A stretch of DNA of 64,000 bases, from positions 1,434,954 to 1,498,953 of the forward strand of contig CM120644.1 of assembly GCA_051362555.1 (NCBI GenBank). Reading direction: 5' to 3'. The stretch is from Lingula anatina (lineage: Eukaryota; Animalia; Brachiopoda). A program made the position numbers and the translations under genes. The notes beneath the pieces were generated by a model that was given only the letters and a program-made list of their open reading frames with translations, made no database searches and was not told where the DNA came from. Below, piece by piece: positions 1 to 64,000 of this stretch. Each line of letters starts with the position of its first letter. Position 1 is the first letter of the stretch.

Positions 1-451
1 AACAGATGGGTGTGTTTTCTAAAATCCTCATACATGTCTTAAAATGCAAAGAGACCTCCAAAATCCCCACTTAAATCACCGCTGCATACCTTAGGGGAGA
101 CCGGGGCTAGTTGGACCCTGGGGTAAGTTGGCCCCCCGTCAATTTATGAAAAAGTAACTACGAGGTAAAAAAATTGAAATAACGTAAAAAATAACTTGTC
201 TGTCTTCTTATCACAAAGGTGGCCTTTCATTCAGGTCAGGGCACTAGAAATTTTACGAGTGTTCCATTAGATAAAAAGTGCTTGGGGTAAACTGAAAAGA
301 CATTGTTTATTGCAGCACTACAATTTATGGCAGACGATAGGCGTAACCGGGTTGGCATCAATTATATGTAATTGTAAGCTTCAGGACGGTGCGTGAATTG
401 GATGGAAAAGATTGGTACAAATGTAGTTGAACCGGGCGCCTCCGAGATCTT

Positions 452-483
<32 letters not shown>

Positions 484-714
484 GCACACACACACACATA
501 CACACACACAGGGACGTTTAAAAAAACATTCATATTGTCAGGGATGATTTTTTTTAATGCAGCGTATTATGCAATCCCCATTCCAAGCATATAAGATAGA
601 AAATAAAACCAAACAAACAAAAAGGGACATAGCCGATAGTTTATTCACATGTGTGGGCTGATATGCAGTTTTGATAATGAGCTCTCGCAAAACACACAAA
701 AGCACTCACTAGGA

Positions 715-752
<38 letters not shown>

Positions 753-1516
753 AAGAGAGGGAGGGATGGTAGGGGAGAAAGAGAGGATTGACTTGCATGC
801 GTTATAACAATTCCATCATCACAAAAACGTTTCTATCTTCAGTTGTATTAACTGTATTAACAGTTTTTCTTAATTAGCAGATTCGGTGCTTTTTATGCTT
901 AACTTTGACTTAGGCGTTATTTAACGACACCCCCTCCTTCAAGAATAGCTCCCACTGACTACATGTGCATTGGGCGTCCGCCAGTAGTCATTATTTCATG
1001 AACAGAATTATAATGATCACTGGCGGACGCTCAATGCACGTGTGGTCACGGGGAGCGCTGGACTATTTGTACAACTCTTTTCCATCCGATTTATCTACCG
1101 CCTTGAAGCTTACAAGTAAGTATGGCACCAACTCCGAGTATGCCCATTATGTCTATCAAAGTCTTTCCATTGTGCCCCAGGCGCTTCTTATCTAATGAAA
1201 CACTCGTAAATATGTCTTACCCTCACCTGTCGTAACTTCTGAATGAATGAGTGACTTGCCAACTTTGAAGATACTTGGTATCTGAAACCAAAGTAAGTGA
1301 TAATTCATTTCACGTGTGTCCTATTTAGCCATTCCTACCTTCACACATATCTTAAGGCAAAGTATTCGGTTCCAAAATACAATAATTACGCATTCGTTTT
1401 GTATTTTGGGACGTTATGAAATAGCTGCCTTGGTTAAGTTTTGACAGACTTCGACGTCCGTCAAGGTCCGAGTCCCACTCCTAAAGTCCGCAGACGACAT
1501 CTCTTTTCAGGCCAAG

Positions 1517-2793
1517 ATGATGAAGTTCGTTCTATTCGCTGCTCTCCTGACCGTGGCAGCCGCCATGTATTGGGAAAGTCTTGGTCAAAGGTGAGAGAGA
1601 GAGAGAGAGAGAGAAAGAGAGATTAGTGAAGGATCCATACATGTTGTGAATTCTAGCTGCAACAGACAGTTCATCTGGACGACCATGTTTTTTTTTTACC
1701 AATGTAAATATTGTTTCGGGAAATTTCGATTTTTCTTATGATTTTTTAAAATACTATGGGACTTGGATACTATTGGACTTACTTAGGCGTTGATAATGCT
1801 TTCAAATAGTATTTTGCCGCTTTTGACTTTATAGGTATTGTACATAGCTAAACAGGTCGTTCTCCAGTCTTCTCCGCTAGTCCATTTCCCCCTCAAAATA
1901 CATGTCCAGTTGTAAAGGCCCTAAGGCTTATACAACAAAATCGAGATATTAGAAATGAGACAAAACCTGTGGGGTTTATTTTTTATATTGAAAACTATAG
2001 GTTCCTGTTTTTATAAGGCCTCTTTAAGCAGTCAAAGTCATTTGAAAAGTAGGATTTGAAAAGTTGTCTTTTATAATTTGAATTAGGACTTACTACGGCT
2101 ATCAACCAGACAGATATGGATATGGTTATAAACCAGACGACTATGGCACCAACAGCGGATATCGCAGCTACGGGTACAACAGCTATGCAGGGGTAGGGTA
2201 TAACTACAACAGAAGGAACGGATACACTGGATACGTACCAAGGCCTTATAACCTAATGTGAGTTTAATGTTGACATTTTGATTTTGTTATATAATTTACT
2301 GTATCTTTTTTACCTAGAACATGTATAATCTGGTTTCTCCGACTAAAAAAGTATGAAAATTATGTATGACATTCAGGAATAAACATTATAACATTTTTGA
2401 ATGTTTTTGTACCTTTTCTAACTCATCTTCGTAATAAGGCAGAATAATTGTTCCCATTACTATAGAAAGACGACAAAGGAATGAATAACTTCTCAGTACT
2501 CTTTGCGTTTTTTAACAGCATTACATATGTTTGCTGCAAGTGTTATGTTAGACATACTTATACACGTGTTTGTGTTTGAATAACTGAAGATATAGGCCCT
2601 AACTACAAGAGGTGATTGCACATACTGGTATGTGTACATACAAATACATGTATATTTGACAAATTTTGCAGGGAGGACTATTGCTTATGGTATCATATAA
2701 TACAATCTGTGTTAAATGATAATTAACACAAAATAGCTGTCGTTTTCTTCTATGACCATCTAAACGAAGTTTTCTTTTAATTCCAGGCACTGA
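1517..2793 (+). CDS. Secreted Gly/Tyr-rich peptide, copy A1 (exons 1517-1590, 2087-2257, 2787-2793; ~83 aa)
   Basis: Spliced translation MMKFVLFAALLTVAAA-MYWESLGQRTYYGYQPDRYGYGYKPDDYGTNSGYRSYGYNSYAGVGYNYNRRNGYTGYVPRPYNLMH*. Hydrophobic signal peptide; phase-2 GT-AG introns (ag|gtgaga, aattag|g, at|gtgagt, ttccag|g); AATAAA at 2987-2992; last exon homologous to the 3' exon of the B genes. Confidence 0.85.
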
Positions 2794-4067
2794 AAATGCA
2801 CCTTTCCTTCACTCTGCAGCGTTCAGCGAAGGATATGACGACACCAGCCGTGTGATTTGTACTTTACAGTTGCTCTCACATATACTACCAAATGCTTGGA
2901 AGACTTTTTCCGAGTGAATAGACTGATGCAATTTCGAAACTTAGTCTGGACCTATTTATCTTCAAAATGTTTGTCATTGCCTAAGAAATAAAGCATAAAA
3001 CCTGTCCCAAATAGTCTCTGTTTTGACTCCTACATCAATGAAAACGATTGACAAAAGTTAAAGACATAAATATGTTGATGCTCATATATATGTAAATCAA
3101 TCCGACTTTAACTCGTGTATGAGGTAACACATACAATTACGGGTTCTAAAATAACTTCAATAACCTAACTAAGTACGTTGTTTATCATAGAGATTGTGCC
3201 ACAACTGAAAAATAATATAAGGACTTCACAAGCCATCAGCATTCTCTCAAAGATGGGCTCGTGTTTATGGTGGAGCTGTAGTCACGGTAGTTTGACTTTA
3301 TGGAGAATTTCAAAACAAATTTATTCAGAACTATTCTCATCGTTAGTCTTTATGTTCATATTAGCTTTGTTATTTATATTTTGAGTTGGTTCCGCACAGT
3401 GTAACTGTTCTGTTTATCTAGCAGCGTTCCTCACAATCTTAATCCACACCCCCTACTTTCAAGTGAATTAATTTAACCTTTGTTGATAACGGTATCCTCA
3501 TTAAGTGCCACAATTTTTTCACTTGGTCTTTACTTTAAGTTAAATGATATTTGACTGAAGCACGATGTAAAAGAAATGTAAAATACCATGAGATGTGCTA
3601 GTATTAAAGGGATGGATATTCTTAGTGAGCCAAACACAAAGGAAAATGTGAAAATCTTTGACGTAGCTGTTCAACGTTCAGAAGTCTATACGATATCCAA
3701 TATTTGTTTAAGCTAAAATAGACGGCTTATAATAAATGACTAACCGTATACACGACATAAAGACAGTGAAATTAACGTAGTATCTGACAGTGGGCCACCT
3801 TTGAGCATTGTAACGCGCACGTAGTTATCCTTCCAAATAGAAAGTCTTTTGAAAATTCGATGATATAAAAAGATGATATAATGAGGTAATAAAAAAACAT
3901 CGGCCGTTTATCGTTAGTGTTGTTTCTCTATTTCTAGACAAGTCTGAAACTGTGACACCTTACATAGAGGGCCAATTCTGCAAATATTTTAAAGGACGGC
4001 CATCTGTTTGTGATTCTCTAATTAAACTATGGGAGTTCTATTTCGAAAAGAATTATCTGATATTTTT

Positions 4068-4401
4068 ATTGCTTCCGGAAATCAACAGTCACAATCTATC
4101 ACCAATTAATACCTACAATGCTTCCCATTACACCAGTCACAATCTATCACCAAATACTACCCACATTGCTTCCGAGCACACCAGTCACAATCTATTACCA
4201 AATACTACCAACATTGCTTCCGAGCACACCAGTCACAATCTATCACCAAATACTACCCACATTGCTTCCGAGCACACCAGTCACAATCTATCACCAAATA
4301 CTACCAACATTGCTCCCAAGGTCATCAGTAACAATTTATCTCCAAATACTACCCACAATGCTTCCTAGCACACCAGTCACAATCTATCACCAAATACTAC
4401 C
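4068..4401. repeat. 48-bp minisatellite (~7 units)
   Basis: Unit cacattgcttccgagcacaccagtcacaatctatcaccaaatactacc. Confidence 0.95.
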
Positions 4402-4870
4402 ATGCGTGTTTATAAAGAGTATCAGGCATGCTCTTGGCACTTTCTTTGTATGACACTGATGATTGTGTTATAGTAAACAATGTCAAAATACATAACTAGA
4501 TAACCACTCAGAGAACTAACGCAGACCTACGTAAATGAAACGGCATAAAAGTTTATTCTTTTTTATTGTTATTTGGAGGAAACTTCGGGTGTTTTATTGT
4601 GATTGGTAAGTTTTCAATACCGCATGTAAAGTTTACTTTCTTAAGAGAATCTTGTAAGAAAGTATATAAAGACAATTGCAAAAGCATACACTGTGTCTTC
4701 CTTGACGTAGGCCATAACGATCCGTGATAGTGGTGCCATTATTAATTAAGCGTCAGTTTGAATAATGCTTTGTCTTCTAAGAAATACATTTAGTCGTGGT
4801 GTCTTCTGGTAATTAAATAATTAATTCAAACATGTTTTCTTAACGTGCTTGTACTATGGGTAAAATATAA

Positions 4871-4968
4871 CCTAGCAGACAAACGACATTGATTCACCGT
4901 TTAATCAACGTTAATTTTTGTGGATTAACGTTGATTCAACGTAGAATCAATGTCGTTTGCCTGCTGCG
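4871..4968. mobile_element. 98-bp palindromic MITE, copy 1
   Basis: cctagcagacaaacgacattgatt...aatcaatgtcgtttgcctgctgcg; absent from the paralogous site at ~16115 (aaaatataactttc); ata/ataa duplicated. Confidence 0.85.
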
Positions 4969-6350
4969 ATAACTTTCTTTTAACTTTTACAAGCATTTAG
5001 AATAAAATCAGTGAAGGTTAATTTTTAATAAAAAAACACATTCGAGTGTCTCTGTATTTCGCCAGGCCATGAACTTAGAAGCTTGGTATTTTAGTTAAGA
5101 AAAATAAGTCTATTCTATTTTACATATGTAAATACAAGGTCTTCAGTTGGTCTCTTTGATGCGGAAACAGTTATTTATAGAGTCCTTATTACAAAAACTC
5201 TGGCATTTACAATGTGTACTTCAAAGAGGGAGGTTCTGTTTCTGATGAGGAACGTTGCCTCGAGAAAAGGGCCAACGCTTACATGGCATGTGTTGGCATA
5301 TTTTAAAGAAATAGTATACAACAGTTCTCTTGACGAAAGTGGTTGTCTAAAGTGGTTGTCAAACCCCTGTTTTTTTTGTCATTAACATCAACATGTCTTT
5401 AAAACACGGCTGTACCATGTTGCAGATACATGTTTAATCGCGAGACATGCAAGAGAAACAACAGACACGATTATGATACACATTTCTGTGGATTGCTGTA
5501 ATGGGCTTTTAAATATGATCCCTGTTTATGTGACCTTTTAAATAAATATTCTCTTAAATAAAAACGCTCATAATTCCCATGGACATTTACAATCTATATT
5601 GGTTTAAAAAGACTAAAAACAAAATGACATCTTCATCACATATTTTATTGCATAAGCGTTGAAAAATTTCATACATGTAATACAGAATATGTTTCCAAAT
5701 TGCACCGGTCTATTTATGGGCAAAAGCAGTAAAGATATTTAGAATGATATGAGCAAGGATCTGTTTGGTATGGGTCACGTGGTGGATGTCGTCATATCCG
5801 GCTGTGCACACTGCAGAATAAAGGTTATCCGCAGCATCTGTTTCTGGAATATACAAAAAAAAATGATCGATAATGTCATTTAGACACGGTGCGGGTCACG
5901 GTTGCTATTAAAAACGGACCAATACATGACTTAATGACTAGACAATTGTCTAAAGTCTCTTCCTTCAGATCAATTCAGTTCAATGCTTTTAACCCTTTGT
6001 TGTACTTATTGGCGGAGACTATCAAGACTATGAAGGCGGAGACTGTGTCGACACCTGCCAACTTGGAGCTTTTTACCAGATTGGTGGCACACATTTGGAT
6101 CTTGACTGGAGCACAATTCAGATAAATGATACAGAATAGGTCGGTTCGGTTTTAACATTCGGACGACCATTGCAAGTTATATCATATTTACAGACTGTTA
6201 ATTAAAACTCGTTTATCATCTTTTTTTATTTTCTGACTAGTTTTAACTAGCTATTAGGAAACATGTAGTAAGCTGACGTTTACATGTATTAAGCTGAATT
6301 ACACAATCGTGAATAAACTGTAAAATGTGAATGAAAACGAAATCTTACCA

Positions 6351-6905
6351 CTAATATTTCCATGGGGTATATGATCCCTTCTTTCCTCCGTATTGAGGCT
6401 TTCCGTATCCAGCACCTTTGTATCCATAGCCTCCATATCCGTACCCTTGGTCATAATTCATGTAGCTGCTGTAGCCATTTCCATATCCGCCGGGTTGATA
6501 TCCATAGTGAGTCCTTTTACAAAATAAAGTAAGAGATATAACTTTTCAATTTCATTGGGATAAAACTATCAATATCAAAGAAGAAAACGTCGCCTGTCAG
6601 TCTGCCAGTCTTCAGTGGCACTCTGCTTATTAGACGTGCAGTAAAGGCTGAGCGTATCATTTTCTCTATAAAATGATCATTTCTTCCCTTGTTTTGTCTC
6701 GATTCTCGAGCGCTGAACAAAATGAAACCACAACAGTAACTTGGTTCTAAACAATAGTTAGCTAGGCAATTTCAACAGCTACTTATTAAAAGAAAACAGA
6801 CTGTCCGGATCAACCCCCTTTTTAATTCCAATTGCACTGTTAGATGAACTGAATGTAAATAAGATTAAATCACCAAACAAGCAATGATACCGTAGTAAAT
6901 CTCTT

Positions 6906-6940
<35 letters not shown>

Positions 6941-6948
6941 TACACAAC

Positions 6949-6986
<38 letters not shown>

Positions 6987-7058
6987 TTTACTCCCAGAGT
7001 CCCACCAATTGGCGGCTGTCACGGCCACGAGAGCAGCGAGTAGAATCAGCTTTATCAT
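6351..7058 (-). CDS. Secreted Gly/Tyr-rich peptide, copy B1 (coding exons 7058-6985 and 6513-6351; non-coding exon 5843 to ~5630; 78 aa)
   Basis: [82 protein letters not shown] box upstream; phase-2 intron; gtaag donor 2 nt after the stop; AATAAA at 5649-5644. Confidence 0.9.
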
Positions 7059-7150
7059 CTTGGCGGAAAGAACTGTCGTCTGCCTACTGTTGAAGTGTGA
7101 CTTGGAGCTTGATTAAAGTCGAAGTCTGTCAAAACTGGACCAAGTCAATC

Positions 7151-7158
7151 TTTTTATA
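7151..7158 (-). promoter_or_regulatory. TATA box of B1
   Basis: TATAAAAA about 30 nt upstream of a conserved ttttgacagact motif that is shared with the A genes at the same spacing. Confidence 0.7.
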
Positions 7159-7901
7159 CCGACCTGAAACACAAAACGATTTGGTAATTATTAGCCCTTC
7201 AGTAGTTTGCCTTAAGCTATTTGTGACAAATGTCTGGATGTTAATTAGATATAAGACACATACGGAATAATCATGTTCGCAACGCATAATCAAACTGCCA
7301 AATTTAATTATTCCTATTTTTAAGCAGTCAGTGCTTATTACAATGGTAAAAATCAAGAGCAAAATGAAGACTAAGGTAGAAAAATGCCCAAACTGCTCTT
7401 AGCAGTTATGCTTTCTCCTTTTTCGGTATTGTAAAATACGGCAGTCAAAAATTTAATTTAAAAGTAATATTTTGTCGGTCTTTAAATTATGACAGAGTTG
7501 ATAAAGCGTTTTGTTATAAATTAAAGTCATGATGTTTTAAACTCAGAACCATGCAACAAACCCGCGTATCCATGACATTCACCTAGCAAATGATAAACTG
7601 CAATTTCTGCTGATAGATGAATAATACCAATACTGGGAATCGAGAAAAACACCAATCTGTCTCCTCGTTACAACGATGGCAAGACTAGCTTTATTATTAA
7701 TTCTGGTGAGAAGTTACAACAGGTTAAGACACTATATTTTACGACCTTTTCATTGGATAATAATTCCCTGCCTCGGGTGGATTTAAAAGAACTTTTATGT
7801 TACAGACTTACATAACAGGGTTGGTGCCAATAAGATGTGCGTGTCTGCTTTAAGGCATACTGGTACCTGAACTTGATGTATAAGTGTGGTGACTTCAATC
7901 A

Positions 7902-7948
<47 letters not shown>

Positions 7949-8234
7949 ACTTAGATAAGACACCATCGGCAAGAAATATAATTTTTCAAGAGATGGGTAA
8001 ACTTTCTGAAATCCTCATATCTGTCTTAAAATACAAAGAGACCTCCACAATTCCCCTTTATGTCACTGCTGCATACCATAGTTGTCCCTCTACGAATTCT
8101 AAAGAAATTTGAGAAGGGAAGATAATGTGCCGAAACTCCGCGTTACATCATTGTTACAAGAAAAGGAATTGGAATTGGATGGAAAAGATTGGTACAAATG
8201 TAGTTGAAGCGGACGCCTCCGAAATCTCTCTCTT

Positions 8235-8305
<71 letters not shown>

Positions 8306-8979
8306 CACACACACACACAGGGACGTAAAAAAACGTTCATATTGTCAGGAATGTTTTCTTTTTTAATGCAGTGTATTATGCAATCCTCATTCCAAGCATA
8401 TGAGATAAAGATAAAACCAAACAAACAAAAGGGACATTTTTTTATAGCCGATAGTTTATTCCCATATGTGTGATAGATAGGCTGGTATGCGATTAAGATT
8501 CATTCACCTCTACTAGTTTATTAAAGCATTGCCTATGTGAAAATGGAACAAAGCCGCATTTGATAATGAAGTATCGAAAAACACACAAAAACACGCACTG
8601 ATGTGTGTGTGTTTGTGTGTTTGGGAGAGAGAGAGAGAGACAGAGAGAGAGAGGGAGAGAGAGGGAGGGAGGGGAGAGAGAGAGGATTGACTTGCATGTG
8701 TTATAACAATTCCATCATCACAAAAAAATAGGTGGAAAAACGTTTCTATCTTCATTTGTATAAAATGTATTAACAGTTATTCTTAATTAGCAGAGTCTTT
8801 AATGCATTCTATGCTTTTTTTGACTGAGGCGTTATTTAACGACTCTCCCCTCCTTCAAGATATGTCCAGCGCTCCGGCTGACTAGACGTGCATTGGGCGT
8901 CCGCCAGTAGCCATTCTGTTATGAATTGAATCAGAATGATCACCTGAACTTGATGGGTAAGTGTGGTTACTTCAATCAG

Positions 8980-9035
<56 letters not shown>

Positions 9036-9708
9036 AGATAAAACATGCCGTCCAAATCACTGACCAAAATATAATTTATCAACAGATGGGTGTGATTTCT
9101 GAAATCCTCATACATGGTTTAAAATGCAAAGAGACCTCCAAAATTCCCACTTATGTCACCGCTGCATACCTTTGTTGTCCCTCTTCGAATTCTAATGAAA
9201 TTTGAGAAGGAAACAAAATGTGCCCAAACGCTGCATTACTTCATTGTTACAGGAAAAGGAGATTTCCAATAACATACTGTCAAGGAGAAGCAGTTGAGTG
9301 GTAATTTTCCAGGTCTCAGAAAAGATACTATTTCATCTTAGCAAACTTATTTCCTTTTTTCTTTTTTTTTTTCAAAAGCAACTAATAGTGGCGAACCAAT
9401 GCTAATGAACTTGATGAATGCTGCTAAATAAACAATACCCAATGAAAATAACGTAAAAAGAATAACTTGTCTGTCTTCTTATCACAAAGGTTGCAAGTCA
9501 TTCAGGTCAGAGCACAACCATTTTTACGAGTGTTTCATTAGATAAAAGTGCTTGGGGTAAACTGAAAAGACTTTTTTTATTGCAGCACTACAATTTATGA
9601 CAGACGATAGGCTTAAACGGGTTGGCATCAATTATGCAATTGTGAGCTTCATGGCGGTACGTGAATTGGATGGAAATGGCACAAATGCAGTTAAACCGGC
9701 CGCCTCCG

Positions 9709-9742
<34 letters not shown>

Positions 9743-10263
9743 TTTCACACAGGGACGTAAAAACGCTCATATTGTCAGGAAAGGAATGAATTTTTAAAAT
9801 GCAGTGTATTATGCAATCCTCATTTCAAGCATATAAGATAAAAATAAAACCAAACAAACAAAAGGGCTATTTTCTTCTTAACCGTATACTTAAGAAAGCT
9901 CGATACATGCAAACTTTAATTCATTCATGATAGTTTATTCCCATATGTGTAAAAGATTGGGCTAGTATGCGATTTAGCATTCATCTCTACTAGTTTATTA
10001 AAGCATCGCCTATGTGGAAATGGAACATAGCCGCATTTATTTCATAATGAACTCTCGCAAAACACATAAAAACACACACTGAGAGAGTGTATGTGTGTGT
10101 GTGCGTGCTGGTCTGCTATGTGTGTGTGATTGAGAGGGAGGGATTAGAGAGAGAGGATTAACTTACATGCATTAGCTGATTCAATGTGTCCTTTGCTTTA
10201 CTTTGGCTTAGGCGTTATTTAACGATACACCCCTCCATCAAGATAGCTCCAGTGCTCTCACGT

Positions 10264-10270
10264 TATAAAA
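10264..10270 (+). promoter_or_regulatory. TATA box of A2
   Basis: TATAAAA at the same spacing to ttttgacagact as in the B genes. Confidence 0.65.
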
Positions 10271-10365
10271 TAGCTGCCTTGGTTAAGTTTTGACAGACTA
10301 CGTCGTCCGTCAAGATCCGAGTCCTTCTCCTAAAGTCCGCAGACTACATCTCTTTTCAGGCCAAG

Positions 10366-10438
10366 ATGATGAAGTTGGTTCTATTCGCTGCTCTCCTAAC
10401 CGTGGCCGCCGCCATGTAAAGGGAAAGTGTTGGTCAAA

Positions 10439-10480
<42 letters not shown>

Positions 10481-12932
10481 GTGAAGGATCCATACATGTT
10501 GTGGATTCTAGCTGCAACAGACAGTTCATCTTATGGTGCATTTAGAGTTAGTAAACAATCTGGAAGACCATGCATTTTTATTTTATTGTTCTGGGAATTA
10601 TCTTTGTCTGGGTCGAAGGTTCGATTTTTCTCATGATTTTTTAAATACTATGGAACTTGGATAACATATGACTTGGCGTAGATAATGCTTTCAAAAAGCA
10701 TTTTGCCGCTTTTGACTTTACAGGTATTGTACTTAGTTTGTAAACGGGTTTAGTAGGGGAGCCAAGGCTAAAAAAATGGCGAAAAAATTTTTATGATATA
10801 AAATTTTCGAATATATGGTCGGATAGCCTGATATCTGAGGTTTATGACTCTGCTTATTGGACAAATGGGCTCAATTGCGAAAGAGCCCAAAAATCCAAGA
10901 TGGCCGCCATCCCTTATGAATATGCAATAAACGCATAAATTGTGAAAAATGCTTGATATTTTCAATTTGTTTCAGGGTAGATGTTTTTTATTGTCCATAC
11001 ATTGTGGAAATATGTACTATCTGATGATCTGTAGCAGGAATTGATCAATTGGATTCAAAATGGCGCTCTATTCAAGATGGCGGCCAATATTTCAACATTT
11101 TTTGCAATTAAATCATCTTTTCATTGATCTAGAATTTATTTCAAACATGATATGAGCAAACATTTATCAAATAAAGATTCCCTCTGCTATTACCTGCATT
11201 TGTACCATCTATGTATAGTATAGAGGCTTTGTGATTGCAAAAAAATCCTATATGGCCGCCACACACGCCTTACCATTATGAGTAAAGGGTACCATCTGTC
11301 TTTTATAGAAAAGTTCAAATATCTACTTTAATGAAGCGAATGCTATTTCTGTTTTACAACTTTTGGGTAAAGAGGAATAGTTTCAATATTTTAAAGGCAA
11401 ATTCAAAAAGCTACCTCAATCCAAGATGGCTACCTTATCCAAGATGGCGGTCAAATTTTCACAAGTTTTAACAATGAAGTCATGTTTTCTGTAATCTAAA
11501 ATGACTTTCAATCAATTTACTATCTGAATACAGAATTTAAGTTTGATGATTAGAGAAAATTCAATATGGCTGCCACACACCCCTTACCAACATGAGACAA
11601 AGGCAAAACATGTATCATATCAAAAGTTGGTATATCTGATTTAATAAAGTACATTATACTTTCATTTTATAATATTTGGGTAAAGTACACTTGTTTTAAT
11701 TTTATAAAGGTTAATTACAGACTGCCTATTAATCCAATATGGCCACTCTTTCCAAGTTGGTAGCCAAAATTTTACCAATATTGCAATTTAATCCTTTTTT
11801 CTTTAAGTCAGAATTTCTTTCAATCTTTTAGAAGCAAAATTCCATAAAATATAGATACTCTACCCTAATAACTGCATTTTTACTATGTATATACAAAATG
11901 AAGGCTTAATGCTTATAGAAACGCACAATATGGCAACCATAAATCCCTTATACCATTACCCTCATTTGGATTTTTCTCTTCATCAAAAAGCCTCCATTGT
12001 GCATGCAGACAACAGAAATGTGTGAAATATTATAGAAAAGCTATACATGTATGTGATGACAGTTTGCTTATATCATGGTTATAAGAAATTCTAGATTTAA
12101 GAAAACATGACTTAATTGCAAAAATTAGTGAAATATTGTCCTCCAGCTTGGATGAAGCGGCCATTTTGAATCCAGTTGACAAATTATTGCTACAGATCAC
12201 CAGGAGGTATATAATTCCACAATATATACACAATAAAAGTATTCTACACTTCAGCAAAGAAATAATATTAATCACTTTTTATAACTGATGCTAGTTCTGT
12301 GCATTCACCATGGATGGCGGCCATCTTGGATTTTGGGGCACTTTCGCAATTGAGCTCATTTTTCTAATAAGCAGTTGCATAAACCCCAGGTATTAGGCTC
12401 TTCAATGATATGTTTGGAATTTTTATGTCATTAAATTTCTTTTACTACCCTATTTTGAAGACTTTTGGAGTTTGGTTCACCTACTACTTGTTCTCCACTC
12501 TGCTCTCTTCTGCTTATCTTCCCAAAAATATACGTGCCCAGTCGTAATGACCCTGAGGCTTATACAACAAAATCAAAATATTAGAACTGAGACAAAACCT
12601 GGGACAAATCCTTTTGATTCTTTTTTATATTGAAAACGTAAGGGTCCTGTTTTTATAAGACCTCTTTTTGCAAGATCAAAAGCAGCAGAAATTATTTGAA
12701 AATTAGGAATTGAAAAGTATTTTTGTATGAAAATTAAAAACCGTCTGTTTTATTTTCATTAAGGACCTACATGTATGGCTATCAACCAGACAGATTTGGA
12801 CATGGTTATAAACCAGACGACTATGGCACCAACAGCGAATGTCGCAGCTACGGCTACAACAGCTATGCAGGGGTGGGGTATGACTACAGCAGAAGGATAC
12901 ACTGGATACGTACCAAGGCCTTATAACCCAAC
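10366..12932 (+). pseudogene. Gly/Tyr-rich peptide pseudogene A2 (exons 10366-10439, 12764-12932)
   Basis: Paralog of A1 with TAT>TAA at codon 18 (10417-10419), a 5-nt deletion in exon 2 (agaagg-atacac versus agaaggaacggatacac), a transposon in intron 1 and no recognisable third exon. Confidence 0.85.
10751..12486. mobile_element. Non-autonomous TIR DNA transposon, Academ-like, in intron 1 of A2
   Basis: Ends tagtaggggagccaa / ttggttcacctacta; long imperfect inverted arms; repeated caagatggcg/cc motifs; empty site in A3 intron at ~22068 (gggttgttctcc); flanks gtt/ctt. Superfamily inferred from TAG ends and a 3-bp TSD. Confidence 0.8.
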
Positions 12933-13441
12933 GTGAGTTTAATGTTGACATTTTGATTTTGTTATATTTTTTACTGTATCTTATTTTTCCTAGTACATGT
13001 ATAATCTGGTTTCTCCAACTTGATTTTCGCAACAACCGGTATATAGCGAGTAAAAAGTATAACGATTATTTATGACATTCAGTTCTACGAATTTTAAAGA
13101 AATTTTGATAGGGAAAGAAAATGTGCTTAAACGACGCCTTACTTCAACTAAAATGCTGTCAGAGAAGAATACAATACCCAATGAAAATAACGAAAAGATA
13201 TCTCTTGTCTGTCTTTTTGTCACAAAGTTGGCAAGTCACTTAAGTCAGGGCACGACAATAGATAAAATGTGATTGGAGTAAGATGGTAATACTTTGTTTA
13301 TTGGAGGTACTATGGACGATAACAGACGTAACTGGGTTGGCGTCAATTATATGACATTGTGCTTGTTAGCTTCCAGGTGGTACGTGAATAGGATGGAAGA
13401 GGGTAGTAAAACTGTAGCTGCATTGAACGCCTCCAAAATCT

Positions 13442-13503
<62 letters not shown>

Positions 13504-14209
13504 TGGACGTAAAAACGCTCATTATTTTCAGCAAGAAAATAGCCTTTTGAAATACGATGCCTTATGTGTTCTTCAAACAAAAGGGACACTTTCTCCGTAG
13601 CCATATACTGGACATACATGTATATTCATATATCATTATATTATAACATATATGTGGAAAACAATTAGGCTCGTAGGTGCTTTTAGGACACTCTGCTCTA
13701 CTCACTACTGGTGACCAGTTAATTAAAGGATTCCTCTACGGAGAAGGACGATAGCCGCTTTCATTAGATTATGAACCCTCTCAAAACACAGAGAGATATA
13801 GAGAGAGAGAGGGAAATAAAGGGGACTGACTTGCATTACAAAATTTCCATTATTTCTTTAATGAATAGAATTTCAATGATTTTAGTCCCTGTAAAAATAT
13901 GCATGTTATGCTAATTTAACGTCGCCTGTTGTCTCAGTAAGGGAAAAGGTGATGATCTTGTCTGCATATAATGTCACTGTGACTCATTAGAAAATCTCCT
14001 ACGTATAACGAAGCTTCGTGTTAACATTACGCGTGCGGGCAGTACAGCAAATATAAATGTTATTTTTATTGCCAATGTTCTTATAATCATACGTACCACT
14101 TGGTAAGGCATTGATTTATAGCTTTATAACAAGCTAAAGTTTGTTAATACTAAGACAGCGACGAAGTAGTGCACCTGCTGTTAAGCCTGGGCTAACATAT
14201 ATGGAATCC

Positions 14210-14252
<43 letters not shown>

Positions 14253-15219
14253 ATTTAGTAAAATTGAAAGTAATACACGATACCAAAATTATTAAAAGCA
14301 GGGCATCGTTATGAGTAAAAATATTAAAATAATATTTGAAGGATAATTTCATCACGCCCAGTCCTGCAGCTAGACACTACTATTAACGTACACAAGACCC
14401 CATTAAGACGGTATACAAGAATAAATTAATTGAAAACAAAATTATTGAAAAAGATGAAGAATAATCGGATAATGGCAAGTTAATTTAACAATCTTTTTAT
14501 GTTAATGAGCAACAGTATGTTTGTGTGAGAGAGAGAGAGAGAGTGAGAGAGAGGGATTCGGAAGGCACGCGCACTAACAATATTTGTCAGATTCACGGAC
14601 CAGTATGCCTTGTGGCTTATAAGTGCGTTATGGCCGCGACCTTCACATCCATTATTTAGCAGTGACATGTAATTTACTGGTCTTTTCTACATACTAAAGA
14701 CACTTCTAATAAAACCAAACACAGGTAAAATGCAAGATCATAACATGTTGTTACTACCGTGAGGCTCAAATTATTATTTTTTAAAAAATATGTTTCATCT
14801 TTACTGAATTTGATAAGCACAAGCATTAACAAATCAAGGGAATTATTTTGGCCAATCTGACGATACTTGGTACTTGAAACCAAAGTGATAATAGATTTCA
14901 TGTGTGTCCTATTTAGCCACCTCTACCTTTACAAATACCGGTATCTTAAAGCAAAATATTCGGTTCCAAAATGTAATAATCATGCATTCGTTTTGTGTTT
15001 TGGGTCGTTATAAAATAGCTACCTTGGTTTAGTGTTGAAAGGCTTATGTGCATTGCAAATATTTTTGTTACAAAGATTGGCGTACTTTTAACAATGTTAC
15101 TGTCTCGATTGTGCAACTTAAACTAATCGAATCCTTGGGTTCAATTTGTATCGCAACGATAACAGAAATAAAAAAAACAACATCATGGGGCACCAAACAC
15201 TACCGTGTCGTTTTGAAAC

Positions 15220-15649
15220 CATTGCTTCTGAGTACACCAGTCACAATCTATTACCAAATACTACCCACATTGCTTCCGAGCACAACAGTCACAATCTATT
15301 ACCAAATACTACCCACATTGCTTTCGAGCACACCAGTCACAATCTATTACCAAATATTACCCACATTGCTTCCGAGCACACCAGTCACAATCTATTACCA
15401 AATACTACCCACATTGCTTTCGAGCACACCAGTCACAATCTATTACCAAATATTACCCACATTGCTTCCGAGCACACCAGTCACAATCTATTACCAAATA
15501 CTACCCACATTGCTTTCGAGCACACCAGTCACAATGTATTACCAAATATTACCCACATTGCTTCCGAGCACACCAGTCACAATCTATTACCAAATACTAC
15601 CCACATTGCTTCCGAGCACACCAGACACAATCTATTACCAAATACTACC
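15220..15649. repeat. 48-bp minisatellite (~9 units)
   Basis: Same unit as 4068-4401; part of the array alternates ttcc/tttc variants. Confidence 0.95.
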
Positions 15650-17493
15650 ATGCGTGTTTATAAAGAGTATCAGGCATGCTCTTGGCACTTTCTTTGTATG
15701 ACACTGATGATTATGTTATAGTAAACAATGTCAAAATACATAACTAGATAACCACTCAGAGAACTAACGCAGACCTACGCAAATGAAACGGCATAAAAGT
15801 TTATTATTTTTATAGTTATTTGGAGGAAACTTCGAGTGTTTTATTGTGATTGGTAGGTTTTCAATACTACTTGTAAAGTTTACTTTCTTAAGAGAATCTT
15901 GTAAGAAAGTATATATAGACAATTGCAAAGGCATACACTGTGTCGTCCTTGTCGTAGGTCATAATGATCCGTGATATTGGTGCCATTATTAATTAAGCGT
16001 CAGTTTGAATAATGCTTTGTCTTCTAAGAAATACATTTAGTCGTGGTGTCTTCTGGTAATTAAATAATTAATTCATACATTATCTCTTAACGTCCTTGTA
16101 CTATCGTTAAAATATAACTTTCTTTTAACTTTTACAAGCACTCAGAATAAAATCAGTTAAGGTGATTTTTTAATAAAAACACATTCGAGTGTCTCTGTAT
16201 TTCACCAGGCCATGGCAAAACTTAGAAGCTTGATATTTCAGTTAAGAAAAATAAGCCTATTCTGTTTTACATATGTAAATATACAAAGCCTTCAGTGGGT
16301 CTCTTTGATGCCAAAACAATTATTTATAGAGTCCTTATTTCAAAAACTCTGGCATTTACAATGTGTACTTCAAAGAGGGAGGTTCTGTTTCTGATGAGGA
16401 ACGTTGCCACGAGAAAAGGGCCCACGCTGACATGGCATGTGTTGGCATATTTTAAATAAATAGTATACAACAGTTCTGTTGACGAAAGTGGTTGCCTAAA
16501 GTGGTTGTCAAACCTTATAAAACCCCTGTTTTTTTGTCATTGGCATCAACATGTCTTTAAAACACGGCTGAACCATGTTGCAGATACATGTCTAATCGCG
16601 AGATATGCAAAAGAAACAACATACACGATGATGACACATTTCTGTGGATTTCGATGATGAGCTTATAAATATGATCCCTGTATATGTGACCTTTTAAATA
16701 AAGATTCTCTTTAAAAAAAAACGCTTATAATTCCCATGGACATTTACAATTTATATTGGTTAAAAAAGATTAAAAACAAAATGACATCTTCATCACATAT
16801 TTTATTGCATAAGCGTTGAAAAAGTTCATACATGTAATACAGAACATGTTTCCAAATTGCACCGATCTATTTATGGGCAAAAGCAGTAAAGATATTTAGA
16901 ATGATATGAGCAAGGATCTGTTTGGTATGGGTCACGTGGTTGATGTCGTCATATCCGGCTGTGCACACTGCAGAATAAAGGTTATCAGCATCAGTTTCTG
17001 TAATATAAAAAAAATGATTGATAATGTCATTTAGACACGGTACGGGTCACGGTTGCTATTAAAAACGGACCAATGCATGACTTAATGAATAGACAATTGT
17101 CTAAAGTCTCTTCCTTCAGATCAATACAGTTCAATGCTTTTAACCCTTTGTTGTACTTATTGGCGGAGACTATCAAGACTGAAAAAGGAGGCTGTGTCGA
17201 CACCTGTCAACTTGGAGCTTTTACAAGATTGGTGGAACACATTTGGACCTTGACTCGAGCACAATTCAGATAAATGATACAGAATAGGTCGGTTCGGTTT
17301 TAACAATTGAACGACCAAGTTATGTCATATTTACAGATTGTTAATTAAAACTCGTTTATCACTCTTTTTTATTTTCTGACTAGTTTTAACTAGCCATTAG
17401 GAAACATGCAGTTAGCTGAAGTTTACACGTATTAAGCTGAATTATACAATCGCGAATAAACTGTAAAATGTGAATGAAAACGAAATCTTACCA

Positions 17494-18061
17494 CTAATAT
17501 CGCCATGGGGTATATGGTCCCTTCTTTCCTCCGTATTGAGGCTTTCCGTATCCAGCACCTTTGTATCCATAGCCTCCATATCCGTACCCTTGGTCATAAT
17601 TCATGTAGCTGCTGTAGCCATTTCCATATCCGCCGGGTTGATATCCATAGTGAGTCCTTTTACAAAATAAAAAGCCAAATAACTTTTCAATTTCATTGGG
17701 ATAAAATTATCAATATGAAAGAAGAAAACGTCGCCTTTTAAACAGTCTTCAGTGGAACTCCGCTTATTAGACATGCAGTAAAGGCTGAGCGTATCATTTT
17801 CTCTATAAAATGATCATTTCTTCGCTTGTTTTGTCTCGATTCTCGAGCGCTGAACAAAATGAAACCACAACAGTAACTTGGTTCTAAACAAAGGTTAGCT
17901 AGGGAATTTCTACAGCTACATATTAAAAGAAAACAGACTGTCCGAATCAACCCCTGTTTAAATTCTAATTGCATTAATTTGTTAGATGAATTGAATGTTA
18001 ATAAGATTAAATCACGAAACAAACAATGATACCGTAGTAAACCTCTTTCTCTCACTCTCTA

Positions 18062-18106
<45 letters not shown>

Positions 18107-18163
18107 TACACACACACGCATACACACACACATACACACACATACACACACACACATACACAA

Positions 18164-18207
<44 letters not shown>

Positions 18208-18270
18208 ATAGTACGACCAATTGGCGGCTGTCACGGCCACGAGAGCAGCGAGTAGAATCAGCTTCATCAT
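17494..18270 (-). CDS. Secreted Gly/Tyr-rich peptide, copy B2 (coding exons 18270-18206 and 17656-17494; non-coding exon 16997 to ~16790; 75 aa)
   Basis: [75 protein letters not shown]. Same exon structure as B1; AATAAA at 16806-16801. Confidence 0.9.
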
Positions 18271-18364
18271 CTTGGCGGAAAAAGAACTGTCGTCTGCTAA
18301 CTGTTGAAGTGTGACTTGGAGCTTGGTTGAAGTCGACGTCTGTCAAAACTGGACCAAGTCAATC

Positions 18365-18372
18365 TTTTTATA
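18365..18372 (-). promoter_or_regulatory. TATA box of B2
   Basis: TATAAAAA at the position equivalent to B1. Confidence 0.7.
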
Positions 18373-19805
18373 CCGACCTGAAACACAGAACGGTTTGGTA
18401 TTTTTTATATTTGCAAGCCAGTATTTTGCCTTTAGCCATTTGTGACAAATGTCTGGATGTTAATTAGATATACCTGTAAGACACATACGGAATAATCATG
18501 TTCGCAACGCATAATCAAACTGCGAAATTTCATTTTCCCTATTTTTAAGCAGTCAGTGCTTATTACAATGGAAAAAATCAAGAGAGAAATGAAGACTAAG
18601 GTAGAAAAATGCACAAACTGCTCTTAGCAGTTATGCTTTACTCCTTTTTCGTTATTGTAAAATACGGCAGTCAAAGTTTTAATTTAAAAGTAATATTTTG
18701 TCGGTCTTTAAACTATGAGTTGATAAAGCGTTTTGGTTTAAATTAAAGTCATGATGTTTTAAACTCGGAACCATGCAACAAACTCGCGTATCCATGACAT
18801 TCATCTAGCAAATGATAAACTGCAATTTCTGCTGACAGATGAATAATACCAATACTGGAAATCGAAAAAAAACACCAATTTGCCTCCTCGTTACAACGAT
18901 GGCAAGACTAGCTTTATTATTAATTCTGTTGAGAAGTTACAACAGGTTAGGACACTATATTTTACGACCTTTTCATTAGATAATAATTCCCTGCCTCGGG
19001 TAGATTTAAAAGAACTTTTATGTTACAGACTTACATAACAGGATTGGTGCCAATAAGATCTGTGTGTCTGCTTTAAGGCATACTGGTACCTGAACTTGAT
19101 GGATAAGTGTGGTGACTTCAATCAGTCTCTCTCTCTCTCTTTAACACACACACACACACACACACACACTTAGATAAGACCGTCGGCAAGAAATATAATT
19201 TTTCAAGAGATGGGTAAACTTTCTAAAATATTCATACATGTCTTAACATGCAAAGTGACCCAAAATTCCCACTTATGTCACCGCTGCATACCTTAGTTGT
19301 CCCTCTACTAATTCTAATAAGAAATTTGAGAAGATAATGTGCCCAAACGCCGTCTTACTTCACTGTTACAAGAAAAGGAGACTTCCAGTAACATACTGTC
19401 AAAGAAGAAGCAGTTGAGTGGTAATTTTCCATAGGTCTCAGAAAAGAGACTACATGTATTTTACATTATCAAACACATCTACATGTTTTTTTTTCATAAG
19501 CAACTAATAGTAACGAACCAGTGTATTCATTTCAAGCAGCTAATGAACTTGATGAATGCTGCTTAAGTCTTCTCATCACAAAGGTGGCAAGTCATTCAGG
19601 TCAGAGCACAACACATTTTACGAGTGTTTCATTAGATAAAAAGTGCTTGGGGTAAACTGAAAAGACATTGTTTTTTGCATCACTACAATTTATGGCATCA
19701 ATTATACGTAATTGTAAGCTTCAAGGCAGTACATGTACGTGAATTGGATGGAAAAGATTGGTACAAATGTAGTTGAAGCGGACGCCTCCGAAATCTCTCT
19801 CTTTG

Positions 19806-19874
<69 letters not shown>

Positions 19875-19969
19875 AACACACACGCACACACGCACACACA
19901 CACAGGGACGTAAAAACGTTCATATTGTCAGGAATGTTTTTTTAATGCAGTGTATTATGCAATCCTCAC

Positions 19970-20003
<34 letters not shown>

Positions 20004-20331
20004 GGGGGAGGGAGGGGAGAGAAAGAGGATTGACTTGCATGTGTTATAATAATTCCATCATCACAAAAAATTAGGTGGAAAAACGTTTCTATCTTCAGTT
20101 GTATAAAATGTATTAACAGTTATTCTTAATTAGCAGAGTCTTTAATGCATTCTATGCTTTAATTTGACTGAGGCGTTATTTAACGACTCACCCCTCCTTC
20201 AAGATAGGTCCAGCGCTCCGGCTGACTAGACGTGCATTGGGCGTCCGCCAGTAGTCATTCTTTTATGAATTGAATCAGAATGATCACCTGAACTTGATGG
20301 GTAAGTGTGGTTACTCCAATCAGTCTCTCTT

Positions 20332-20368
<37 letters not shown>

Positions 20369-21073
20369 TACACACATGCACACACTTAGATAAAACATGC
20401 CGTCCAAATCACTGACCAAAATATAATTTTTCAACAGATGGGTGTGATTTCTGAAATCCTCATACATGGTTTAAAATGCAAAGAGACCTCCAAAATTCCC
20501 ACTTATGTCACCGCTGCATACCTTACAGTAGTTGCCCCTCTACATATTCTTTGATAAGAGAAGAAAATGTGCCCAAACTCCGCCTTACTTCATTGTTACA
20601 AGAAAAGGAACAATGAAGTAAGGAAACATACAGAAACATACTGTCAAGGAGAAGCAGTTAAGTGGTAATTTTCCATAGGTCTCAGAAAAGAGACTATTTC
20701 ATTTTAGCAAACATATTTCCCTTTTTTTCCTTTTGTCAAAAGCAACCGGTAGTCACGAACAAATGCTAATGAACTTGATGAATGATGCCAAATAAACAAT
20801 ACCCAATGAAAATACCGTAAAAATATCTTGTCTGTCTTCTTATCACAAAGGTGGCAAGTCATTCAGGTCAGAGCACAACCATTTTTACGAGTGTTTCATT
20901 AGATAAAAAGTGCTTGGGGTAAACTAAAAAGACTTTGTTTATTGCAGCACTACAATTTATGACAGACGATAGGCTTAAAGGGGTTGGCATTAATTATGTA
21001 ATTGTGAGCTTCATGGCGGTACGTGAATTGGATGGAAACGGCACAAATGCAGTTGAAGCGGACGCCTCCGAAA

Positions 21074-21107
<34 letters not shown>

Positions 21108-21444
21108 ACACAGGGACGTAAAAAAGCTCATATTGTCAGGAAGGGAATGCATTTTTAAAATGCAGTGTATTATGCAATCCTCATTTCAAGCATATAAGAT
21201 AAAAGTAAAACCAAACAAATAAAAGGGCCATTTTCTTCGTAACTGCATACTTAAAAAGCTCGATACATGGAAACTTTAATTCATTCATGATAGTTTATTC
21301 CCATATGTGTAAAAGATTGGGCTAGTATGCGATTTAACATTCATCTCTACTAGTTTATTAAAGCATCGCCTATGTGGAAATGGAACATAGCCGCATTTAT
21401 TTGATGATGAACTCTCGCAAAACACACAAAAACACACTGAAAGA

Positions 21445-21482
<38 letters not shown>

Positions 21483-21716
21483 AAAAGTGTGTGATTGAGA
21501 GGGAGGTTGGAGAGAGAGAGGATTAACTTACATGCATTAGCTGATTCAATGCGTCCTTTGCTTTACTTTGGCTTAGGCGTTAATTAACGATACACCCCTC
21601 CTTCAAGATAGCTCCAGTGCTCCCACGTTATAAAATAGTTTTAGCAGACTTCGTCGTCAGTCAAGATTCAAGTCCTTCTCCTAAAGTCCGCAGACGACAT
21701 CTCTTTTCAGGCCAAG

Positions 21717-22521
21717 ATGATGAAGTTGATTCTACTCGCTGCTCTCCTGACCGTGGCCGTCGCCATGTAATGGGAAAGTCTTGGTCAAAGGTGAGAGAGA
21801 GAGAGAGAGAGAGAGAGAGGGGGACTGCTGAAAGGTCCATACATGTTGTGATTTCTAGCTGCAAAAGACAGTTCATCTTATGGTGCATTTAGAGCCAGAG
21901 AACAATTGTTCTGGGAATTATCTTTGTCTGGGTCGACGGTTTGATTTTTCTCATGATTTTTCAAATACTATGGAAATTGGATAACATATGACTTAGCATA
22001 GATAATGCTTTCAAAAAGTATTTTGCCGCTTTTGACTTAACTGGTATTGTACATAGTTGTAAACGGGTTGTTCTCCACTCTGCTCTCTTCTGCTCATCTT
22101 CCCAAAAATAAATATGTCCAGTCGTAAAGGCCCTGAGGCTTATACAACAAAATCAAGATACTGTCTCAAGAACTGAGTCAAAACCTGGGACAAATCCTTT
22201 TGATTCTTTTTTTATATTGAAAACGTTAGGGTCCTGTTTTTATGAGGGCTCTTTAAGCAATATCAAAAGCAGCAGAAATAATTTGAAAATTAGGAATTGA
22301 AAAGTATTTTTGTATGAAAATGAAAAGCCGTCTTTTTTATTTTGATTAAGGATCTACTATGGCTATTAACCAGATAGATATAGATATGGTTATAATCAAG
22401 ACGACTATGGCACCAACAGCGGATATCACAGCTACGGCTACAACAGCTATGCAGGGGTGAGGTATGACTACAGCAGAAGGAACAGATACACTGGATACGT
22501 ACCAAGGTCTTATTACCCAAC
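21717..22521 (+). pseudogene. Gly/Tyr-rich peptide pseudogene A3 (exons 21717-21790, 22351-22521)
   Basis: Same codon-18 TAA (21768-21770) as A2, a second stop CAA>TAA at 22367-22369, a weakened donor (gtcagt), a deletion between TATA (21629-21635) and the start site, and no third exon. Confidence 0.85.
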
Positions 22522-23641
22522 GTCAGTTTAATGTTGATATTTTGATTTTGTTATATATGTCTCCTCCATCTCAGTGTACCGCAAACTTTTATGGTCTCAT
22601 TCATAGCAAGAAAGAAGGCAACAAGGAGTATTGATTGTTCGTGATTTGGCCAAACAAGACCGCTTTTATTATATAACCCCTCTATCCTAATCGTTTTAAC
22701 AATAATAACAATGTAGCAAATTGTTGCCTGTATTAAATGTTATGGCCTTAGGAATAAAAATTATATATCAAATATTCAATAAGACTCATCATCCTAAAAA
22801 TTATGATGCGACGAGTCAGCAAAAGTTATTATTTACCAACAATTTTGCACAAATTTTGTTTGTGGGGTTGCAAAGATGAAAATTTTTGAACTGAAGATTT
22901 CAGTTGAAGATTTGAGATAACTTGAAGCTTAATTGTATAATGCGCGTGAACAGAATGAATCAAGCAGAATGAGGCCAGGCAGTGATGCCCCATGGTATAA
23001 GTAGCAACATGTGCCTCAATGGAGATTACCCCTCTAGGGCACAATTGAGCATGTGCAGAATGCACATGTGCGTAATTAAGCTCTGGAGATTGTTGTCGCC
23101 ATAACATGTCGTTTGACTACGCCAAACTTTCCTATAATTTACGATCTTTTCTACCGAGTACGTGTATAATCCGGTTTCGCGAACTTAATTTTCGTAACAA
23201 CCGGTAGGCCTATATAGCTAGTAAAAAGTATGACGATTATTTATGACATTCAGTTCTACGAATTTCAAAGAAATTTTGATTGGGAAGGAAAATGTGCTTA
23301 AACGACGCCTTACTTCAACTAAAATGCTGTCAAAGAATAATACAATACCCAATGAAAATAACGAAAAAATATCTCTTGTCTGTCTTTTTATCACAAAGTT
23401 AGCAAGTCACGTAAGTCAGGGCACGACAATTTTTACGAGTACAGTATTTCATTAGATAAAAACTGATTGGAGTAAGATGGAAAGACTTTGTTAATTGGAG
23501 GTACTATGGAAGATAACAGACGTAACTTGGCGTCAATTATATGACATTGTACTTGTAAGCTTCCAGGTGGTACGTGTTTAGGATGGAAGAGAGTGGTAAA
23601 ACTGTAGCTGTATAGAACGCCTCCGAAATCTCCCCCCCCCC

Positions 23642-23723
<82 letters not shown>

Positions 23724-24505
23724 CGTAAAAAACTCATATTGTCAGCAAGAAAATAGCCTTATAAAAAACGATGCCTTATGTAATCCTCATTCCAAGAATA
23801 TGAGATAAAAAAATAAAACCAAACAAACAAAAGGGACACTTTCTCCATAGCCATATACTGAACGAATGTTCATATGTGGAAAGCAATTAGGCTCGTAGCT
23901 GCTTTAAGGACACTCTGCTCTACTCAGTCTGCTGTTGACCAGTTAATTAAAGGATTCCTCTGCGAAGAAGGACGATAGCCGCATTTATTAGATTATCAAC
24001 CCTCGCAAAACACACACACATACAGAGATAGAGTGAGGAAGGGAGGGGGAAATAGAGAGGATTGACTTGCATGTTTACAAAAATTCCATTGTTTCTTTAA
24101 TGAATAGAATTTCAATGATTTTAGTCTCTGTAAAACATACGTTATGCTAATTTAACGTTGTCTGTTGTCTCAGTAAGGAAAAAAGGTGATGATCTTGTCT
24201 GCATATAATGTCACTGTGACTCATTAGAAATTCTCCTACGTATAACGAAGCTTCATGTTAACATAAATCGTATGTACGGGTGTCATTTTCTTTGGGCAGT
24301 ACAGCAAATGTAAATGTTATTTTTATTGTCAATGTTCTAATAATCAGACGTAACACTTGATATGGCATTGATTTATAGCTTTAGAACAAGCTAGCTAAAG
24401 TTTGTTAATACTATAAGAACACGACGAAGTAGTGCACCTGCTATTAAGCCTGAGATGACATATGAATCCAGGAGAGAGAGAGAGAGAGAGAGAGTGAAAG
24501 GGCGC

Positions 24506-24707
24506 ATTACCATAGATTTTAGATCGATCTATCCCCGTCTCACTTTATTACTGTCAGATAATCCGGCTTAAATGTCCGTCCCGCCTACTACAAGCTGTAA
24601 CCGGGTAATTAACCTTCGTGCCCGCTCGGCTGACAGCTATTTAGCGTGAACCCTTAGGGAGTTAGGTCGATCTAGTTGGATCGATCTAATCTCTGGGAAT
24701 GGTGTAA
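24506..24707. mobile_element. ~200-bp MITE-like repeat, copy 1
   Basis: Subterminal tagatcgatcta inverted motifs; inverted second copy at ~27748-27950. Confidence 0.65.
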
Positions 24708-24783
24708 GAGAGATGGGGGTTGAAAAAAAGAGAGAGAAAGAGAGGGAGAGATGGGGGTTGGGAGAGAGAGAGAGAGAGAGATG

Positions 24784-24848
<65 letters not shown>

Positions 24849-25204
24849 GGGTTGAAAGAGAGAGAGACAGATGGGGGTTGAGAGAGAGGGAGAGATGGGG
24901 GTTGAGAGAGAGAGATGGGGGTTGAAAGAGAGGGATGGGGGTTGAGAGAGAGATGGGGGTTGAGAGAGAGGGAGAGATGGGGGTTGAGAGAGAGAGATGG
25001 GGGTTGAGAGAGAGATGGGTGTTGAGAGAGAGATGGGGGTTGAGAGAGAGAGAGAGAGAGATAGGGGTTGAGAGAGAGAGAGATGGGGGTTGAGAGAGAG
25101 GGAGAGATGGGGGTTGAGAGAGAGGGAGAGATGGGGGTTGAAAGAGAGATAGATGGGGGTTGAGAGAGAGATGGGGGTTGATAGAGAGAGATTGGGGTTG
25201 AAAG
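24708..25204. repeat. (GA)n-tgggggtt compound satellite, left part (continues at 29987-30200)
   Basis: Repeated gagagagatgggggtt; resumes immediately after the CACTG element. Confidence 0.9.
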
Positions 25205-27747
25205 CACTGCATGAAAAATCAGCTTTTATAAATCTTGAAAGGCGATCAAAAGGCCTCCTTTTATTCACCTTCTCACACCTTTCCTAGACCTTTCGTTTTT
25301 TTAGGAAAGGTGTAAAAGACGATCTTTTGAATGACTTTTGTATAAGTGAAAAGGTATAGAAATGGCCCACTTTTCTTCACCTTTTCTCTACACAAAAGTT
25401 TAACTTTCATAAACCTTTTGCTGCAAAAAGACGATCTTTTGCTTGAAGAAAAGGTATTCTCAAGTTCATCATTCATCAACTTTTTGCATGCTAAAAGGCA
25501 TATGAATGACCCACTTTTCTCTACCTTTTCCTGCTAAAAAGTCCAACTTTCAGATGCCTTTTGTGCAACTTTTCAGATACAAAAGATGACCTTTTAAAAC
25601 CTTTTTATTTAAGAAAAGACTGCATTTTTCCTTCTTTTGTTACGTATTTTAATGTAATATTTATTGCGGCGATTTAATAACATATTGATAAACAGAACAA
25701 CACATGGTATAAATTTTAATAATTTATTCCATTATAACATTTTTGTGCTGGTTGCGCTTGTCTTTTGAAAGTTTTTTGATAATCCAAGGAAATTTGATTT
25801 TTTGTTTTGATAATCCAAGAAAGGCCCAGGAAATGTTCTCTAAATGTACTTTCAGCCAGATCCACTAGTCCTACTATATATGCGTAACTTCCCGCTCTCC
25901 TGGGAGTAGTTTTCCTGGAATCGTCTGTCAAGTGAACACTTTGCCTGCCCAAATCTTTGCCTTTTGCCTCCTGAAAAATAGGATGCATGTAATGATAAAT
26001 GCTGTTTTGGATAACTGTTCATTTTAATGCTAATCAAATATGATAAAAACAATGGCAACTTTTATGATGTTAGAAGTATTTTCAAACTATGGACTCAAAG
26101 CCATCAAAAGGCTTAAAAGAGAGATTTTACAAGGTTTAAACATGATTCTATAATAGTACCTCCTTCCTTCTTTTCCATATTTTTTGTTTCAGCTCATCCA
26201 GTCCTTTTGCTTGTTTTAGAACATCCTCCTACTTTTCAGATCTGTAGTATCTTTTAATGGCACCTGGTAAATAAATTAAAAGAGTGAATTATTTGAGTGT
26301 AATATCATGCAAAAAGTTTTCAATTAGGGAAATATGAATAATGAAATAGCTACAAGTAAAGATGAAAATATGCATTCATGATTACTGCTAGGCAACTTGA
26401 TTGGGCCTTGTACAGAACTTATATAAGCTCCTGTATTACATACCCCATTCTTCTCTTCCAATTTTTTTTTTTTTTTTTTTTTTTTGCCTTAGTCCATCCA
26501 CTTTGTTTGTTTGTTTTTATGTGTTGTTCAGACAGCCTGTCTTTTAATAGCATCTGGAAAAGAAATAGATATTTTAAGATAGTGAATTATTTTAGTGTAA
26601 TATCATACAAACAGTTTTCATTAATGAAAATATGAATGCTGAAATAACTACATGCAATGATGAAGATATTAATGATTACTGCTTAGAGTTCATACAGCAA
26701 CATAAAAGCAAATTGAATGACTTCTGAGGCTCTAAATCAATAACTTTTCAATAACTCAATGCGCCTTACTGTCATTTTTAAGTTTGCATAGAAAAGAGGT
26801 GTATCATTCACACAAACTTTGTATTTTAATGATAAAGAAACATGAGAAAAAAACTGACAGATTAAAAAGGGCATTCCCCCAGCATGTCTACATTCAGGTT
26901 AAAAACAAGGTTTGAAATAATCATTCGACAAATTTCTAACTGATCAAATCCCAGAATTTTTTAGGAAAAAATGATAAATACAAGCCCTTTGTAAGGCTAA
27001 TAACAATTTCAAGTACTTTTAATGTCATAAACAGACTGAATACATGTACAAGGGGCAATATATACTAGATTCAAGCACTTGAAGTGCTGTATGAACCCTG
27101 CGAGTGAACCAGTGCATTGATTATATAACCCTGCCTGGAATTTAGGTCAAGGAATGTAGGTCGACTCTATGGGATTAATACAGGCCAGTTATATACATGT
27201 ACAGAATCTTTACTTGCAGATAGTATGTAATGGGATATCTTTCGCGCCGATTCTCTAGCATTGACCTATAACGCAGTATTAATGGCAGAAAAGCTCGCAC
27301 GGCAACCTTTTACTTCGTGTTTTACTCAAGACTAAAACAGCAAGAGACAATAATATAGATCACTAAACACGGGGCAGACGGTCATCGTTTTACAAGGTAG
27401 GTGATATAGTGATTTCAGTAATGTTCGCACATTGTATGTTAACACAAATTATAGCAAAGCATGCTTCTGGGATTAAAGCTGGAATCTTTCTCGACGCACT
27501 GCATGTTGCAGGGTAATTTAGCCGTCTCTCGAGAAAGGATCGAGTTATACTGAGTTTCATTGGGCTTGGCTTTTGTCTGTTCTAACGTTTGACCTGTTAC
27601 TCACTGTGGATTTTGGAAATATATGTGCACGTCCACGATACGGGGTAACAACAAGGGGTTGTCATTATTAAAAGTGTTAGAATATTCCCATGTGTTGGAT
27701 TACAAGGGGGTGCTTTAATGTGAAAGGGGATGGATTCGACTTAGACC

Positions 27748-27950
27748 CCATTTCCAGAGATTAGATTGATCTACTTTAGCTCTACCTAACTCCCTGGGGG
27801 TTCACGCTAAATAGCTGTCAGCCAAGTGGACATGAAAGTTAATTACCCCCTTATAGCTTGTAGTAGGCGGGACGGACATTTAAGTCGGATTATCTGACAG
27901 TAATCTAGTGAGACTCCCCGCGGGGATAGATCGATCTAAAAGGTCTGGGA
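27748..27950. mobile_element. ~200-bp MITE-like repeat, copy 2 (inverted, inside the CACTG element)
   Basis: Reverse complement of 24506-24707 (gtagtaggcgggacggacatttaag; gttcacgctaaatagctgtcagcc). Confidence 0.65.
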
Positions 27951-28609
27951 ATACAGCCTTATACAACCGAAAATGACACTATTTAAAACAGCTGCACATT
28001 ATAGAAGGAATTAAGTTCTCAGAAAAATATTGTCAAGTGTTTTTGTCATGTCTCTATTATTCAGTATGTCTTTTCTTTTATGAAGGAATTGGGCGTCACA
28101 AGGATGAAAAAGCAGTGCCTGTCGTCACAAGAAAAGAGATGAACATCTAAAAGAAGGCTGCATTCCTGTGCTCCTGTTATACATGAATTCCCAGTCTGCA
28201 GCTACAATAGAAATTGTTAACCTACCTGTACATGTATAACCTCTTTGTGTTTACCTCAGACCCCCTCACCGTCAGATTTATGGAATTAAACATGCTAAAA
28301 TGGTAAAGGGGAGACTGACTCGCTCTGAGCAAGAGAATAAGTAAACAGTTATGTATGGTTGATAATTTTCCTCTGATATTAAGATTAACTACAGAAGTGT
28401 AAGCAAGATGAATGAAGGATATGCAAACAGTAACAGTCTGTCAGTAATATAACCAGTTCCAATATAAACAAATTCAAATTGCATAGCTGATTACTACCTA
28501 TCTAACTTCGGTTAAATATTTCCATCATGCCCAGGGCCTTACTATTAGGGATTATGTAAAAGGTAAAACTTGCTCTCTGGAGTCTAAAACACATCATAAC
28601 AATTTTAGA

Positions 28610-29290
28610 GTGGTTTTCTCCTTAGAAACGATCCTCTGGTCAGGCAAACTATGGAGAGGTGACCTCTGACATTTATTGTAATTATAATTTTTGACTTGAT
28701 ACAATCAATGCTAATACTGACATAACTGCAAATAACAAAGTTAGTGATGAGAGATCCTATAACCTTTTTTGTCAAGGAGGGGTGGTTCTCTGTTAAGAGA
28801 CAATCCTCTAGCCAGGCAAATTATGGAGAGGTGACCTCAAACACTATTTTGACTTGGTGCAATCAATGCTAAAATCCTGACATTACTGAAAATAACAAAG
28901 TTAGTGGTGAGAGATCCTATTACCTTTTTTGTCGAGGAGGGGTGGTTTTCTGTTTAGAGACGAGCCTCTAGCCAGGCAAATTATGGAGAGGTGACCTCAA
29001 ACACTTTTTGGACTTGGTGCAATCAATGCTAAAATCCTGACATTACTGAAAATTACTAAGTTAGTGACGAGAGATCCTTTTGCCTTTTTTGTCGAGGAGG
29101 GGTGGTTTTCTGTTTAGAGACGAGCCTCTAGCCAGGCAAATTATGGAGAGGTGACCTCAAACACTATTTTGACTTGGTGCAACCAATGCTATAATCCTGA
29201 CATAATTAGCTACTGTCCAGAAGCATGGAGATTATTTCCTGTGAAAGTAATTATCTAGGCAAATATGGAGATGTGACCTCTGACATATAA
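28610..29290. repeat. ~160-bp tandem repeat (4-5 units) inside the CACTG element
   Basis: cctctagccaggcaaattatggagaggtgacctc recurs at ~28805, 28965 and 29125, with diverged flanking units. Confidence 0.9.
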
Positions 29291-30418
29291 TTTTTTATTT
29301 GCTGTATTTAAACCCTGACGATATTGGAATAAAAATATAAGTTACTTTCGATTCTGAAAGTTGTTTGTCGTTTAAACCGTCAAAATTATGTCTACCTCAA
29401 GTGAAATTCGGTGAACACTTCTTCCACTGCACTGAATGCTATATATTTATACATAAACTCCAGCCAATGCAAGATTGCATAATTATTTCTCCGAAATGCA
29501 AATCACCACATTCAATCTATCAGTTAAATACTTTAATTAAAGTGCAAAACATTTCATCATGCAAACAATTTGCAAAAGTATTCGCTTTTTCCATAATGCG
29601 CTTAATGTAAGATACGGAATTAAGTCCTGTACATAAAATAAATAGTATACATACAAAAGATCACGCATTATTATAAAATTAGTCTTAAGCTTTCAGAAAA
29701 TAAAAGATAAACAAAATGTGACCTTTCCAGTTAACAAAAGCTGGAATGTAAGGTGGCCTTTCGCACTGTAAAAGGTGATAGTTGAACTTTTGAAAACTGA
29801 AAGTTAATGAAAATGTGAATGACGGTCTTTCCGAGAGGTAAAAGTTGATAAAAAGATGACCTTTTACAAATGAAAGGTGAAAGATGACCTTTTCGTCAGG
29901 AAAGGATGATGAAAGATGAGGGATCATCTTTCGATAACATTTTGTAGATGAATGAAAGGCGATAAAAGGTGTTTTTTCATGCAGTGAAGAGAGAGAGATG
30001 GAGGTTGAGAAAGACAGATGAGGGTTGAGAGAGAGATAGATGGGGGTTGATAGAGAGAGAGATGGGGGTTGATAGAGAGAGATGGGGGTTGAAAGAGAGA
30101 GATGGGGGTTGATAGAGAGAGAGATAGGGGTTGAAAGAGAGAGAGAGATGGGGGTTGAGAGAGACAGATGGGGGTTGAGAGAGAGAGATGGGGGTTGAAA
30201 GTATGCCTTAAGTGTGGCTTATAAGTACGTTATGGCCGCAACCTTTACATCCATTATTTAGCAGTGACATGTAATCTACTGGTCTTTTCTACATACTAAA
30301 GACACTTCTTATAAAACCAAACGCAGGTTAAGCGCAGGATCATAACCTGTTGTTACTACGATAACAGAAATAAAAAACAACATCATGGGGCTCCAAACAC
30401 TACCGTGTCGTTTTGAAA

Positions 30419-30601
30419 CCATTGCTTCTGAGCACACCAGTCACAATCTATCACCAAATATTGCCCACATTGCTTCCGAGCACACCAGTCACAATCTATC
30501 ACCAAATACTACCCACATTGCTTCCGAGCACACCAGTCACAATCTATCACCAAATACTACCCACATTGCTTCCGAGCACACCAGTCACAATCTATTACCA
30601 A
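30419..30601. repeat. 48-bp minisatellite (~4 units)
   Basis: Same unit; marks the right end of the duplicated region. Confidence 0.95.
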
Positions 30602-30648
30602 AAACAAATAAAGGGAACCGGAGAAGATCAGCACTGGTCAGAATTGTG

Positions 30649-30768
30649 CCGGAAGTGACGTGCAGTGGTGTTAGAAACGAAGCTGAGTGGTCATTTTAAC
30701 ATAGAGGTGAACGGCAGTGAAGACGGGTTGTCGGAGGAAAAAGAAGTTTTCTAAACAACATGGTAAGA
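30649..30768 (+). promoter_or_regulatory. Housekeeping-type promoter and probable first exon ending ATG|GT
   Basis: ccggaagtgacgt (overlapping ETS and CRE half-site) at 30649-30661; aacaacATG|gtaaga at 30760-30768; locally CpG-richer sequence downstream. Confidence 0.5.
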
Positions 30769-32926
30769 TAACTCTCTTTTTTTACGCATTTTGGGCAGAG
30801 AAAACTTGTAGAAATAATAAATGCATGATATGAAAACGTGACACGGAACTTGAAGGTGCAAAATCGTGCTTAATTTGCGGTCAACTTGTTTAGAAATAAA
30901 TGCTGCGTCGACCGCCAGCGCGACAAAAAGCGTAAAGGGGAAATAATTCCCGGGAGTCTATAAATCGTTGTCATGTGGAAATTTGGCATTAATATAATCC
31001 GATATGTCCATATCTAAGTATTTTTGGGTGTTTTATGGTATGGGCTGCAATTACAACGATGTTTTAGAGGTCTTGAAGGACCTTGTGAAAACCAGGAAGT
31101 AGTTCGTAACTAACAAGTGGAATGTACCGATCTCCGACTGCTGTGCACAGCTGTATCTTTTTTTCAATATATTGACGAATTTTTGTCACAGGACAAATAA
31201 AACATTTCACTGACAAGATCTTCCCAAAAAGACAAAAAGAGAATTCAGGTGAGCTGACAGGTAAATTAAGACTAGCTCAAAGTACTAATAATTGACATTA
31301 TTATGCAATACTCAGTTGGTAAAACGATTCTCACAGGTAGATAAGATGTAACATGACCAATTTCTATAGGCTAATGATTGCCAGCCTGAGGAAATTGATT
31401 GCCAGTCTCTTTTGTCAATGATTTTTAATTCAGATAAGAGGCTGTCAGAATGTCACCTTTGTCTTGGCATTTGTTTCTGATTAGCGCCTTCCCCAGTGTA
31501 AAAGGTATATCAGTGTGATCATGTGTGTGGAATTTCATGCCAGATGGACATATAAAGATCTAAAAATTCTTTACAAGAGTATCACCACTGTAAGAAATAT
31601 TCACAGCTGCAGTTCACTAGAAAATCTGGAGAAAACTAGGTGAAAAACCAAATGCATGATTCTGTTGTATCAGCAGTTTCCAATACTTTCTATGACGGGC
31701 GTGCCAGAGTAAGTAGTGCCTGTTAAAGGAAGTTGATAAATTTTAATTTATGTAATTTTTTTATTTAAAAAAGTACATGTCCTTTAACAAACAGAAATTT
31801 AGAAACTTTACAGGTACTTTTCTATGAAACGCGTTCTAGTTACTGGAAGATCTGTTAAATAGCACATGCAACGTATATGAAATACACGTGGTTTATTGAT
31901 AATACCACGAATTTATGTTATTTAGAGTCTATATTTAAAAAACATCGTACAGGGTAAGCTATGGTTTCTATTTCAATTATAATTATCGAATTTAGTTTAG
32001 ACAGCATTTCTGGCGTGATTAAATGGAACATCAAATGCTATTTAAATGGGTATATATAATGTTAAAACAACGGGATCATATACCCTTTTAATATTCCGTT
32101 TTTGTACCGCCAATATGTTACTGTAATATTTCAACACTTTGGTTGTAATTGAAGGGAACATGTGTTATGATAATTATTATCATCGTTTTTGCTGGTATTC
32201 ATACTTATTTTCATCTAAACGTAGTCGCCGCCATTTTAAAACGACAACACTAGTACCACTACATGTAGTACCAAGGCAACTCAAGGCATTAATCGTTGCT
32301 AACATGTATCCTGCATTATGTTACAGACGCATTGCAGATGAACAAAGCCTGGCCTGAGCGATTTATTTAGCCGAAAGATAGACACATTGTAAGATTTTAA
32401 TGCTTCAGGTAAATTATCTTTTATTTTTCAATTTTTCATTTTAATTTATTTCTGTACTGGTAAATAGATTCTCATGACCTTGTACAATATGATATACTAA
32501 TGACGATACAATACAATTGGTGCATTACCATTTCTTTAGTTGGTATTTATATTGGCTGGCTGTTTGAGAATGAAAGAAAATGAACTTTATGTTATGAACA
32601 TATGTACTAGTAAAATTACTCATAAAATATTCTATCTAAGCAGTGAGATAAACATAGGTGTGATTATAAATTTACCATAAGCATACTATAGACATATGGG
32701 TACATGCATATGTTACATGAAAGGAGAGGGAGAACTACAGTTACATAGCTGTTTACATGGTTGTTTAAAGCCAGTTTGATGACATAGATAATTACAATCA
32801 ATGATAATTACATAAGACATAGATAAGTAAATAAATTACACAGATATAAATGTTGTTCCATGTTCAGTCCCACTGCCGAGTCACTTCTCACAACAGTGGC
32901 ACCATACACTGACATTTTAAGGGATA

Positions 32927-35264
32927 TAGTAGGCTTGTTAAGGGGCCAAACGCTGCATTTTATAGTACAAATGTCTAAATGTTCCTTGGGCCAAAAGAAA
33001 TTTTTTATCCAAAGAGACACGCTCTATCGATGCATAAATTTGCATAAACTATGCAAATTAGGTGCCAAAATATGTAATATTTCATATTTCCATTAATTGT
33101 TAGCCTAGAAACATGTAAAGATTATCAAACCCGACTAAATTAGGGACAAGGAACCCATTTTTGATATTATGGAAGCGATTGGTGGCCATTTTGTGCCTCA
33201 AATTCAAGATGGCCGCCACCCGCCATTTTGAAAGTGGACATAATTTTGCTATTTTATGTTGAATTGTGAAGCGTTTGGTCTATATATACTTGATATATAT
33301 ATCGATTCCTACTATTTTGGGGGTGCAAAAGATATTTTTGATATTGTTTTGGTGATAGAAGGTAATTTGAAGGGACAAAGAGGGTGTTTTAAGTGCCTAC
33401 CAAGATATTCGTGAACGCTGCAAAACCAGGAATATTCCCAGCAGACAAACAATATTGATTCACCGTTGAATCAACGTTAATTTTGGTGGATCAACGTTGA
33501 ATCAACGTAGAATCAATGCCGTTTGCCTGCTGGGATTGATAACCCATATTCAAATATATCTCAATGCAATTTTTTGTTCATATCATCGATAGTGGACTAT
33601 ATTATGAGCCAAAAAACTAATTTTTATCATTATGGAAGCCATTGGTGGCCGTTTTATCCCTCAAATTCAAGATGGCCGCCAAAAACCATTTTGAAATTTT
33701 GCATAATTCGCTATTTTGAAACTGTGTGTATCACATCTTTGTAAAAGTGCTTACCAAGATATATGTGAACGCTGCAATACCATGGATATTGATAACCCGT
33801 ATTCAAATATATCTCAATGCAATTTTTTGTTATATGCCATCGCTATTGGAATATATTTATGAGCAAAAATTACCCCTCATTTTTACCATTATGGAGAACA
33901 TTGGTGGCAGTTTTATCCCTCAAATCCAAGATGGCCGCCAAAAACCATTTTGAAAATTGGCATAATTCGTTATTTTGAGACTGTATGTATTACATCTTTG
34001 TAAATGAGTAATAGGGCCTACGTCGTTTTATATTATTTTCTGGTGCAGAATACGTTATCTGTTTCATAAAATCCTAAAGAGCTTGAAACAAGTGTAAGAG
34101 ACCAAAATGGCTTAATCAAAGGTAAAGAACACATACTTGGTGCTTTGGAGACAATTGGTAGTCATTTTGATCCTTAAATCCAATATGAAGCGATTTTGAA
34201 ATACGGGTAAGGCATAGCTCATCAATTTGAAGCTATTGCTCTTACGCGACCATGTTATACATCATTTCTTATCATTTGGGTTGTAAAAGTCACGTGTCTT
34301 ATCTCTTGTGAGATATAATACAAAAATAAAATATTACAAGGCTCCAACACCGATATGGACTTACGTCTTCACCTTCGCTTGTATACGTCTTGAAGTCAAA
34401 TTAGTGCAAATATATGTTTTACAACAATTTTAAAATGGTTTTGCCAGACATATATTAAGTGCAAGAGAACAGCATGGCTGATTCGACTTTATGGTGACTA
34501 TTGTTAGCTATTCTTTTGTTCATATCCAAGAGCCTGTCGCTATTTTAAAACTATGGCATAATTTACCTTTTTTGAGCTGTTGGACTTTCATATGGTCGTA
34601 AAACATCAATTGTTACTATTTTGGAAGTACATAATTAATTTATGGTGTTGTTCTGATGACAGAGGATAATAAAAAAGGCATAAGGTGTTTTCAGATGATT
34701 CATTTTATGAAACCGAAAATGTATTCTGCACCAGGAAATAATCAAAAATGACGTATGGCACGCTTATGAAGGTGTGATAGTTTCAAAATGGTGAATAATG
34801 CCCAATTTCAAAATGGTGGATGGCGTCCATCTTGGATTTGAGGCACTTATTTTATGAAACGGATAATATAATCTGCACCAGAAAATAATATAAAATGACA
34901 TATTACTCATAAAACACCCTCTTTGTCTCTTCAAATCACCTTCTATCACCGGAATTGATATATATATTGGAGGCACAAAATGGCCACCAATTGCTTCCAT
35001 AATATCAAAAATGGGTTTCTTGTTCCTAATTTAGTCGGGTTTGATAATCTATACATGTTCCTAGGCCAACAATTAATGGAAATATGAAATATTGTATATT
35101 TTGGCACCTAAATTGCATAATTTATGCTAATTTATGCATCGATGGAGCGTGTCTCTTTGGACAAAAAAAAATTATTTTGGGCCAAGGAACATTTATGCCA
35201 AGTTAGACATTTGTACTACAAAATGCAGCGTTTGGCCAATTTTTGGTCCTTAACAAGCCTACTA
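32927..35264. mobile_element. Non-autonomous TIR DNA transposon, Academ-like
   Basis: Ends tagtaggcttgttaagg / ccttaacaagcctacta; ~270-bp inverted arms; caagatggccgcc motifs; internal ~260-bp tandem duplication; flanks ata/aca. Confidence 0.85.
33437..33534. mobile_element. 98-bp palindromic MITE, copy 2 (nested in an Academ-like element)
   Basis: cccagcagacaaac...gtttgcctgctggg with att duplication. Confidence 0.85.
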
Positions 35265-35299
35265 ACATGCTTAGAGTTACCAAGCAGAGCAACCACTTC

Positions 35300-36040
35300 A
35301 CTTCTTTTCTTGAATGATTTTATTATAAAGTTGGAGAGGGACACGAAAGTATGTTTGTTGGAACTGTTAAATACATGGCATAATTGACTGTTAGGTGACC
35401 TTCTATCAGCTGTAAGGATTGAGGTTTTTCTAAAAAAAAGTGACTCGGTCTGCTTTGTCCATTGGACATTGGAATATAAAATGGTATTCATCTTCAATTA
35501 CCCCTTGGGTGCACAGGTGACAGATTCTGTCGCACCTTTCAGTTTTTGGCCTGGTGTGCCGCCCAGTTTGGATGTGGAGTTTATGGTCGCCAAGTCGTAG
35601 TTTAGCAAGGGTTGTCGTAATTTGTTATTATATCAACATAAGTTGCCCTTTCACACTTTTGGTTAAGTATACGGAAGAGAGACAGTTTACTGTTGGCTTG
35701 AAGTTTGCTATTGCATATTTGGGTAAAGTGGTCAGTTTGTCTTTGTTTGAAAATTGTGGTGAGGTTTTTTGGAGGTGATTGGCTAAGCCACACATTCCCA
35801 AGGCCAAATGTGAAAAGGAGTTTTCGGATCCCCTCAGACCATGACATACAAGCTGGTCTGAAAGTGTGGACTGTGGGTGGAACATAAGGTGTCAGCAACT
35901 TGAAACTATTTATCTTATGCATATATGCTTGTTTCATTAATGTATCATCAGACATTTGAATAATTTTACACCATAGTTTGATAGATGCAAACTGTAATTT
36001 GGTATTTTGGTTATTTAATAGTACTGGGGTTGTTTGTGTT
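35300..36040 (-). mobile_element. Decayed 3' fragment of a LINE ORF2
   Basis: Peptide IKLWCKI...WSEGIRKLLFTFGLGNVWLSQ...FKQRQTDHF...SKLSLF resembles the post-RT region of the LINE at 43050-43400 (WCKGVRQILFENGFGDVWLGQ). Confidence 0.65.
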
Positions 36041-37089
36041 ACGCTCGCAGCTAAGTGAATGTGCATTTGCTTCTTTGTGTACATTGTGTCGTTAAGCAAC
36101 TATAATTTGTGTCTACCTATGACGGCCCCACATAGGAGACGCATATGTAAAAATTATCAACAAAGAATATACATGATTGTCTTTATTCATCTATTTTGTT
36201 TATCATTTTAAAACATTTGATAACGTTGAAGGGTTCAATAATTCACGTCAGCGTAGTAAAAACTTAAAACGAACTGAAAACAAACAATTCTGGCAATTTA
36301 GCTATATTTTAAATATCTTCAAGTGTTAGTCTAAGCGATATTGTATTAAACAAAACTTTAAACACATACATGTACATCCTAATTGCGTATTTAATGAAAA
36401 GACACATTATGTCTTCTGCTTTCGCTTCATATTGCGTTTAAATGAGCCAGCATGAGATCCTGTTTTGTCATTAACCGCAAAATCCGGGTTTACAGAAAGT
36501 GGCACGTGTTGTGAACGGGTTTCATTTTTTTGTTTTCTAGTCCTTATTTGAAGCCAGTTCCTGTTATCAGGTTTACGCAGCTTTTAGCAGAAAGTAATAC
36601 GGTAATTAATTAAAACTTTCAAATGCCTCACTTTTTTAATATTTATCATTTCCGACTTGTTAATTACAACACTGTAATTTCAGACACAAAGCCAACTGAC
36701 CTGGCAAACTTTTCTTGTCGTTTTACGTGCTTAAAACAAAATATGATTTTTTGGGTAAAGAATACATTCGTGCTGTGCGAATGTATTTGTTGTGAATATC
36801 GTCATACATCCGGTACTTAATGACGCGGTTTTCCGAAGAAATAAGATGAATAGGTAAAAACAGGTTTTATAGGGGCTTGGAAACTTGATTCTGTAATTAT
36901 AACTTAGTAAGACAATTAAAAAACAAAAGATATACAGCAGAAGCTTGACATGTGTTAGTGCTTATCGAACTCATGTTTCCTGCAGACTTTCGGAGAATCG
37001 TGTTGAACTGGCAGAATACAGGATGTGATCACTTTGACTTAACTGCACCTTCACAGACATACATGAATAACATGCATCGAAACAAGCAA

Positions 37090-37128
<39 letters not shown>

Positions 37129-38519
37129 AAGTATGAAGGCTGACAAGGCGAAATAAAAGAACAGAGCACATATCCCAGCGCAGACACAACAATTCTTATT
37201 AAAGTTACAAGAGTAATAAGTTTACAGGTCTGGTGAAATAATTGGCGTAGATGAAATGGAGCGTACCCTAAAATTCAGGGCTCAGTATGTTTTGCTGTAT
37301 TAATAATAGATATCAAAGATGAAATTACATTGACCTCTGAAACTGGGGGTGGGTGGGTGGGTGACAGAATCCAGACGTACGTCCAACAACATTATTTTCA
37401 AAAACTCACGAAAAAGAAAACAGTAAGTCTTGTGAAAGAATTCCCAAAATGCACTTTTAATATCTAACAGAAAAGATAAATAGGTAACCTAGATTTGAGG
37501 CAACAATTAGTCAATAGTTTAGGAGGATATTGCATAGTTTCCTTAAATCAAGATTCCATTGCCATTTTAAAATTACAATAATGTAAATGTTAATTTAAAT
37601 ATTTTTTCTTACATTTTTAAGGGGGCTCTAAGTATTTTTCCTGTGTATTTAGATTTTTTATTACGGCGTTTTTTTTTTTTGTTTTGTTTTGTTTTGTTTT
37701 TTTTGTTTTTTTTTGAAAATCCTATCTTGTCTGTTTTGATTTTCAGTCGCGTCTCATCCTATGGGTAATAGTGCGCTTGCACTGAAGTTTGTTCTAGTGC
37801 ATTGAGTGCTTGGTCAGCATTCTAGAATGTTCTGTACTGTTCAAAGGTAAACACTCGAGAACAAAGGTCTATTGATTTGAAAATTCTGATTAAGCATTTT
37901 TGAATTAGAAAAATGGTGATAATTTTTACGTGAAAGAGAAAATACTCATATTTTTAAAGACGAAGAGAAAAATACCATTGTTTAGCTTTGAATCTGACAA
38001 ATGTTGTGCAGTGATAGTTGCGGCTACGAAAGGCTATGCTGTAAACAAATTGTTTATTTACACTGGCTGCCTGGTTTGCTTGTTGTAAACCAAGGCGATC
38101 ATTTAGGAATAAAGGGCTGGGGTTTAGAGAAATCAAAAATACTCGAAGTGGCGTTTAAGAACAAATAGGTCACTACTACAGTTGACTAACGTGCAGACAA
38201 TATAGATTTAGAGCCTACTACAATACTAACCGCTCATATTATTATAGTGTCATTCATTTAATGCTGACTGCTGCACATTTAAATACAGTTCACTTCAGTA
38301 AAAGGCGAAGTCAATCTACTAAGTGTTTGCGAACCACACGGTATACCACAATACCCTAGGTATTTGGGTTGTATACCTCTCTCTTTGTGAATTACAATAG
38401 CATCACCTGACTGTTAGCGGAGCCCTGTTTATTTACAAATCGTGTTTCAATCTTACTTGTCAAGGGGGGTTAATTTTTAGTAGTTTAACTCATTTATTTT
38501 TATGTTCCGGATACATTCG

Positions 38520-39250
38520 CTTCAGGAACAAGCAGGTTTCAGAGGCCAGTACACCACTACTGATCATATGCACACTGTCAACCAGCTCAAAGAGAAATGT
38601 CTCGAGTATGATATTCCACTATGCGTAGCATTCGTTGATTATAGAAAAAGCCTTCGACTCAGTAGAAACCCAGTATATACTGGCATCCCTGCAAGATCTA
38701 GGGATCGAAGATGGATATGTAGACGTCCTCAGAGACATATACACCGATAGCTCTGTAACAGTCAAACTACACAAGACCACCAATAAGATCAGGATCAAGA
38801 AAGGTGTACGCCAAGGAGATACAATCTCTCCTAAACTGTTCACAGCAGCATTGGAACGTATATTCAGGGATCTAGACTGGCAGGACAAGGGCATAAACAT
38901 AGACGGTACCAGGCTCAATCACCTTAGATTTGCAGACGACATCATAATAGTAGCAGATGATGCAAAAGACCTCGAAGAAATGCTACAGGCGTTAGCAGAT
39001 GAAAGCGCAAAAAGTGGGCTAAAGATTAACACCAGCAAGACAAAGGTGATGTTTGGACCACTAACCACCCCTTGCACAGTGAAGGTCAATACCAAAGAGA
39101 TAGAAGCAGTAGAAGAGTATATATACCTTGGGCAACGGTTCAGCCTTAGTGATCGAACACTGGAGAAAGAAATCCAACGAAGGATAAAAGCAGGATGGGC
39201 AGCATGTGGGAAGCACAATGACATCTTCAAGAGTAACCTTCCTAGCTGCA
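38520..39250 (+). mobile_element. RTE-clade LINE reverse transcriptase fragment (frameshifted, truncated)
   Basis: EQAGFR...CVAFVDY / EKAFDSVE...KGVRQGDTISPKLF...LRFADDI...YIYLGQ; frameshift near 38643. Confidence 0.9.
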
Positions 39251-39556
39251 TAGGAACATTCTTTTATCATTTGGCATGTCGAGTTTATCATTTTGAGATA
39301 CCGACATGCTTTGCGCGAGATGACGCAATACCAGGGATAGTCTCAAAACAAACGGTGGAAAAAGGAACTAACGCATCCAGGACTGGTTCCCGGTTCACCG
39401 TCAACAAAAAGTTGTAAGTGCCTGGCCACAAGCCTTATAACTACCCCTTCGTCTCTTGAATTTGGTCTTCAGGTTTCCCAAATCAGCTTCCTCCAGGATT
39501 TGATCCCTATCTTCCCCCTTGTGGCCTGGCACTAACAACTTTTTGTTCTGGAGATC

Positions 39557-40265
39557 AGTGATTTCCATTTCGTCAGAAAATAAAAAAAACGGCCTTCGTT
39601 TTCGTTTGATAAATGGTGAAAATGAAATAAAAATTCAACCTCGATTTTCGATTTTTCCTTTCAAAATGGAAAAACTAGATTATTTTTCTTTTTTTTCACT
39701 TTCTTATGATATAATAAAAACAAAAACAAAAAGACAGATTTCCAAACGTGATAGAAAATAGAAACATCCACTTATTTCACATGTCTAGAGAGTGAAAAAA
39801 ATAGAAAATACGTCCATTTCTTCTTCTGTGAAGAAAAGGAGTATCGAAACATCCACCTCCGTTTTTCTATTTTCATTTACAAAATAAAAATCAGAAAAAC
39901 GAACGGACTTCCGTTGTACTATTTGAAGCGAAAATTGAATAATGAACAGTTTTTTATTCTGTCATTTTCTCAAAGACAGAGATAAAAGGGCATTTTATAA
40001 TATATTTTACCTTTTAAACATAAGAAAGCACGAAAACGGTCGATGTTCATATTTTCTTTCACATTGGGGATCTGTTGATGTTGTATTTTGCATTTTATGG
40101 TGAAACATAGAAAACGAGGGCAATAAGCGTTTTTCCATTTTTCATTTTAAATGAAAAAAAAAAAAAAAAAATTGAGTTTTGTTTCCCATTACATGTTGGC
40201 CATTACTATCAAATGGAAATGAAAAACGGCCGTTTTTTTAATTTCATGACGACATGGAAATCACT
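39557..40265. mobile_element. AT-rich MITE with TIRs, followed by a partial second copy (~40310-40585)
   Basis: agtgatttccatttcgtca...aaaacggcc and ggccgtttttt...gacgacatggaaatcact. Confidence 0.7.
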
Positions 40266-41529
40266 TTGCCGCCCCCCCCCCCCCCCCACTTCGTGTATAG
40301 CGGGACAAAGTAATTTCCATTTCGTCAATGAAAAATGAAAAAACGGAAATTACCCGCGTTTTTTAGATTTTACTTTAAAATGTAATACCGACAGATCCCC
40401 GATGTGATAGAACATATAAATATCGACCGTTTTCTTGTTTTCCAATGTTGAATAGAAAAAGAATGGAAAAGTGTTCATTATTCAATTTTCGATTCAAATG
40501 GAAAAACGGAAGTCAGTTCGTTTTTCTGATTTTCATTTTAGGAATGAAAATGGAAAAACGGAAGTCAGCTTCGGCTTTTCCTTCGATGAGACCTTTCCAG
40601 CAGTTCACTCGATATTCAGTAGCGTTACGGCACGTTTACAACATTTTATGACACGAAAGATTCTGTACAGGTTCAAGCAGGGACTAGCCATACATCTGCC
40701 TACTGTTACATGAATGCGGTAAGTCATTTTCTCTACTGATTTAGCAGTTGCTGTTGACATAATCTCGTTAATAAGGGTCCTTGCGTATAGAATCTCCAGT
40801 CACCTGATGACATGTATAGACGGACACAATTTCCGATACTTATTGGACCACTTGGGCACCTCTTATGCCGATTCAGTTACATTGTAGCTACTCTTAGTTT
40901 CAGACTTATGTATTATTCCCTGTCAGTCTTTTCACTGTTCAGGGTAAGTACCAGTTCTAGTGTAGATAATCTTGCTCACAGATTGACTTGCATATCATTA
41001 TAAACCTGCTCAGTCCAAAAAATTCAAACTCCGCCTTCCTCATCACCTATTCAATTTTTTAGTTATCACTGAAGTTACCATTTATACCTACTGTTTATTT
41101 AATTATCTTGGAGTTTCACATTTATCTATTTGTAAGTCTTCTGAAGAAAATGGTCTTATCAACCCCACCCTTCACACATCTCGAATATTGGAGTTCACTT
41201 ATACTTAGGGCACTACAACTGATAGCGCATCTTAAGAAGGACAGACAAGTAAATATATATATAGTTATTAGCTTTTCCCTTCTACTAAACATGATCATGT
41301 TACATGGATATTGCAAGAATAGTGCAGTCATGGATACAAAAATACTTATTTAAGTATATCGCCTTTAGATTTGTTATATTTTATAAGCCCTATTCATTTT
41401 CTTTTGTCTTTTCTCTTTTAGCTTTCAGTGGATATTGTAAAACTTTCCCACCCTAGTTAAGCGTATGAACAATTGTTGTATTTCTTCCCCAATTCCATAT
41501 CACAGCTAATAGCTATAATTATATTATGA

Positions 41530-43452
41530 ATACAAGGCGAGCCTCCTTGAAAAACTTCAAAATATGGAAGGGAAAGATCCAAAGTCTTTTTGGCAAACTG
41601 TACAAGATCTAAACACTAGTAAAAATAAATCAAATTCTACAGAGCATGTAGATCCGCTAACTTTTTTTGAACATTTTTAAAAACTTAGCAACAGTGCTGA
41701 CTTAGGCAAATACGACGACAACTTTAAACAAATGCTTGAGTCTCAGTTGCCAGTTTAAGAGGCTGAAAATGCAAATTTTGACAGTTTAGATCATGAAATA
41801 ACACAGGCTGAAATACTTAAGCAACTCAAGACTCTAGGGACAGGCAAATCTTCGGGTGAAGATAGAATCACCAATGAAATGCTGAAAGCGAGTACGGCAA
41901 CCATAGTACAAGTATTGCATAAACTATTCAATGCAGTATTTTTGAGTAATCAATCCCCAAAAATATGGAATAAAAGTTTCATTGTTCCCCTCCATAAATC
42001 TGGTGATCCCAGTAATGTAGACAATTACCGCGGTATCTCTATATCAAGTTGTGTAGGAAAACTGTATAATTCTATTCTGCTTTCAAGACTGAAAAAGATA
42101 TGCTCACAACAGAGTGTCCCTTAGCCCAACCAAACTGGTTTCATGGAAGGACATATCACCTCCAATAACTTATTCCTGAAATCTATAGTCGCAAAGTTAA
42201 CAAGATCTAGGAAACGTTTATATGCCTGCTTTGTAGATATGAGTAAAGCTTTTGATAATGTGTGGAGGAAAGGTCTCCTCTATAAATGATTAAAACTCAA
42301 CGTAGGGGGAGTGTTCTATGCAAACATTCGATCAATTCCAGTGGCTTAACTAATTGTTTTCCAACGATGAAAGGTGTCAAGCAGGGAGACACTCTCAGTC
42401 CCTTTTTATTTAATATATTTGTGGGTGACATGTTAAAGCTCATTGATGATGTCAAAAGCGATTCTCCCATAATAAACAACAAACCCGTCACAGGTCTCTT
42501 CTACGCGGACGATCTTGTGCTGCTGTCAACTAATGTCTCTGGTTTACAGTACAGTCTTAATCGTACTGAAGCTTACTGTTTTACATGGAGACTCTCTATA
42601 AATCTTTCAAAAACAAAAATTAGTATCTTCAATAGCAAGGGAAAGGTACTGAACAACCAGGTGCGGTGCAAAGAAAAATGTTTTCTCTATAACAGTCAGT
42701 TAACAATCGTTCCCAGCTACATGTATCTTGGTATTCTCTTTACAAGATCAGTTAATTTCGCAGCTGCTCAATTGAACTTATACGAAAGGGCACAGAAAGC
42801 TCTCTTTAGTCTGAAAAGCTATATGCCACTCTGTAGTAGTATATCGTCCTTGTTTAAAGAAAAACTATGTGACACTCTGATCATACCGGTGGCTACATAT
42901 GCTGTTCAAGAATCACCGACAAATCTCCGGTAGAAAAAATCCATTTACGCTTTTGTAAAGAACTCCTACCCTGTAGGTGTACATTCTAAAAGTCCAAACC
43001 AAGCTGTCAAAGGAGAACTCGGTAGGCTACCAGCATCCTTTAAAATCCAAACACAACTTATAAAATTTTGGCAAAAAAATATTAATTTCGGAAGATAATA
43101 GTTCGTTGAAACAGGCCTACCTGGATGAAATAGAAAATTACAAATTTTAAACACATCCAATCTTACAGAGATAAAGCAGGAAAACAAGTTATGGTGCAAA
43201 GGTGTGAGACAAATACTTTTTGAGAATGGCTTTGGTGATGTGTGGCTAGGCCAAAGATATGATAAAAACTTTATCCAGCGGTTTAGGGAAAGAATCAGGG
43301 ACAGAATAACACAAGAATGGAAGAGAGACATAATCAACACCAAGTCCAAATTACAAGTTTATTGTCAATACAAGAACAAATGTGTGAAGGAAAGATACTT
43401 AGATACAATTAAAGATAGAGATAAATGCACCACTTAAACCAGATTCCGCATA
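41530..43452 (+). mobile_element. Decayed CR1/L2-group LINE ORF2 (reverse transcriptase)
   Basis: KSSGEDRITNEMLK, NYRGISI, CFVDMSKAFDNVWR, KGVKQGDTLSPFLFNIFV, LFYADDLVL, YMYLGI; multiple stops and frameshifts. Confidence 0.9.
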
Positions 43453-43906
43453 TAAGCCTTATGCTTTTAGTTTCGTCGGTGTTACCTGTTGTGCTTAGTA
43501 AAATTTTGATGTTGACTGTGCTGTTAAACATAATGTATTATTGCATCAGAATAGGTAGTCTCCTATTTTGTGCATTATTGTTTTGTGTTTTTCTTAAGGT
43601 ATGACTTATGGGCCTGAAGACCTTTGAAAGGGTCAGTCTGTAAATTTCCCTTGGGTATCACTAGGCTAAGTTCAGAGTTATAAAGTCATTTGCCTAATTA
43701 ATAGGTCATTAAATGAGATTACATAAAGCACACTTGTTGATATTTCCATGTAATGTCGCAAAGGTAAAGCTCCCAGCTAGATTAATAATAAGGAAGCAGT
43801 GATAATTATGCAGGTAAATTTTGTTTAATATTGCAAATAAGTTATATATATATATATATCAAACTCAAAGATTAAAAGTTTGAATAGCAGCTTCATCGGA
43901 ATTATA

Positions 43907-44121
43907 TTTACCTCTGCCAAGGAGGTTATGTTTTCACCCGTTTGTCTGTCATCAACATAACTCAAAAAGTTATGGACTGATTTTGATGAAATTTTCAGGA
44001 ACTGTCAGAAGTGGGTCAAGGAGGATGATTAGTTTTTGGTGGTGGTCCGGATCAATAATCAATAATAATCAAAAATTGCTGCCTTGGCAAAGGTCTGCGC
44101 TCTCGGAGTGCTTTTATAGTT
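43907..44121 (+). mobile_element. Helentron-associated short element (HINE/DINE-1-like)
   Basis: Starts ttacctctgccaaggaggttatgtttt, then a tctg remnant and cataactcaaaaagttatg; ends ttggcaaaggt (subterminal inverted repeat) plus a gcgctctcggagtgc hairpin. Confidence 0.7.
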
Positions 44122-44357
44122 TTGTTGTTTTCCTTTTTAATTTTTTTCAAACACAGGCATTTGTGACTTTTAACTCCCATCTGCCTGAGGCTCTGCACAT
44201 TTTCTGTATTTCCACATAAGCAGTTGAATTGGTTTTTATGTATTTAAACATTATGTAATATTATTTTATGCACTGTCATCATTTTTCAAATATTGGGACT
44301 TTCATCATGTGAATTTGAACTCTCATGGTCCTGAAACTGTACTAAGTAATCTTATTG

Positions 44358-44519
44358 AAGGAGTGGATTGAGACCATCTTCTGGGTCTTCCGGAAGACAG
44401 GTTTTAAAGTTTATATTGACCGGTATCTATTTTTTCTGTTGGAAGACCATCAAAATGGAGGATGGATCAACATAGATACTTTGGAATACTGTCAGAAAAT
44501 ATCTCTGGGTCCGCTCCTG
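44358..44519 (-). mobile_element. ~165-bp MITE, diverged inverted copy of 48758-48922
   Basis: Shares ttctgggtcttccggaagac and gatactttgga...tgtcagaaaa in reverse complement. Confidence 0.65.
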
Positions 44520-44701
44520 TTATTGACCATGTTACCTGCTGTGCATGATTAAAATTCAGTGTTGACTGACAGTGCTATTATAAGCATTATTTATTATTGC
44601 ATCAAAATTGACAAAATGACCTATTTTGCATCTTTATTTTCTGTTTTTTGTCTGTACATTTGACAGCTTTGCTGCCTTGTTTAACGTGAGACGTGAAGAA
44701 A

Positions 44702-44754
<53 letters not shown>

Positions 44755-45605
44755 GTATCCAGTCCCGTATTACTGATGTATACAAACGGGGCTCATATTA
44801 TCAAGATCAACAGAGACATACGAAGAAGAAAGTACATCGGCTCTTGTTGAACGCGTTATCGGCAAAATAAAAAATTATTCATTTCTGAACTCAATGACAA
44901 GTGAATGGGAAAATTTAATGGACATATAGCGTTATTTAAAAAATGCAGAAAAGCCTTTCTGTAAGCTATTGGTGCATAATACATGTATGGTAAAGACATA
45001 AAATAGATAATAAAAATAATCTCACAACGTATTTGTAAACTATGCTTAGTATTTAATTACGGATTTTTAACTGTCTTAAATACTTTGAAAAGTATAAAAT
45101 GTATGGAAAACACTTTATTTGAATGATTCTATTGCCTATGATTGAAAACGATAAAAATACGCATGAAAACATTTAAAAATCAAATAATTTGGCCTCTTGC
45201 TATAATTTAATTTTGGTCTGACGGTTTTGTTTCAGTTTGACAAAATTTTCACACTTGTCAGACCGAAAGTATGACATTTTTTTACCTGTCGGAAAATTTG
45301 TAGATATTCTAGTGTAAGACACGGTAAACAGTGCAATTATCGTCTGGGAAGAAGTCGAAAATACCTGTCTCACCTATTTAACACACAAAATCAGAAGGTT
45401 TTAATTACAGAGGAAAGATCGTAGTTGTGGCCGTCTCTCTTAACGAACAATTGAACAAGTATCTCCTGATGCCTTATCAGGTGCCGAATGATTTAATCAG
45501 TTAACCGACGAACAATCTGCGGATCAGTTTTACCTGTATACACAGTAGGTACGAGCCAAGCAATGCAGGGAATCTTTTCATTTTATTATTTCCAAAATTC
45601 TCTTA

Positions 45606-46367
45606 ATGCCCCCGTCACACTAGAAGCGGAATGAGCAAGAATGCCGTCGGAAAGACAATTCTTTGTGCGCTCCTGGCTATTCGAAGAGCATTCTAAAAAT
45701 CCCGGGTGCATTCTAAATATTTTTACCCATTCTAGTGGCATCCCGAATGTTTTTGTCATGTCAAAAACTTTCGAAGTGCATTCCAAGTGGAAATTTATCG
45801 AATGGCATTTGAACAGAATTCTAACTGCACTATGACTGCATTCTAAATATTCTCACGGCATTCCGACAGCATTCGAAACATTCTGATCACATTAGAGGAA
45901 TATTCGAACTGACAAGTGGCTTAAAGCCCCCGTCAAACTTATTTGAAATTAGTAGGAATTAAGCCGGAATTACTAAATTTAAAAATTCGTACCATATTCG
46001 GGAGGGAATTTCAAATTATCATAAAATATTACGGCTTTGTAAGAATGCCTCTGGAATACTAAGAATGCACATCGAACCCGCCTGGAATGATTCTTGCACA
46101 TTCCAGGTATATTACCTCTCAAATGCAGCTCGAATGTAGTTGGAATACTGTAGAAATATTGCGATAAATTTCCTTTTGGAATGCACTTCGAAAGTTTTTG
46201 ACATGACAAAAACATTCGAGCCGGCCACAAGAATGGGTAAAAATATTTGGAATGCACTCAGAATTTTTATAATGTTTTTAGAATGCTCTTCGAATATCCT
46301 GGAATGCAAAAAGAATTGTATTTCAGAAGCCATTCTTAATAATTCCGCCTATAGTGTGACGGGGATT
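45606..46367. mobile_element. MITE with ccccgtcacacta TIRs (PIF/Harbinger-like)
   Basis: gcccccgtcacacta ... tagtgtgacgggg with long inverted arms rich in gaatgc/gcattc; a second left-end-like sequence at ~45925. Confidence 0.7.
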
Positions 46368-46944
46368 TATATCCATTCAGAATGTTTCGAATGTGCATGT
46401 AGGTCACAAAAGAGAATAAGCATAAGAGCCCGAATCCTATATCCTAGTAATTATGGTTATATGTTTAGTATATTATTTACTGGTATCTACTGTATGTATG
46501 CTCAGTTCGTGAACATGATTAAAGATATCTGTGGACCTTGACCAGGTGAAGTGACATTTTCACGAAGTTTTGACAGTCCCTGACATTTTTACATACTGTA
46601 TACCGTGTACCTGTATGTGACATACTGGAGAGTCTATGCCAAGTCACGTACTTAATAGCATATTTAAAAACTGTCTACTATCATTTTAACCCATTTTAAT
46701 CCTACTTTGTAACTTTTTGAAATTGACTCCTTCATATAACACACTAACAAATGGCAGCCCACGCCTTTTCTTTAAACATCATAAACATCTTTAAAAGTAT
46801 CATTCTCAGATGTATTTTACGAATCACGGGTAATGAAAAACAACTATGTCTCATTGGCCACACATCTTAATATGTGCCTTGATCTAAGTCATCCCCTACT
46901 CATACTATACAAACGAACTGGCAGCTTGGCCTATTAACTTGGTC

Positions 46945-47042
46945 CCCAGCAGACAAACGACATTGATTCACCGTTGAATCAACGTTAATTTTGGTGGATC
47001 AACGTTGAATCAACGTAGAATCAATGTCGTTTGCCTGCTGGG
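46945..47042. mobile_element. 98-bp palindromic MITE, copy 3
   Basis: cccagcagacaaacga...tcgtttgcctgctggg with gtc duplication. CCC ends with a 3-bp TSD suggest the CMC/EnSpm superfamily (inference). Confidence 0.85.
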
Positions 47043-47171
47043 GTCAATTAACTTGCCTATTATGCTGTTAACAATGCAAAGACACCATGAAGACTGGGCC
47101 CAGCAAGGCCCTAATTAAGATGGGGTCTGGGCTTCTTAGGCATAGAACTAGATTTGGTCTGGGCCTGTGAC

Positions 47172-47211
<40 letters not shown>

Positions 47212-48757
47212 GTGCGGCAGCCTAAAGAAACAGAAAACAGGATAGTTTGATATGTAATTAAAGAAGATTACTTCCAAGTGTAATTTAATTGCTCATTCCT
47301 AGGGCATGTTCAGACATTGTTATACAAGTTACTAACATTTTGGGTTGATAAAAAGCTAACCCCATCCCCCTTTATAAGCAACCAGTCTCCCTGTATATTA
47401 CATATTGTCATACAGTCTTGGTCATGTGTCACCTCCTCTCCCTCCCATTTCCCCTTTGGAAACATAAACCACTTCCTGTCAGGCTTGAAGGATTGATTTC
47501 ACAGTTGCCTACACTGTACATGTACTTGTGGAATAACTGTACGTTTAAGTGTAAGTTTTACAGAAAGCCGCTAGTCCATGTACTGTAGCTAAAATTCTTT
47601 GTGGATGGCCTATTATTTTTCTTGTTTTGCACAGCTGACTTTTAACAACAGCGAGTATGAAACTGTGAATTCTGGCTGAAACTCCAAGATTGCTGGACGG
47701 AAACTACATTGTAACTTAAGTGAAATGAACAATTTAACTCATTGTGGTCTGGTCTGAAACAAAAATGTAAATATCTTAGCCTGCAATGTATAGTGGTTCA
47801 GACAATGGCGGAAGGCCATACATACCTACATTTTTAACATTTTAAATTTGCTTCTTCCTAGGTAGAAAAATTGTATAGCAGCCCAAGGATACTCAAAGAA
47901 ACACAAGGCGGAAATTCCCCTAGAAGTCAAGCGATAAACCAACAAGGTGACGGTAGTAAAAAATACTTATTTGCATAAATGTCCTCAGGGAAATATGTCG
48001 TTTGCAAAAATGACTGTACCGATTTGGGGATACCCTTGCAAGTATTTTACCTTAGAAATCAGATCACCAATATTTAAAACTTACATTGGAATAAGCAGAT
48101 CCCAGTGAAATATAACCTTATTGACCCATCCTATGTTTATTGTTCATATGTGAAATAGTTCAATTTGGCAGTTTCAGTTTAATCAGAGAACCTTTGTACT
48201 GTAAGGTGACAGTAACGAGGGGGTCACCTTACCGCCATTTTGAAGCCCGGGGAGTCTGTGTCAAGGCATGTAACAAATGTCAATGCCATTTTAATGTAGT
48301 AAATGTTAGTTAGGCGAAAGGTTATTGTAAAATTTACTTAAGGTCATCTATAAGTATTGGTCACTAGAGCTCCCGTTGACTAACAGTGATTCTCAGTATA
48401 CAAGCCACTCCTTATTTTTATATGTAATTTATGAAAAGTAAGCGAGTGGAAGAAAGGTATGTGCAAGTGGGACTTTTCTAACATCAGTAACATCATTCTA
48501 TCGACTCAAATCACCGAAAAAATAATTACTAGCCTTATCTGTTTTGACACAAAAAAATATAAACGAATTTCAATTCATTAATTAAAAATTAATGTACCAT
48601 CTCACATTTCCCAAGCTATCAAGTGTAGTTTTGCTAAAGAAGAAAATGTGCAACTTGTCAGTAGCGAGTATCATGTCCATCGATTCACAAATTGTCTAGA
48701 ATTCAGACTGCCACTCTCCATCGAGAACGTTTATGACCATATATGTTTTACTGTCTA

Positions 48758-48922
48758 CAGGGGCGGATCCAGATAAATTTTCTGACAGTCTTCCAAAGTA
48801 TCTTTGTAAATCCATCCTCTATTTTTGGCCGTCTTCCGACAAAAATTAAATACCCATCAATGTAAACTTGAACATCGGACCGTCTTCCGGAAGACCCAGA
48901 AGACATCCTCAATCCGCCCCTG
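48758..48922. mobile_element. 165-bp MITE
   Basis: TIR caggggcggat / atccgcccctg; gtcta repeated on both flanks. Confidence 0.75.
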
Positions 48923-51900
48923 GTCTATTGTTTTACTACGCAATCGAGGATTCAGTGTCAGCGTCATTGTAAAGGATAACTTACAATGTATTTCTCTTGG
49001 TCAGAAGGGTGCTATTGACCAGGGGCCGTATTCTCGAAAGGTTGTTACTTACAAATTCTTGTAACTTTTCACGTAAGTCCGATCATTCTTGTAAGTAGGC
49101 ATTCTTGAATTTTTGTAAGTTACAAACTCTTGTAAATATGCATGTAAATTTACAACTGCCTCCGACTTGTTGTAAGTCACTCCGAAAAGTTGTACACATG
49201 CGCATTTGATGAAAAGTCGGGGAGAAAGTGTTGTCTGCGGGAATTTTATGCTCGTGATTATTGTTGGATATTTTTGACAGCAAGTAAAGTTATTAAACCA
49301 TGGAAGTATTATTATTAGCCTTTCGGATATTTCAGATTAGTTGACTAAAGTTAACGATTTAGATGAGAATAATACGTTTCTGTCAATCGCGCAATGGCAA
49401 CATGGCAGTTTGGTAGGGTGTCCAAATTTTTTTTAATTAAAACGAAAACTTGTACTTTCTAAAGAACGTGGAAGAACTATTAGTGCTGTGAAATTGACTC
49501 AGGTTCTTATGCCTCTATGCCATGCATGTGGTGGAGAACATATATGTCTTCTACATCACAAAAAAATTACATTTCAAATGATATGCTGCACACTATGTAT
49601 CAAAAAGGATCGAGAGGCTGACAAAGGAATAGAAACGTGTAGAAAAAAAGTTGCAAATGTTGACCCCCTTTCCGGCGACGTGGTGACCTTGATCAGCTGA
49701 TAAATGCATTTAAAAAGTTGTATAAGTTTCATTAACTTTAGTTTGTAGGTTTTGTAAATACTAATGAATTGGCAGCATTCAGTGATGATTATAATGACTT
49801 ATCATCTACTTTCGAATGATTTTAGATATTTTAAACAGTATTTAAAACTCATTTAAAAGGCTCGATTTATCCATTTAAACGAAGGAGATCCAGTTCGAAT
49901 GATGAGGTATTCATTACTGAAAAAAAAACAAAAACAAATGACTTAAAACTGTTTTAAATACCCAAAAAGACTTAGTAGTAATGTGTGAGTTAGTAAAAGA
50001 TTGTACATACTGGCATTTGTGAAAGTATCCCATTTACGGCTTTCCTTGCAAAACATTGCACTTATTAAAAAGTTACAGAATAAATTTTTAATTTAGAGTA
50101 GAAAGATCTTCACTTAGGTTACACTTGATAATGACAATTGTAGCTGTTTTCTTGCAACTATTTCATTTGAAATTGATTCCATATTGCAAAAGAAATTCCC
50201 AGCATTTATTTAGTACCATGTGCTTGCTGCAGCCCTAGGCAAAAAAAAAACAAACACCTTAATTAAATATTTTGCCAAAGGAAGCAATGTACATATTCAT
50301 TATTAAATTTCGAGTTTTCTTATAAAATAAAAATGTTCAGTCTTGTTGCAATAATAATGAATGTAAAATGATTTCATCACAATAATAAAAATAATAACTT
50401 TAGTTTTCAGTGAGTGTAAATTAGTATGAATATTATACGAAACATAAAATAACAACAACAACAACAACAGAATTATATATAATGGCACTAACTATTCTAC
50501 ATCAATCAGTGTTACAGATATTGTTTTTTGTTGGAAAGTTTTATGACGGAAAAAAATTGAGACCATACTAACGTGCTGGTTATTTTGTTGCTCTTTAAAA
50601 TCAGTTGTATCATATGGCTCTTTAAGGAAACACTGAGTAAAGGCACATTAAACAAAAGGTAATCTCGGTAATCATTTGCATTAGTGACGTCATCTGGTTT
50701 ACATTATTGGCACGTCTTGAGGCCACGGCTCTAGAAATATATACGAAAATAACTGTAGATAAGAATATTTCTGATTATACATACAGTGGGGTTTTTTTTA
50801 ATTTAGATATGGTACCATTTAATTTATTAAGCATTAATCCTAGTATTGTGAGCACAAGTACATGTACTATCCCTGTAGTATGTCACAAAGGAGACAAAGT
50901 GGTCAAACATTGTGCCTATGTACATGAAGTTATAGTTGCATGTTCATTGTGTGTACTCAGTCCAGTGGAGCTTACCAGTCAAATGAGATTTCTGTTCTTT
51001 TAGAATCATGTCATTTCAGGTATACCGTGTATGTTAAATTCTTATAAACCCAAATATTTAAAACAAACAACATCGGTATTCGTATTACCCACATCGATAG
51101 TAGAACAAATTAATAGAAAGCGCATTGTCCGCCCCCCCCCCCCCCCCCCCCCTTGTCTAATAATTGTTTATCTGTGATCGAAAGAAGGGTATTGGAAGGA
51201 AGATTTGAAAATGGTAGTCACGAGGTGATTATCTCCTCACGTACCGGGTATCTATCATTTTAAGGGATGTTTCATCACAAGTAGACCTGTATGTGAGGGC
51301 CAGGCCAATCTGGTTTAAATTATGTGACAAATAAGTAACCACACATTGTTAGAGTCTTTTCTCCACCGTGATCGAAATGTCTCATGGAAGTTATAGGAAT
51401 TTGCTCATCCAGGTGGAAGTTTAGTGCGGGACTGGTCATCTATGTAACCAAGGATTCACTGTGAAGGGTCAGATTTTTCTTTTGATTGTACAACAGACGT
51501 AGATTTTTGAAACGGAGAATTCTGTTTAAAGGTGGCTGGATGGGAACTAGCTTAGTTAGGTGAAATGAAATGATCACTAGTTTTTGAAACTTCTATGAAT
51601 TTTAAGAAGGCGAGTGAAAGTAGTAAAAAAACTTCTAATTAGCATTAATGCCCTCAGGGGAGCCTGTTGTTTGCAAAAATGACTACTCAGGTGTAGGGAT
51701 ACCCTTACAAGTATTGTATTTTACAAATTGGAGTGTCAATATTTGAAAATGGTGCAGACTTCTTTTTTATTTAGAGGTGCTCTCCTATTAGGTTTTAATT
51801 GAACAGTGTTAGACTAAAAACTAATGCATTTTCCCTTGACTACCCCCACAGTCTGTACAGCCAAATGCTGGCGGAATAAGGTGAACCTTAAGTAGCTTTT

Positions 51901-52477
51901 AAGTAGCATTATATATTAAAAAAATCCGGTGAGAGTATCTCAATATTGATAGTTAAGTACGACAGCAAACACCAAATGTGAAAATTTTATAAATTAACTA
52001 ATCTGAGAAAAATAAAAACAATTAGTTTCTAGGAACACCCTCTGGCCTTTCTCATAATTGACTGCACTCAGAGATTTGATTTACATGTAGCGTAGGAATA
52101 TATTAATTTTTTAAATAAATAATTTATAATAATATATTAATTTATCTTCCTCTACCTGCCACTCCTAATGGAGTGGGAGTTAAGGGGGGGTCTAACCAAA
52201 TAGCACACCAGAGGAGGTGTTAGGTTGTCATACCTATCACAACATCATTCCCTGTTGCAGTCTGATTGCAGGCAGACGAAATTTTGGCTGGTAAGACCAG
52301 ACAAATATAAGTAACTATAAACAAAAAACCTACACAAACCTATGGCTTTCACGGATAATGAAATACCCAACGGAACCCTGTTATAATAACTTTAAAAAGT
52401 TTCCTAATAGCGTATAAGGACTAATGATAACCTAATAGCGTATAAGGACTCATTGATTGGTACCTTTTTTGTCCTGG

Positions 52478-52910
52478 AACAGAACAGTAAAGGAACCAAG
52501 AATCAGCCCAGGGAGTCAGTAGACACATCAGCAACTTTGTGTTCTAGTAAAAAACGGTAAAGGAACCAAGATTCATCCAAGTGCAGGGAGACAGTCAACA
52601 TACCAATACTTTTGTGTGAAAGTGAGAACAATAAAGGAACGAGCACTCGGCCAGAAGTCAGTCCACATACTGGAACACTTCTGTGCTACTAGAGAACAGT
52701 AAAATAACCAACACTCATCCAGGTGCGGAAAGGTAGTCGACATACCTTTGTGTGAAGTGCAGCGGGACATTTGATATATTACCTATTTCCTTTACTTGCT
52801 AACAGAGAACAGTAAAGAAATCCAATCTCAGCCAACGGCAAGGAGACAGTCGACATAGTGGTATATTTGTGTGCTAGTAGAAAACAGTCGACATGCTGGT
52901 ACCTTGTGCT
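52478..52910. repeat. Degenerate ~70-bp tandem repeat upstream of the ROCO exon
   Basis: Recurring agaacagtaaaggaacc...agacagtcgacata...ttgtgtgctagt. Confidence 0.7.
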
Positions 52911-53155
52911 AGGGTTCGCCAGGGTGAGCAACACTTAAAAACACCATAAACACAATGATCTTGAAACACAGCGTAGAATTTGTACGCAATGCAATTTATA
53001 GACATTCATTAGATAATGTGGCATTTTGAGTGGATGGTGGTCGGTGCTTCAAAAATATATTTACCTATCTCCCATAAGTATAAAATATTCGCCAAAAAGC
53101 ATTGCTTCCCATAATTGTCAGTGAAATATTTGAATACTATCAAATGCAATAGAAA

Positions 53156-56100
53156 ATGGGTTCAATTTTAAGCCGATTATGCCACCAAAGGCAATATGAA
53201 CACCAGGACCAATATGGAGACCAGGAAAAACTAGATATCCTCAATAAATTGGATGAAGATCCCAGTTACCAAGGACCAGGCACAGACCAGGTAGAAACAT
53301 GGACAGAACTTAACCTTAGAGGACTAGCATGCAGACTACCAAATAGCTTACTACGTTGTACGAAACTTACGACACTTAATGTTTCCAAAAACCATCTAAT
53401 GGGGGAAGAACAAATTATCACAATCTTTAATCTGGAGACACTTGAAGAGCTAAACATGTCAAATTGCAGAATTTCTTCAATTCCTCTGGATATAACCGAG
53501 CCCAAACATTTGAGAAAGCTTAACTTATCAGGAAACCATCTGACAGAGATACCACTACCAGTATGTAGCCTCCTGCAGTTGGGAGAACTCAATCTAAAGA
53601 ACAACAAAATAACTACCGTCAGCCCACATTTAAAAAGACTGTGCAACTTGAAAAAGCTAGACATCTCCAGAAATCCTTTAGAAGAATTCCCATTTACAAT
53701 ATTAGAGATGAAAACATTGGAAAATCTTAATTTGGCGAGTGCCAATGTTACTACAATCCCACAACAGATAAACCAGTTTACAGACATTAGTGAAATAGAC
53801 CTGTCTAATAACCAGTTAGAGGAATTTCCACTGTCACTGTTGGAGCTGGAAACACTCAAGGCGGTAAAGCTCTCTAACGCCAATATAACCACAGTGCCAC
53901 CTAAGATAACCAAACTTAAGAATCTGAGGGAATTGAACATTTCTTGGAACCGGTTGGGAGAATTTCCAACGTCGATATGTAAGCTGCTGACCCTGGAGAC
54001 CCTTGACCTCTCCAATAGCAACATCACTACCGTGCACCCTGGGATAAAACAACTTGAGAATTTAAAGGAATTGAACCTATCTTTGAACCAGTTGAAAGTA
54101 TTTCCAATGTCAGTGTGTAGGCTGGTAGCACTGGAGACCCTTGACCTCTCAAGAGCTAACTTCACGTCAGTGCCACCTCTGATAGCACAACTAAAGAATC
54201 TGAAGGAATTGAACCTTTGCGGAAACCAGTTGAAAGAATTTCCAATGTCAATTTGTAAGCTGGTGACACTAGAGACCCTTGACCTCTTAAATAACAGCAT
54301 CACTTCAGTGCCAACTCAGATAGCACAACTTAAGAATCTGAAGAAATTGATCCTGGGTGGGAACCAGTTGAAAGAATTTCCAATGTCAGTGTGTAAGCTG
54401 GTAGAACTGGAGACCCTTAACCTCTGGAGCAACAGCATCACTACAGTTCCGCCTCAGATAACACAACTTAAGAATCTGAAGGAATTGATCCTGTGTGGGA
54501 ACCATTTGAAAGAATTTCCAATGCCATTGTGTAAGCTGGTGAAACTAGAGACCCTTAACCTCCGGAGCAACAGCTTCACTACAGTGCCTCCTCAGATAAC
54601 ACAACTTAAGAATCTGAAGAAGTTGCACCTGTCTGCGAATCAGTTTACAGAATTCCCAATGTCAGTGTGTCAGCTGCTGACACTGGAGACCTTTGACCTC
54701 TCTCAAAGTAACATCACTGCAGTGCCGCCTCAGATAACACAACTTAAGAATCTGAAGGAATTGGACCTGTCTGGGAACCAGTTCAAAGACTTACCAATGC
54801 CAATCTGTGAGCTGGTGACACTGGAGACCCTTAACTTCTCTCAAAGTAACATCACTACAGTGCCACCTCTGATAACACAACTAAAGAATCTGAAGGAATT
54901 GATCCTGTGTGGGAACCAGTTGAAAGAATTCCCAATCTCAGTGTGTGAGTTGGTGACACTGGAGACCATTGACCTAACTCAAAGTAATATCACTACAGTG
55001 CCACCTCAGATAACACAACTTAAGAATCTGAAGAAATTGTACCTGTCTAAGAACCAGTTTAAAGAATTTCCAATGTCAGTGTGTAACCTGGTGACATTGG
55101 AGACCCTTGACCTCTCTCAAAGTAACATCACTACAGTGCCACCTCTGATAACACAACTAAAGAATCTGAAGGAATTGAACCTTTCTTGGAACCAGTTGAA
55201 AGAATTTCCAATGTCAGTGTGTGAGCTGGTGACACTGGAGACCCTTAACCTGCGGAGAATCAGCATCACTACAGTGCTGCCTCAGATTACTCAACTTAAG
55301 AATCTGAAGGAATTGGACCTTTCTTGGAACCAGTTGAAAGAATTTCCAATGTCAGTGTGTAAGCTGGTGAGACTGGAGACCCTTAAACTCGGGAGCAACA
55401 GCATCACTACAGTTCCGCCTCAGATAACACAACTTAAGAATCTGAAGGAATTGATCCTGTGTGAGAACCATTTGAAAGAATTTCCAATGTCATTGTGTAA
55501 GCTGGTGAAACTAGAGACCCTTAACCTCCGGAGCAACAGTATCACTACAGTGCCGCATCAGATAACACAACTTAAGAATCTGAAGAAGTTGCACCTGTCT
55601 GCGAATCAGTTTACAGAATTCCCAGTGTCAGTGTGTGACCTGTTGACATTGGAGACCCTTGACGTCTCTCAAAATGAAATCACTACAGTGCCACCTCAGA
55701 CAAAACAACTTAAAAATCTGAAGGTATTGGACCTGTCTGGGAACCGGTTGAAAGAATTGCCATTGTCAGTGTGTGAGCTGGTGACACTGGTGACCCTTAA
55801 CCTCGGGAGCAACAGCATCACTTCAGTGCCGCCTCAGATAACACAACTTAAGAATCTGAAGAAACTGGACCTGTCTGGGAACCGGTTGAAAGAATTGCCA
55901 TTGTCAGTGTGTGAGCTGGTGACACTGGAGACCCTTAACCTCTGGAGAATCAGCATCACTACAGTGCCACCTCAGATAACACAACTTAAGAATCTGAAAA
56001 AATTAATCCTGCGTGGAAACCAGTTGAAAGAATTTCCAATGTCAATGTGTAAGCTGGTGACCCTGGAGACCCTTGACCTCTCTGAAAGTTACTTCAGAAC

Positions 56101-58080
56101 AGTGCCACCTCAGATAACACAACTAAACAATATGAAGGAATTGAACCTGACTGGGAACCAGTTGAAAGATTTTCCAATGTCAGTGTGTGAGCTGGTGACA
56201 CTGGAGACCCTTGAACTCTCTCAATGTAACATCACTACAGTGCCACCTCAGATAACACAACTAAAAAATCTGACGGAATTGAACCTGACTGGGAACTATT
56301 TGAAAGAATTTCCAATGTCCGTGTGTGAGCTGGTGACACTGGAGACCCTTGAACTCTCTCAGAGTAACATCACTACAGTGCCACATCAGATAACACAACT
56401 AAAGAATCTGAAGAAATTGGACCTTTCATGGAACCAGTTCAAAGAATTTCCAATGTCAGTGTGCGAGCTGGTGACACTGGAAACCCTTGACCTTTGGAGA
56501 ATCAGCATCACTACACTGCCACCTCAGATAACACAACTTAAGAATCTAAAGAAATTAATCCTGCGTGGAAACCAGTTGAAAGAATTTCCAATGCCAGTGT
56601 GTAAGCTGGTAGAACTGGAGACCCTTAACCTCCGGAGCAACAGCATCACTACAGTGCCGCCTCAGATAACACAACTTAAGAATCTGACGGAATTGATCCT
56701 GTCTGGGAACCATTTGAAAGAATTTCCAATGTCAGTGTGTAAGCTGGTAGAACTGGAGAAACTTAACCTCCAGAGCAACAGCATCACTACAGTGCCGCCT
56801 CAGATAACACAACTTAAGAATCTGAAGAAGTTGCACCTGTCTTCGAATCAGTTGACAGAATTTCCAATGTCAGTGTGTAAGCTGGAGACACTGGTGACCC
56901 TTGATCTCCAAAGCAACAGCATCACTACAATGCCACCTCAGATAACACAACTTAAGAATCTGAAGGAATTGATCCTGTATGGGAACCAGTTGAAAGAATT
57001 TCCAATGCCAGTGTGTAAGCTGGTAGAACTGGAGACCCTTAACCTCCGGAGCAACAGCATCACTACAGTGCCGCCTCAGATAACACAACTTAAGAATCTG
57101 ACGGAATTGATCCTGTCTGGGAACCATTTGAAAGAATTTCCAATGTCAGTGTGTAAGCTGGTAGAACTGGAAAAACTTAACCTCCAGAGCAACAGCATCA
57201 CTACAGTGCCGCCTCAGATAACACAACTTAAGAATCTGAAGAAGTTGCACCTGTCTTCGAATCAGTTGACAGAATTTCCAATGTCAGTGTGTAAGCTGGA
57301 GACACTGGTGACCCTTGATCTCCAAAGCAACAGCATCACTACAATGCCACCTCAGATAACACAACTTAAGAATCTGAAGGAATTGGACCTGTCTGACAAC
57401 CAGTTGAAAGAATTCCCACTTCCATTGTGTGAGCTGGTGAACATGGAGATCCTCAAACTTGAGTACAATAGAATCAGCCAAGTCCCACCAGGGATTAAAC
57501 AACTACAAATGCTCACATATTGTTATTTGGGTCACAATAAATTGGACCAGCTTCCCCCTGATGTACGTCTCCTGTCTAAACTCAAGAAATTTGGTTTGGA
57601 AAAAAACGAACTAAAACAGCCACCACAGGAAGTAGCAGACAGAGGGGCGGAGGCTATTCAGCGGTATTTTGATGATTTAGTCAAAACCAAGGCAACATCA
57701 TCGTTTAGACTACAAGTACAAGTTATTGGTGAGACATGTGCAGGGAAGACGAGTTTGGTGAAAACCTTGACATCTGGTAGGCCTTTCTTGACGACAAAGG
57801 CAGACAGAACCCACGTCATGGAGCAGATCACGTGGTCACCAAAGGAGGATGTTTTTCTCAGCATCAATGATTTTGGGGGGCATGAAGTTTATAAAGTTGC
57901 ACATAACTTCTTCGTCACCAAAGAAGCAATCACACTGATAGTGTTCAACCTTCAGGCAGGGTCTTGTAAATACAAAGAAGCAGTCGGAAGCTGGATAGCT
58001 AACGTTTACAGCAGGGCACCAGATTCAGCTATACTTCTTGTGGGTACACATGCTGATTGCCTAAACATAGAAGAAGTAGC
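53156..58080 (+). CDS. MFHAS1-like ROCO protein, 5' part: ~60 LRRs plus N-terminal part of the ROC GTPase
   Basis: 1675-aa ORF of 23-aa LRRs, then PPQEVADRGAEAIQRYF cap, P-loop GETCAGKTS (57728-57754), G3 DFGG and G4 GTHAD. The last ~34 codons of the listed ORF are transposon read-through. Confidence 0.92.
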
Positions 58081-60342
58081 TGTAGAGCCGCATTTTGCAA
58101 CCGACCGCATTTTGCAACCGGTTGCAAAATGCGTTCAGTTGCAAAATGCGGTCCTACTAAGTAGAGCCGCATTTTGCAACTGAACGCATTTTGCAACTGC
58201 AACGCATTTTGCAACCAAAGAAAATCGTGAAAACGCATTTTGCAACTGCAACGCATTTTGCAACCAGGATTTTTTTCTTAGTCCCTGAAACAGCTTGAAG
58301 TACGAGACAGGTAGGCTACGGGTAGAATTGGAGTGGGGACGGGTTTGCTTCGACTAAGCACTGTATGCTAAAACTGGCCAGGCTGCCCCTGGGGTGGACG
58401 ATAATATAAAACTTATTTCACATTGCAATTTCCTAAACCATTAGAGTTAGGAGGTTGAAACGTCAGGGAGTAAAAAAGATATTGTTAGGCATGCACATAG
58501 GGGTGTGGCCGTCCCAAGGGGTGGTTGATTGTAATTTTACATCTTTAGAATTAGGAAATAAAAGCGTTGGGGATTAATACCATCGTAAGTAATGTGCGTA
58601 GGCACTCCAGATTTTTTGTGACTTGGGGTGTAGTTGTCCCTGGGGGTGGTTGAGATCGTTAGAGATGTGCTTGGGCACAACGGAATTTTTTGGTCACTTG
58701 GAGAGTGCCCGTCCCTTGGGATAGTTACTTGACTGTAATATTTTCACCGTAATTTCTTTCATCTCCTTCTCGTCCGTTCGAGTTAGGAGCACGAGTCTTT
58801 GGTGCATGGGTACAGGGGAATTTTAGAGTGACTTTGGGTGTGACTGTCCCTCAGGGGATGGGGTGATTGGTGGTATGTCAGACAATTAAGCTGATTCCAC
58901 TGATTGCACTTAAGTGAGATCCCCTGCAGAGTTGGACCGACGCAGCTAGTAGGATGTGTGAATCTGAAAGCTGTCTTCGAGTTAAGAAGGAAGGGGAATG
59001 CAAAGAACGCAGCAGACGGCACTTAATAACAGACCTTCAGCGGTATGCTTGAATATAGGTCAAGTTAATTAAAAACACATGCAAGACCCCATACTTTCAG
59101 GCATAGTCTCTGTAGAGCAACACACATGCTAATTACTATTTATGATTAATTAACATATTTGTTTTGTATTAAGACACAACGGCTAGTTGAACGCCAGGAT
59201 TCCTGAGTGTGTAGGGCCTTATGGTTGGCATGGGTCAAAAGGACAGCTTTAACTGGATTCCTTGACCTATATTCATGCCTACGACTGTAAGTCCGTTTAG
59301 TGCTATGTGCGCCGCTGCTGTTCTCTAAATTCCTCAAAGACCCATGTACATTCATTATCAATCCCCAACATTTCATGTTCCTAACTCTAAGGGTAGATAG
59401 TAGAAGTAACGGTGCAAAAAAATAGAATCAACCACCCCCAGGGACGGCCACACCCATCAATACCCCAGAGGGATCCATATCCCTAAAGACATGTTTTCAA
59501 TTCCCATAGCCTTCCGTTCCTAACTTATATGGTCTAAAGGTAGATGGCAGAAATTACAACGTCTAATTATTTTCAACCACCCCGAGGACCACACCCTAAG
59601 TCAAAAAAATTACATGCCATTCAACATCCCAAATTATACTGTAGCTACGTTTCATGCTTTAACTCAAATGGCCGATACATGGGCAGATAGCAGATAATAC
59701 GTTGTAAAATTAGAATCAACCACCCCAGGGACAACCACACCCATGTCACAATAAATTTCCGAAGTGCCCGTGCACATTTCTTACGATAGTGTATTAATCC
59801 CCAACGTTTTTATTTCCTAATTCTGAAGATATAAGGGTAGATATGAGAAAAATACGAAGTAAAAAAGTTCAATCAACCACCCCTAGGGACGGCCACACCC
59901 CCAATTTAAAAAAAAAACAAAAACAAAAACAAAAAATCCGAAATTCCATGCACATGCCTAACAAAATGTTTATTAACGTTTAGAGTTCCTAACTCTAATA
60001 GTCTACGAAATTACAATGTGCAATAAGTTTTATATTTTCGTCCACCCCAGGGGCAGCCTGGCCAGTTTCAGCATACATAGTCGAAGCAAACCCGTCCTCA
60101 CTCCAATTCTACCTGTCTCGTACTTCAAGCTGTTTCAGGGACTTAGAAAAAAATCCTGGTTGCAAAATGCGTTGCGGTTGCAAAATGCGTTTTCACGATT
60201 TTCTTTGGTTGCAAAATGCATTGCAGTTGCAAAATGCGTTCAGTTGCAAAATGCGGCTCTACTTACTAGGACCGCTTTTTGCAACTGAACGCATTTTGCA
60301 ACCGGTTGCAAAATGCGGTCGGTTGCAAAATGCGGCTCTACA
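58081..60342. mobile_element. 2262-bp non-autonomous DNA transposon with TGT..ACA ends and long TIRs, inserted in the ROC domain
   Basis: tgtagagccgcattttgcaacc / ggttgcaaaatgcggctctaca; ~350-bp near-perfect inverted arms; subterminal accaccc..gggacggccacaccc repeats; flanks tagc/taga; no transposase ORF. Confidence 0.92.
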
Positions 60343-60346
60343 TAGA

Positions 60347-61698
60347 CACAATTACGCGGGAGCTTTTATCTGCCGTAAGTTCCCACTTAAGTGATATGGC
60401 ATCCGATTTTAGAACAAGACTTGAGAAATTAGAAAAGAGAAACAAAAGCAAAGAATCAGGTCGAGAGGCATACAAAGACAAGGTGGCTCGAATTAAGAGT
60501 CTAATTCAGACACCACCACGTGTTGCCAAACATGTATTTGTCATCAGTTCGAAAACTACCAGTGGAATAGCTGAGCTTGAGGAAACACTTATAAGAAAAG
60601 CGAGAGAAAAGAATTACATATTGCCAGAGTCTTGGCTGCAGAAGGTGGAGCACATAGAGACAGCAAAGAACATTGAACAAGATCCTTACCTAACACTGGA
60701 TTCTCTTACCAACATGGCAGAGTTGATACCATCGCAAATGCAGGAAAGTGATGATGTTCAAAGAATTGAAGACGTGCTGAGTTTCTTGTATGCCACAGGT
60801 GCTGTTCTTTGGTTCAGAGATAAGCCATTGTTAAAGACCTTCATATTCCACAGACAAGATGTTTTCATTGATATCTTGAAGGTAGTTCTTCGTCATGATA
60901 TTGATTCCATACTTAAATATGATACCGACCCTTTCAACAAAGAGTTCACCAAGGCGAAATTTGACTATGCCAAGAAGGATGTGCTGCAAAGAGGTATCAT
61001 CAGTAGAACCATGTTGGAATGTTTGTGGCGGAGATTCAACTTGGGAAAACAGGGTTATGACGCCATGTTAGAGTTGCTTGAAAATTTCGAGGTTTGTTAC
61101 GTTGTAAAAGAAGCTGATGAAGATAGGTACCATTTCCCATGGCTTTTAAAAGACGCTCAACCTGAAGACATGTATTCCAGTTGGCCCATTGTTCCATCCA
61201 GAGATGAGTCACATATTTCCACTGAAGTTCATTTTCCAGTCACTTGTCCCACTGGACTGTATGAAATGGCGGCGGTGCATCTCCATGGCTACTTGGGGCA
61301 GTTCAAGGCATCAAGACGAGACTGGAAAGATGGTTTCTATGCAAAGCTTGACAACCAGTGTCATCTTTGTTTGGAAAGAAAGGTTTCTGATGCATCACCC
61401 AATGGAGTTATTCGACTTTCCATACGTGGAGATGATCCCATCCAAGTGAAGAAACACAGCCTGACGATATTTGAAGATCTTCTATCCCTGACAGAAAAAG
61501 AATGTCCCGGATCTCCTTGGGATGAATTCCTGGTGTGTCCACACTGTGTGCACGAAGACAACAATCCACCGACGCTGTTTGACACCCCTCTATATCTCCT
61601 GAGTGTTCCCCTTGAGGCACCAGTTCCTTACCACCCGTGTCCAGAGGAAGAACCAGAGTTTATGGCTTCTGCAGACTTCTACTATCCGGTGACTGCCG
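60347..61698 (+). CDS. ROCO protein, continuation: ROC C-terminus (VISSKT), COR domain and CPHC motif
   Basis: In frame with the 5' part after removing the element plus 4 bp (LNIEEV[A/D]TITRELL); LPESW, LSFLYATGAVLWF and YHFPWLL COR-type motifs; phase-1 donor g|gtaaat at 61698/61699. Confidence 0.85.
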
Positions 61699-61969
61699 GT
61701 AAATATGACATGTTACTATTCTGTGTGCTTTATTTTTTGTTATGTTTTAACCCGTATGAATTTTGTATTCTTTGATCTTTCATATGTTTTTGTATTCAAA
61801 AACATATGAAAACATTTATATCAGTGTGGTAGCACTACTAAATGGCAATATTCTATGTATTTAATATGTATTTAACGTAGCAACTTTTTACACAGAGCTA
61901 TTTTTATCATTTTGTTTGAATATAAAATATGATAATGGGCTTAATTATTCGGTTTTTTCTGTTTTGAAG

Positions 61970-62237
61970 GAGAAATGACAGCTTTGCACTGCGTGTCCCT
62001 AGAAAAACATGCTCCCCTGATTTTGAAGAACATCCGCAGGTTTGGCTGCCTTCTTAAGATACTCAGTCGACTCCACAGAGGTGGGATTTTTACAGAGGAA
62101 GAAATCACAGCAATCCAGGAACCGGATCAAGGGAACAGACTTCAGAGTTACCTGAAGGGAAAAAACGATTTTGCTTTCTACCAGTTCTGTGGTGCTCTCC
62201 ATGATAACGGGCATGCGCAGACAGCTCGGCTTCTGAG
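61970..62237 (+). CDS. ROCO exon encoding CARD-like death-fold domain 1
   Basis: Phase-1 acceptor ttttgaag|ga; LEKHAPLILKNI...ILSRLHRGGIFTEEEITAI...LQSYLKGKNDFAFYQFCGALHDNGHAQTARLL; GC donor ag|gcaagt. Confidence 0.75.
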
Positions 62238-62395
62238 GCAAGTCTGCAAAATGAACTTCATCAAGCTTTTAAAATTGAATTACAGTTCACAAAATGTTAC
62301 TGGTGTTAACTGACACCCGCTGCATTTATATCATTAACATTTGGCTTATAGTTGTACACGGGGTGTTGATATTTTCTTATTTAATTTTGAATTAG

Positions 62396-62636
62396 GTTGC
62401 CCGACTTGGCCATGGAGCTTCCAGAAGATGCACTCAGTGGGATATTGCATAGGCTTGTGGAGCAAAATGTGATAACACACCAGAACATGAAACACGTGTG
62501 GCGGGAACCGATGAAGATGCAGAAAGTATCGACACTGCTGAGGAAATTACGGGAGGGCAAGCGTGACTACGAGGCAGAACGTGGCTTCAAGGAATTAAGG
62601 GCCGCCATATATGACGAGGAAAGCAAATGGAAGTAA
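62396..62636 (+). CDS. ROCO terminal coding exon, CARD-like domain 2
   Basis: Phase-2 acceptor aattag|g; ILHRLVEQNVITHQNMKHVW...KVSTLLRKLREG...FKELRAAI; stop TAA. Confidence 0.65.
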
Positions 62637-62889
62637 TTATGTAAATGTAAATTTGACGCATTTATATCAATGTACATGCAGATATCCCACAAACGAAGAC
62701 CACCCCACTCATGAACAACTGCCGCGTATATGTTGTACAATGTCATACATGTATATATTGTACAATGTTTTAACTGTATATATTATTGTACTATGCTGCA
62801 GTATAAAGAGATGACTGTTTTTGCTATAGGCCCTGTAAAGGTTTCTAGAAGAATAGAATGATCACAAACGCGCGCAACTTTTTACATAT

Positions 62890-62958
<69 letters not shown>

Positions 62959-63017
62959 ATTATTAGAATCATATTGTATGTTGTATTTTGTATATCGCAT
63001 TTTATCCTGTTTCATAG

Positions 63018-63091
63018 GTGAGCTGCTGTCTTCGCCAAAGTCTCACGGACATGACATCACAGTCAACTACGGCGCCAACATAACACTACAG
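63018..63091 (+). other. Isolated exon-like segment (GELLSSPKSHGHDITVNYGANITLQ)
   Basis: Acceptor cctgtttcatag|, donor cag|gtagac, GC-richer open frame in AT-rich flanks; parent gene unknown. Confidence 0.4.
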
Positions 63092-64000
63092 GTAGACTGA
63101 AATTCACTGTATATGATATGTTTATATCTGTAGACATAACAGAATTGATATACAGGTAAACTGAAGTTCACTGTATATAATATGTTTATATCTGTAGACA
63201 TAACAGAATGGACAGGTAAACTGAAGTTCACTGTATATAATATGTATATATCTGTAGACATAACAGAATTGATATACAGGTAAACTGAAGTTCACTGTAT
63301 ATAATATGTTTATATCTGTAGACATAACAGAATTGACAGGTAAACTGAAGTTCACTGTATATAATATGTATATATCTGTAGACATAACAGAATTGATATA
63401 CAGGTAAACTGAAGTTCACTGTATATAATATGTATATATCTGTAGACATAACAGAATTGATGCTACAGGTAGACTGAAATTTACTGTATATAATATGTAT
63501 ACATGATATCTGTAGACATAAGACAAATATTGCAGCTACAGGTAAACTGAAGTTCACTGTATATAATATGTATATATCTGTAGACATAACAGAATTGATA
63601 CTACAGGTAGACTGCAATTTACTGTATATAATATGTATATATCTGTAGACATAACAGAATTGATACTACAGGTAAACTGAAGTTCACTGTATATAATATG
63701 TATACATGATATCTGTAGACATAAGACAAATATTGCAGCTACAGGTAAACTGAAGTTCACTGTATATAATATGTATATATCTGTAGACATAACAGAATTG
63801 ATACTACAGGTAAACTGAAGTTTACTGTATATAATATGTATATATCTGTAGACATAACAGAATTGATACTACAGGTAGACTGACATTCACTGTATATAAT
63901 ATGTATATATCTGTAGACATAACAGAATTGATACTACAGGTAAACTGAAGTTCACTGTATATAATATGTATATATCTGTAGACATAACAGAATTGATACT
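63085..64000. repeat. ~65-bp tandem repeat running off the window end
   Basis: Unit ctacaggtaaactgaagttcactgtatataatatgtatatatctgtagacataacagaattgata with indel variants. Confidence 0.95.

Follow-up and report, generated by a model that had tools for sequence, protein, structure and literature searches.

A gene in Lingula anatina bears upon the question of how invertebrates that lack lymphocytes broaden the range of what they recognise. A first-pass annotation of the 64-kb window (the whole stretch of DNA analysed here) had picked out a single-exon array of leucine-rich repeats (LRRs) as part of a candidate diversifying immune receptor, and we ask what kind of protein carries this array and how its variation arose. 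At a probability of roughly 60%, we favour a reading in which the gene encodes an LRR-ROC-COR-CARD-CARD sensor with a homogenised and reshuffled array and a diverse binding face; the intact allele would be an NLR-like immune sensor, and the present copy one broken by a transposon.

The architecture is LRR-ROC-COR-CARD-CARD, that of a Lingula-type brachiopod ROCO gene (Table 1), and the earlier description of an animal ROCO is borne out by Pfam matches to Roc, COR-A and COR-B and by the nearest proteins, which are Lingula anatina MFHAS1-like. Roc scores 49.5 bits against a cut-off of 27, with the P-loop, DFGG and THAD G motifs located, and COR-A scores 43.4 bits against 35.3. Roc and COR stand apart in the window's allele; once a 2,266-nt insertion is skipped, as it is by a joint in DNA runs X1 and X3 (two other sequencing samples), COR adjoins Roc. 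In this empty (uninterrupted) allele the segment from the ROC end to COR-B, which is 76% identical to Lingula P0001, forms one exon with the LRRs, and the intact protein would have 2,261 residues. CARD-like domain 1 has a weak Pfam CARD match (E 0.02) and a predicted model (pLDDT 91) that matches the fold of the Apaf-1 CARD (Z 14.2, rmsd 1.5, 83 aligned), while CARD-like domain 2 matches Pfam CARD at E 9e-4; the Pfam CARD scores of the window's own exons fall under the curated cut-off, and the Pfam CARD match of P0002 is strong. Pfam, which returned Roc and COR from the protein, gave no NACHT or NB-ARC: the gene is not an NLR/STAND receptor, and may, by analogy, work like one. The start is placed at ATG 53156, and a further exon may lie upstream of it. 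The opening residues form what we take to be a predicted N-myristoylation motif (consensus MGxxxS), and paralogs P0001 and P0002 begin with MGxxxS as well. No tRNA or Rfam matches were found in the 64-kb window. The transposon in ROC, the COR exons and the CARD-like exons had all been missed by the first-pass annotation; its immune-sensor reading is strengthened by these CARD-like C-terminal domains.

Table 1. Features of the ROCO gene and its insertion, in window coordinates.
Feature	Position	Strand	Basis
N-terminal segment, begins MGSILS	53156..53365	+	Sequence
62 LRRs, single open frame, intronless	53366..57649	+	Pfam LRR families and reading frame
Homogenised core, 138-nt / 46-aa A+B unit, 25.8 copies, variable LRR positions 5, 7, 8	53891..57453	+	
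Recent three-unit (414-nt) tandem duplication	56570..57385	+	
ROC GTPase 5' part: P-loop GETCAGKTS, DFGGH, THAD; start approximate	57700..58076	+	Pfam Roc E 6e-13
Non-coding terminal-inverted-repeat element, 2.26 kb, inside ROC	58080..60342	.	
ROC end, COR-A and COR-B	60343..61698	+	Pfam COR-A E 4e-11, COR-B E 3e-5
Predicted exon 2, CARD-like domain 1, then predicted GC-AG intron	61970..62237	+	
Predicted exon 3, CARD-like domain 2 and stop codon	62396..62636	+	Pfam CARD, tblastn with P0002

The array consists of 61 LRRs of 23 residues and one of 25, read in one stop-free frame from the ATG, and no stop or frameshift interrupts its 4.3 kb. The previous estimate of about 60 LRRs agrees with this count, and because 52 LRRs lie inside the interval which that annotation delimited, its figure is a count for the whole domain. 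The 138-bp (46-aa) two-repeat unit that it described was recovered by TRF (period 138 nt, 84% matches). Units share 83.7% mean nucleotide identity (23 units), a measure other than the Psim of the fungal paper cited below. Two scaffold sequences had been called nearly invariant; they are conserved, but ITTVPPQITQLKNLK recurs exactly only 6 times and NQLKEFPMSVC.LVTLETL once. The AlphaFold2 structure predicted for 54200-55855 is a solenoid (pLDDT 93), with a beta-strand predicted at positions 3-5 of every repeat.

Variation is concentrated on one face of this predicted solenoid. The variable motifs quoted in the first-pass annotation are present in 16 of 16 cases, at LRR positions 5, 7 and 8 (in B repeats also 9), and the structural mapping that it proposed puts the variable residues on or beside the strand predicted by AlphaFold2. 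Entropy averages 1.97 bits at positions 5/7/8, compared with 0.76 for the remaining non-core positions and 0.38 for the core; variation is thus not evenly spread, as the annotation had said it would be if its reading were wrong, but in excess at 5/7/8 (permutation p=5e-5, 22 units). Nucleotide diversity is 0.42 in the codons of these positions vs 0.12 elsewhere, and the variable codons evolve about 4x faster (tree length 11.5 vs about 3), whereas synonymous diversity in the variable patch (0.147 vs 0.115) is not significantly raised (p=0.23). The proposed check of dN/dS gave a divided answer. With a shared synonymous rate, omega exceeds 1 (4.2 for the whole tree, 3.3 for half trees and 3.0 for quarter trees; p<=4e-6), and the sites outside the variable set also have a high omega of about 0.74; with their own rate, however, the six variable codons yield an omega of 1.66, indistinguishable from 1 (2dlnL 1.9), and a tree-free count at the variable codons gives 0.83-1.44 (p=0.08). 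Recombination can inflate codon tests of selection, and positive selection at the variable positions is likely, but model-dependent and not robust.

Recombination among units, which the first-pass annotation had postulated within the gene, is indicated both by a PHI-type test, run with four window sizes and giving p<=0.0006 in each, and by site incompatibility, which rises from 0.30 for near sites to 0.57 for far ones, a difference reached in none of 150 clonal (no-recombination) simulations. Within the recent tandem duplication, 56570-56971 and 56984-57385 differ by 1 mismatch in 402. The nearest neighbour of every window unit (24/24) lies within the same gene, and Mantel correlations between segments are significant in two of six pairs, both adjacent. 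Since unit identity does not fall with distance along the array, simple stepwise growth was rejected. By one count there are 58 LRR motifs here, compared with about 15 in the closest paralogs, P0001 and P0002.

A paralog census drawn from public proteins gave at least 14 named Lingula clusters, many with CARD. In a quick, midpoint-rooted COR tree, the window's gene groups with P0001 and P0002 (SH-aLRT 98), and a set of 16 rows, in which the window's gene is joined by 14 Lingula proteins and a single unnamed one, has an SH-aLRT of 97. These sequence relationships place the gene in an expanded Lingula family of MFHAS1-like LRR-ROC-COR-CARD proteins, where 'MFHAS1-like' is the automatic annotation of the relatives and the trees hold no named vertebrate sequence. 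Homogenised arrays occur in 21 of 156 ROCO relatives, and 9 of the 21 are named amphioxus proteins. Variation at positions 5/7/8 exceeds that elsewhere in 13 of the 15 homogenised relatives that could be measured, the contrast being absent in P0189 and P0198. Non-homogenised relatives (n=41) give 0.86 at 5/7/8 vs 0.87 elsewhere, a weak control because it is near saturation. In the amphioxus members with homogenised arrays, the C-terminal domain is of the caspase, GT4-conflict or OTU type; the main text of an amphioxus domain-architecture paper contains no whole-word GTPase, Ras or Miro (PMC2575513).

That the gene is a decaying duplicate we regard as unlikely. Here the array would have lengthened through neutral unequal crossover in a dispensable, weakly expressed gene, with concave positions unconstrained and the scaffold kept by folding and conversion. 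Consistent with decay, a transposon disables the allele in this window; about 6% of each of RNA runs X11 and X14 (12.4 and 9.5 million records) held no COR or CARD exon reads; two of the three kinds of test do not place omega at the variable sites significantly above 1; and omega at the remaining sites is high. Splicing at the insertion's nearest GT/AG was considered as a rescue and rejected, as it does not restore the frame (by eye) and no such joint was seen in the reads of X11 and X14. Against decay, the array has stayed open throughout, and other surface-exposed positions, which should be equally free, are far less variable than 5/7/8. The faster evolution of the variable codons, where synonymous diversity is not significantly raised, and the variation of amphioxus arrays at the same positions argue likewise, as does the empty site. 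Because two DNA runs hold that site, the window's copy, whose predicted product of 1,675 residues would lack the ROC end, COR and CARDs, probably represents a null allele of the intact protein, although the empty site could stem from a near-identical paralog and not an allele. A query of residues 1-1000 found no allelic fragment among shorter proteins (46 matches, all <=39% identical).

If the intact allele is, as seems likely, an intracellular NLR-like immune sensor, then its workings might be as follows. Germline unequal crossover and gene conversion would change repeat number and order, and selection would maintain diversity of the concave residues, which occupy three positions on the binding face of each repeat. 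A ligand bound along the long solenoid may switch the ROC-COR GTPase, and the switched GTPase would unmask the CARDs or bring them together, so that a CARD adaptor or a caspase is recruited. Myristoylation of the N-terminal glycine could hold this intracellular protein at membranes.

By analogy, the Lingula gene probably works in the manner of fungal NLRs with high internal conservation and of brown-algal ROCOs. The LRR-ROCOs of Ectocarpus and Saccharina are candidate immune receptors, described as having the same LRR-ROC-COR order, an expanded family, a small number of fast-evolving sites that lie on the concave face, and variable repeat number, with up to 49 LRRs reported there (PMC3341825, PMC11378527). 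They are described, however, with one LRR per exon and diversity through exon shuffling and alternative splicing, whereas the Lingula array has no introns, is made up of two-repeat units, runs to 62 LRRs and is followed by CARD-like domains. Fungal NLRs such as Podospora HNWD are likewise reported to combine repeats 80-100% similar and a few hypervariable positions with concerted evolution by presumed unequal crossover, a cell-death effector and transposon association (PMC13449251). Theirs is a STAND ATPase (NACHT/NB-ARC) with an N-terminal effector and a C-terminal WD40/TPR/ANK sensor, in contrast to the ROC GTPase, N-terminal LRR sensor and C-terminal CARDs found here; repeat length polymorphism is established in the fungal genes (PMC13449251), whereas the Lingula array is described here from one assembly. 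Bacterial AP-GTPase (Roc-COR) counter-invader proteins, as described in prokaryotes, also join fast-evolving N-terminal LRRs to Roc-COR and a variable C-terminal effector, and the amphioxus relatives carry GT4 and caspase as these conflict proteins do (PMC8195603); the Lingula gene differs in that it belongs to an animal, contains introns and encodes CARD-like domains.

A non-immune scaffold or signalling ROCO, like SHOC2 or vertebrate MFHAS1, in which each repeat contacts a different fixed host partner, seems to us decidedly improbable. Neither a homogenised array nor CARDs are known to us in vertebrate MFHAS1. This protein (MASL1), whose gene is one of the four ROCO genes in humans (PMC11378527), is a kinase-less LRR-ROC-COR protein tied to TLR signalling, and human MFHAS1 modulates TLR2 signalling and is not a known receptor (PMC5520684), which would suit a scaffold. 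The proteins whose folds match the array best also include SHOC2 and an axonemal LRR protein, but matches between LRR solenoids carry no functional information. A fixed-partner scaffold should tolerate neither the wide variation of repeat number between close paralogs nor the recent duplication of a three-unit block, and the family is lineage-expanded and joined to death-fold and caspase domains.

That the gene encodes an allorecognition or guard receptor for polymorphic or modified host proteins, like fungal HET-E-type NLRs, is very unlikely: lingulids are, to our knowledge, solitary and without fusion, and the window yielded no partner gene. The likeness that recommends it is that fungal allorecognition NLRs are reported to share a homogenised array with a few hypervariable positions (PMC13449251). 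Least credible of all is a somatically diversified receptor, its units rearranged by immune cells as lamprey VLRs do, since, although units are interchangeable in frame and recombinant, the gene is complete already in genomic DNA, donor LRR cassettes outside it are absent from the 64-kb window (which extends only 1.4 kb downstream), changes from the unit consensus lack C-to-T dominance, and the sequence shows by eye no evident signal peptide or membrane span. The likeness to VLRs drawn in the first-pass annotation therefore stands for the binding face, as both have variable residues on the concave LRR face, but not for assembly; VLRs, which sit at the cell surface or are secreted, arise by somatic assembly of flanking cassettes (PMC3341825, with general background), and nothing here supports VLR-like somatic assembly.

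We would tentatively suggest, as a possibility falling somewhat short of probable, an overlooked class of intracellular immune receptors in animals: ROCOs with a GTPase switch in place of the NLR ATPase, whose intronless arrays of up to 60 LRRs are reshuffled in the germline into many allelic binding surfaces, and which are wired to CARD, caspase, glycosyltransferase or protease effectors. Such a design appears in a brachiopod clade and, separately, in amphioxus. Its reappearance there alongside death-type effectors suggests that an NLR-like sensor class is included among the genes named 'MFHAS1 homolog'. The mechanism itself is already known from brown algae and fungi; no description of such receptors in animals was found in a literature search that had most subscription journals outside its reach. 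As the array is a single exon, it can be amplified whole by long PCR, and repeat number, order and surface residues can therefore be read per individual or tissue.

The inserted element is present in high copy, with arms of 234 nt (98%) and ends TGT...ACA, and holds no coding frame, its longest stop-free stretch being 113 codons. Ginger elements end TGT...ACA and have a DDE transposase. TAG is found on both flanks, which can be taken either as TAG with a single additional C or as an imperfect 4-mer; a target duplication of 4-5 bp is described for Ginger-type DNA transposons (PMC10045372).

Hypervariability in the LRR array is concentrated at residues predicted to line its binding face. Walked repeat by repeat, the open frame encodes 62 LRRs, 61 of which have 23 residues while one differs; the first-pass annotation had proposed about 60, and 52 of the 62 lie inside its limits (53850-57450). 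The 138-bp two-repeat unit that it described was recovered by Tandem Repeats Finder, and comprises two unlike LRRs, A (LKELxLxxNQLKEFPMSVCxLVT) and B (LETLxLxxxxITTVPPQITQLKN), with a mean nucleotide identity of 83.7% across 23 core units (range 72-100%). All the variable motifs that it listed are present; the scaffold is indeed conserved, but is not near-invariant as claimed, exact copies of the two quoted strings numbering six and one.

Features in the window, by position
Feature	Position	Details
Local duplication	4969-10750 and 16114-22069	two blocks, 3.3 + 2.1 kb, ~89% identity
48-nt minisatellite	4086, 15220, 30420	with the local duplication
LINE-like reverse-transcriptase fragments	38629-39417 and 42286-42933	Pfam RVT_1
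Degenerate short repeats	52480-52900	immediately 5' of gene; absent from Tandem Repeats Finder output
Stop-free frame, + strand	53156 to about 58183	begins at ATG
LRRs	53366-57649	
Tandem repeat, period 138 nt	53891-57453	25.8 copies, 84% matches
Inverted-repeat element	58080-60342	inside ROC; arms 234 nt, 98% complementary
Inner segment of element	near 58870-58970	resembles a second, transcribed repeat
Predicted GC-AG intron	62238-62395	separates two CARD exons
65-nt tandem repeat	63085-64000	14 copies; begins about 450 nt 3' of stop codon

The variation falls largely where it had been placed at first pass, in the x positions of the repeats: among 22 units, LRR positions 5, 7 and 8 have an entropy of 1.97 bits, compared with 0.76 at other non-core and 0.38 at core positions (permutation test for positions 5/7/8, p = 5e-5), and nucleotide diversity is 0.42 in these codons versus 0.12 in the rest. 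An AlphaFold2 model of 24 repeats predicts a regular solenoid (pLDDT 93, pTM 0.86), the fold matches of which are generic LRR solenoids. As the predicted strand comprises positions 3-5 of each repeat, position 5 would lie on the strand, and positions 7-8 on the following turn. The concave side of LRR solenoids is the usual ligand-binding face, and from established LRR structure positions 5/7/8 are predicted to face it.

These positions evolve faster than the remainder of the unit. In pairwise comparisons, dN/dS reaches 1.54 at positions 5/7/8, against 0.70 overall and 0.46 when positions 3, 5, 7, 8 and 10 are left out (36 codons). Under a codon model with a single synonymous rate, omega at 5/7/8 is 4.2, 3.3 and 3.0 on whole-unit, half and quarter trees, respectively (p from 2e-10 to 4e-6 over the three tree sets); given their own rate, the six codons concerned return an omega of 1.66, indistinguishable from 1, and counting without a tree yields 0.83 to 1.44 (p = 0.08). 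As synonymous diversity shows no significant rise in the variable patch, the shared-rate model is favoured. Acceleration at these positions is established; positive selection there is likely but unproven.

Recombination between repeats of the same gene, which had been postulated, is evident across 22 distinct units with 52 informative sites. With each of four window sizes, a PHI-type test was significant (p ≤ 0.0006), and incompatible site pairs rise from 30% at distances below 30 nt to 57% at 60 nt or more, a difference not attained once when 150 data sets were simulated on the best tree under identical site rates. The closest match lies in the same gene for 24 of 24 window units, and a three-unit block is duplicated within the array with 1 mismatch in 402 nt, although this may be an assembly error. 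By a uniform count, LRR motifs number 58 in the window gene, about 15 in its closest paralogs and 9 to 29 elsewhere in the family. The pattern fits unequal crossover together with conversion.

The LRRs are followed by Roc and, another 2.3 kb downstream, by COR-A and COR-B, which upholds the initial assignment to the animal ROCOs; the product is a ROCO protein, neither NLR nor VLR. Two downstream exons were predicted from splice signals and the paralog P0002, and with the insertion skipped and these exons added, the frame is open for 2,261 residues. Pfam CARD matches of the two small exons are weak (E = 0.02 and 9e-4); together with the match of P0002 to Pfam CARD (E = 2e-12), and the likeness of the modelled first small exon to the Apaf-1 CARD (Z 14.2, rmsd 1.5, 83 residues), they indicate that the intact product is LRR62-ROC-COR-CARD-CARD.

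The product of the window allele ends after 1,675 residues, at a stop within the inserted element. Given its inverted arms, the lack of any coding frame over 113 codons, and contig depth in the thousands, versus about 30-290 in the flanks, this element is a high-copy non-autonomous DNA transposon; it also contains internal repeats of 17-18 nt. One contig in each of the DNA sequencing runs X1 and X3 joins 58076 to 60343, omitting 2,266 nt, with 1 to 4 differences and depth similar to that of single-copy neighbours. This empty site could come from a near-identical paralog, not an allele; in either case, intact copies of the ROC junction exist. At a likeness of 90%, no reads in about 6% of each of the RNA runs X11 and X14 (12.4 and 9.5 million records) matched the COR/CARD exons; ten X14 reads match part of ROC (57863) then diverge into other letters, and likely derive from an expressed paralog. 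We regard a neutral duplicate in decay as unlikely.

The most likely role of the intact protein is that of a sensor in the cytosol, perhaps myristoylated. Its solenoid would display many combinations of surface residues; binding would operate the ROC-COR switch, and an adaptor or caspase would be brought in by the CARDs. Germline recombination may renew the repertoire. Birth and loss of family members would be frequent, a turnover with which the transposon allele is consistent. A scaffold role outside immunity is improbable, and a role in allorecognition more so; somatic rearrangement we consider very improbable.

The window gene would work similarly to fungal NLRs with high internal conservation, a design which PMC13449251 extends to animal ATPase-bearing proteins. 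It may also be likened to brown-algal LRR-ROCOs, which have one exon per repeat, and whose sites reported under selection agree with the variable positions here (PMC3341825 and PMC11378527). No animal ROCO case was found in the literature searched, although Lingula or amphioxus immune-genome papers in subscription journals may mention the family.

A COR-region search returned eight longer proteins, seven from Lingula anatina (50-76% identity) and one from Owenia (23%); a full-library search returned 338 representatives at E ≤ 0.001, 150 of which were covered by the analysis. Seven of ten top representatives looked up are further Lingula proteins, several with CARD. In a quick, midpoint-rooted tree of 37 rows picked from the matches, the window gene falls with the related proteins P0001 and P0002 at SH-aLRT 98, within a group (97) made up mainly of Lingula proteins. 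The source is read as a lingulid brachiopod. Among 156 proteins, 85 have at least six LRR motifs, and 21 have homogenised arrays, with internal identity of at least 0.6 (the window gene, 7 Lingula, 9 amphioxus and 4 others), nearly all with a 46-residue period. In most measurable arrays (13 of 15; of 17, two had too few pairs), positions 5/7/8 are more divergent than the other exposed sites; non-homogenised relatives, a control near saturation, show no contrast (0.86 vs 0.87; 41 of 135 with enough pairs). A single clade for 17 homogenised proteins versus 11 others was rejected (p-AU 1.6e-6; label fixed before the first tree, test run after it), implying repeated gain or repeated decay, the order of events being left unproven.

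Homogenised 46-residue arrays in six amphioxus proteins precede C-terminal GT4-conflict (P0091, P0154, P0175, and P0137, which has 59 LRR motifs), OTU (P0128, P0175) or caspase (P0198) domains, effector kinds like those of bacterial Roc-COR conflict proteins in PMC8195603. Elsewhere among the relatives, the C-terminal domain is trypsin-like in P0073, and P0110 has CARDs at its end. In Lingula P0006, a COR-CARD fragment precedes a full LRR-ROC-COR-CARD, and the entry probably represents two tandem genes fused by annotation.
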